Assembly: GCA_963693365.1 (NCBI GenBank)
Contig: CAVNZM010000002.1
Span: 8,343,059-8,407,058 of the forward strand
Length of the DNA: 64,000 nt
Direction: 5' to 3'
DNA from: Amoebidium appalachense
Taxonomy: Eukaryota > Protista > Ichthyosporea
Part shown: positions 1 to 64,000 of the stretch, piece by piece
Position numbering within the stretch: the first letter of the stretch is position 1
Layout of the letters: every line of letters starts with the position of its first letter
Translations under genes and position numbers: made by a program
Notes under the pieces: model-generated
What the model was told of the DNA's origin: nothing
Databases searched by the model: none
What the model saw: the letters and a program-made list of their open reading frames with translations, nothing else

Positions 1-77
<77 letters not shown>

Positions 78-327
78 ATGTCTATGTGTGTGTTTGGGGG
101 GGGGGGAGGGGGGAGGGCGGGTGTTTGTGTTTGTGTGTGTGGGTGTGGGTGTGGGTGGGTGGGTGGGTGTGGGTGCGGGTGTGGGTGTGGGTGTTTTTTT
201 GAGAGAGAGAGGGGGTGGAGGGCGGAGCGAGGGCGAGAGAGCGAGAGAGAGAGAGAGAGAGAGAGTGTGTGTGTGTGTATGTGTGTGATTTCTTTTTCTT
301 TTTTTATGTGTGCTTCGGCAGGGGGCT

Positions 328-348
328 GCGGTGGTGGTTTTTTTTTTT

Positions 349-379
<31 letters not shown>

Positions 380-755
380 GGGAGGTGGAGGGGGGGAGGG
401 GGAGGAGGGGCAAAGGGAGCCTGAACGGGGGGGTGGAGGGGCGAGGGGGGAGGGGCAAAGAGAGCCTGCACGACTATCATAGTTCAAAGTTGGACGAAAA
501 TACTTTTTTTAGTGTTTGTAGGGCCATTTGCCTGTGTCCTGCGATGGTGGTTTTTTTTTTTTTTTTTTTGGGGGGGGGGGGGAGGGGGGGGGGGGGGGAA
601 GGTGGAGGGGGGAGGGGGGGAGGGGCAAACGGAGCCTGAACGGGGGGGTGGAGGGGGGAGGGGGGGAGGGGCAAAGAGAGCCTGCACGACTATCATAGTT
701 CAAAGTTGGACGAAAATACTTTTTTTAGTGTTTGTAGGGCCATTTGCCTGTGTCC
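328..755. repeat. Tandem duplication of ~215 bp upstream of the first visible UCK exon (probably intronic)
   Basis: The block ...gagagcctgcacgactatcatagttcaaagttggacgaaaatac...gggccatttgcctgtgtcct occurs at ~460-540 and ~676-755, each time preceded by the same T-run/G-run/gagcctgaacggg layout. Confidence 0.9.
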
Positions 756-828
756 TTCTAACCTCCTCTTATCTTGTTTTTGCATGCTGTTGCGTGCACA
801 CGTATCCTAACACCGTGTATGGATGCAG

Positions 829-4836
<4,008 letters not shown>

Positions 4837-4914
4837 ATCTTTGTTCCTAATGCACGTGCAAGCACACACGTCTCTCTCTCTCCCTCTCTCCCCTCTCTCC
4901 CCTCTCTCTTTCTC

Positions 4915-4963
<49 letters not shown>

Positions 4964-6061
4964 ACGTGCGGATAAAGGATGTGAAGTGCATGTGGTCTAT
5001 TCGTGGGAACTGAGACCAGAGGGACGCTTTATGCAGACACGCAGAGGTATAGTGGTCGACAACTGTCCCACTGCACTGACACAGACACAGCAATACCTGA
5101 AAAGCATAAGGATTCTGAATTTTTTGTAATACACGTGCAGAAACACACACATACGTGCACATGTTTACAAATGATGTGTGTAATCATAAAAGTCGGGGTG
5201 TCACTGAGTAATTGTGTTCGGATATGCGAACCAGGATTTGTAGTTGTGTTGTATGTATTGTGGAGTTCGGATACTTGCCAACCTAGGTATTGAGCGGCTT
5301 TACAAAACGTGCTAACGATCTAGAGACCTTTTCCCAGGAATCTTTTTTATTGCATTGGGCAACACCCAAAAAGGAAACTACCCCATATATAGACAGAACT
5401 AATTATGGATTCGGATGTTTGACTGACGTCATCTTTGCGTCAAGCCGAGCAATGTCGTCTTAGACATTGAAAGCTTTCAAAGTAGTTGCTACGTTGGCTC
5501 CCGGTAGTAGGGACGAATGCAAGTGTGTTTGGGGTCGGTTTTTTTTCACCCCTTACGTAGTACATGAGGGATAGTGGTTGGTGGGAAGCAGGTGCTTTTT
5601 TTTAAAGAGTTTTATTTTGTTTGTTTGTTTGTTTGCATCACCAGATCGCGTAGTATCATACTAAACTTTGATTGAGAATCGATTACGCAAAGTAAAGTTG
5701 GATGTACACAATAATCTCGTGCAGCCGGCTGTTTTTGTCGCCTTACATGTACATGTCAAAATGTGCATGCACGTTATAATTTAGTGTAATTACACTATGG
5801 CTACAGTAACAGGACGTGCACATGTACCTGTTCGTTTAAATTTTGCTGTTGCTCGTAATTACATGAGTGCGTATGCCGCTGTTTGTGGGTATAAGTGCGT
5901 GTGTGCCCCACGTGCACAATAGAGCCTGTGTAGGGGGGAAGCTTTCAATCGGTGGATATGCGGGTTGGTGTGTGTTTTTTTTTTTGTGTACATGTGTGAG
6001 CTCGAGAGAGGCGAGCCTCCAGAGAAAGTCTCGAGAGAGAAGGCCCAATGAGAGAGGGGGA

Positions 6062-6103
<42 letters not shown>

Positions 6104-6405
6104 AAGAGAGAGAGGGAGGGAGGGAGAGAGAGAGAGGGAGAGCCTGGAGAGAGCCTCTATAGCTATAGAAGCTCGTGTCCCCTGTCGTCCTTTTCCCTTC
6201 CGTCTCAGATAGAGAGAGAGAGAGAGAGCGTGTGTGTGTGTGTGACACGTGTGTGTGTGTGTGTGCCCGCACGTGCCTGCGTGCATGCCGCGGTCGGTGG
6301 TGGCCAGAAGTAAGATATTGAGCAGCAGGAGGAAGACGGTGGTGGTGGTGGTGGTGTGGGTGGGTGGGTGGGTGGCTGGGGGGGTGTAAGTGCATGACTT
6401 GGAGA

Positions 6406-6445
<40 letters not shown>

Positions 6446-6938
6446 AGTGCACATGCCATCTTCGACAAAAAGTGGTGCCGGATCACGAGACGTCACGGCC
6501 TAAGTTTTGGAAAAATCTTCTTGGCCGTTGTTTCATTGCATATGTCCTGTTCGTATGATCCATGGTTGGTTGGCAAATCCGAGCGTTTGGCAAATATTAA
6601 AACTTTGCAGGCACACTATCCATGCATTGATATATCGATATCATGACCGTGCATATACACATTTTATAGAGCGCATGTTTGTGTATGTGTGTGTTCGTGT
6701 GTGTAAATGTACGTGCGCGCGCGCGCGAGTGTGTGTGTATGCCACGTTCACACTGGTGTTGAGTTCAAATAGGCCTTCAAGTTTGGCCTCAATGCCGCTG
6801 TACTCAAAAAAAAAAAAAAAAAAAAAAAAAAAAGGAAAGTTTAAACACTGAGTCCGCCTTTAGGGCCAGCTGACCAATGAGAACACTCCTTCAACGAATA
6901 TTCCGAATTTCATTGAAAAACACGAATGAGATCGCATC

Positions 6939-6982
<44 letters not shown>

Positions 6983-7506
6983 AAAAAAAAAAAAAACAAA
7001 AAAAACAAAACAAAAAACAAATCCATTTTACACAGCTTCACCTCAACAGTCAGAAATAGGGCAAAAAAAACAAAACAAGGAGGGATCCGAAGGCACTATA
7101 CACACCGAAACACTCATTATGATACATAGGGCACATTTGCGCCACCACGCACACACAAAAGGAGTTGTAGACTTGTCTATGCGAAAATTCGAGAGCTTAC
7201 TGCGGTTTTTGTACATTCCCACAAAATTCTATGGCCATCCACGCACACCAAGAATTCCCAATCATCTTCATCCATTCGTAACATCCCCCCCCCCCCCCCC
7301 CCCCTCCCTCCCCCGCCACCCACCCCACCCCCCAAACCCCCGACCTTTACCCTCACACCAACTTTCTCCTCCGATCCAAATAGTTCATCAGATCAATTGA
7401 GTTCTGCCTCACCTCCATCAACCTCGCCTTTCGATCCAATCTCTCTTTCATCAATTCCTCCCTCACCTCTCTCGAATAGTACTGTTTCACGTTGACTATG
7501 CACGCG

Positions 7507-8935
7507 TCATCCACACACGGGCCGGTTGACCCGGTACTCCCGACCCGACCCCCTCCCCGTCGTTGTTAACCGCGCCATTAGAGCATTGTCTCTCGCTGGA
7601 AGCGCGGTAGGTTCGAACGCGAAACCCGCTTCGATCTCCTGTTCGTGCGTTTCGATTCGAATCGGCCCGTCTTCCTGGCCCGACCCACGAACCCGTTTCC
7701 CGTTATGGTAAGCCTGGTTCCGCCATCTTCTGTGGAACGGATCGGCGGCTTCGTGTGGTACCGGCGAGGCGACGGGCGGGGAGGCCTGGGGAGCGTTTTG
7801 ATTGGATAACGGCTTTGGAATGTTCTCGGGTTTGCTAGAAGATGGAGATCCTGATACATGATTGAAGGAAAATACCTGCTTGAGCGGGTTTGATTGGTGG
7901 GGGCTGGCTTGTGGTTTAGTTTGGTTCGGGCTCACTGGTGTCTTCGGTGATTGGTGGGGAATGCCTGTTTTCGATTGGATGGAGGCAAGGGATGGTCGCT
8001 TTTCATTGGAGCTCACCGCTGGTTGTTGTGTCTTTTCGACTGGTTGGTATGATGACGTAGGTGCTGGGACTGATGCAGAGTACGCCTGTGTGTGTGTACG
8101 TGTGGAGGGTGGGTGGTTGGGCAAGTGTGTGTGTGTGTGTGTATGTGTGTGTATGTGTTGGGCGGGGGGGGGGGGGGGGGAGGGAGGGGGGGGGGACGAG
8201 GGGGGGGATAAGTGAGGGAAGCAGGGAGCGGCAGGGGAGGGGAGGGTGGTTTATAATGCGAACACAACACGAATGGGGCCGGGGGTTGTGGTTGTGTTGT
8301 GGTTGTGGTGGTGGTTGCCAGGGGAGGGGGGAGAGGAGGGGGGGGGGGGGGGGGAGGGGGCATGCGGAACAAGTTTGGCGTGTTTGAAGGTGAATCAAAT
8401 AAATTGAGGTTAGTAAAACACGGGCGGCTTCACAACTGTTACATAAACGAGTAAAACCCAAAGAAAGGGGGGAGGAGGGGGGGTTGGGGTGGGGTGCGGG
8501 TGGCGGCGAGGGGGGGGGGGGGGGGGGGGGGGGGGTAGCATGTGAGTGCCAGTACACATCATCCATGGCAGCTGAATGACAGATGTGCTATCTTTTTTTT
8601 AGCTACCGATGTGTGTGTGTGCGGCACAGGCGGTGTGCATTTGCGTGTGCGCATGCGTGTTTGTGTTGGTTTATACGTGTGTGCTGGTGTGTATGTCTGT
8701 GTGCTTGTGTTTGTGCATATGGGAATGTGTGCGCAAGCCCGTAAATATGAACGCGTCTGCTTGTGACATCTGCATATGTCTCTGCATTTTTTTTTATGTG
8801 GTTGTGTGTGCACGGCCATGCTTGTTTTTGTGCACACAACCGAGCATTCACATGTGCCCTGGCATGTATGTGTAGAGCAGGCACATGCAGGTGGGCTGCT
8901 GTGATGTGCAGGAAGCTTGCACGTCCAGGTGATTG

Positions 8936-8966
<31 letters not shown>

Positions 8967-9783
8967 TGTGTGTGTGTGCATGTGTGTGTGTGCGTGTGTG
9001 TGCGTGTGCATGTGTGTGTGTGCGTGTGTGTGTGTGCGCGCGCGCGTCTGCGTGCGGCGCAGTTGTGTGTGTGTACGTGCGCGTGGGTATGTTTGCATGC
9101 ACGTGTGTGCATATGTGACAATAAAGAGATACAAGTTTTTACGGGCCTCGACACAGGCAATCACATGTGGTTTATTACAACCGAACATCCTCTTGCTTTC
9201 CCATGACCCCCCCCCCCCCTCCTTGTCTTCTCCTTCCCTACCCCCCCCCCCCCCCCCATTCGGGTGTACCTCAAAACCTGTGTGCTTTCCTGCTGTCTAA
9301 TGGGTGTGATATTCAAATCCGTGCACGCCTTGGCCCACACCTCCCTCCATATGCTTGCATGTACATAAACACCAAAGAGTCTACACCCATCTATAAACAA
9401 CATACCTTCTCTTCAAGTGCAGTTATGCATACAAACACGACCATGCTCGTACCTGTGCAAGCACTACCATGAACAGCATGTACATACGTTCACGAGCAAA
9501 TGTAGTATTAAGGTGGTCGTAGATATTATCTGTGCAAATACATGCATGATAAGTTTAGCAAAGACTTGTGCATAGGCTCTTTCATAGCGAGGAAAATAGC
9601 TGTGTGAAGCAAGGATGACACAGTTCGAGCGGAGAGGACACAGGGAAATACAGCCTTCGGGGGAAGGAGAGAGGGCATGCGCGGGGGGGGGGGGGGGGGG
9701 GAGGGGGGGGGAGGGGGGGGTGAGAGGAGGGGAAGGCGTGAGAAGAAAAGGGAAGGGGAAGGTGTTGTGAGGTGAGTGTGTGA

Positions 9784-9820
<37 letters not shown>

Positions 9821-10427
9821 GTGCAGAGGGGGGAGGGGGGAGGGGGGGCAGAACATAGTAAGAAGTAAGCAAATGAACAACAAACGTGGCATCAATTGAT
9901 GTGTGTGCAACACGAGTGACACCGTGGCATCAATTGATGCGTGTGCAACACGAGTGACACCCAACTTCATGGGAGAAGAGGACAAGACAACCACAGTACC
10001 AGTTTGTGTACGTGGAAACATGGGAAAGGTGGGGAGGGGAGGGGGAAGAGAGAGAGAGAGTAGGGCGGCGGGTTGGTGGGGTAGGGGGGAGGGGAGGAGA
10101 GAGAGAGAGAGCGAGAGAGAAAGTGCGAGATGTGAGATTGCAATAGAAAGAGGGAGAGAGAAAGAGACACAGAGAAAAGAGCGACAGAGAAACAGACAGA
10201 GGGAGGGGAAGGGGGGGCAGGGGGAGGGGTTGATGAGAGGGAAGACGAGTGTTACCTTTTCCCTTTCATTGCCCACCGCCCTTTCAGGCTGTATGTCCTC
10301 ATTGTCGCTTGCCCACTCAAACTCCTCGTGGCTCAGTGGGGGTGTGTTGAAGCCGTCAGATAACTCACCATCACCCTCGGTAGTGGAGAGAGGGGCTGGG
10401 GAAACTGGACCTGGCATCCTCACGGTG
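7507..10427 (-). CDS. Hypothetical multi-exon protein, S/P/Q-rich, function unknown
   Basis: Candidate exons 10427-10256 (cccag|...SHEEFEWASDNEDIQPERAVGNEREK|gtaac), a possible micro-exon 9295-9269, and 8085-7507 (cacag|AYSASVPAPTSS...). A further coding-like frame (VKQYYSREVREELMKERLDRKARL) lies at ~7500-7360. No family recognised; start and end are uncertain. Confidence 0.45.
9885..9960. repeat. Tandem 2 x 38 bp repeat with a palindromic core
   Basis: cgtggcatcaattgatg(t/c)gtgtgcaacacgagtgacac occurs twice; core gcatcaattgatgc. Confidence 0.85.
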
Positions 10428-10685
10428 CTGGGGGGGAGGAAGGGGGGGGGGGGGGGAGGGGGAGGGGGGGGGTGGGAAGGTGTGTACGTGTGTGTGGATT
10501 TGGGACTGATGGGGAAGAGCGAGTAGAGATGGGGGGGGGGGGGGGGGGAGGGGTTATGATTGAGGTTTTTTTTGAATAGGCCGAGAAAACAAAAGGAGGT
10601 GCAAGCGTGTGCACAATAGTGCTGGAGATGAATTGTTCTTATGTCATAAGCCCCTTTGTAAAAGCACACGTGCGTGTGTGCGTGG

Positions 10686-10803
<118 letters not shown>

Positions 10804-10954
10804 GCGCTCACATGTGTGCAAGAGCGTGCCTGAGTTGTGTGAGCGCCTGTGAGTGTGGTTTTGTGTGTGGTGTATGTTTGCGTCGGGGTGCGTGCCTGTG
10901 TGTGTGCGTGTGTGCATGTGCGAGTGTGTGTGTTTGCGTGCGTGCGTGTTTGTG

Positions 10955-10989
<35 letters not shown>

Positions 10990-12837
10990 TGTGTGCATAT
11001 GTATGCACGGGTGTGTGGGTGTGACTGTGGCATACACGTGCATGCTTGTTCGTAAGTTCGAAGGTGGGATTCACGATGTAGACTTTCTCTTCGTTCCTCC
11101 ATCAACTTTGCTTATGTTGTTGTGCATGTGTTGCTAAGATTGGGGGGACGAGGGGAAGGGGGGCGGGGGGGAGGAGGAGGAGGCCTAATGCATGGAGAGA
11201 TAGAGGGGGAGGGAGGGAAGGGGCGGGCGGTTAACTTGGAGCTCGGGTAAGTGTTTCTCACGTACAACAGCACGCGATAAGCGTGTGTGCAGTTTGTTCC
11301 AAAAGCATACCCACATATACACGTGCCCAAACGTGCAAAGGCACAATGCCAAGGACTCACCTCCAAAAAGACACGAATTAGTACGTTGCTTCTTCCTTTC
11401 AGGTCCCACAGGTTTCACGATGAAACTGAAAACTCTTTTTTTAGTAACGAACTACCGGGCTAGCAAACACTACCTCTAGGTTAGTCATGACAGGCCCTGC
11501 AAAATTTTGTCAAATCAGCTTCTCGTCGGCTGATTTTTTAATTAAAACTTCAAAAGTCAGAGCAACAGTCAGAGCAACAGCTCTCGATTTCTCACGGCTG
11601 AAAGTTTAGAGTTTCAAGACTGAGAGCAACAGCAGCTTATCTTATTTTTCCAACTTAGGGAACCAGTATTAAATGTGCACCACAACGTGTTCGCCGTTTT
11701 TGCCTGTATACGTATCTGCCGTGTGTCCTCGCCTACAGGTAGGATTAGTACAACCTCCTAGCATTCAAGTTGTGCTTCCCTGAGTGCTACAGTGTACGCT
11801 CGCCCTTGAAAACCGTTCTGTCTTTCAGTCTGCAAGGATTCCGGGCCCGCACCAAAAAACAGCATTCCGACGTGCATCCCGGCGAATTCCACGCGTGATC
11901 TACAAGCCACTTTGTTTGCAGTTACCTAGCCATATAAAGCTACAGACAAGATGACCATGGGCCACTTATCAGTGGCATGAGTCATTAGCCCTCAATCGAT
12001 ACAGTGCCCCAAGCTGGGCGGGCGCGGCAGCCTCACACAATGCTGACTCCGCGGAAATGCTAGCTATAGTATAGTTCGAGGCCACGCACCTCTAACTTCA
12101 GCCACTTCACCGATTCATTGCTTGACTCATGATGAGGCCACCAGAAAGCTCTTCTCCTGACAAGTTACCCGTTCGCAAGGGCGCTTCCGCAGAAAACGTT
12201 CGTGAGTTGTGCGCATGAGACGTGAATACGATTGTTCGTGCTTGCTCGAGGAGTGGGTCAACCCAAGATAGCCTGTGAGGGGATGTTCTGTAACACCCTT
12301 CTCACAGTTAACCCTCAGTGTACTGTTTTTAGAGTATAGCTAGTTCAGACTGACAAGACCCGTTGCTTGTGCATATGCATATATATATGCTCGTCGGTCG
12401 GCCTTCCCTACTAGTTACTAAATATATATATGGACATAGGTGTCGACGACGTACATACTTCGTCTTCCACGTTTTCAGGAAGCACATGTCATTACGTAGA
12501 AAAAACGCAGCAAAGCATACATGCTGGACGTATACGCCGTGAACTGTATTTGTATTGTAAAGCAGTTGATGAAGAGAAAGAACATCAACCTCATCAGCGA
12601 ACCGGGCTATGCAAGCTTGGCAGGCAGTCCATTCTCTGCCGGAGGCAAGACCATTTCTCGCTACCATCGTGGCTCCCCGAGACTCATGGACATGAAATCA
12701 GAGGCAAGTACGGGAATTTATTGTTTTGAAAAAAAATAAAATAAATACTCTAAAAGAACATGAACGAATAACTGTTAATTGACATCTAACGAACCATGAA
12801 AACTATGGTGTGTGTGCGTGCATGTAAGTGCACGTAC

Positions 12838-13053
<216 letters not shown>

Positions 13054-13069
13054 AACACACACACGCACG

Positions 13070-13110
<41 letters not shown>

Positions 13111-13295
13111 AAGCATACTGGACACACTGGGACCCCACATACACACACCTCCTCCCTGCCCACCCCCCTCGTTGCCTTCCTCACTCCCATTCTCCCTCAT
13201 AAACCCACACGAGCACACAAACTCTTACCCAGAACCACCGACCTACTCACACCCATACACGTCCCAACCATACACACTGACCGTGACATGCACAA

Positions 13296-13484
13296 GGGGG
13301 TTTACGTTGTTTACTCGAGGCAAAGAAAGACCAGTCTCAGGTATGGGGGGGTTTTGCTCGGAATATCCCCTCAGCGGTATATCATGATCACGTACATAGA
13401 TGTCGGGTGATGACTATATATCAGGTTTACTTTCTCTACGGGACACCATAAAGACTAAGAGAAATCAATTAGTTGGGGTTCCCC

Positions 13485-13524
<40 letters not shown>

Positions 13525-13525
13525 G
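13296..13525 (-). mobile_element. Solo 3'-terminal module of the LINE family (SINE-like or 5'-truncated copy)
   Basis: Matches LINE 33433-33629 and 49270-49465 with several substitutions, plus a 38-nt T tract. TSD ACAA at 13292-13295 and 13526-13529. The empty site gtgacatgcacaac is present in the paralogous copies at ~17241 and ~41294. Confidence 0.9.
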
Positions 13526-14273
13526 ACAACCACACACAGATATCCCTCCCCACCCACCCCCTTGACACACACATACACATAATACAGAAATCACATACAC
13601 ACCCACCCACCCACCCTTCCACCCATCCACCCGCACACACACGCGCGCGCGCGCACACACACAAACAGGCACACAAAAAATCTTTCACCATACCACCTCC
13701 CCCCCCCCCCCCCCCCCCCCCCCTCCCCCCCCCCCTTCTGCCCTCGATATATACAGGATATATTGCGACACATAAGTTCGGCACTACCCATTATGGCGGC
13801 TATCGTAACAAGGTTGACCACCGAGTCCCGGGGTCTATAATAAGAGGTGATACACCACACTGGCTGAACCGTAGCCTACCAACCAACATGCTGTTTCTTC
13901 CTTCTATTTATGCAACTCATTGGTGACAGAATCATCATCCACACACCACCCAAACACAATCACCATCCACATCACCCATTACCACTTACCCGTTCTGCAC
14001 ACATACATCCATCCACCATCCCACATATACACTAGCACAGCTTTCACCCTCCCCACCTGCCCACCCCCCAACCCCGCCCACACACACATCCCATTCACCA
14101 CCCACACCCACTCATCAGGTGAACCCACCCGCACTCACACTCAGTCACTCACACACCCACCCACGCACATAGCCACCCACCCACCCACGCACTCACCCAA
14201 TGATCTATTCAAGCAAACAGACACTCACACATAGATACACACGAACCCAGTAACCCACCCACCTCTTCATACG

Positions 14274-14321
<48 letters not shown>

Positions 14322-14388
14322 AACACCCACCCACACACACACCGTGGTACCCACACACACACACACACACACGCACACACACACACAG

Positions 14389-14441
<53 letters not shown>

Positions 14442-14730
14442 CAGACACACACACACATTCACCACCCCAACCCTCCCCCCTCCCCTCCCCCCTAATCAAC
14501 AGCACCCACCCACACACCCATCCCATCTCCCCCTTCCCCCCCACACACACACTCATACCCATCCCCTCCCCCCCCCCCCCCCCCCCCCCGTGCGCCCCAC
14601 CGCCCCCACCATAGACACACACACACAGCCGTTTCTCATTCCGTCATCTCTTTTTGCGTTATTGGCACGTGATTGGTCCTCTCCCCCTCCCACCCTTCCA
14701 TTCTCCTTCCTTGCAGCTCCATTGCCCCCA

Positions 14731-14761
<31 letters not shown>

Positions 14762-15312
14762 TCTCCCCTGCCCCCCCCTCCCCTCCCCACCTCCCCCACA
14801 CACGCCCACCTCCCCCACACCTCCCCACCCCTCCCTTGCCTGCTTCAAGCCCCCAAGTCTCATTCACAAACCCACCTTGAGCCAATACCCCACACCACAA
14901 CATGAGACATCCACCCACCCACCATGATCACCCATCTCTTATATAACAAACACGTTATGTCGGTACCGGTGCCAGTCACCCCATTGATCCCCGTCCCGAC
15001 CCCCCGCCCTCCACCCCACCCCCTCCTTCCCCTCTCTCCCACAAACGACTCTGCAATACCCATGTTCCCCCCCTCCCGGCCCCCTCCCCCCATCAGTCTC
15101 ATACGGGGGAAGCTGATGACCCCAAAGAGCGGGGGTTTGAGATGACTGAGAAGGCCTGTGGCTTTATCTGACACGTGATAACGAGCTTATCAGTATCAGC
15201 TGTGTGGTTTCGAGTTCCATTGGTGAGAACCATGAGAATGAAGCCATGATGCTTGGATTGGCGTTAAAAAGGGAGAGAGAGAGAGAGAGAGAGTGTGTGT
15301 GTGACTTTCGGG

Positions 15313-15367
<55 letters not shown>

Positions 15368-15369
15368 AG

Positions 15370-15580
15370 GGGGGAGGGAGGGAGGGAGGGAGGGAGGGAG
15401 GGAGGGAGGGAGGGAGGGAGGGAGGGAGGGAGGGAGGGAGGGAGGGAGGGAGGGAGGGAGGGAGGGAGGGAGGGAGGGAGGGAGGGAGGGAGGGAGGGAG
15501 GGAGGGAGGGAGGGAGGGAGGGAGGGAGGGAGGGAGGGAGGGAGGGAGGGAGGGAGGGAGGGAGGGAGGGAGGGAGGGGG
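15370..15580. repeat. (GGGA)n tract within a larger purine-only region
   Basis: About 50 perfect GGGA units seen directly. Confidence 0.95.
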
Positions 15581-16024
15581 GGGGGGGGGGGGGGGGAGGG
15601 AGGGAGGGAGGGAGGGGGGGAGGGAGGGAGGGGGGGGAGAGAGAGAGAGAGAGAGAGAGGGAGGGAGGGAGGGAGGGGGGAAGGGAGGGAGAGAGAGAGA
15701 GAGAGAGGGGGGGGGGGGAGAGAGAGAGAGAGATGGAGAGAGAGAGAGATAGAAAGGGAAAGGGGGAGGGAGGGGGGGAAGGCCGGGGGGAGGGGGGAGC
15801 TAGAGGGGTGGGGCAGAAAAATGAGGGTGCCAGGAGAGCAAGAGAGAGAGAAAGAGAAAGAGATGGAGCCACATAGAAAGAGACAGACAGACAGAGAGAG
15901 AGAGAGAGGGGGGGGGGGAGGGGGGAGAGGGTGTGTGTGACACTCGTGAACTGTGTGTCTCTATGTATGTGTGTTTATTTGTGCGGTGCCACTGTGTGTG
16001 CGTGTGTGTGCGTGTGCGTGTGCT

Positions 16025-16065
<41 letters not shown>

Positions 16066-16105
16066 ACATGTGTGTGTGTGTGTGCGTGTGTGTGTGTGTC
16101 AGTGC

Positions 16106-16144
<39 letters not shown>

Positions 16145-16148
<4 letters not shown>

Positions 16149-16418
16149 ATTGCATTCATGTTTCCTTCTCTGTCTTGTTTTCTTTTCTTGCCTTGCCCCC
16201 CCCCCCCCCTCCCCCCCCCGCCTCCCCCTCCCTCCCAATACCTTTTTCTTCCCCCGTTCCCTCGTCATTTTCCCCACAAGATTGAAGGGCCGGTAGAGGG
16301 AGAGGGGTGTGATGGTTAAGCCCGCAAGGGCGGGGGGAGGGGGAAGGGGGGAGGGGGTTATAGCAAGTGTCTCACTCCCTTCCTCCCCCCCCCCCCCCCC
16401 CCCCCCCGGAGGATCCAG

Positions 16419-16454
<36 letters not shown>

Positions 16455-16936
16455 CCTCCTCTCCCCCAACCCCCCACCACCTGTTGGTATTGTTGTCTTT
16501 CCCTACGTGTCTCTCCTTCTCTGTCCATCTGCACATACAGAACTTTTTACAAATCTCTCTTTCTCTCCCTCTCTCTCTCTCTTCCCCCCCCCCCCCCCTC
16601 CCCCCCCTCCCCCAAAAAGAAGCACACGAAAATGGCCAACACACCTACCCCTCCATTAACATCAAAAAGGTTGACCTATCCAGAGGATCATCTGACCATT
16701 TCAACCAATCGAAAATCTAACTACCCACTAACTATAACCCTTCCCTCCCCCCCCCCCCCCCCCCCCCCCCCCTTCCCCCCCCCCCCCCCCCCCTACTCTC
16801 GTCTTTCCCTTCCATATTGCACAACTACAGACCCGAAAACCACCTCATCCACTTACACAAAAGCCACCCACCCACCCACCCACACCCACCCACCCACACC
16901 CACACACACCCACACCCACCCACCCACCCACCCACC

Positions 16937-16992
<56 letters not shown>

Positions 16993-17021
16993 ACACACAC
17001 ACACCAACACACACACGCACG

Positions 17022-17068
<47 letters not shown>

Positions 17069-18290
17069 AAGCATACTGGACACACTGGGACCCCACATAC
17101 ACACACCTCTTCCCTGCCCACCCCCGTCGTTGCCTTCCTCACTCCCATTCTCCCTCATAAACCCACACGAGCACACAAACTCTTACCCAGAACCACCGAC
17201 CTACTCACACCCATACACGTCCCAACCATACACACTGACCGTGACATGCACAACCACACACAGATATCCCCCCCCCCCCCACCCCCTTGACACACACATA
17301 TACATAATACAGAAATCACATACACACCCACCCACCCACCCTTCCACCCACCCACCCGCACACACACGGGCGCGCGCACATACACACACCAAAACAGGCA
17401 CACAAAAAATCTTTCAACATACCACCTCCCCCCCCCCCACCCCCCCCCACCCCCCCACCCCCCCTTCTGCCCTCGATATATACCGGATATATCGGATATT
17501 GCGACACATAAGTTCGGCACTACCCATTATGGGCTATCGTAACATGGTTTACCACCGAGTTCCCTCCCCGGGGTCTATAACAAGAGGTGATACACCACAC
17601 TGGCTATACCGTAGCCTACCAACCAACATGCTGTTTCTTCCTTCTCTTTATGCAACTCACTGGTGACAGAATCATCATCCACACACCACCCAAACACAAT
17701 CACCATCCACATCAACCATCCACACACCACAAACCCCAAACACACACACAGAATGAACCCACCCACGCATCCACAAGCCCTCCCTTACCTCCCCCCCCTT
17801 CTCTCCCCCCCCCCCACCCCCCCCCTCCCCTTCCCCCTCCCTCCTCCCCCACCCACCCATCCACACACGAGTGAAAGTTTCACTCACCCCCGAAACCACC
17901 TACCTGTCTCCCTCTCTATCTAACGTACACACACACATACACAAATACACACACGCACGTGCACACGAGCATCCACCCAAACTTACCCACCTGCACACAC
18001 CCACTTACCCACCCGCACACATACATCCATCCACCATCCCACATATACACTGGCACAGCTTTCACCCTCCCCACCTGCCCACCCCCCAACCCCCCCACAC
18101 ACACATCCCATTCACCACCCACACCCACTCATCAGCTGAACCCACCCGCCCTCACTCTCAGTCACTCACACACCCACCCACGCACTTAGCCACCCACCCA
18201 CCCACTCACTCACCCAATGATCTATTCAAGCAAACAGACACTCACACATAGATACACACCAACCCAGTAACCCACCCACCTCTTCATACG

Positions 18291-18335
<45 letters not shown>

Positions 18336-18343
18336 ACACCGTG

Positions 18344-18385
<42 letters not shown>

Positions 18386-18504
18386 CACCCACACACACAC
18401 ACGCGCGCTCGCACAGAAACAGACACACTCACGTTTCAGCACCCCAACCCTCCCCCCCTCCCCCTCCCCCCTAATTAACAGCACCCACCCACACACCCAT
18501 CCCA

Positions 18505-18535
<31 letters not shown>

Positions 18536-19256
18536 ACACACACACACTCATACCCATCCCCCCCCCCCCCCTCCCCCCCCCCCGTGCGCCCCACTGCCCC
18601 CACCATAGATAGACACACACACACAGCCGTTTATCATTCCGTCATCTCTTTTTGCGTTATTGGCACATAATTGGTCCTCTCTCCCTCCCACCCTTCCCTT
18701 CTCCCTCCTTGCAGCTCCATTGCCCCCAATGCCCCCCCCCCCCCCCCCCCCCCCCCCCTCCCCCCCCCCCCTCCCCCACACACCCCCACCTCCCCCACAC
18801 CTCCCCACCCCTCCCTTGCCTGCTTCAAGCCCCCAAGTCTCATTCATCAACCCACCTCGAGCCAATACCCCACACCACAACATGAGACATCCACCCACCC
18901 ACCATGATCACCCATCTCTTGTATAACAAACACCTTATGTCGGTACCGGTGCCATTCACCCCATTGATCCCCGTCCCGACCCCCCGCCCTCCACCCCACC
19001 CCCTCCTTCCCCTCTCTCCCACACACGACTCTGCAATACCCATGTTCCCCCCCCCCCCGGCCCCCTCCCCCCATCAGTCTCATACGGGGGAAGCTGATGA
19101 CCCAAAAGAGCGGGGGTTTAAGATGACTGAGAAGGCCTGTGGCTCTATCTGACACGTGATAACGAGCTTATCAGTATCAGCTGTGTGGTGTCGAATTCCA
19201 TTGGTGAGAACCATGAGAATGAAGCCATGATGCTTGGATTGGCGTTAAAAAGGGAG

Positions 19257-19325
<69 letters not shown>

Positions 19326-19333
19326 CGTTCGGG

Positions 19334-19412
<79 letters not shown>

Positions 19413-19481
19413 AGAGGGAGAGAGAGGGAGAGAGAGAGGGAGAGAGAGAGAGAGAGGGAGGGAGGGAGGGAGGGAGGGAGA

Positions 19482-19561
<80 letters not shown>

Positions 19562-19710
19562 AAGGGAGAGGGGGAGCGAGGGGGGGGAAGGCCGGGGGAG
19601 AGGGGGGAGCAAGAGGGGTGGGGCAGAAAAATGAGGGTGCCAGGAGAGCGAGAGAGAGAGAAAGAGAAAGAGATGGAGCCACATAGAAAGAGACAGACAG
19701 ACAGAGAGAG

Positions 19711-19712
<2 letters not shown>
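16145..19712. repeat. Segmental duplication, copy B (tandem with copy A)
   Basis: Begins ttgcattcatgtttc..., shared with ~40205, and is collinear with copies A and C. Confidence 0.9.
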
Positions 19713-19807
<95 letters not shown>

Positions 19808-19882
19808 CGTGTGCGTGCTTGCGTCTCTCAGCGCGGGCCATTTTTCTGCCCTGGCCGAAAGCTCCTTCAACCTTGAAATGCC

Positions 19883-19945
19883 TGACGTCATTCGTCATCC
19901 CTTTGGCTCTGGAATGATTGGCCAGCATGCCTGCGCTTTGATTGG
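19883..19945 (-). promoter_or_regulatory. Promoter-like cluster: CRE plus two CCAAT boxes
   Basis: TGACGTCA at 19883-19890; ATTGG (CCAAT on minus) at ~19917 and ~19941, next to the end of duplication copy B. No transcript evidence. Confidence 0.35.
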
Positions 19946-20217
19946 CTAATGACATCGAACGCACTTAAGCTAATCAGAAGAAGGCAGATCGACTAAGGGT
20001 GTTTCTAGATGGCCGTGACTAAGGGTAATAATGGCAATTTGGCACTTGCAACTTTTCTTTTTGGTATCAGCGATCACACGACGTCCGGATCCAAATTCAA
20101 ATTCCAGCTGCAGGGCCGGCGTTTTCAACACTGCGTGATTCCGTCTCATAAATTATTATAGCTATAACCGTGGGTTAAAAGGGGCCCACGGGCCCGGGAT
20201 AGTAGTATTGAACGGGC

Positions 20218-20261
<44 letters not shown>

Positions 20262-20311
20262 ACGCCCCTTTTCTCGGGCTCCCCCCTCCCCCCTTCTCTC
20301 CCCCCCTCCCC

Positions 20312-20348
<37 letters not shown>

Positions 20349-20453
20349 TGAATGGACCTGTTCTTTAAAGCATTTGCACCGTGCATATGTGTACATGTGT
20401 GTTGAGGGTTTGATCTCGGTACATGTGCATAGTATCTCTATCTATGTATGATA

Positions 20454-20650
20454 TCGCACACATCGATTCAGTCGCACACATCGATTCAGTCGCACACATC
20501 GATTCAGTCGCACACATCGATTCAGTCGCACACATCGATTCAGTCGCACACATCGATTCAGTCGCACACATCGATTCAGTCGCACACATCGATTCAGTCG
20601 CACACATCGATTCAGTCGCACACATCGATTCAGTCGCACACATCGATTCA
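20454..20650 (+). repeat. 11 x 18-bp tandem monomers (GTCGCACACATCGATTCA) at the LINE 5' end
   Basis: Perfect repeats; ~1.7 units of the same monomer end LINE copy 2 at 54080-54110. Confidence 0.95.
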
Positions 20651-20755
20651 AATGTCGCTCTTTATTATCTGCTAATAAATAGTATCCTTCGCGCATCCAC
20701 CCCTAAACCAGGCCATCCGTGGCCCTAAGGGCCGGGGAACACCCCCATCCATGTC

Positions 20756-21175
20756 ATGGCACATGCCTATAATCGTTTCAGAACCTCTTTCAAAGTTCCA
20801 TCTACACCCATCACACATGTGCGACCATTAAAACGTCCAGCAGATACACCTACCACAGATGCACAACCAGAAAAACATCGCCTTAGACTAAGCGCAACAC
20901 CTATTTACAATACACTACCCATTCAGAATAACACCACACCACTCCGTAGAAACACAATAACAACCATGCCGAAACTTTCGGTTGATACAGTACTGGCAGA
21001 ACTTGCCCTCGTTAAGAAACAGCTAAATGAGCTGTTACCACTCAAGAACATGATAGAAAAACTCCAAACAGAAAATACCCAACTCAAGCTCACCATTGAT
21101 TCACTCACAGCCCAGCTAAACATTAGTGGATCGCAAAACCCCAAAACTCATGAGCAAACATCTCGCGACGGAGAC
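20756..21175 (+). pseudogene. LINE ORF1, N-terminal part (disrupted by LTR insertion)
   Basis: Identical to residues 1-140 of the intact 394-aa ORF1 at 53974-52790; heptad/coiled-coil segment LAELALVKKQLNELLPLKNMIEKLQTENTQLKLTIDSL. Confidence 0.92.
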
Positions 21176-21894
21176 TGACATATACTAATCCGTCTCAGCA
21201 GATTAGCCTAAGTCTACGATCGAGATCGGGGGGGGGGGGGGGGGGGGGGGGGTGGCCCGGGTCCACAGATCATCAAGATCAAGTCCGGGGCCTCAAGATA
21301 GCTGTACAGCTGCGTGCATCTTGCCTCTGCCGGCGCAGGGCATTGGACCACGTCAGCCGGGACAGCCGTCCAATAGAATTCTAATTAGTGTGTAGGATAG
21401 ATCGTAGGAGGACTTAGGAATGTCATTGTTCGGGCAGAAGCCCTTTTGTAAGGATTGGCAAGGTTTGATAGTATATGTTGCCAAACGTATTTATATATTT
21501 AGATGTAGAGGAAAGGGGGGGAGGGAGGGGGGGGGAGGATAGTATGAAATGTAGATTTAGACTCTGCGGTGCCACTAGGGGGAGGGTGAGGGGTGAGACT
21601 TGGATAAATATATTAGTTGAGTAGATCGACTTAGCTCGTGCAGGCGCACGATAAAAGTAGATCGGAATGTTAATGGAATGTGGCATCGTAGGGGGCCAGG
21701 TGATGATGATCTTGTAGGGCACGGCCTTGATGGCCTCAGTCGTAACTTAGACTCAATCCGTACGGATCTAAGTTTGCCCGTCGGAGCCTGGTCTTAATAA
21801 ACTTTACCGTTTTTCTGTACACGTTCGTTCCTTTTCGTGTGTGTACACTTAGTAGAGTGCCGCGTCTCTAGTACCCATACATTAGGATACGACA
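21176..21894 (+). repeat. 5' LTR
   Basis: TGACATATAC...GGATACGACA, with AATAAA near 21797. By eye it differs from the 3' LTR only in a G-run length and one substitution (taccc/tacac). Confidence 0.95.
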
Positions 21895-21901
21895 AGCTAC
21901 A

Positions 21902-22022
21902 TCGGAGCCTGGTCTTAATAAACTTTACCGTTTTTCTGTACACGTTCGTTCCTTTTCGTGTGTGTACACTTAGTAGAGTGCCGCGTCTCTAGTACCCATA
22001 CATTAGGATACGACAAGCTACA
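21902..22022 (+). repeat. 121-bp tandem duplication of the LTR 3' end plus 7 nt of leader
   Basis: 21781-21901 is repeated at 21902-22022 (tcggagcctgg...gatacgacaagctaca). Confidence 0.92.
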
Positions 22023-22104
22023 CCTTTCTTTTAGTGCGGTTTTTCGCGCTAGGGTAACGCGGTGACAGTTCCTTCTGGGCTGTTGCTACACCTCATACAC
22101 ACAG

Positions 22105-22135
<31 letters not shown>

Positions 22136-22166
22136 AACATAAACACAACCACCCGAACACCACACA

Positions 22167-23502
22167 ATGGCTAAGTTTAACGTAGACATGTTCTACGCAT
22201 TGGCAGCGGAGGATAGCTCCCTGCACACACAGGTACCACAGGTTCATACACTAGACGTTAGACAGACCACAGCTTTCAGTTTTACACTCAAACACGACTC
22301 GGAAATACCTAGGTGGCTTAGGACACTCCTAGCTAACACACCCACACTAGTGTTAGACACAAAGAAGGCCCCCACTGTGGCGGCCTCGTGCTTAATGATC
22401 AAACAGTGCATCGACCACAAAACAATGGCCGACTTATGCACCCTGATGGAGGAGCACCCGTACCGGGCCGAGCAGGCCCCCCAGGTGACGGCTCGTATAT
22501 ACGAGCAGCAGTACGACGAGGGGAGGGACGAGATGGTGTCCCGGACACTCGGCCAGAAACGTCTGGCCGCACGGTTCATCCCCGACGACGAGGACGAGAA
22601 CAGCACCGACGACGTGGACGGGGAGCTCGAGGCCTTCACACGGCCGGAAAACGAGCTCGAGTATACGGCCCGGCTCGTCGGCCGATACCTGACGGCCGAC
22701 CGGCGCCGTACCTTCCGGGCCCAGCTCAGAGAATGGAAGTATACCTTTCCCACTTTAGATATGTCCCCCGTAGAAGCTCGTGCATTCTTTGAGAGGGAAT
22801 ATCGGGTCTTTGAAGACCTTTGCGAGTTAGCTGGTGACGTGAGTGATAGGGAAAAATTCGAGTTTGCTCGTAAGGCTCTCTCTGTAAACACAGACACTGC
22901 ACGCATGTTTGGGGAGCATGATGATGTAGATGAGGTGGTGTTGCATGTTAAACGTCACTTGCTTGCCATGCACGAGGTGAAGTTCAATAAGAGGGATAAA
23001 AAGGAGGTGATGGAAGTAGACAAGAAAAAGAAGGAGAGTGGACCGAAGGGGGAAAAAGAGAAAAAAGAGGGTGAACAGCCAGATGCACTCACCATGTTGG
23101 TCAAGCAGGTTGCCGAGCTCTCCCAGGCCGTCTTCTCTGGCCGAGGGGGCTTCGGCTTCCGGGGTGGCCGTGGCGGCGACCGGGGTGGACACGGCGGTCG
23201 TGGCCGAGGTGGACGTGGAGGACAACAGCAGCAGTTCACCGAGAGGTTTGCCCCTTATCTTGCTCGTGGTGGTGGGCAGGGTAGAGGGAGGGGTGGAAAT
23301 GGTGGTGAGAGAGGCCGAGGGGGGCAGGGGGGAAGGGGGGGGCCGTGGTGCACACGGTGGGCCCCCCCAGCATGACCGGGCTCCCGGTTATGCTTTGCGC
23401 CAAGGTTTTGAAGTCCCCCCTGGCCCCTTCTTTGGGGCATGTTACTTTTGTGGCCGGCAAGGGCACTCTGCTGCATATTGCCGTAGTTACAAGAGCTATT
23501 GA
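22167..23502 (+). CDS. gag: Gag with RGG-rich nucleocapsid and CCHC zinc knuckle (frameshift at a G-run near 23340)
   Basis: 402-aa ORF 22167-23375 has an RGG-rich tail. The overlapping frame carries CYFCGRQGHSAAYC (CX2CX4HX4C) and ends at TGA 23500-23502. Confidence 0.85.
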
Positions 23503-23744
23503 GTTCCGGGGGAGGGGGAAGCTGGGGTCACTGAGGGAGGGGGGGGGGACAGTGGCGGTCCCCCCCAGGTTGCAGAGAACCTTCACCCTCCCCCACCCCA
23601 GGTTAAGCTTCCCTTTGCCCCCTCACCGCCCCGATACGTGTGGGAGCCGGGCATCGTCGTGGGTCCTCAAGACAGCGTCGAGGTGGTATGGCATGAATGT
23701 TTGTGGGGTGACTCTACCAAAGGTATGAATGGTGTTAATGTTTT

Positions 23745-24719
23745 GTGGTTGGGGGAGGTTCCCCAGCCACAAGTGGATGGTCTCAGTGTTTCTTGTCCCA
23801 ACCCGGTGTTTATTCTAACCACACCGGAGGGGGTTTCTGTGCCATTGTTTCCGGGAGGGGGGGGGGACACACACGAGTAAAGGGGGAAGGGGGGGGGAAG
23901 GCACAGACACGTCGGAACATACCACCACAACAACATACGACGGTTGCAGACACACCTACACCCACACACACACACACACATACACCAAACACACACACAC
24001 CACCCACCCACACACCACACACACACACTCCACCACCACCCACATCACATACACACCCCACCCCACCCGTGCAGGCACCACAGGTAGGTATGTTGCACGT
24101 AGGTATCGAGGGTGTGAGTCTTCGTGGGCAGGGATTGGGTGTGAGTGATGATGTGTTGCTTGAATTGGAGGAGGATTTAGTTGGTTTTAGCCGGCATTAT
24201 ATAGACGTATGGTTAGCTGATGGTAAGTTGAAGGCTGTTGCTTTGCTCGATGGAGGGGCTCAGGTTAATTGTGTGCATGCTTCGTTTATTCGTCGTTTTA
24301 ATCAGGCCGGGGGGGAAATTCCTATTTTAGATGCTTCTAGCACAGCCTTAGGTAGTGCTAATAATAGTAGTATGTCTGTGGAAGGTGTTTGTGTGTTGCC
24401 GTGTGAGATAGGTGGCCAGGCTATGCATATTGCTTGTTATGTGGTTAAGGATTTAGCTCAAAGTGTTTTGTTGGGAGCCCCATTTTTCCGTAGACATGTG
24501 AATGCTTTGCTCTTATTACCCAAAAGGAGGATGCCGGCTCGAAGGGTGACTCAGGAGGAGGGGGAACAACTTTATTTAACGTTAGCCACCAAAACGTCAC
24601 CCGACACGATGGGGGGGGGGACCGGGACAGCACCGGTCCCACTCCCCCGACCCCCAAGAGGAAGGAGGGTCACCCCGGGTGTGAGAATGTGCAGGCAGGG
24701 GGGGAGGGTGTTGGTTTAA
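23745..24719 (+). CDS. Retroviral-type aspartic protease region
   Basis: ALLDGGAQVNCV active-site motif and downstream VLLGAPFF motif; frame changes on both sides coincide with G homopolymers. Confidence 0.85.
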   Translation: MVGGGSPATSGWSQCFLSQPGVYSNHTGGGFCAIVSGRGGGHTRVKGEGGGKAQTRRNIPPQQHTTVADTPTPTHTHTHTPNTHTPPTHTPHTHTPPPPTSHTHPTPPVQAPQVGMLHVGIEGVSLRGQGLGVSDDVLLELEEDLVGFSRHYIDVWLADGKLKAVALLDGGAQVNCVHASFIRRFNQAGGEIPILDASSTALGSANNSSMSVEGVCVLPCEIGGQAMHIACYVVKDLAQSVLLGAPFFRRHVNALLLLPKRRMPARRVTQEEGEQLYLTLATKTSPDTMGGGTGTAPVPLPRPPRGRRVTPGVRMCRQGGRVLV

Positions 24720-27700
24720 CCCGTGGATCTGACGGGTTAACCAACACCGTGGGGGGCAGGGTGGCCACAGACCTGGCCCCCCACATACATGCACTAACTC
24801 ATCAGGAATTGCCCGGGGGCATTGGTGTGCCGGGGGGAGGGGGGGGTGCTAAGGGTGACCGCCTATATCCGGAGGTACCTCAACCTCACCCCGAGCAGCA
24901 CCGATGTAATACAGGAGGTGAAATGTTAAGTGGCACTCCGGTGAATAAGGATGCATCCACTTGTGATGGGGGTAACCCGGAGTTAGTATTGCCGTTTGGT
25001 ATGAAGGAGGGGGATTGGACGGTAGAACAGAAAAAATTGCTAGCTAAGTTATTTGATAGGACTCGGTTTGCATTTCTGGCCGATGATAACGAAGTAGGCT
25101 TCGTTAAAGGGTTTGAAATGCAGATCGACACAGGTGATAATAGGCCGGTAGTGATGCCTAGCTATAGAATGGAGCAGTATAAATTGTCGGATGCGCTAAT
25201 AATAGTGAGTGATATGTTAAAAAAGGGTCATGTGGAGCATAGTTCGAGTCCGTGGAGAAGTCCGGTGCTATTGGTTAAGAAGCCCGACGGGTCTTGGCGC
25301 CTAGTGAACGATTACAGGGCTCTGAATCGGATCACTAAGGCAGACCAATGGCCTCTCCCTAACATAGACGAGCAGCTTTCACAGCTGCACGGCTATACTC
25401 ACTTTGCTAAACTTGATTTAAAAGCAGCTTTTTGGCAGATAAGGTTGGAGGAGAGCAGCAAGGAGAAGACTGCCTTTGCACTGGGTGACCAGCTGTTCCA
25501 GTACAAGGTGGTGCCGATGGGTTTGCTCTCCTCTCCAGCTATGTTGTGCCGGGTAATGTATAAAATTCTCCACCCTCATTTGGATGTATGCCACCCTTAT
25601 TTGGATGATGTTTTAATTAAAGGTAGGTCATTTGAGGAGTTAGTTAATAATTGTGAAAAAGTATTTTTAGCTTTGGGTGAGTCTGGTCTTCGTATTAGCG
25701 GTAGCAAGACTGTGATTGGTGTGCCGGAGGTTAAGTTTTTAGGTCATATTGTGTCTAGTAATGGTCTTTCCCCTGATCCGGAGAAAATCCGGGCCATAGT
25801 TGAGTGGCCCCGTCCTCAGACTGTCACTCAACTAAGGCAATTTTTAGGTTTAACTAATTATCTTCGTCGTTATATTAAGGACTATAGTATGCTTGCTTTG
25901 CCGTTAACTAGTCAGACGGGGGGGGAGAAGAAGAATAGAATAGATTGGAATGTTGATGCTGTTTCTGCTTTCGAAAAGCTTAAGTTAGCTTTGCAGTCTT
26001 CGAGTATGCTTGTTCATCCTGATTTTTCGGCCGGGGGGGGGATGTTTAAAGTTCGGTGCGATGCAAGTAAGGTTGCTGAGGGGGCCGTGTTATATCAAGT
26101 GCAGGAGGGGCAGGATAGAGTGATTGCTTATGCTAGTCGTTCATTTAGTAAAAGTGAACGTAGATATAGCAATCCGGAGAGAGAGTCCCATGCTATCTTT
26201 TGGGCAGTCTCACAGGCATGGAGGTATATACTCGCAGGCAGGACGTTTGAGGTCTACACCGACCACAAGCCCTGCCTAGCCATGGCCGGCACCACTCGTC
26301 TGGTCAACGAGAGGATGCAGAAGTGGGCCGCGGCTCTCGGTGAGTTCTCCTATAAATTGTTTTATGCCAAGGGTGAAACAATGGTCGACTGTGATGCTCT
26401 CTCTCGTGCTGCTTATATTTTGTTTGAAGAAGAGAAGGAGGGGGAGGGGGGGGATAGTGAGAGACGGGGGGGGGAGGGGGGGAAGGGGGGGGCGAGTGAG
26501 CAGAAAGGAATAGATGCTGTGTCTGTGGATGTGTCTTCTTGGGTTCCGGGGTTGCTTGCTTATAAGTGTAGGAGAGGGGGGGGGAGGTATTTGTCGGTGT
26601 CTGAGGTCGGGACCGAGTCTCATGGCTCGGCCCCTGCCTTAGCACCTACGGCTTTGATCTTAGCTCAGGAGGAAGATGTGTTGATTGGTCTGGTTAAGAA
26701 TTATTTAAAGGGGCCGGTTGATTCGATTAAATTTACAAATAAAAGGCAGATGATTAAGGTAGCTAAGTTAGCAAAAATGTGTCAGGTAGAGCAGGATTTA
26801 GTTTATCATTGTTCTGGGCCAGACGGACACCGAGTTTGGGTCCCGACGGCACTTGTGCCTGAGGTTTTGCATATGGTGCATGAGCATCCCATGGCTGGTC
26901 ATTTAGGTGTAAATAGGACGTTGCTTCGTGTTAATCGTTCGTATTTTTGGCCGGGTATGAGTAGGGAGGTGAGGGATTATGTGTTGTCATGCATGCATTG
27001 TCAGGAAAGGAATGAGAGTCCCCACTCTCGTTCCCGCCCGTCGTTTATTAGGGATTTTAATGTTCGTATGTTTGAAAGGGTAGCAGTGGATGTGGTCGGT
27101 CCTTTTAATTTTACGGTTGAGGGTAACACTGTTCTTGTTACCGTCACCGATGTGGCCACTCGTTGGGTTGAAGTTTTTCCTCTCCCCACTGCTAATGCCG
27201 TTTTGTTTGCTCGTATTTTTGTGGATGAAATTTGTCTTAGGTTTGGTTGTCCTCGTGTTTTGTTAACGGATAGGAGTCGTGTGTTTTTAAATCAGTTGGT
27301 GTCGGAGGTGTGTAAAATTTTAAGGGTAGCTCATATCACTACGTCTGCATATCACCCTCAAGCAAATGCCATCTCTGAACGTGTGCATGCAGTGTTTCAG
27401 AAGTCCTTTGGCAAAATGGTGGATGTGGAGGCTAATGATTGGGATCATATGTCTAGGTTTATTGCTCATTCATATAATTCTACCCCTCATGCTGTGACTG
27501 GTTTTTCTCCGTTTTATTTGGTCTATGGGCAGGAGGCTATTAGTTTGTTAGATACGGCACTTTTGCCGATGGGGGGGGCTGACCGACTAACTTATCCCCA
27601 CTGGACTGAGTTCCGGGAGCAGCTACTAACCCGGGCCCGGGCTGCACGTGATGCAGCTCTGGCCCGTACACAGCAGGCACAGGCACGTACAGACGTGTCC

Positions 27701-28402
27701 ACACGTCCGTTACGTGAATTTGCCGAGGGTACTTTAGTTTTAATTAGGGATCATACTAGGAAGAAGAGATATAAGCAGGAGCAGGAAGGTAAGGGTGAAG
27801 GTGAAGGTCTTCGTAAGTATGGTAAGAAATGGTTGCCTCTTTTTATCGGTCCGTATAAAATAGTGGCTAGGTTAGGTCCGACGGAATATAAGGTGCAGAG
27901 GTTAGATAATGAGAGTGATGTTAGATTTTATAATGTAGATGATATAAAGGAATATTATGATAGGGCCCTTAGGGTTAAACGGCCGGAGGGCCGTCGAGTG
28001 TTAGATGCATTCACCCCCGACTATGACGGGTCGGTGGATGTATCGGAGGCTGCAGTAGATAAAATTATGGATAAAAAGGTTATCGAAGGTAAGGAAGGTA
28101 AGGTAAATTATTATTTAATTCGTTTTGAGGGAGGTTATCAGGAAGATCAGTGGTTGCCTGAGTTTCATTTGGATTGCCCGTTTTCTATTCGTGCTTATGA
28201 GGCTAGATTAGTGCAGAGGGAGTTGCCTAGTGCTCCCTCTCGGCCAAAGAGAGTTATTCCTCAGTTTAATCGTGGTGTGAAAAAGTCGGTGGGGGAGGGG
28301 GCCGGGGGGGGGAGTGATGCAAATACACGTAGACACAGGGGGGGAGGGGGAGGGAGGGGGAGGAGACCGAGGAGGAGTGTGAACGTAGTCGTAGGAATTT
28401 AA
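24689..28402 (+). CDS. pol: Pol: reverse transcriptase, RNase H, integrase, chromodomain
   Basis: SPVLLVKKPDGSWRLVNDYRALN, YLDD, CDAS...YTDHKP, HEHPMAGH...CMHC, AVDVV...TDRS...E, GPYKI, and C-terminal VDKIMDKK...YLIRFEG...DQWLPE chromodomain. Confidence 0.96.
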   Translation: MQAGGEGVGLTRGSDGLTNTVGGRVATDLAPHIHALTHQELPGGIGVPGGGGGAKGDRLYPEVPQPHPEQHRCNTGGEMLSGTPVNKDASTCDGGNPELVLPFGMKEGDWTVEQKKLLAKLFDRTRFAFLADDNEVGFVKGFEMQIDTGDNRPVVMPSYRMEQYKLSDALIIVSDMLKKGHVEHSSSPWRSPVLLVKKPDGSWRLVNDYRALNRITKADQWPLPNIDEQLSQLHGYTHFAKLDLKAAFWQIRLEESSKEKTAFALGDQLFQYKVVPMGLLSSPAMLCRVMYKILHPHLDVCHPYLDDVLIKGRSFEELVNNCEKVFLALGESGLRISGSKTVIGVPEVKFLGHIVSSNGLSPDPEKIRAIVEWPRPQTVTQLRQFLGLTNYLRRYIKDYSMLALPLTSQTGGEKKNRIDWNVDAVSAFEKLKLALQSSSMLVHPDFSAGGGMFKVRCDASKVAEGAVLYQVQEGQDRVIAYASRSFSKSERRYSNPERESHAIFWAVSQAWRYILAGRTFEVYTDHKPCLAMAGTTRLVNERMQKWAAALGEFSYKLFYAKGETMVDCDALSRAAYILFEEEKEGEGGDSERRGGEGGKGGASEQKGIDAVSVDVSSWVPGLLAYKCRRGGGRYLSVSEVGTESHGSAPALAPTALILAQEEDVLIGLVKNYLKGPVDSIKFTNKRQMIKVAKLAKMCQVEQDLVYHCSGPDGHRVWVPTALVPEVLHMVHEHPMAGHLGVNRTLLRVNRSYFWPGMSREVRDYVLSCMHCQERNESPHSRSRPSFIRDFNVRMFERVAVDVVGPFNFTVEGNTVLVTVTDVATRWVEVFPLPTANAVLFARIFVDEICLRFGCPRVLLTDRSRVFLNQLVSEVCKILRVAHITTSAYHPQANAISERVHAVFQKSFGKMVDVEANDWDHMSRFIAHSYNSTPHAVTGFSPFYLVYGQEAISLLDTALLPMGGADRLTYPHWTEFREQLLTRARAARDAALARTQQAQARTDVSTRPLREFAEGTLVLIRDHTRKKRYKQEQEGKGEGEGLRKYGKKWLPLFIGPYKIVARLGPTEYKVQRLDNESDVRFYNVDDIKEYYDRALRVKRPEGRRVLDAFTPDYDGSVDVSEAAVDKIMDKKVIEGKEGKVNYYLIRFEGGYQEDQWLPEFHLDCPFSIRAYEARLVQRELPSAPSRPKRVIPQFNRGVKKSVGEGAGGGSDANTRRHRGGGGGRGRRPRRSVNVVVGI

Positions 28403-28584
28403 TTTATTATCATAGGTGTCTCCGTAGGTATCAAGCTTATGGTGTAGATTAATTTATTATTTTTCTTCGTAATTTATTTAATTTAATTTTTTTTAGGAGA
28501 CTGATTAGTCTATGTCTTTTTAGGGGGTGTTAGATGTAATGTGACTGAGGTGGGACTCAGCTTTTCCGGGGGCCGGGGGGGAGT

Positions 28585-28635
28585 TGACATATACTAATCC
28601 GTCTCAGCAGATTAGCCTAAGTCTACGATCGAGAT

Positions 28636-28672
<37 letters not shown>

Positions 28673-29313
28673 GGCCCGGGTCCACAGATCATCAAGATCA
28701 AGTCCGGGGCCTCAAGATAGCTGTACAGCTGCGTGCATCTTGCCTCTGCCGGCGCAGGGCATTGGACCACGTCAGCCGGGACAGCCGTCCAATAGAATTC
28801 TAATTAGTGTGTAGGATAGATCGTAGGAGGACTTAGGAATGTCATTGTTCGGGCAGAAGCCCTTTTGTAAGGATTGGCAAGGTTTGATAGTATATGTTGC
28901 CAAACGTATTTATATATTTAGATGTAGAGGAAAGGGGGGGAGGGAGGGGGGGGGAGGATAGTATGAAATGTAGATTTAGACTCTGCGGTGCCACTAGGGG
29001 GAGGGTGAGGGGTGAGACTTGGATAAATATATTAGTTGAGTAGATCGACTTAGCTCGTGCAGGCGCACGATAAAAGTAGATCGGAATGTTAATGGAATGT
29101 GGCATCGTAGGGGGCCAGGTGATGATGATCTTGTAGGGCACGGCCTTGATGGCCTCAGTCGTAACTTAGACTCAATCCGTACGGATCTAAGTTTGCCCGT
29201 CGGAGCCTGGTCTTAATAAACTTTACCGTTTTTCTGTACACGTTCGTTCCTTTTCGTGTGTGTACACTTAGTAGAGTGCCGCGTCTCTAGTACACATACA
29301 TTAGGATACGACA
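28585..29313 (+). repeat. 3' LTR
   Basis: Near-identical to 21176-21894 and followed by TSD GAGAC. Confidence 0.95.
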
Positions 29314-29318
29314 GAGAC

Positions 29319-30083
29319 ATTTCCACCCCAACACAAAACAACACAGGACCGGAAGCACAGCTCCCGGCAGAGTTCCTAGAATATGCGAACTCTCGTAAAA
29401 CACCCGAGCTCCGCCAAATTGCCAAGGAAACATATGCCAGCATTCTTGCAGGCAACGAGTACCGCCGCAACTCCCCTTCCAAACCGCCGGCTAAGGGGAA
29501 CACCCAAGCAAACGGTAACATCAACATCCCACCCAAATACGAGAGGGTGTATTTCAAAGTCAAGCACGGCAGACGCCCACACAGGGCCATGTGGTCCATC
29601 TTCAAGGCTCTCGGCTTCCGGTGCTCTCGCATCCTTTGTCTGTCCTTCATTGGATACGATGTGCTGGAAGTAGCAGTACGGGGCGACTATAACCGTGCGT
29701 TCATCCGTGACGCGACAAAGGGGTGTGGAAGCTTCTTCACCCACCTCCCAAACTACGACCCATGCGCGCCGGAAAACATTCAGAAAGCAGACAAAGAACG
29801 TAAAGTGTCTGCTAAGAATGCGTGCGCCACACGTTGTCGTGTACGCATCAGCAAGGCAAAAGAGTTCCTCGCAAAGTTGGAAAACGATGCTACGAGCGTG
29901 ATAGACACGGACACGAAGGAACCAATGTTTTCTGGTGAGAAACTGCTCGAGCGCAAACGCCGATGCGAGATGGAAATCGAGCTCTTCTGCGAACTGTTCG
30001 CGCTGGCGGAAGGTCGTGCATACGACCCCGTAAGCGACAAGTGGGAACCAACCCCACAGGTGTCGGACCAAACCGATGCCTAA
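29319..30083 (+). pseudogene. LINE ORF1, C-terminal part
   Basis: ISTPTQNNTGPE...QVSDQTDA* is identical to the C-terminal part of intact ORF1 in copy 2. Confidence 0.92.
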
Positions 30084-33000
30084 TTTATCCTTCTTCTTCT
30101 GGAATGCTCGGACACTGGGCCCCCAAAAGGGCCTCCCCCCCGGGACACTCGACGATAAAATCAGCTACATACAACAACAGACAAACAACCACACGTTTAC
30201 AGTGATTTGCGAAACACAGTTTAAAAACCACCACAAATTCAACTCTACATTGGTCGACACATCCACACACCCCGGTTACGCGAAAAACCGAGGCATTATT
30301 GTACTTGCCGCACCACACGTGAGAGTGAAGTGCAAACCGGTAGCAAAAACGGAATTCTCGGTTTCTATAGAGTTTCTTTCTAATGTTTTTACTTTTGTAT
30401 ATTACCCACCATCTATGTCGGTTGTCGAATTGACTCACGAGTTGTCACAGTTACCAATGTCCACTGTTATTTTAGGTGATTTTAACACGCGACTCCACCA
30501 CACAGACACACTGCAAGTGAGTGTCGGGTACCCATCTAAGCCCCCGGAGCGTGCTATCCCTTTAGCAAGGTATGTCCAAAGTCACACTTTGCGGTTCCCT
30601 CAAATATCCCATGCCCACAACACCGACTGGGGAGTGGCCTTTTGGCCATCAACCATGTCAAAACTCTCTCTCCCTCCTAACCTCTCTAGGTCATCTGACC
30701 ACTCTCCTATCCTTTTCCTACCTAAGATCTCCCTTGATCTGCTCCCCCCTCCCCCTCCCACCTTTCGCCTCCGTCTATCCCAGCTTAAGTCACAGTGGGG
30801 TAGAGTTGATGTATGTGTATGCTATGCTACGAAACACCCTATATATATGCGCCTATTAGAATCTGCACAAGCCAGGCCAGATTCACATCTCGTACTAGAT
30901 ACATGCACTAACTTTATTGTTGATGATTTGATAGATCTCGGTGATTATGCTGGCGGTGGTAGGAAGGAATATCCCGATGCTCTCTTGTTACCAAACACCA
31001 CTCCCGCTAGACTAGGTGAACCCCTGTCTCAAAAGGAAAGCTTGCGCCGGCTTGCTAGTATGAATCGATTTGGCCCCCCTGCTCGTATTATTGGTGATAC
31101 CACTGGAGACCCCCTCATAGACTCTGATAAGTATTTCTCGGAACTGTTTAAAGATAGGACCCCCGCTCAGAAACCTATTGTGTGGCCTGTAGACCCATCT
31201 ATCCCCATAGAATCGATCCTCCCCTTTTTCAGTCCCGATGCCATATGGTCTGTGATATCTAGTTATAGCTCTAGTAAGTCTTGTGGACCTGATGGACTCC
31301 CTGCTGGGTTTCTTAAAATCCTTGTTCCCTCCTACCCACAAAAGGAAAGTGATCGTGCTATTAAACCTGATCTTACTATCATGTTAAGCTCTCTCTTTTC
31401 TTGGTGTGTTAAATGTGGACATGTCCCGTCATCTTGGTTAGATACCTTAGTGATCCCCATAGTTAAGAAGGACTCTGAGGGCCCCATATCATCCTTTCGC
31501 CCCATTACACTAACCCAGGTTGTTCGTAGATTCTTTGAAGCTTGCTTACTTAGGTTATTTGCACATCACCCTAGGTTTCAATCTATTCTTCACATACACC
31601 CATGCCAATCCGCTTTTCGTAAAAACAATTCATGTTATGTTCAAATAATGGCACTGCACGATTCTATGCAAGTTGGTGCACAATATGTTGGCTTTATTGA
31701 TTGGAAAACTGCTTACGATTCTGTCTCCCCTGGTCTCCTATGGGAAAAGCTTGCTGCACGGGGTGTACCACACTGCATTGGTGTTCTGTTAGAAGCACTC
31801 TTGTCTCAAACCTATGGTAGAGCTGTGGTTAATGGGCATCTTTCATATGGTTTTGCTCGTACTAGAGGTCTCTTGCAGGGTTCATTGCTTAGCCCCTTTT
31901 TGTTTAACCTATTTATAGATGATTTGGCTGTCAAGATTTACGCCGAAAACGATGACCCTATTAATAACTTTCCGCCTGCACTTCTCTATGCTGATGATCT
32001 GTCCCTCCTTGCCCGTACCCCTAGACGCCTGCAAAGATTGTTCGATGTAGTGTCAGAGTGGTGCAAGGCAAACCTTATGATCCTTAACATAGACAAATGT
32101 GGTGTTCTTGTACCTGATATAGCTAACAATTTACACACATTTACATTATCATCTAAACCTGTACCTATAGTTCCAGAATACAAATATCTTGGTGTTCCGG
32201 TTGATTCTGTTGGTGTTATGTTTCCCCATATGGTCGAAAAGAGGGTAGAGTTGGCTCGTAAGCGGTTAGCTTTCTTCTCGGCTAATATTTTTAAAGACAC
32301 ACCCCTCCATCCTTCTATTAGACTTACATTTATTCGCACTTTTGTCTTCCCGGCATGTGAATATGGTTTACCCCTTCTCGCCGCTTGGATCAAGAAAGAG
32401 AGAACTAGAGCGCTTAAACCCTTGGCAAATTTCCTTGAAGCAGAAGTTGCCTCCTTTCTATCTAACAACTGTTGTAAACCTGGGCCTGTAACGCTCTCGA
32501 TATATGGTCTGGTCCCAATAGCTGCTAGAGTATCCTATCTCGCGCTGAAATTCAATAAGCACATAAGCCGCTTAAAGAAGTATTTGCCCTCCCACCCTCT
32601 CTTCTCTATCCGACCTGTCCCCTCCTCACCTCTCCCCTCTTTCCTCCCCTCTCTCTCCCCTTCTCCCCTGGGCACAAATACAAATAAACCCCGCAATAGT
32701 GTGTGTGTGACTTTGGACTGCCACTTACTTATTAAACATGTACACAATCACAAGATAATCACGCAATATAACAAATGGAAAAAGATACCACACGACACTA
32801 GACCCGATGAAAGCATACACCTTGAAAAACTAAGCCTTATGTCTCGTTTTATATATACTGACCGCCTCAACCATATTGCCAAATATGGCACTCGCAAGTG
32901 TATAACACCTAAATACATATTACCTTCCTGTAGAACTGGTCTTTCTCTAGCTGATGGTATTATTGATCAATTACCACGCTTTTACTGTACACGTGCTATA

Positions 33001-33270
33001 CAGTGGAGATCTAATAAGTATAAGGTGGCATCATTTGCATGCCCAAACAACACACACACACACCAGTTTAACCGGTCATGTATCGCCAAATGTAGTTTGA
33101 TAGACCACATAATACCGCAACACACACACGTCACATTCACAACAGACACCCAGAAAGATAGCCTACCTGTAAATTACAACATCCTTGATTTTATACTAAA
33201 CACGCGTAACTACGACCTGTTTATTAGATGTATTGATTGGCTTGAGAAACACATCACTACAAAATTATAG
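30076..33270 (+). CDS. LINE ORF2: APE endonuclease plus reverse transcriptase (1064 aa)
   Basis: APE motifs FWNAR, ICET, YYPP, LGDFN, SDH; RT motifs GPDG, FRPITL, IDWKTAYD, QGSLLSP, YADD, YKYLG; Cys/His-rich C-terminus. Confidence 0.96.
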   Translation: MPNLSFFFWNARTLGPQKGLPPGTLDDKISYIQQQTNNHTFTVICETQFKNHHKFNSTLVDTSTHPGYAKNRGIIVLAAPHVRVKCKPVAKTEFSVSIEFLSNVFTFVYYPPSMSVVELTHELSQLPMSTVILGDFNTRLHHTDTLQVSVGYPSKPPERAIPLARYVQSHTLRFPQISHAHNTDWGVAFWPSTMSKLSLPPNLSRSSDHSPILFLPKISLDLLPPPPPTFRLRLSQLKSQWGRVDVCVCYATKHPIYMRLLESAQARPDSHLVLDTCTNFIVDDLIDLGDYAGGGRKEYPDALLLPNTTPARLGEPLSQKESLRRLASMNRFGPPARIIGDTTGDPLIDSDKYFSELFKDRTPAQKPIVWPVDPSIPIESILPFFSPDAIWSVISSYSSSKSCGPDGLPAGFLKILVPSYPQKESDRAIKPDLTIMLSSLFSWCVKCGHVPSSWLDTLVIPIVKKDSEGPISSFRPITLTQVVRRFFEACLLRLFAHHPRFQSILHIHPCQSAFRKNNSCYVQIMALHDSMQVGAQYVGFIDWKTAYDSVSPGLLWEKLAARGVPHCIGVLLEALLSQTYGRAVVNGHLSYGFARTRGLLQGSLLSPFLFNLFIDDLAVKIYAENDDPINNFPPALLYADDLSLLARTPRRLQRLFDVVSEWCKANLMILNIDKCGVLVPDIANNLHTFTLSSKPVPIVPEYKYLGVPVDSVGVMFPHMVEKRVELARKRLAFFSANIFKDTPLHPSIRLTFIRTFVFPACEYGLPLLAAWIKKERTRALKPLANFLEAEVASFLSNNCCKPGPVTLSIYGLVPIAARVSYLALKFNKHISRLKKYLPSHPLFSIRPVPSSPLPSFLPSLSPSPLGTNTNKPRNSVCVTLDCHLLIKHVHNHKIITQYNKWKKIPHDTRPDESIHLEKLSLMSRFIYTDRLNHIAKYGTRKCITPKYILPSCRTGLSLADGIIDQLPRFYCTRAIQWRSNKYKVASFACPNNTHTHQFNRSCIAKCSLIDHIIPQHTHVTFTTDTQKDSLPVNYNILDFILNTRNYDLFIRCIDWLEKHITTKL

Positions 33271-33274
33271 CGCA

Positions 33275-33341
<67 letters not shown>

Positions 33342-33373
33342 CCAGCTGATACCGAGTGTCCCGAGGGGAGCCC

Positions 33374-33433
<60 letters not shown>

Positions 33434-34493
33434 GGGGAACCCCAACTAATTGATTTCTCCTTGTAGTCTTTATGGTGTCTCGTAGAGAAAGTAAACCCTG
33501 ATATATAGTCACCACCCGACATCTATGTACGTGATCATGATATACCGCTGAGGGGATATTCCGAGCAAAACCCCCCCCCCCCATACCTGAGACTGGTTCT
33601 CTTTGCCTCGAGTAAACAGCGTAAACCCCATATCGATATCCCATCATTTTTGATGATTGGCAGTCCCAGGCCTTATAACCGTTCTCAACCTCAATAGCTG
33701 AAAAGTACTTGAACTTTGCATGATGTACATGTCCGAAATCTGACATCGGCCCCCCATGTGACTACTATGGCAACATGGGACCAACATGCATGGTACTTAG
33801 GTTCATGTACATGTAATAATCTCCTTCCAAAACTGAGAAAGGGAGGCTCAGGGTCATAGTCACAGTGTCGAGGGCATGCTCTCACTTAGTCTCCAAGGCT
33901 AAGTACCACTGGCTAACGTAAGTGGCCGGGCACCGTAGTACTACGCCGAAAAAAAAAAAAAGAAAGAAAAGAAGAAAAAAAAAAAGGAAAAAAAAAGGCC
34001 GCAGGGAAGACGGAGTCTTGGCGGTCACCGATTCGGACCCGTCAGAAATTGACCGAAAGAGTAAAATAACCAAACAAAGTTACAATAATATTCAGTCTGG
34101 ATTCATTCATCCAATGAATCTGACTCTAGACCCAATGTATACGATTGGCTGAAAAACATTATTTTTATATCCCATGTGTAGATCGGAATTGCCTTAGAGC
34201 GAATCGAGAGGTTTCACTGCCCTGCCAGAAGAAACCCAGATAGCCTGGGACAGCTTCTTCACATAAATTGCTATGCACAAAGTAGCGGTATATTAAATAG
34301 CCATCATCGATTATCTGTACAGTGTATTATTTCAAAAAACAATAGAACCCATTAGCACAATCAATGATCAACAACTCAAGGTGTGTCATGCCAGTGTGTG
34401 CGAAATGCGGAATCATCAGCGATGACAGATGATGCCAAAGACAAATCTGATTCGTCAAATGATTTCATTGGCCCGCACCACCTCGGTAGGGGC

Positions 34494-34503
34494 ATATATA
34501 AAT
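34494..34503 (+). promoter_or_regulatory. TATA box upstream of the SdrD-B repeat gene
   Basis: ATATATAAAT about 135 bp before the ATG, which sits in an ACAATGG context. Confidence 0.5.
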
Positions 34504-34633
34504 CGCCGATCTTTGCACCAGGCATCAGTCAACTTTTGCGGCGCACTGCACACACACAACAGTCAGGAACAAAACCGAAGCTCAGTAGCGCCTTCTTTTT
34601 AGTTGTTGCCTCTTTCTTCGGGTCATAATAACA

Positions 34634-37600
34634 ATGGCCAGCCTTTTCAGCGGCGCCGTGCTGCTTCTTGGCGCGTTAGGTACCACCCACGGTGCACCCT
34701 TTATCTGGCGCCGGTCCTATGACGAAGCCCCTGCCCCTCTGCCGGATTGCAACAAGGGCTGGGCCCGCCCACCTACCAACCCTACAGGTGCATGCCTGCA
34801 AGCGCGCGGTATGATTGCAGGTGACGCGTACACCGACCTTAACGGAAACGGTCAGAGGGACGCAAACGAACCCGGTGTGGCAGGATTGAAGGTTTCGTTT
34901 TTGAACAGCAATGGGCGTAGTGTCGGGTCTGTGCGCACGAGCAGAACCGGCGGCTTCAGTGCCCGCAATGTCCTCCCCGGTAACTACACCGTTACCCTTG
35001 ACCCAGCGTCGGTTCCAAGCAGCGCCGTAGCCACGTCCCCCCTCAGTGTAACCACGTCTGTGGTTGCTTTCCAGCAGTCAAGTGCTGCATTCACATTCAA
35101 AGCTGCAAACGCCGTTGTGGGCCCTGCCGCAGCCTTTATCGACGCCAACAACAACGACCAACAGGATGTGGGTGAGGCCGGTTTGGCCAACGCAACCATC
35201 AGCCTTATCGACAGCAACGGCAATGTCGTGCGCACCACAAAGACGGACGCTAGCGGCAACTACACCTTTGCTGACGTGGCTCCGGGCACATACACTATCA
35301 CCATTGACACTGCCTCTCTTCCCGCTGGCTTCACAACCAAGCGCGCTCGTTTCAACGTCGTTTTGGCTGCTGGGCAGAGCTTCAACGGTGCTGCTGCCTC
35401 GTTCTGCATTGCCCCTCCTCAAACCGGTGGCATTGCATCGAGCAAAGTGTTTGTGGATATCAACGGAAACGGCGTTCAGGATGCAGGGGAGGTGGGTCTG
35501 GGCAACGTGACTATCATGCTGGTCGACGCTAGCGGCAAGGTTGTGGCCACCGCCGTCACAGCTCAGGATGGCTCCTACTCGTTTGCAAACATCCCTGCCG
35601 GGACCTACACCCTCTCCATCGACCGTGCCAACCTTCCTGCCACGTTTGTCATTCCCAGCACCACACAGACCATCACCATTGCTCCAGGTGCCACTGCCGT
35701 TGCCCTCCCCCTGACGGTGCGGCCCAACTTTGCGTCTGTGGGCCCTGCCAATGCGTTTGTTGACGAGAACAACAATGACGTGCAGGACGCAAACGAGCCC
35801 GGCCTGTCCGGCCTGCAGGTGCAGTTGGTGGACCGTGCCACTGGCAACGTTGTACAGACTACCACAACCAACGCCAACGGCACATACACCTTCATTAACG
35901 TGCTTGCTGGTACCTACACCGTCCGCATCTCCCCCATCCCCGCCGACCTCAAGCCTCTCCGCGCCAACGGCCAGTTCACTGTCGTGCTTGCCCCTGGCCA
36001 GGTGTTTTCCGACGAGGCTGCCGCCTTCTGCTTTAAGCGTCTGCCCCATGCGTCTGTGAGTGGCGCCGTTACCGTTGGCAACAGCAGCATTGCCAATGCT
36101 ATTGTTAGCCTGGTTGATGCTGACGGCAAGACGCTCTTCCGTGCAACCACCAACGACAAGGGTGCCTTCACCTTCGCCCACCTGCAGGCCGGCACATACA
36201 CCATTGCTATCGACCAGGCTTCCCTCCCCGCCAACGTCGTCGCTGCCTCCGACCGCGACGGTGTGGCTGACGGCAAGACGTCCATCACGCTCAACTGGGG
36301 CGACAACGTGTCCAACATTAACTTTGACTACCGCTTCCAGTATGGCACCGTCAAGCCCGGTGGTCTGTTTGTGGACGTCAACGGTAATGGTGTGCAGGAT
36401 GCTGGTGAGGTTGCTCTGGCCAACGTGACTGTGTCTCTGGTCGATGCCAACGGCAAGGTTGTGGCCACCGCCATCACGGCCCAGGATGGTTCCTATTCGT
36501 TTGCCGACATCCCTGCCGGCACCTACACCCTCTCCATCGTTGGGTCGACCCTCCCCGCCGGTGTGGCCGTGCTCAGCTCTCCCTCCACCTTCACCGTGCA
36601 GCCGGGCGCAACGGCCACCCCTGTCAGCTTTGCTATCCGTCCCGTGTTTGCATCCGTTGGCCCCGCCAATGCCTTCCTCGATGCCAACAACAACGACGAG
36701 CAGGATGCTGGTGAAGCCGCCGTGGCTAATGTCGTCATTCAATTGGTTGATCGGAACACTGGTGTAGTTGTGCAAACCACCAAGACCGATGCTAGCGGCA
36801 TCTACTCTTTCACCAACATTCTCGCCGGCAACTACACCGTTCGCGTGGACACCGCCTCTATTCCCTTTGGCCTCACTGTGGCCCGCCCGCAGTTCAACGT
36901 CGTGCTCACCCCCGGCCGTGTATTTTCCGGTGCCCAGGCCTCATTCTGCGTCAAGCCCCTCTCCAAGGCCTCCGCTAGCGGCGCCGTCACCCTCAACGGC
37001 AGCCCCCTCGCTAATGTTGTTGTCAACCTGCTGAATGCCGCCGGCAACACCGTTATGCAGGAGCGCACCAACGACAAAGGCACATTCACCTTTGCCCAGC
37101 TGCAGGCCGGCACCTACACCATTGCCATCGACCAGGCCTCCCTCCCCGCCAACGTCGCCGCCGCCTCCGACCCGGACGGTGTTGCTGACGGCAAGACGTC
37201 CATCATGCTCAACTGGGGCGACAACATGTCCAACATCAACTTTGACTACCGCCTGCTGACCGGAACCTGCTCCTCCATCGTCTACGTTGACGCCAACTCC
37301 AACGGCCAGCTCGATGCCGGCGAGGCCGCCCTGCCCAACATCCGCCTGACCCTGACTGACTCTACAGGCAAAATCGTAGCCACGGCCGTCACCGACGCTT
37401 CTGGCCGCTACACCTTTGGTAGTATTGTTGCAGGGACATACACCGTTGCTGTCGATACGGGTAGTGTCCCCGTTGGCCTCACGGCCAGCAACCCCACCAC
37501 GGCATCACGCACGGTCACGATAGTCGCCGGCGGGTCTGTCGACGCGCAGTTCGGTTTCCGGCCTGTGGTTCCTGGTGCCGTGAAGGGCCGCGTGTGGCAT

Positions 37601-37894
37601 GATGACGGAGCAGACGGTGTCTTTGAGTATGGCGATTATGGGCTCGGCTCCGTCTCCGTTGTGCTTGTTGACTCTAACGGCCGCACTGTTGCCAGCGCCA
37701 CCACCGATGTAAAGGGATACTATTCGTTTGGTGGTGTTGCCCCAGGGAGCTACTCTGTGCGCGTGCTCGCTGCCCCTAACGGTCATGTGGCGTCGTCTGA
37801 TAAGGATGGTGGCGTCGACAGCACAGTAGCGGTGGTTGTGGGTGAGGGCAAGACGGTAGAAGGGATTGACTTTGCTTACACCATCAAGTTTTAG
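34634..37894 (+). CDS. Secreted protein with ~10 SdrD B-like/Cna-B Ig-fold repeats (adhesin-like), intronless
   Basis: Hydrophobic signal peptide MASLFSGAVLLLGALGTTHG. ~100-aa repeats with DxNxNGxxDxGExGL Ca-binding loops and TxTDxxGxYxF...GTYTV motifs. No LPXTG, transmembrane or obvious GPI tail. Confidence 0.88.
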   Translation: MASLFSGAVLLLGALGTTHGAPFIWRRSYDEAPAPLPDCNKGWARPPTNPTGACLQARGMIAGDAYTDLNGNGQRDANEPGVAGLKVSFLNSNGRSVGSVRTSRTGGFSARNVLPGNYTVTLDPASVPSSAVATSPLSVTTSVVAFQQSSAAFTFKAANAVVGPAAAFIDANNNDQQDVGEAGLANATISLIDSNGNVVRTTKTDASGNYTFADVAPGTYTITIDTASLPAGFTTKRARFNVVLAAGQSFNGAAASFCIAPPQTGGIASSKVFVDINGNGVQDAGEVGLGNVTIMLVDASGKVVATAVTAQDGSYSFANIPAGTYTLSIDRANLPATFVIPSTTQTITIAPGATAVALPLTVRPNFASVGPANAFVDENNNDVQDANEPGLSGLQVQLVDRATGNVVQTTTTNANGTYTFINVLAGTYTVRISPIPADLKPLRANGQFTVVLAPGQVFSDEAAAFCFKRLPHASVSGAVTVGNSSIANAIVSLVDADGKTLFRATTNDKGAFTFAHLQAGTYTIAIDQASLPANVVAASDRDGVADGKTSITLNWGDNVSNINFDYRFQYGTVKPGGLFVDVNGNGVQDAGEVALANVTVSLVDANGKVVATAITAQDGSYSFADIPAGTYTLSIVGSTLPAGVAVLSSPSTFTVQPGATATPVSFAIRPVFASVGPANAFLDANNNDEQDAGEAAVANVVIQLVDRNTGVVVQTTKTDASGIYSFTNILAGNYTVRVDTASIPFGLTVARPQFNVVLTPGRVFSGAQASFCVKPLSKASASGAVTLNGSPLANVVVNLLNAAGNTVMQERTNDKGTFTFAQLQAGTYTIAIDQASLPANVAAASDPDGVADGKTSIMLNWGDNMSNINFDYRLLTGTCSSIVYVDANSNGQLDAGEAALPNIRLTLTDSTGKIVATAVTDASGRYTFGSIVAGTYTVAVDTGSVPVGLTASNPTTASRTVTIVAGGSVDAQFGFRPVVPGAVKGRVWHDDGADGVFEYGDYGLGSVSVVLVDSNGRTVASATTDVKGYYSFGGVAPGSYSVRVLAAPNGHVASSDKDGGVDSTVAVVVGEGKTVEGIDFAYTIKF

Positions 37895-38145
37895 AGGGTA
37901 TGTTGGTCCATTGTTGTAAATAATAGGTATGTATTGCAATGCGGTTTTGTAAATTGCAGTTATTGTAATGATACAGCCGCTCTGTGAGATGGCTAGTTTT
38001 TTAAACTAGATCAACTTTGCTGCCGAAGCCAACGGATGAATCCTATCCCAGAGCATCGTTCATCCCCATTCCCCCATCCTCCCCCCCCCCCCCCCCCCCC
38101 CCACCCCCCTCCCCCCTTCTCCCCTCCCCCTCTCTTTTGTTAATA

Positions 38146-38177
<32 letters not shown>

Positions 38178-38273
38178 ACCCCCCGCTCCCCCACCTCCTC
38201 CTTTTACCCCTATAGCCGTGTCTCCCATTATTTTCGCATTTTTTCCCTTTGTTTCTCTCTTCTCGTCCCCACT

Positions 38274-38306
<33 letters not shown>

Positions 38307-39194
38307 GCCCCCCTCCCCCCACCTGGACCTACCTGTCCGTCCTGTCGTCCATTCCCCATCCTGGTGGTCTATTCGACTTTTGCTCCTTGTGTCTCCTTCT
38401 CTGCCCACCCACCCAACATATCCACCCCCCCCTCCGCCCCCCCCCCCCCCCCCCCCCCCCACCACACACCCACACCCGACCGCCCATCCACCCGACCGCC
38501 CATCCACCCAACAACCAATCCACCAAAAAAAGCTTTTCATCTATCAAGAAGGCCATTCAACCAACTCGGGTAAATATTTACCCAACTACCCCCCCCCCCC
38601 CCCCTCCCCCCTCCCCCCCTCCCCCCTGCCCCCTCCCCCTCCCCTCCCCCACCTTTTCCCCTTCCCGCACCACCTCTCAGTCTTTTCCTCAATCATTCGT
38701 GCGCACACCCACAAGCTCCCCAAAAAAACCTGCTGCACACACACACACATGCGCGCGCGCACTCGCGTACACAAACACAGACATGCACACACACAGGGAC
38801 AAAGAACGCACCAAAACAATCCGCTCACCACACTCATTCATAATCCTCCCCCCTCTCCCTCTGCCCCCAGTAACCCCCCCCCCCACACACACACACCCCG
38901 CAAGTGATAGAACGACGCCAGCAAAGAAGATTCACACCATAAGTAGGAAACACCTCACGGATAACTGCATTTTGTGCCGATCTAGCGTGCAAGGCTTGAT
39001 GAGCCCGTTTACCAAATAATAATTTGCCCCCACATTTCATCCAAGCGCACACACGGAAAGCCACCCACCCACCCATTCGCCAGCCCCTCCTCTCCCCCCC
39101 GTACAGACAAACACAGGACTCACACCCACCCCCGGACCGACCTACCCGAACACCAACACACGCACATACACACATTCGCGGGCGCGTGCACCCC

Positions 39195-39385
<191 letters not shown>

Positions 39386-39596
39386 CAACTTCAACCTCGG
39401 CCCAACCGAACCCCCCTCCCCCCCTCCTCCTCCTCCCCCCCCCCCACACACACACATACCGCCACCCACCACTACCCACCCTCCCAACCCGCCCCTCAGT
39501 GACCCATTCAGTCCACTCAATCGCCCACACACCTAGACACTCACATTCCTACCCGTTCGCTAAGACACCCACCCACACACCCCATCCACTAATTCC

Positions 39597-39786
39597 GGGG
39601 ACTGACTTTGCCTACACCATCGAGTATTAGGGTGTATTGGACTGTATTTGTGCTTTTGAAGGTATTCCATGCATGCTGTTCAAAATGTTTTCCGAATGGT
39701 ATCTATAAATCGTGTTTTTAACGTATTACAATGCGGTTTTGTAAATAGCAGTTATCTTAATGACACAGCCGCTCTGTGAGGTGGCC
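39597..39786 (+). pseudogene. Remnant of a paralogue of the SdrD-B gene (last codons plus 3' UTR)
   Basis: gggactgactttgcctacaccatcgagtattag (GTDFAYTIEY*) versus GIDFAYTIKF* at 37862-37894; the block caatgcggttttgtaaat...cagccgctctgtgag is shared with ~37937-37988. Confidence 0.8.
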
Positions 39787-39897
39787 CTTTACGTGAATGA
39801 ATAGCTCCAGTACTTGTGGGCACAAAAAATTGACACCAGACGATATTTGCCGGCGAATATAACAGATAAACCTCTACAGATCATCCTTCAACCCCCT

Positions 39898-39931
<34 letters not shown>

Positions 39932-40199
39932 ACCACACACACACACACACACACGGAAAAAAAAAAAAAAAAAAAGAACGTTCAATTGTCACGTGTCGCA
40001 TTCGAAATTTTCTGTTTACTAATGCCGTCATTGCTCCAAATGTGCATTTCTGTTTTTCCAAAAACCCCCCGCCCCCCCCCCCCCCTCCCCCCTTCTCCCC
40101 CCCCCCCCCCCCCCCTCCCCCGCGCACGTGCGTAAAATACTTCTTCCCATTGTTATAATCTCCCCCCTTCCCTCTCCCCCTTCTCCCCGGTTCTCCTTG

Positions 40200-40248
40200 T
40201 ACTTTTGCATTCATGTTTCGTTCTCTGTCTTGTTTTCTTTTCTTGCCT

Positions 40249-40288
<40 letters not shown>

Positions 40289-40597
40289 ACTTTTTTCTTC
40301 CCCCGTTCCCTCGTCATTTTCCTCACAAGGTTGAAGGGCCGGTAGAGGGAGAGGGGTGTGATGTTTAAGCCCGCAAGGGCGGGGGGAGGGGAAGGGGGGG
40401 GGAGGGGGGTTATAGCAAGTGTCTCACTCCCTTCCTTCCCCTGCCCCCCCCCCCCCCCCCCCCCCCCCCAGGATCCACCCCCCCCCCCCCCCCCCCCCCT
40501 CCCCTCCCTCTCCCCCAACCCCCCACCACCTGTTGGTATTGTTGTCTTTCCCTACGTGTCTCTCCTTCTCTGTCCATCTGCACATACAGAACTTTTT

Positions 40598-40645
<48 letters not shown>

Positions 40646-41024
40646 CCCCCCCCCCCCCCCCCCCCCCCCCCTCTCCCCCAAAAAGAAGCACACGAAAATG
40701 GCCAACACACCTACCCCTCCATTCACATCAAAAAGGTTGACCTATCCAGAGGATCATTGGACCATTTCAACCAATCGAAAATCTAACTACCCACTAACTA
40801 AACCCCCCCCCCCTTCCCCTCCCCCCCTCCCCCCCCCCCCCCCCCCCCCCCCCCCTAATTTCGTCTTTCCCTTCCATATTGCACAACCACAGACCCGAAA
40901 ACCACCTCATCCACTTACACAAAAGCCACCCACCCACCCACCCACACCCACACCCATCCACCCACCCACCCACCCACCCACACACCCACACACATACACA
41001 CACACACCAACACACACACGCACG

Positions 41025-41123
<99 letters not shown>

Positions 41124-41478
41124 GCATACTGGACACACTGGGACCCCACATACACACACCTCCTCCCTGCCCACCCCCCTCGTTGCCTTCCTCACTCCCA
41201 TTCTCCCTCATAAACCCACACGAGCGCACAAACTCTTACCCAGAACCACCGACCTGCTCACACCCATACACGTCCCAACCATACACAATGACCGTGACAT
41301 GCACAACAACACACAGATATCCCCCCCCACCCACCCCCTTGACACACACATACACATGATACAGAAATCACATACACACCCACCCATCCACCCTTCCACC
41401 CACCCATCCGCAGACACACGCGCGCGCGCACACACACACACCAAAACAGGCACACAAAAAATCTTTCACCATACCACC

Positions 41479-41518
<40 letters not shown>

Positions 41519-42435
41519 CCCCCCCTTCTGCCCTCGATATATACCGGATATATCGGATATTGCGACACATAAGTTCGGCACTACCCATTATGGGCTATCG
41601 TAACAAGGTTGACCACCGAGTTCCCTCCCCGGGGTCCATAATAAGAGGTGATACACCACACTGGCTATACCGTAGCCTACCAACCAACATGCTGTTTCTT
41701 CCTTCTATTTATGCAACTCACTAGTGACAGAATCATCATCCACACACCACCCAAACACAATCACCATCCACATCACCCATCCACACACCACAAACCCCAA
41801 ACACACACACAGAATCCACTCACCCACACATCCACAAGCCCTCCCTTACCTCCCCCCCCTTCCCCCCCCCCCTCCCCCTCCCCTTCCCCCTCCCTCCTCC
41901 CCTTCTCCCCCACCCACCCATCCACACACGAATGAAAGTTTCACTCACCCCCACAACCACCTACCTGTCTCCCTCTCTATCTCACGTACACACACACATA
42001 CACAAATACACACACGCACGGGCACACCAGCATCCACCCAAACTTACCCACCTGCACACACCCACTTACCCACCCGCACACATACATCCCTCCACCATCC
42101 CACACATACACTAGCACAGCTTTCACCCTCCCCACCTGCCCACCCCCCAACCCCGCCCACACACACATCCCATTCACCACCCACTCATTCCGTGAACCCA
42201 CCCGCCCTCACACTCAGCCACTCACACACACACCCACGCACATAGCCACCCACCCAACCACGCACTCACCCAATCATCTATTCAAGCAAACAGGCACTCA
42301 CACATAGATACACACCAACCCAGTAACCCACCCACCTCCTCATGCGAACACACGCACACACACACACACACACACGCACAAACACACACACACACACACA
42401 CACAAACAAATACAAACGCACACACACACGCCGTG

Positions 42436-42522
<87 letters not shown>

Positions 42523-43355
42523 GAAACAGACACACACACACGTTTCACCACCCCAACCCTCCCCCCCCTCCCCTCCCCCCCAATGAACAGCACACACCCA
42601 CACACCCATCCCATCCCCCCACCCCCCCCCCCCCCCCCCCCCCCCCCCCCACCCCCCACCTCCCCACCGCCACCACCAGACATAGACACACACACAGCCG
42701 TTTCTCATTCCGTCATCTCTTTTTGCGTTATTGGCACCTGTTTGGTCCGCTCTCCCTCCCACCCTTCCCTTCTCCCTCCTTGCAGCTGCATTGCCCCAAT
42801 GCCCCCCCTCCCCCCCCCCCCTCCTCCCCTGCCCCCCTCCTCCCCCCCCCCCCCCCCTTTCCCCCACCTCCCCCCCACACCCCCCCACCTCCCCCCCCCC
42901 CCCCCCCCACCCCCTCCTTTGCCTGCTTCAAGCCCCCAAGTCTCATGCATCAACCCACCTTGAGCCAATACCCCACACCACAACATGAGACATCCACCCA
43001 CCCACCATGATCACCCACCAGTTATATAACAAACACCATATGTCGGTACCGGTGCCGGTCATCCCCGTCCCAACCCCCCGCCCTCCACCCCGCCCCCTCC
43101 TTCCCCTCTCTCCCACACACGCCTCTGCAATACCCACATTCCCCCCTCCCCCCCCCCGGCCCCCTCCCCCCATCAGTCTCATACGGAGGAAGCTGATGAC
43201 CCAAAAGAGCGGGGGTTTGAGATGACTGACAAGGCCTGTGGCTCTATCTGACACGTGATAACGAGCCTATCAGTATCAGCTGTTTGGTGTCGAATTCCAT
43301 TGGTGAGAATTATGAGATTGAAGCCATGTTGCTTGGATTGGCGTTAAAAAAAAAA
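40200..43355. repeat. Segmental duplication, copy C
   Basis: Collinear with 16145-19250 in the same orientation; ends at gcttggattggcgttaaaaaaaaaa. Confidence 0.9.
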
Positions 43356-43390
43356 TGTGTTTGCAATTGCACAGTGACTATGTGGGCATA

Positions 43391-44405
43391 CAGAGGCCGT
43401 CCGCCCTTAAGATTGTCCGCCAACAAGATTCCGTCGACGCTGATTTTGCCAGAATGAGTTAGGCCTTCCCTTTTGTTTTTATTTGGTTAGGCTTCCTTCT
43501 TATCGTCCTTTGTTGCAATTATTTCCTTCTTTAGACCCTGTTCCCATTTCTATTGTTCGCGCGAAATGTCCTGTACCCAATCTATCTCCCATTCAGAGAT
43601 ATTTCTTTAAATATTTGTCTCCTTTATTTTTCTCTTCCCCTATTTATCAGCACTATGTTACTTGGTTTCATACTCAATATCCTTTGCTTCATCGTTGTGA
43701 TAAAGAGTATCATGGTAGGACTCTTGAGCCTGTGCTTCTTTTTATATTAGAGACTCGTCTATTTTCTCTACAATCGTTATGTAAATTAGCTACCGTAGCA
43801 ATATTCATCCTTCCTCTCGTAAACCTACACCACTTGCCCATTTTGCCATTCTAACCCCTTCGTGTGATATTGCTTGGAAATGTATATTTTGGCGTTGTAA
43901 CCTTAGTTTCCATAAATGTTTGTGTCACTTTTGTGCAGAGCCTTCTTCTCGCAAACATCTAGATAAATGTATTTATTTATCTCAGATTCTTCCGTTAGAA
44001 ATTCGAAGACTAGCTTATTTAGATGGTCCTGAAATTACTTCTATTGACTATCTGTTAAACCACCGTATGTTTAACGAGTTTTCTAGGGTGTACGATTATT
44101 TGAATCGTTATCTCCTCCGTATCCGTGAGTAGGGGTTTTTGTATTTTCTTCTCCGAGATATCTGTAATATCTCCGGCTTGCTTCTCTTTCATGAGCATAT
44201 CAATAAAGTCATTATAAAAAATAAAAAAATTAAGATTGTGCAGACGGGTCTATTTTCGGGACAATCTTATCGCTTATATGGGCATATCTGAGGAGGTATG
44301 GGAGGCATTTTTTCAAGCTGTATGGCACCGTGATGGTTCCCCCAGAGTGGCTTTTTCAGCATTTTGCTTAGGCTTCACATTACCTTTGCAATTTTTGAGA
44401 CCCCT

Positions 44406-44445
<40 letters not shown>

Positions 44446-44628
44446 TTTCCCTCCTCCTCCTCAGAGGCCCCGTCCATCACTCCTAACTAACCCACACAAA
44501 CCGTGACACACGCGCAATCGTGCACGTGCGCAAACACACACACATGCACACAACACATACACATACACCCACGTGCACACACACACACACACACGTGCGC
44601 AAACACAGTACACACACACACACACGTG

Positions 44629-44685
<57 letters not shown>

Positions 44686-45025
44686 TGATGCAGGCGCGCA
44701 CATACACCGCTCCATTCTGGTAGACCCCCCCCCCCCCCTCCCCTCCCCTTATTATTACGGTTACAGTTCCCCCCCCCTCCCCCCCCGCCCCCCCCCTCCT
44801 TATTACGGCTACCGTCCCCCCTCCCCCTCCCTCCACCACCATCAAGCGAATCCGTTACCACCCCTTCAAGTTGCAATGATTAGCTACGCCCTTCTCCCCC
44901 GTACCCCCGAGGGGCCTGCCCCGGGCCAAGATTATGGGCACGACCAAACTTCGACCCTCTAATTGAAAATAAGATTGCGTCCCCACCCCCTAAAAGCGTA
45001 GGATCTTAAGGGCGATCGGCCTCTA
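43391..45025. mobile_element. Non-autonomous Tc1/mariner-like DNA transposon
   Basis: TA|CAGAGGCCGTCCGCCCTTAAGAT at the left and ATCTTAAGGGCGATCGGCCTCTA|TA at the right give 20/23 TIR identity with a TA TSD. An inner inverted motif gggac..caatcttat is present at both ends. No transposase. Confidence 0.75.
43417..44229 (+). mobile_element. 5'-truncated, degraded LINE of a second family nested in the DNA transposon
   Basis: TSD TTAAGATTGT at 43407-43416 and 44230-44239; AATAAA and A-rich tail. Peptide ...WRCN...CHFC...HLDKC...SIDYLLNHRMFNEF...YLNRYL* resembles the ORF2 C-terminus (WRSN...C...ILDFILNTRNYDLF...WLEKH). Confidence 0.8.
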
Positions 45026-45661
45026 TAAGTTGTTCAGTCACCACCAGATCGTATTCCGTTATGTGGTAATCTCCCAATGCCTATCATGTAAAAGCAGAGC
45101 TAATTATATATAAAGCGGTATAATCATTTTTCGTTTTTCTTTCTTTCTTTCTTTTTTTCTTATCCTGCATCGGAAATACCGTCTTCCACACAGCACCGAC
45201 TGTACGCTAGTTAGGGTGCTCAAAGTGTAGGAGCTAAGCTAACACACCGTTACCTAACTACGGTTTACATCCCAGCCTCACCTGCAGGGGGCCACCAGCC
45301 CTCCCCTTCACTCAAAACCTCAGCTTAATGACGGGCCCTCATTGGTTGGACCGTCGTCGCTGCATTGTTTTATCATCATATTCACGTCATGCCCCGAAAT
45401 GCCCAAGTAGACCTTAAATTTCCGCACTTGGATACAATTGCATAAAGTTCGGCTGCTAGAACCCCCAGGCACATGGGTGCACCCACGCTTATATCGTGTC
45501 ATCGCACCAAAACACACACACACACACACAGGCGCGCACGCGCGTGTGCGCGCGAACACACACACACACACACACACAGGCTCACACGCACGCACACCCG
45601 CACGCACCTGCACACCGGGGACGCAGAAACACGGCTGCAGACACGTGCGTGCGCGCGCGCA

Positions 45662-45707
<46 letters not shown>

Positions 45708-46151
45708 CACACACTCACTTTGTCATCCACTCACTCATCCACCCACCAAACCAACACAGCCTCCCCCCCCCCCCCCCCCCCCACACACGTCTTTGTTCTG
45801 ATTTAGTTCCCATTCCTTCCAACCAAGCCCCACCCCCCACCCCCCCTTCACCCATTCATTTACCAAACCCACACAGGCCGACAACCCCCCCCCCCCCCCC
45901 CCCCCCCCCGGGGGGGCCTGCGCCACATGTCCATTTTCTGACTTCGCCCATCCCTTACAACATCATCACCCCCCCCCCCCCCCTTTCCCTCCCTTGCCAG
46001 CGTGGTGTGAGAGTCCGGGGAGGGGGTGAGGGGAGGGGGGAGAGGGAGAGAGAGGGAGAGAGAGGGAGAGGGAGAGGGAGGGGGAGAGAGAGGGAGAGGG
46101 AGAGAGGGAGAAAGGGAGAGAGGGAGAGGGGGGGGAGGGGGGGGGGGGGGG

Positions 46152-46527
<376 letters not shown>

Positions 46528-46869
46528 TAAGGAGTTTGACATCGCCCGTACTGCCAGTCACTATACGGGGGGCAGCATTGGGTATTGTTTCCTGCAACTG
46601 GATTGGAAAAATTGGTGGGTTTGACAGCCTACGGTTTACGATGGAAGCCAGTTTTTCACAATCAATCCCCAATGTGTACGAGGTGGACACGAGAGCTAAT
46701 CAGCCAGCACTGTTTATTCAATGATTACTACATGTATATCCTTTAGAATCCCGTGTCATTCATTCCACCGAGTGTCTTTATGGATCAATATATATATAAT
46801 ACACATTAATAATCAGGCTCCTTTGAGCACAGCCCATCATAATTCAAGAAAACAGGTCAAGTTGCTTGA

Positions 46870-47940
46870 CTACTTGCGGCAAACTTGAGGCGACACAGTC
46901 TGCCCACGTGCGCGCTTGTCGCGCGCCTGCAAATTCCTTGCTACCGTCACATCGTAATCAGCGTCAACCAAATAGCGCAACCAAAGTGTTCCCATACCCA
47001 TCTTCGTCATGTATTCATGTCCAATCTCAGTAATAACATCCACCAACCCAGCCGTCATAACAGAAATCTCTACGTTGGCCTTACCCTCGCAGTAAACACA
47101 CTCTCTCAGAGCCTTACCCACAGTACCTGCACCACACCCGAAAGTACTTTTTCCACCAACAGAAACAATATCGTGTCCAATGAGCATGGGGTTGATTGCG
47201 ACCGCGGCGGGTGTGTCTGGAACAAGAAACAGAATACGAGCAGTGCAGCTTTTGTGATCCAACACCAGCCCAAGACGCGACAGAAAGACGTCACCATCAT
47301 TATTTTCAACAACGGAGTCGGCGCTTTGGTTTTGCGCAACCGAGCTACGGGGGCTGTTGGTTACGCGAGAGCTACGAGGGCTGATACGCTCAATGAGGCT
47401 CTTACGCGCAGGCGTCGTGGTGGGCGATGGGACATTCTGAGTAAGAAGTTCCCCCGGGACTGTAAGGGTAAACGTCAGGGTGCACGCTGCCTCCACGTAC
47501 GAAATATCCACCACGTTCGCAGAGTCGAGCATCTCACGTGCACCCGCCGCGCCAACTGAGCGCGCGTCAAGACCATTAACGTTAACGAGCCTGTCCCCAA
47601 CACGTAGACCCGAACGAAATGCACCGGAGAAGCGACCAGAGAGGGTCATTGCGTATTTTTCCACATGCACAACATAGAGTTCTCCCTCCCAAAATGCAAA
47701 CTCGGCACCGAAGCGTTCTCCTGCAATCTTGGCGAGGTGGACGTCACGCATTACCCCGTGGTATATGTCGTCTGAAGAGTCACAGGATTGGGCTGGTGAA
47801 CTCGGGCGGCTGGATGTGTTTTGTGCATGTTTTTCGCGCGTGGTTGCACCCGTGCACCGAAGAGGGTCGACTGCGGGCTTGGATGCGGGTGGGGTAACGG
47901 ACGAGGGCTGCCCACAAATAGGCGTCTGAAATAGCAACAT
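46870..47940 (-). CDS. Tandem-PDZ protein, syntenin-like, intronless
   Basis: PDZ1 GVMRDVHLAK...FGAEF...LYVVHV...GLRVGDRLVNVNG; PDZ2 LGLVL...ILFLVPDTPAA...HDIVSVGG...VEISVM. Layout (P/S-rich N-terminus, two PDZ domains, short tail) matches syntenin as recalled; not searched. Confidence 0.7.
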   Translation of the reverse strand: MLLFQTPICGQPSSVTPPASKPAVDPLRCTGATTREKHAQNTSSRPSSPAQSCDSSDDIYHGVMRDVHLAKIAGERFGAEFAFWEGELYVVHVEKYAMTLSGRFSGAFRSGLRVGDRLVNVNGLDARSVGAAGAREMLDSANVVDISYVEAACTLTFTLTVPGELLTQNVPSPTTTPARKSLIERISPRSSRVTNSPRSSVAQNQSADSVVENNDGDVFLSRLGLVLDHKSCTARILFLVPDTPAAVAINPMLIGHDIVSVGGKSTFGCGAGTVGKALRECVYCEGKANVEISVMTAGLVDVITEIGHEYMTKMGMGTLWLRYLVDADYDVTVARNLQARDKRARGQTVSPQVCRK

Positions 47941-49464
47941 TTTCTATAGCTATACGCTGTGCAACAGTTGCAGAGTCTAGTTGAGCAGATTTGTCGTTTT
48001 CTCCTCCCCAAATTACTTGGTTCTATCGAATGGTCATGTACATGTTGATCTATGCATATGTACCTTGTTGGCTAGAGCTTATGATACCGATGTTCGATAG
48101 CTAATATATGCATCAGTGAGCCCAACAAATGCTGATTTAGCACTTGCAGTAGGCAGGTAACAGGCGATTATAGCTACAGGCCATACTCGGGCACTCCATG
48201 AATTACTTCATGGCGAAACACGGAAATACTTCCGTTGTGCCTTTGCTAAAGCGCGTGTGCCGAAACGCAAAACTGACAACTTGTGGGGGTTGCTACCGCG
48301 TGTTTATATTATAGCCGCCACGCAAACCGCATTGATTGGCGGATATCTATCTAGTTATTAGAATTTGTGGTCACATTCGATTGGATTAGATCATTTCGAA
48401 TCTAATTTCTAAATATTCCATGCACATATTGAGTGATTGATTCGTTAAATATCACGAATCAGAGGTGACACCTTTCGATCATCCAATCACAGCAGCTCTT
48501 ATATGGGGGCCAATCATTCCTGAAGTTTCGTGAGAATGGAGTTGGCAATGGCTCAACGGACAAAAACAACAGACTTTACCCAAAGGGTTCTCTGTGTTAT
48601 ATAAATTATGGATGCATCAAAAATGCCTCCAAGAAGTGAAGGGAACAGCATTTATTATGATAGTTGCCGACAATCGTGCCAGGGCTTGCGGTGCACCAGA
48701 ACCGTGTTAACACAACAACAGCGTGCGTGGCCTTGCAAGATATCGAACGTGGACGTTGCACAATGCACAGTCAGACCCACATGTAGCATGTACAGTCAGA
48801 GGGTCACACGCGGCGAACATGTACGTGATCTCTGTGCTGCAAGAACAGTCAGACAGTTGTCACTGTTGTAATGAAAGCTTGCAGAATGGCATGTACAGCT
48901 TGTACAGCTTGTACACACACTGTAGCTGTCAATGTGTGAATGTATCGAGGGTGGCATGTGCATGTATCCGACGTGTTGTGTTGGGAGGGCCTAGCTGTGA
49001 TCAAACTTGTGACCAAAATTTTACGTTTGCCCACGTTGTCAACTGATGCATCAGCTGGTTGCTCAACAACGCATGTGCGGTCACTGCGGTGGGATGGCTT
49101 TCCACGTTCCCATGGTGCACTGCCCTTGACTCAATGAATTGTAGTTGTACGGTATGCGCTGGCCACCTTGGACTGTTGGAGCGCCTCACGTACATGTAAG
49201 CAGGGTGCAAGCACAACGCGTGGGGTTAGGTAGCACATGCACGCATATTCCTACTTTCGATATGCGTTAGGGGTTTACGCTGTTTACTCGAGGCAAAGAG
49301 AACCAGTCTCAGGTATGGGGGGGGGGGGTTTGCTCGGAATATCCCCTCAGCGGTATATCATGATCACGTACATAGATGTCGGGTGGTGACTATATATCAG
49401 GGTTTACTTTCTCTACGAGACACCATAAAGACTACAAGGAGAAATCAATTAGTTGGGGTTCCCC

Positions 49465-49497
<33 letters not shown>

Positions 49498-49529
49498 GGG
49501 CTCCCCTCGGGACACTCGGTATCAGCTGG

Positions 49530-49582
<53 letters not shown>

Positions 49583-49602
49583 TGTGTGTGTGTGCGCGTG
49601 CG

Positions 49603-52600
49603 CTATAATTTTGTAGTGATGTGTTTCTCAAGCCAATCAATACATCTAATAAACAGGTCGTAGTTACGCGTGTTTAGTATAAAATCAAGGATGTTGTAAT
49701 TTACAGGTAGGCTATCTTTCTGGGTGTCTGTTGTGAATGTGACGTGTGTGTGTTGCGGTATTATGTGGTCTATCAAACTACATTTGGCGATACATGACCG
49801 GTTAAACTGGTGTGTGTGTGTGTTGTTTGGGCATGCAAATGATGCCACCTTATACTTATTAGATCTCCACTGTATAGCACGTGTACAGTAAAAGCGTGGT
49901 AATTGATCAATAATACCATCAGCTAGAGAAAGACCAGTTCTACAGGAAGGTAATATGTATTTAGGTGTTATACACTTGCGAGTGCCATATTTGGCAATAT
50001 GGTTGAGGCGGTCAGTATATATAAAACGAGACATAAGGCTTAGTTTTTCAAGGTGTATGCTTTCATCGGGTCTAGTGTCGTGTGGTATCTTTTTCCATTT
50101 GTTATATTGCGTGATTATCTTGTGATTGTGTACATGTTTAATAAGTAAGTGGCAGTCCAAAGTCACACACACACTATTGCGGGGTTTATTTGTATTTGTG
50201 CCCAGGGGAGAAGGGGAGAGAGAGGGGAGGAAAGAGGGGAGAGGTGAGGAGGGGACAGGTCGGATAGAGAAGAGAGGGTGGGAGGGCAAATACTTCTTTA
50301 AGCGGCTTATGTGCTTATTGAATTTCAGCGCGAGATAGGATACTCTAGCAGCTATTGGGACCAGACCATATATCGAGAGCGTTACAGGCCCAGGTTTACA
50401 ACAGTTGTTAGATAGAAAGGAGGCAACTTCTGCTTCAAGGAAATTTGCCAAGGGTTTAAGCGCTCTAGTTCTCTCTTTCTTGATCCAAGCGGCGAGAAGG
50501 GGTAAACCATATTCACATGCCGGGAAGACAAAAGTGCGAATAAATGTAAGTCTAATAGAAGGATGGAGGGGTGTGTCTTTAAAAATATTAGCCGAGAAGA
50601 AAGCTAACCGCTTACGAGCCAACTCTACCCTCTTTTCGACCATATGGGGAAACATAACACCAACAGAATCAACCGGAACACCAAGATATTTGTATTCTGG
50701 AACTATAGGTACAGGTTTAGATGATAATGTAAATGTGTGTAAATTGTTAGCTATATCAGGTACAAGAACACCACATTTGTCTATGTTAAGGATCATAAGG
50801 TTTGCCTTGCACCACTCTGACACTACATCGAACAATCTTTGCAGGCGTCTAGGGGTACGGGCAAGGAGGGACAGATCATCAGCATAGAGAAGTGCAGGCG
50901 GAAAGTTATTAATAGGGTCATCGTTTTCGGCGTAAATCTTGACAGCCAAATCATCTATAAATAGGTTAAACAAAAAGGGGCTAAGCAATGAACCCTGCAA
51001 GAGACCTCTAGTACGAGCAAAACCATATGAAAGATGCCCATTAACCACAGCTCTACCATAGGTTTGAGACAAGAGTGCTTCTAACAGAACACCAATGCAG
51101 TGTGGTACACCCCGTGCAGCAAGCTTTTCCCATAGGAGACCAGGGGAGACAGAATCGTAAGCAGTTTTCCAATCAATAAAGCCAACATATTGTGCACCAA
51201 CTTGCATAGAATCGTGCAGTGCCATTATTTGAACATAACATGAATTGTTTTTACGAAAAGCGGATTGGCATGGGTGTATGTGAAGAATAGATTGAAACCT
51301 AGGGTGATGTGCAAATAACCTAAGTAAGCAAGCTTCAAAGAATCTACGAACAACCTGGGTTAGTGTAATGGGGCGAAAGGATGATATGGGGCCCTCAGAG
51401 TCCTTCTTAACTATGGGGATCACTAAGGTATCTAACCAAGATGACGGGACATGTCCACATTTAACACACCAAGAAAAGAGAGAGCTTAACATGATAGTAA
51501 GATCAGGTTTAATAGCACGATCACTTTCCTTTTGTGGGTAGGAGGGAACAAGGATTTTAAGAAACCCAGCAGGGAGTCCATCAGGTCCACAAGACTTACT
51601 AGAGCTATAACTAGATATCACAGACCATATGGCATCGGGACTGAAAAAGGGGAGGATCGATTCTATGGGGATAGATGGGTCTACAGGCCACACAATAGGT
51701 TTCTGAGCGGGGGTCCTATCTTTAAACAGTTCCGAGAAATACTTATCAGAGTCTATGAGGGGGTCTCCAGTGGTATCACCAATAATACGAGCAGGGGGGC
51801 CAAATCGATTCATACTAGCAAGCCGGCGCAAGCTTTCCTTTTGAGACAGGGGTTCACCTAGTCTAGCGGGAGTGGTGTTTGGTAACAAGAGAGCATCGGG
51901 ATATTCCTTCCTACCACCGCCAGCATAATCACCGAGATCTATCAAATCATCAACAATAAAGTTAGTGCATGTATCTAGTACGAGATGTGAATCTGGCCTG
52001 GCTTGTGCAGATTCTAATAGGCGCATATATATAGGGTGTTTCGTAGCATAGCATACACATACATCAACTCTACCCCACTGTGACTTAAGCTGGGATAGAC
52101 GGAGGCGAAAGGTGGGAGGGGGAGGGGGGAGCAGATCAAGGGAGATCTTAGGTAGGAAAAGGATAGGAGAGTGGTCAGATGACCTAGAGAGGTTAGGAGG
52201 GAGAGAGAGTTTTGACATGGTTGATGGCCAAAAGGCCACTCCCCAGTCGGTGTTGTGGGCATGGGATATTTGAGGGAACCGCAAAGTGTGACTTTGGACA
52301 TACCTTGCTAAAGGGATAGCACGCTCCGGGGGCTTAGATGGGTACCCGACACTCACTTGCAGTGTGTCTGTGTGGTGGAGTCGCGTGTTAAAATCACCTA
52401 AAATAACAGTGGACATTGGTAACTGTGACAACTCGTGAGTCAATTCGACAACCGACATAGATGGTGGGTAATATACAAAAGTAAAAACATTAGAAAGAAA
52501 CTCTATAGAAACCGAGAATTCCGTTTTTGCTACCGGTTTGCACTTCACTCTCACGTGTGGTGCGGCAAGTACAATAATGCCTCGGTTTTTCGCGTAACCG

Positions 52601-52797
52601 GGGTGTGTGGATGTGTCGACCAATGTAGAGTTGAATTTGTGGTGGTTTTTAAACTGTGTTTCGCAAATCACTGTAAACGTGTGGTTGTTTGTCTGTTGTT
52701 GTATGTAGCTGATTTTATCGTCGAGTGTCCCGGGGGGGAGGCCCTTTTGGGGGCCCAGTGTCCGAGCATTCCAGAAGAAGAAGGATAAATTAGGCAT
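49603..52797 (-). CDS. LINE ORF2 (APE plus RT), 1064 aa
   Basis: Translation appears identical to 30076-33270. Confidence 0.96.
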   Translation of the reverse strand: MPNLSFFFWNARTLGPQKGLPPGTLDDKISYIQQQTNNHTFTVICETQFKNHHKFNSTLVDTSTHPGYAKNRGIIVLAAPHVRVKCKPVAKTEFSVSIEFLSNVFTFVYYPPSMSVVELTHELSQLPMSTVILGDFNTRLHHTDTLQVSVGYPSKPPERAIPLARYVQSHTLRFPQISHAHNTDWGVAFWPSTMSKLSLPPNLSRSSDHSPILFLPKISLDLLPPPPPTFRLRLSQLKSQWGRVDVCVCYATKHPIYMRLLESAQARPDSHLVLDTCTNFIVDDLIDLGDYAGGGRKEYPDALLLPNTTPARLGEPLSQKESLRRLASMNRFGPPARIIGDTTGDPLIDSDKYFSELFKDRTPAQKPIVWPVDPSIPIESILPFFSPDAIWSVISSYSSSKSCGPDGLPAGFLKILVPSYPQKESDRAIKPDLTIMLSSLFSWCVKCGHVPSSWLDTLVIPIVKKDSEGPISSFRPITLTQVVRRFFEACLLRLFAHHPRFQSILHIHPCQSAFRKNNSCYVQIMALHDSMQVGAQYVGFIDWKTAYDSVSPGLLWEKLAARGVPHCIGVLLEALLSQTYGRAVVNGHLSYGFARTRGLLQGSLLSPFLFNLFIDDLAVKIYAENDDPINNFPPALLYADDLSLLARTPRRLQRLFDVVSEWCKANLMILNIDKCGVLVPDIANNLHTFTLSSKPVPIVPEYKYLGVPVDSVGVMFPHMVEKRVELARKRLAFFSANIFKDTPLHPSIRLTFIRTFVFPACEYGLPLLAAWIKKERTRALKPLANFLEAEVASFLSNNCCKPGPVTLSIYGLVPIAARVSYLALKFNKHISRLKKYLPSHPLFSIRPVPSSPLPSFLPSLSPSPLGTNTNKPRNSVCVTLDCHLLIKHVHNHKIITQYNKWKKIPHDTRPDESIHLEKLSLMSRFIYTDRLNHIAKYGTRKCITPKYILPSCRTGLSLADGIIDQLPRFYCTRAIQWRSNKYKVASFACPNNTHTHQFNRSCIAKCSLIDHIIPQHTHVTFTTDTQKDSLPVNYNILDFILNTRNYDLFIRCIDWLEKHITTKL

Positions 52798-53974
52798 CGG
52801 TTTGGTCCGACACCTGTGGGGTTGGTTCCCACTTGTCGCTTACGGGGTCGTATGCACGACCTTCCGCCAGCGCGAACAGTTCGCAGAAGAGCTCGATTTC
52901 CATCTCGCATCGGCGTTTGCGCTCGAGCAGTTTCTCACCAGAAAACATTGGTTCCTTCGTGTCCGTGTCTATCACGCTCGTAGCATCGTTTTCCAACTTT
53001 GCGAGGAACTCTTTTGCCTTGCTGATGCGTACACGACAACGTGTGGCGCACGCATTCTTAGCAGACACTTTACGTTCTTTGTCTGCTTTCTGAATGTTTT
53101 CCGGCGCGCATGGGTCGTAGTTTGGGAGGTGGGTGAAGAAGCTTCCACACCCCTTTGTCGCGTCACGGATGAACGCACGGTTATAGTCGCCCCGTACTGC
53201 TACTTCCAGCACATCGTATCCAATGAAGGACAGACAAAGGATGCGAGAGCACCGGAAGCCGAGAGCCTTGAAGATGGACCACATGGCCCTGTGTGGGCGT
53301 CTGCCGTGCTTGACTTTGAAATACACCCTCTCGTATTTGGGTGGGATGTTGATGTTACCGTTTGCTTGGGTGTTCCCCTTAGCCGGCGGTTTGGAAGGGG
53401 AGTTGCGGCGGTACTCGTTGCCTGCAAGAATGCTGGCATATGTTTCCTTGGCAATTTGGCGGAGCTCGGGTGTTTTACGAGAGTTCGCATATTCTAGGAA
53501 CTCTGCCGGGAGCTGTGCTTCCGGTCCTGTGTTGTTTTGTGTTGGGGTGGAAATGTCTCCGTCGCGAGATGTTTGCTCATGAGTTTTGGGGTTTTGCGAT
53601 CCACTAATGTTTAGCTGGGCTGTGAGTGAATCAATGGTGAGCTTGAGTTGGGTATTTTCTGTTTGGAGTTTTTCTATCATGTTCTTGAGTGGTAACAGCT
53701 CATTTAGCTGTTTCTTAACGAGGGCAAGTTCTGCCAGTACTGTATCAACCGAAAGTTTCGGCATGGTTGTTATTGTGTTTCTACGGAGTGGTGTGGTGTT
53801 ATTCTGAATGGGTAGTGTATTGTAAATAGGTGTTGCGCTTAGTCTAAGGCGATGTTTTTCTGGTTGTGCATCTGTGGTAGGTGTATCTGCTGGACGTTTT
53901 AATGGTCGCACATGTGTGATGGGTGTAGATGGAACTTTGAAAGAGGTTCTGAAACGATTATAGGCATGTGCCAT
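52790..53974 (-). CDS. LINE ORF1, intact (394 aa, coiled-coil)
   Basis: Upstream of ORF2 and overlapping it by 8 nt (ATGCCTAA); no CCHC knuckle visible. Confidence 0.92.
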   Translation of the reverse strand: MAHAYNRFRTSFKVPSTPITHVRPLKRPADTPTTDAQPEKHRLRLSATPIYNTLPIQNNTTPLRRNTITTMPKLSVDTVLAELALVKKQLNELLPLKNMIEKLQTENTQLKLTIDSLTAQLNISGSQNPKTHEQTSRDGDISTPTQNNTGPEAQLPAEFLEYANSRKTPELRQIAKETYASILAGNEYRRNSPSKPPAKGNTQANGNINIPPKYERVYFKVKHGRRPHRAMWSIFKALGFRCSRILCLSFIGYDVLEVAVRGDYNRAFIRDATKGCGSFFTHLPNYDPCAPENIQKADKERKVSAKNACATRCRVRISKAKEFLAKLENDATSVIDTDTKEPMFSGEKLLERKRRCEMEIELFCELFALAEGRAYDPVSDKWEPTPQVSDQTDA

Positions 53975-54894
53975 GACATGGATGGGGGTGTTCCCCGGCC
54001 CTTAGGGCCACGGATGGCCTGGTTTAGGGGTGGATGCGCGAAGGATACTATTTATTAGCAGATAATAAAGAGCGACATTTGAATCGATGTGTGCGACTGA
54101 ATCGATGTGTTATCCGATTTGGCACCTTTCTTTGGGATTCACCCTAGAAGGTTAGGGGGATTTATTGTGAGCTCCACCAAAAACCATCTACAGTAGCCAA
54201 GCCATGTAAAACCTCTTCATTGGTTATCAATATATATGTTAAAACCTCTTTGATTATTTTTGGCACATATATATTGCGTTGCTGCATTTCTATACGCCAT
54301 CAAAAACTCTGTTTCCGAGCCGCGCGCGCGCGTGGCGAACGTGTGACTGCCTGGCGCTGGCTCCAGATGATAAGTATCAATTTATAGTTAAAATTATACA
54401 AATGCAGTTATTGGCTTTTAGTCACAATGGGATTTCGTCGCTATTTTTCCCGCCAAATTCTAGGGTGTGACTGAGCCATCGTTTCTTTCTTTCTTTTTTT
54501 TTTTTTTTTGCTTTATTTACGAAGCCATGCACATGCAGTTTCTGGCTCGTCTGTAGAGCACTAAATACTATCATAGCCAACGACGTGCACCAAGATCTGC
54601 AAACATCATAAATTACGACCTTTGTCTACCATTCACTCCTTTCACCATCCGTTGACCATCCTTAATCTTTAACATGCCGTGTAGGTCCCGATCTTCCATT
54701 CTGTCCTAACAGCCACCAAGCCTTGTTCAAGATTTTTCCTTGTCTTGAAATCGTGGCTATGGTACAGCCGTGCTCTGGCGGGGCAACAGCCCGTAACGCG
54801 CCAGGCCCCTTAGAAACGGTTTCGCGCTTCTGCCAACGACATAATTATCAGATGGTGCCCACTTGCGCGACTTGGTTAAGAACGGGGAGGTGTC

Positions 54895-54943
<49 letters not shown>

Positions 54944-56035
54944 ACACATACACACACACTTGCCCTCCCCTACACACCAACAACCAAAAAAAAAAAAGAA
55001 AAAGTAGAAAAGAAGAAACCGTTACAAAAGAAACAGGCACAATGACTCACACAAGGACTATGTTGCACACCATGTACCGGCACACATGAACTGCATGTCT
55101 TCCAGTTAAAAACCCCTCCCCCCCTCCCCCCTCCTCCTTATTTGCTTCGCCTTAAACCCCCCCCCCCCCCTCCCCCCCCCCCCCCCCGGCCCTCCTCCTC
55201 CTCCCCCATAAGAATGTTACAAAAATCAAAGCCACGCATCAATGACGAGTCACATATTACTACTACGGATACACTGTACAGACACAGTTACTGTATTTCG
55301 GCAAATGCAACATGTAATCACAACGCCCGGCTAACAAGTGCGGGGCTGATATCGATACTATTAAAGATGCTTTTTATCTGAACAATCATTCATGTAAAAT
55401 TACTAAACGTCCAATGATGCAGAAAAAACGGCCGTATCTGCAAATCACGGTCTCTATCTCCCCCCCCCCCCCCCCCCCCCCCCCCCCTTTCATGTCCCCT
55501 AAGGCTTCCTTACACGCACCGAACGAAAGAAACGATTTTTCACGATGTATTGATTTCGATCGTGGCATCAGACAGGGCTAAGAGAATACCGAGTACAGTT
55601 GCCATAGACACAACGAGATAGCTGAAATAAATTTGGCTTGACTAGATATCCAACGAGACCAAAATTAAAGGATTCTACCGTAAGACCGCTAAAAGCTGCC
55701 CACATGAGCTCACCTACGGGGGTCAACAACTGCCCATTTCCTAGCCAGGCGAGAGTAAATTGCATAGAAAACTGTGCCTGGTAAAAAAAACTGGTTAAAT
55801 AAAATCGATACAAGCAACACTCCTATAGTATGTCGCCCACTTCAAATACTATCATACACATGCAAATCGCTCCTGGGAAACCCCCCCCCCCCCCCCCCCC
55901 TCCCCCCCCCCCCTCTCCCCCCCCCCCCCCCCCCCTCCCCCCAAACCGGCTTATTGTAGAATGGTAGCCCCCCAACTTTAGCCCCCCCCACCCAAAAAAA
56001 AAAGATACCTAAGTATCCACACCCTGCACCCCCGC

Positions 56036-56484
56036 CCCTCCTCAACTCCTCACTTCCACACCTTCGCACCTCCGCAACTCCAACTACGCACCTCCCCACA
56101 CATATCCCTTCCCCCCTCCTCCCCCCCCTTCCCCCCCTCCCCCCCTCCCCCCCTTAAAAAAATATAAAAAAATGAATGGTAGTATCCCACGCCTACACAC
56201 CTCCGCACCTCCGCACCACACCTCCGTACCACCAGACCTCCGCACCTCCGCACCACCACACCTCCGCACCTCCGAACCCCCGTGCCTCCCGAACTCCACC
56301 TCCGCACCCTTTGTCACCCTTGTCCCCTTCCCTACCTACTCCATCCCCCCCCCCCCCCCCCCTTCCCCCCCCCCCCCAAAAAAAAAAAAAAAAAAAAGGT
56401 GAAAGAAACCATTTTAGTTGAAAACATACTATAAAAATTCATACAGACTGACCGCACACAAATACAACACATGCAGCCTCAACG

Positions 56485-56524
<40 letters not shown>

Positions 56525-56701
56525 CCCTGTCGTTAATTGTAGTACTGCAAACAACCAAAAACAAAAACAAAAAAAGCTCCAACACCTCCGCACCTCCGCA
56601 CCTCCACACCTCCGCAATTACGCGCCTCCACACCTCCGCACGACACCTCCGCACGACACCTCCGCACCACCCCACCTCCGCACCTCTGCACCTCCGCACC
56701 T

Positions 56702-56702
<1 letters not shown>
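56036..56702. repeat. Degenerate (CACCTCCG)n minisatellite in two blocks
   Basis: Many acctccgc/cacctcc units at ~56040-56306 and ~56577-56702. Confidence 0.85.
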
Positions 56703-56789
<87 letters not shown>

Positions 56790-56843
56790 TGAGTGTGAGT
56801 GTGAGTGTGAGTGTGAGTGAGTGTGAGTGTGAGTGTGAGTGTG

Positions 56844-56901
<58 letters not shown>

Positions 56902-57010
56902 AAGGTGAGTGTGAGTGAGTGAGTGAGTGAGTGAGTGAGTGAGTGAGTGAGTGAGTGTGAGTGAGTGTGAGTGAGTGTGAGTGAGTGTGTGTGTGTGTGT
57001 GCGTGTGCGC

Positions 57011-57081
<71 letters not shown>

Positions 57082-57671
57082 GTGTGCGGGTGCGTGTGCC
57101 TGCATACGTGTGCATGCGTGCGTGTGCATATGACTAGTTGGAGCAAACTAGTTTCACGCATACACGTACACTTAAGGTTTTGCCCGCTGGTGTCCTTTGT
57201 CACTTGTCGCTTTATTTTTATTTCGTAGCTTTGGCTTTTTCAGTTCTATTGGTGGTTATGTAGCCTGTGGCTGCACGTTGCATTCTTCAATGGATCAATA
57301 AACGCGAGTCAAAAGAAAAAAAGATTTTTACACTGGTGACAGCCTCATTGCACGTGTGCGGCTGGCTTCGGGGAAAGTACAGATGTTAAAAAATCTTCTT
57401 TGTAGGCACCAATACAACAAAAGAATTACATAATGGATACCTTATACCAACAATAGCAGTTTACAAATATTAAAGCATCTGTAGTGAAATTTGAAGTGGG
57501 CTTGTAAGCTGGCAAAAATGGACTTAACAGGAAAAAACACGGTTCTCCCCCTATCTAGGGTGAATGGTCTAGAAAGCGGCCAAATCGGATAACGCATATC
57601 GATATTTCAAGTATGGCAGCGGTTCCGGTTGTGGAGGGCCTCGCGGCGTTCAAGTGCAATTGGTGTAGATC

Positions 57672-57730
57672 AATTTTTGCGCAAAATTGGGTGGCGTTTG
57701 ATTGGCCAAAACTGAGAGTTGGCGCGAAAA
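57672..57730 (+). promoter_or_regulatory. HIRA upstream region with CCAAT box and E2F-type site
   Basis: TTGGCGCGAAAA at 57719-57730 (reverse complement TTTTCGCGCCAA, E2F consensus), ATTGG at 57701 and near-palindrome AATTTTTGCGCAAAATT. Confidence 0.5.
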
Positions 57731-58102
57731 GGCTCACTCTGAGCCGGAGGGCGGCCTGACATGACAGCTGCAGAGAAGCTGGGAGGTGATATCGATCATG
57801 ATGAGAGAACTTGTGAGTGTCTGTGCAAGCGGGTGCCACAAGTTATCCGGGAGCTACACAGGCCTTTCTTTTTTTCTTGCTCAGTAAGCCTTGATAGGCG
57901 GGATTTTCGAACGACGTAGACTCGACCTCTCGTCCTTTTCTCTCCCGGTTTCTCAATTACACAAACTCAATCCCAATACATACACGGACGGTTATTGGAA
58001 GACTTGTTTCACCTTAAATCCCTGTTTCCAAACTTCCGTGGCAGCACTATAGTTAGCGTTCAAAGACAACGGAAACAATTATTGGCTTATCTAGTCGGCA
58101 GG

Positions 58103-58852
58103 ATGAAGCTCGTCAAGCCCGTTTGGGTTAACCATGACCGTAATGCCCCCTTCCCCCCCCCTCCCCCCCTCCGCCCCCCCCTCCCCCCCCCCCCCTCCCC
58201 CTCCCTCCCCCCCCCCTCTCCCGCTCCATGGTGACCCAGCTCCCCCTTACCCTCCTTCCTCCTGCTGCATCTAATTGCCTTATGCGTTGCGCAACCCTCA
58301 ACCCCCCCCCCCCCCCCCCCCCCCCCCCTTTCTCGGACCCTCTTATTCTTCCTGTTTTCATTTTCTTGCCCAGAACTACCCGACGTACCCGACCCCACAT
58401 AGCTGTTTGTTTCGCTATGAGCCAAAAATAGGTGTTGGTGCGCTTCCTTTATCATATATACATGCATGCTTTCTTTTTTGCACTTGAAATCCTCCAGGTA
58501 GTTAGGCTGTGAATCGTTGCTTGTTCATCATCTACCTTTCTCTTAACACACCACCTGGAATACTCGAAGCATCCCTTGTTCTTTTTCAGTTCTAGGTGCT
58601 AGACGGTCATCTTTGCCCTGCTTTTTTTTTTTTTTTAATGATTGTTGTCTGTAGCTATGCTTGGATGGGGGGGACGTGGGCATTGGGCTAGTCAGGAGCT
58701 GTGGTTAGGGGAGGAGGGGGTGGCAGGGGGGGGGAAGGGGGGGGGGGGGGAGGGTTGAAATATGAGGGTTTGCGGTCTTGATGGGTGGTCGGTGTGGTGG
58801 TGGTAGTGGTGGTGGTGTGTAGGTGTGTGGGTGTGCGTGTGCGTGTGCGTGT

Positions 58853-58883
<31 letters not shown>

Positions 58884-59263
58884 GGGGGGGGTAAGATTGG
58901 GAGGGGTGGTGGGGAGGGGAGGGGGGAGGTTGAGCTGGATTTAGATGATAAGAGGGAGAGTAACGAACATATGGGCCGGCATTTGTGAACGAGGGAAGGG
59001 GGAGGGGGGAGGGGAGGGGGGAAGGGGGGGTCTAGATTCAGCTCACCTTATGGTGGAGTGCTTGGCGGTAGCCGAAAACCAATCAGAGCAATAGAATATG
59101 TGAAAGGAAAAAAATCGAAATCAACCTGTATCCCCCCCCCCCCCCCCCCCCCCCCCCTCGTATTCTGCATGCATGTATCTTCTTCTTCTCCTTGGTATCT
59201 TTCGTCTCTTCTTGAATTTAATGTTTGCCTGTTGTAAAGTCTGTGTCTCATACTGTTTAGCAG

Positions 59264-59305
<42 letters not shown>

Positions 59306-59685
59306 ACAAAAAAAAAAAGTAAATTAAATAGGGAATAAATCAATGGATAATAAAGAAAATAAGACAGAAAAGGAACAGAAATAAGTAGACGAATAGAAGA
59401 AAATAAGTAGGCGAATAGAAGAGAAACCAGGGGACTAAAAAAAAAAGGAAAGAAGAGAAAAGGAAAAGGAATGTACATGAAAAAAAGAGGAAGAAAAATA
59501 ATGTTAAGGAAGCAAACAAACAAATAATACGAGAACAAGAGTACAACACCATCCATGTATCTCATATTGATTATACACATATACACAGACGGGCCCATCT
59601 TCTCTGTGGACATACACCCAGATGGCGTCCGCTTCGCCACTGGGGGTCAAGGTATATTTTTACCCCCCCTCCCCCCCTCCCCCCC

Positions 59686-59734
<49 letters not shown>

Positions 59735-62202
59735 CTCCTCCTCCCCCCCCTTCCCGTCCGCCCGCAAGCCCGCCAACCTCTCCCCTATTGCCCCGGAAAT
59801 GCACACACAGCATTTCTCTGGTGCTGGACTAAGTTACTACCCTCTTTTACTTGCGCTAAGGTGATAGCCAACTATTTTTGGCAAGGAACAGGGAATTTTT
59901 TAACACGTGTAAACAGGGTGGCATGGATACAGGCCGCCTACTCCCCCCCCCCTCCCCCCTCCCCCCTTCCCTCCCCTCCTTGGGTCCCCCTTGTCCCCTC
60001 TACTTCCCGTTGGAAAGTCAGAGAGATGAGAGAGAGGCAGATGTCACACGCAAGGAAAGTCAAAAGAAATGGGAAAGGGAGGGAGCTAGAGGGAGGGGGA
60101 GACGGAAGGGGAAGTCGAGGACGATATGAGAGACAGTACGATACATAGTGCGAATACGATCCATGGTTGTCGTACAAGGGGATTGTGGGGAAGGGGAGAG
60201 GAGGGGGGACGAGAGAGAGGGAGGTGGGGAGGAAGGGAGGCAGGGAAGGGGGTGGGCAGGGAGGGGATGAGGGACCGAGACTGAGTTAGACAAGGCAGAA
60301 AGACATACACATCAAGAGACAACACAAACACACAAACACACATTTTCTTCTTGCACTAAATCCCCCTCCTTCTTACGCACACAGACAAGAAGGTGAAGAT
60401 CTGGAGCATGCTGCCTGTGCAGGACCCAGAGGTGGAGTTGGACAGCGAGGCTGACAAGATGCTCTGCACAATGACAACACACACCGGTATGTTATAAGCC
60501 CCCCGCCCCCTCCCTCCCCCCCCCCCCCCCCTCCCTCCCCTCCCCCCCCCCCCCCCCCCCCCCCCCCCCACACACACACACCCCCTCCCCCCCTCCCCCC
60601 CCTCCCCCCCCCCCCCCAAAAAAAAAAAAAAAAAAAAAGCTTCTAACCAGTATTTGAGTTGGGTTTCAACGACGAGGTGAATGGGTCGAGCTTGGGTACC
60701 GTGGATGAAGTGGGCACTTCAGAGGATGGGCTCTGCTTATCATGCATACTCTTCATGTGTGGTTTGCACTCTGCATTGTTTTAAGGGTTATAATTGTGTG
60801 CTTCGTGCTCTATAACACATTCTACAGGCGTAAGCCTCCAAAGATATAGGCGCAAGAAATTCGGGTTCAAAGCTGCACGCCTAAGAGAATGTGTGGCTGT
60901 GCATGGGATATGCACGGATTGTATACATAATCTAGCGAATAGCATGGCAAAAAGGGAGGTAATGCACGTTTCTATGAAAATGGTGAGAAATCACAATGTT
61001 ACACATTCCTAGCAAGCTGCCTGGCGTTAACACGGAATATACTCACAAATTCTAACGGAATCCATGGCCATCACGGAATAAATACGCATTTCTATATAAA
61101 AAAAATGCAGGCCAAGAACACGTATCGAATACCCATTTCTAGCAAGAGGCAGTGCACCGACACGAACTAATACACAATTCTAGGAAAATTCAGGTATTTA
61201 AACGGAATGTATACACGTTTGTGTTTAAACTTGCGCCAAGAACACGGAATGTTTACAAATTTTCCCGGTATATCCGAGTCTAAACCCACTCTGTACTGTA
61301 TTCAGGGCCCGTCAACTGTGTGCGGTGGTCTACAGACGGTTTGTATCTTGCGTCAGGGGGTGATGACAGAACCGTCTTGATCTGGGAAAAGTGTGCCCCC
61401 CCCCCCCCCCCCCCCCCCCCGTTCTTTCCTGCTGACCCACTTTCCATCTCCATTTTCCAAATACTTAATCTCAATCCTCCCCCCCCCCCCCCCCCTCGCC
61501 CCCCCCACCCCACCTCACCCCACCCCTCCCGCTTCCCCTCATTACCCGTTCTATCCACCCTGAACCCCGGGGGCTTAAACGATGCATTCAGTGCGTTCTT
61601 GCGTGTGCCCGTCTCATCATACGATAACCTGACTGTATCTGTGACGATGGTTATGGTGTTTGCACCCTTTTTTTGTCCTTTCCTTAATATTTTTCTCTCG
61701 GATAAGAAAAAGAAATCAAAAACCAGGCAGAAACAAAGCAAGACAACAGCGTCCAGCACCTCGACATAGGAGGATGCTTTCTGATTCCCTTTCTCGACTG
61801 GCACCCATCATCCCCCCCCCCCCCCCCCCCCCCCTCTCCTCCCCCCCCCCCCTCCCCCCCCCCCCTCCCCGCCCCTTCCCCCCCTCCTTTCTTCTCCCCC
61901 CCCCCCCCCCCCTCGGCTCCCACAATATCGTTCATGGAAGCTGAAGCCTTCCGGTGCAACCAAAAGCGTACAAAACACCAAATCAGACATACCCTCTTCC
62001 AGGGATGTGGTCAAACCTTGCATCACAAATGCAATCCATCCGTCCCACCACATGTTTTTTTTTTTGCTACAACGCAAGCATGCTGACCACAGGTTTGCAC
62101 GTTTACAGGAGGGAAGGGTTTGGGGCAGCAAATTTTGAAGGGGAGGCAAACATTGAGAACTGGGCTGTTATGAAGGTCCTCAGAAAACATGTGTCAGGCT
62201 AG

Positions 62203-62249
<47 letters not shown>

Positions 62250-63308
62250 TTCCTCCCCTCTTTCACCGATGAATACTCCTTGTTTTGCTCTGCATATTGT
62301 GTATCATGGTGTTTGTCGCAAATGTGTATTTTTCCTCGGAACCCAGTTTTAACCTCCTCCTTCTTCCACTGGCAGATCTGTTTTTGTTGCATTCTCACCG
62401 TGTGGTTCATGGGCTGTGCATGTACTGCACGCTGTTTCATGTTTTTGTGTCGTTAAGTTTGCGCCTACCGTGTCTATCCCCCCCCCCCCCCCCCCCCCTT
62501 CCCCCCCCTTCGCGGTCCCCCTCCTCCTCATCCCCCCCTCCCCTCCCCCCCCCCTCTCTTCCCTGGGCTTACTGCACAACTCAAGAATCAAGCAGTCACG
62601 TACGAACCCGCCTACCATTTGTGATGTCTGCACACAGGATTGTGTCACGACCTACCATATGCATTCTCACGCATGTCCCATATGGATATGCTAAAGCAAA
62701 GTATGCATGCGCACATAAACTGGGTAGTTACCCACCACGGCTCTTTTTTGATCCTGCACACCAAGTTGCCTTTGCATTTTTTCCAACACAACCATTTGCT
62801 TACCCATTCAGAACCTGCAAACATACCCACCCATCTTAAAAATTCGGCGTCGGATGTTTTTCTTTTATGCTTCACCCCACCCCTGTCCACACTTTCCCAT
62901 TCACAACATACAGATACTACAGTCATGTGTTGCTTCCTGCATAACTCTCACACAGACAACACCCACCTTTACGACTGTATCGGTATTTCTCCACGATTCC
63001 CTTACATGACTATCCCATATATGGGCAAAACAAACCATTGAAGCCAGCTTTCTTGTCTGACGTCACATTGACGTCATCTCAACGTCATGTTAACGTCACG
63101 CCGAAAAATGCCTGACATAGGCCAGAATCTCATGAACTCACATGTTTTTTCGTTTGTGCTTCTTCAACCACGCTACCACAGATACTTACCCATGCCCCAC
63201 CTACAGATGTCACCGACATAGCGTGGATGCCCGGCAACAGCGACAACACCTTTCTGGCCTCATGTTCGGTTGACAACACCGTCATTATATGGAGCTCCCC
63301 TTCATTCG
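58103..63308 (+). CDS. HIRA: HIRA/Hir1 histone H3.3 chaperone, N-terminal WD40 exons (gene continues beyond the window)
   Basis: Exons 58103-58139, 59589-59651, 60385-60486, 61306-61390, 62109-62197 and 63207-63308 splice in phase to [42 protein letters not shown]...[36 protein letters not shown]...NIENWAVMKVLRKHVSDVTDIAW...FLASCSVDNTVIIW. Confidence 0.95.
60912..61265. repeat. Degenerate ~41-bp tandem array in HIRA intron 3
   Basis: About 9 units with core cacggaat..atacaca.ttcta followed by variable ~15-20 bp. Confidence 0.65.
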
Positions 63309-64000
63309 GTTATTATCCCCCCCCCCCCCCCCCCCCCCCCCACCCACACACCTCCCCTCCTCCCCACACGCATGCACACACACACATGCCCCCAACCACC
63401 TCTCTGCTCTTCTTCGACCCCCTGCTCCGCCCCTCCAATACCCCCTTTCCTCCCATTCCCTTCATGCCCCCTCGACTTTCCACTCTATCATTCCGCCTTC
63501 TCCCCCCCTGCCCACTTCCCCTCCTTTTCACCTTCCCTTCTCCTCATATCTGCATACACTTTATGTTCAAAGTGACTTCCGCTAGGAGAAAGTCGGAGGG
63601 TTTTGGTGGATGGGGTGGAAATTATTCTGTATGGGGGCGGGTGGGTGGATGGAGGGAGGGAGAGAGGGGGGAGGGGGGAGGGTGGGAAAGGGGGGGAAGA
63701 AGTCCAGGGCAAGATCTGTGTGCGGCAACGGTCAACCTGCACACGTTTTGGCACATATAGACACTCACACGAACGCACACAGGTCGGTGTACTAACGTGC
63801 AAGGCTGAACATACTCACGTGCCACACTAAAGCTGAAAAGCCACACTCTGCACACATGCACATGCCCATGCACACAAATTAACACACATCCATCCACTCA
63901 AGAGTGATAACCACAAGGTTATTCTTACTTGTATTTCACCATCCAAAATACTAGACACATGGGGGTCACATGTATTAAGCAGAAACATACCCAAGAAGAG

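Follow-up and report, generated by a model that had tools for sequence, protein, structure and literature searches.

A LINE of Amoebidium appalachense that ends at a short C-run, probably an almost tail-less member of a clade of APE-LINEs with telomere-like ends

In a stretch of 64,000 nucleotides from Amoebidium appalachense (hereafter the window), a recently active LINE ends each of its copies at a short run of C and not at a terminal poly(A). Our preferred reading, to which we give a probability of about 0.65, is that the last 197 nt of this APE-LINE (the module) form the element's own native distal 3′ UTR, and that reverse transcription starts on the C-run at the tip without needing poly(A). 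Judged from sequence comparison, the window LINE likely belongs to a clade of APE-LINEs with telomere-like ends, as a branch with almost no tail, and only the tip of the module, its last ~19 nt, is conserved in the relatives. The odd-looking LINE end is thereby placed inside a broad clade with telomere-type tails.

Two near-identical copies of the LINE and one short copy are found within the window (Table 1). Copies 1 and 2 share 99.97% identity over 3278 nt, and the segments of the three copies are 92-99% alike. After the ORF2 stop, both full copies run through (CA)n, a short unique linker, GGGGAGCCCC, TTT, A55 or A28, and 197 nt to GTAAACCCC. This is the order given in a preliminary description of this DNA, except that TTT sits between GGGGAGCCCC and the A-run. 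The internal A-tract is 55 nt long in copy 1, 28 nt in copy 2 and 38 nt in copy 3. The same description held that the copies share one layout and a common end of four or five C before the TSD, which is borne out by three of three insertions with TSDs of 4-6 bp. The TSDs ATATCG, TAAC and TTGT adjoin the C-run directly, in copy 3 after one extra C; TTGT is found on both sides of copy 3, with an extra CC at the 5′ side. Copy 3 is likely a 5′-truncated copy that stalled in the A-tract. In copy 2, TAAC is ambiguous between a TSD and a partial tail unit. An L1-type terminal poly(A) before the TSD is present in none of the three window copies. The terminal 23-mer occurs three times in the window, compared with 0.00 times in 100 shuffles. 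GTAAAC is present twice, 9 nt apart, at the LINE end, and TAAACCC equals one telomere-type C-strand unit, so the LINE end has some repeat character. Homopolymer runs of at least 12 nt in the window number 82 for C, 22 for G and 11 for A. At the other end of the element, the 5′ array of copy 2 (54080-54108) contains no complete 18-nt unit by the count used for copy 1, and array length is thus variable. This array is likely a putative promoter region. Both LINE TSDs have 2-3 nt in common with the 18-mer repeat.

Table 1. Coordinates of the LINE copies and associated features in the window
Feature	Position	Strand	Remarks
LINE copy 1	20457-33629	+	split by Ty3/gypsy element
Copy 1 5′ part (5′ UTR and ORF1 start)	20457..21175	+	556 nt 100% identical to copy 2
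Copy 1 5′ TSD ATATCG	20451..20456	+	directly precedes element 5′ end
Copy 1 3′ TSD ATATCG	33630..33635	+	directly after GTAAACCCC
5′ array of 18-nt repeat	20457..20649	+	10 full units in copy 1
Ty3/gypsy LTR retrotransposon in copy 1 ORF1	21176..29313	+	LTR pair; RT, RNase H, integrase; 5-bp TSD GAGAC
ORF2 frame, copy 1	30034..33270	+	1078 aa stop to stop
ORF2 stop, copy 1	33268-33270	+	
(CA)n microsatellite in 3′ UTR	33279..33340	+	
GGGGAGCCCC ... GGGGAACCCC direct repeat (9/10 match)	33365..33443	+	flanks TTT-A55-C
Internal A-tract, copy 1	33378..33432	+	A55
Distal 3′ UTR (module)	33433..33629	+	197 nt; ends GTAAACCCC
Clade end signature AGTAAA-spacer-GTAAACCCC	33611..33629	+	matched by relatives' profile
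LINE copy 2	49270..54108	-	uninterrupted; same layout, A28
Copy 2 ORF1 frame	52790-54001	-	
Copy 2 ORF2 frame	49603-52839	-	
Copy 2 TSD TAAC (GTTA on +)	49266-49269 and 54109-54112		both sides
Copy 3	13297..13523	-	A38 and distal 189 nt of segment only; 92% identical

The coding capacity is that of an APE-type LINE. The RT domain of ORF2 matches RVT_1 (E = 6e-28) and its homologues are LINE RTs. At the ORF2 N-terminus, N, E, Y, GDFN, D and SDH columns align with the relatives, residues that we take to be the APE endonuclease motifs; several of the aligned relatives carry PF03372/PF14529 endonuclease domains, and the window ORF2 protein has no Pfam endonuclease match of its own. A Cys/His motif is located at the C-terminal end of ORF2, and no match to RNase H was found in ORF2. 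The domain search gave no Pfam match for ORF1, and neither a zinc-finger ORF1 domain nor zf-RVT was matched in the window element. The ORF1 core resembles unnamed eukaryotic clusters, most often of Mucoromycota (score 0.92, a lead only), and EukProt holds a 98%-identical protein. RT, APE-type columns, TSDs of 4-6 bp and 5′ truncation, as expected of an APE-type non-LTR element, are all present.

The window also contains other sequences of note. The Ty3/gypsy element has a long open pol and a perfect 121-nt tandem duplication after the end of its 5′ LTR (21781-21901 and 21902-22022). At 34589-37894, a 1101-aa open frame with ten SdrD B-like repeats resembles bacterial surface proteins, in otherwise eukaryotic sequence. 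Dispersed multi-block repeats of 89-100% identity, interrupted by microsatellites, are located at 13149-15272, 16146-19253 and 40201-43350, and are possibly duplicated exons of a gene family.

The position at which the element ends is also evident in public sequence runs. Four of 24 candidate runs (X17, X16, X5 and X6) were searched, and all contigs were mapped on the coordinates of copy 2, with positions 49452-49533 (A-run and linker) masked, so that the junction counts cover ends outside the masked A-run. In X17, a public DNA run, 2568 contigs map to the module. Among the matches listed, 33 loose ends of X17 fall at 49270, 14 at 49269 and 10 at 49260, and at least 47 X17 contigs with differing flanks (flank agreement 0.36-0.44) stop within 1 nt of the CCCC. 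Six X16 contigs stop at 49270 and two X5 contigs stop at 49269. No poly(A) flank is found among the junctions listed in the mapped runs, and the earlier claim that terminal poly(A) is lacking holds for these junctions as for the three window copies. On the inner side, X16 contigs end at 49299 and 49301 with long unrelated flanks, which are read as copies truncated to about 30 nt. Tandem joints in X17 lead from 49364 and 49401 back onto 49270, and in one X16 contig A27 precedes a truncated ORF2. In X16, six contigs continue past the CCCC, their long flanks differing from one another and none of those listed being a poly(A); read-through and DNA fit these contigs equally, and that X16 is RNA is a guess only. 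An X5 contig of depth 2 (49269-49300) has the last 32 nt preceded by an inverted copy of the last 18 nt, which may be a twin-priming-like or a double-ended tiny insertion. The flanks of copy 2 are uncovered in all four runs, a gap from which nothing follows.

Summed contig depth, which is not copy number and is used qualitatively only, drops about 8-fold in X17 from the ORF2 end (about 750-890k) to ORF1 (about 90-110k), and over most bins of the module it is 350-910k, similar to the ORF2 end. LINE and module depths are 26.2 and 24.2 in X6, and 31.5 and 14.5 in X5, where the module has half the depth. Either of these two runs may be the source of this DNA. The lack of a large module excess over the LINE 3′ end, together with truncation from the 5′ side, matches target-primed copying from the CCCC. 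Given the fixed end, the 5′-truncated copies, the fall in depth from 3′ to 5′ and the tandem joints onto the CCCC, the CCCC is likely the start of reverse transcription. The same observations agree with the preliminary description in that the distal segment is part of the LINE and the CCCC is its 3′ junction.

We then compared this end with those of related LINEs. A scan of metagenome contigs yielded 79 loci, 50 of which have an intact ORF2 C-terminus. In 21 of the 50 loci, a hexamer of the poly(A)-signal type and then a CCTAA-type motif occur in the first 300 nt after the stop (mean 0.58 and maximum 4 in shuffles), and the pattern of their ends is AATAAA-spacer-CC(TAACCC)n. A profile set of 22 loci was assembled from 20 of the 21 tailed loci plus L020 and L048, whose ends lie just past 300 nt; L005, whose own end lacks the unit, was excluded. 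The 22 aligned relatives end in a hexamer, a spacer, roughly TTAAACCC, and then one to four units of TAACCC, TAAACCC or TAACC, which are three common telomere types. Their 3′ UTRs measure 28-318 nt and lack homology to the module except for a single 14-nt match. None of the 22 relatives has an A-run longer than 6 in the UTR, and none has 8 or more A within 40 nt past the tail. The distance from the hexamer start to the end is 19 nt in the window LINE and 9-24 nt in 21 of the 22 relatives. AGTAAA is a non-canonical hexamer, which the window LINE has in common only with L020 and L048 (one family). A second AGTAAA at 33490 marks no end.

A profile consisting of an 8-nt core and the upstream hexamer was trained on the relatives alone and run on both strands of the window. 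With the threshold set at the score of the copy 1 end itself, and the anchor and allowed hexamers picked after seeing the window, it matches 6 of 127,942 positions, all of them at the three LINE termini, and simulated windows average 1.8 combined matches. When close pairs and L020/L048 are left out, there are 7 matches, one of which is elsewhere; the core alone gives 88 to 133 matches in the window. The LINE end, mapped independently, thus falls on a rare profile site, which suggests that the CCCC is likely the native LINE end. If so, the module is native UTR, and the A-tract is internal and lineage-specific. A full TAACCC unit follows the signature in none of the three window copies; in copy 2 the signature is followed by TAAC, the sequence of its TSD. 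The terminal pattern has no match in the viral_contigs and genome_contigs sets, and the search for relatives in viral_contigs returned one weak, unrelated locus. A TSD search in 12 loci of relatives found nothing convincing, most of these contigs stopping short of the 5′ end. In L001 and L005, the common family end runs into differing flanks after one unit, and L003, L009 and L016 have CCCTAA-bearing repeats downstream.

The RT phylogeny places the window LINE with the tailed loci. Trees were built with FastTree (82 rows) and with IQ-TREE (43 rows, after removal of most database proteins and of eight loci that were duplicates or on long branches) and were midpoint rooted; there was one long-branch warning, for L020/L033. 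All 18 tailed loci in the IQ-TREE tree are on the window's side of a 99/98 split, and FastTree agrees, whereas none of the 12 loci on the other side is tailed in this way, and four of those 12 have G-strand ends. Six of the 24 loci on the window's side have no tail call, three because the contigs are too short and three because no tail is present. The window element, P0004 and P0005 (the latter two with 54% and 40% identity over the RT region) form the earliest branch on their side, sister to all tailed loci, so that loss of the tail and a tail never gained are both compatible with the tree. Each of the best 150 profile matches exceeds 700 bits, and most are close to full length, so that the clade is large. 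Neither the profile homologue search nor the cluster look-up returned a named clade member.

Several further features of the relatives were noticed. L003 (6110-6400) and L009 (4470-4720) contain two different clade LINEs followed by one common tandem repeat of ~30 nt that contains CCCTAA, which suggests a subtelomere-like target. Clade members are stacked head to tail in L001 (1-95, 4731-4850) and L020, and in L001 a 46-nt 3′-end piece lies directly behind a full copy. L008, L010, L015 and L017 have 5′ tandem repeats with a period of about 140-147 nt. Outside the clade, the 3′ ends of L023, L031, L040 and L041 carry the opposite, G-strand motif GTTAGGG, followed in L040 by a long TTAGGG array up to the contig end.

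The module itself had been described as a conserved structured unit of ~197 nt for recognition by the RT, and this description is not supported: it folds no better than shuffles, has no Rfam match and has no homologous counterpart in the UTRs of the relatives. Compared with shuffles, folding of the whole module gives z = +1.37 in the sense and -0.01 in the antisense orientation, and none of 16 sub-windows of 60 nt on both strands is below z = -0.73, so that no stem-loop goes beyond shuffles. Rfam searches, which the preliminary description had proposed for both strands together with folding, returned no match at the gathering threshold and only three weak, composition-driven ones, far below the cut-off, at E up to 10. 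The hammerhead core CTGANGA is absent from both strands, and simple patterns found no Pol III A or B box. A self-cleaving ribozyme or known ncRNA is unlikely, given the Rfam result at the gathering level and the absence of a hammerhead core. The one notable predicted pairing joins the GGGG-N2-CCCC 10-mers GGGGAGCCCC and GGGGAACCCC into a GC clamp that leaves the A-run as a loop; it occurs in the fold of 33341-33450 but drops out of the minimum-energy structure of the longer stretch 33341-33629. BLASTN of the module against the 3′ UTRs of 50 relatives gave a single 14-nt match. It lies at 33509-33522 and is exact, on the opposite strand, to an arm of a long hairpin in the L022 3′ UTR (E = 0.014), possibly by chance. 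Most likely, the 197-nt segment is an ordinary, fast-evolving UTR.

A mechanism can be proposed for how such an end could be used. Transcripts of short-repeat-tailed LINEs can be polyadenylated beyond the repeats, and copying of the I factor reportedly starts precisely on UAA repeats. In the window LINE, the putative poly(A) signal AGTAAA, 19 nt upstream, would direct host cleavage and polyadenylation at or just past the CCCC. The RT would then recognize the terminal motif and start beneath any added poly(A), as proposed for short-repeat-tailed LINEs such as the I factor. The APE would nick dispersed targets, and pairing between primer and template would not be required. At the 5′ junctions no C stands in front of any of the three TSDs, so that copying can do without pairing to a G-rich primer in the window copies. 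Both the internal A-tract and (CA)n likely arose as expansions within the UTR that are specific to this lineage.

Other explanations deserve consideration. The RNA might not be polyadenylated at all, being cut or terminated exactly at the CCCC, with the encoded A-tract, looped by the clamp, replacing poly(A) in PABP binding and stability. We regard this as unlikely. The listed junctions without poly(A), an A-tract kept at 28-55 nt in three of three copies, the clamp predicted for 33341-33450 and the non-canonical hexamer AGTAAA all speak for it, but the A-tract is found in 0 of the 22 relatives that have the common end signature, the clamp is missing from the minimum-energy fold of 33341-33629, the window is rich in homopolymer runs anyway, and there is no ribozyme-like core or Rfam match. 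The non-polyadenylation route favored in the preliminary description is further weakened by the hexamer of poly(A)-signal type close to the end in 21 of 22 relatives and in the window LINE. It is likewise doubtful that an undescribed-looking, large LINE clade primes on a telomere-mimic RNA end, by telomerase-like reiteration or with the assistance of telomerase, and that the window family has been reduced to a bare CCCC on a non-polyadenylated RNA whose encoded poly(A) is looped by the GC clamp, as a high-copy LINE needing no poly(A) tail, repeat tail or primer pairing. The C-rich tip could also prime by pairing with G-rich ends, either telomere overhangs or telomerase-added repeats at the nick, as in Athena/Coprina; on this view, the relatives' tails would mimic telomeres, and the window family would be a reduced form. 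The telomere-type units of the relatives, the CCCTAA-bearing repeats downstream of L003, L009 and L016, the TAAC of copy 2 as one possible partial unit and the at least 10 X17 contigs that match on to 49260 agree with such priming, which the available text of PMC8557442 describes for endonuclease-less Penelope-like elements. We nevertheless consider it quite unlikely, as the window element has APE-type motifs, copies 1 and 3 have ordinary TSDs and no TAACCC unit, tandem telomere repeats are absent from the whole window, and the flanks of L001 and L005 differ after a single unit.

Two further explanations would make the module foreign to the LINE. Captured antisense small RNA had been raised in the preliminary description. 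A separate T-tailed SINE or Pol III small RNA, lying antisense and caught at the LINE poly(A), would account for the solo copy (copy 3) and for an antisense strand that begins with GGGG and finishes with GGGGTTCCCCG-T(n). This is highly improbable, since the signature of the LINE clade is located at the CCCC end rather than ahead of the A-run, truncations affect the inner side, and simple patterns yielded neither an A nor a B box; there is also no large depth excess over the ORF2 end, and the fold is not above shuffles. Alternatively, the RT could start on a separate module RNA and jump to the poly(A) end of a LINE mRNA. The tandem joints onto the CCCC, suggestive of template jumping or nested insertion, and the X16 contig with a truncated ORF2 preceded by A27 would fit such a chimera, yet both full copies have an identical linker-TTT-A(n)-C junction and the end signature belongs to the LINE itself, so that we give this explanation very little weight.

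An APE-LINE that starts on its own native 3′ end has parallels in known systems. The I element of Drosophila (TAA repeats) and UnaL2 of eel (TGTAA repeats), which are stringent-type APE LINEs, have short-repeat tails other than poly(A), according to the available part of PMC3747384. The window LINE is like these two in having two ORFs, APE and RT, dispersed insertion, TSDs, 5′ truncation, no terminal poly(A) and an end defined by 3′ UTR sequence, but its tail is reduced to a single C-run or telomere-type unit, folding revealed no stem-loop, and it has an internal A-tract of A28-55. The I factor also has an RNase H (in the portion of PMC2881922 at hand), whereas none was found in the window ORF2. 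The CCCTAA-tailed metagenomic clade shares with the window LINE the RT clade (99/98), a related ORF1 type and a hexamer-spacer-TAAA-CC arrangement at equal spacing; the window copies differ in lacking a full TAACCC unit, in having the A-tract and (CA)n, and in being the earliest branch. Athena/Coprina Penelope-like elements, as far as the available text of PMC8557442 goes, are alike in the C-strand telomere-type 3′ end of their RNA, but the window LINE has a non-LTR-type RT, APE-type motifs, TSDs, interior insertion and no hammerhead core. TRAS1/SART1 (excerpts of PMC4700185) and MoTeR/FoTeR (in the descriptions available) are LINEs linked to telomere repeats and insert into telomere arrays, whereas each window copy has unique flanks at a dispersed site. 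The Mucor element Grem-LINE1 is an APE-RT LINE of early-diverging fungi; in the accessible part of 10.1101/706580 it has a 3′ poly(A) signal, a zinc-finger ORF1 and zf-RVT, the latter two not found in the window LINE. Deceiver and Inkcap, clades named in PMC4427930, are APE-RT LINEs of early-diverging fungi as well.

In the literature searched, we found no dispersed APE-LINE clade with AATAAA-CC(TAACCC)n ends, although Repbase and the original description of Deceiver/Inkcap, which lie outside this search, may catalogue the clade, and no LINE with both an internal poly(A) and a C-run end. What the window adds is a very young and abundant branch that has the clade signature, essentially no repeat tail and, in addition, an internal A-tract. 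The window family is a natural test of what an RT needs in order to start, be it a terminal motif, pairing, poly(A) or telomerase, and an RT able to begin exactly at a short, defined end, and to do so at dispersed sites, would be of interest for retroelement-based insertion work.
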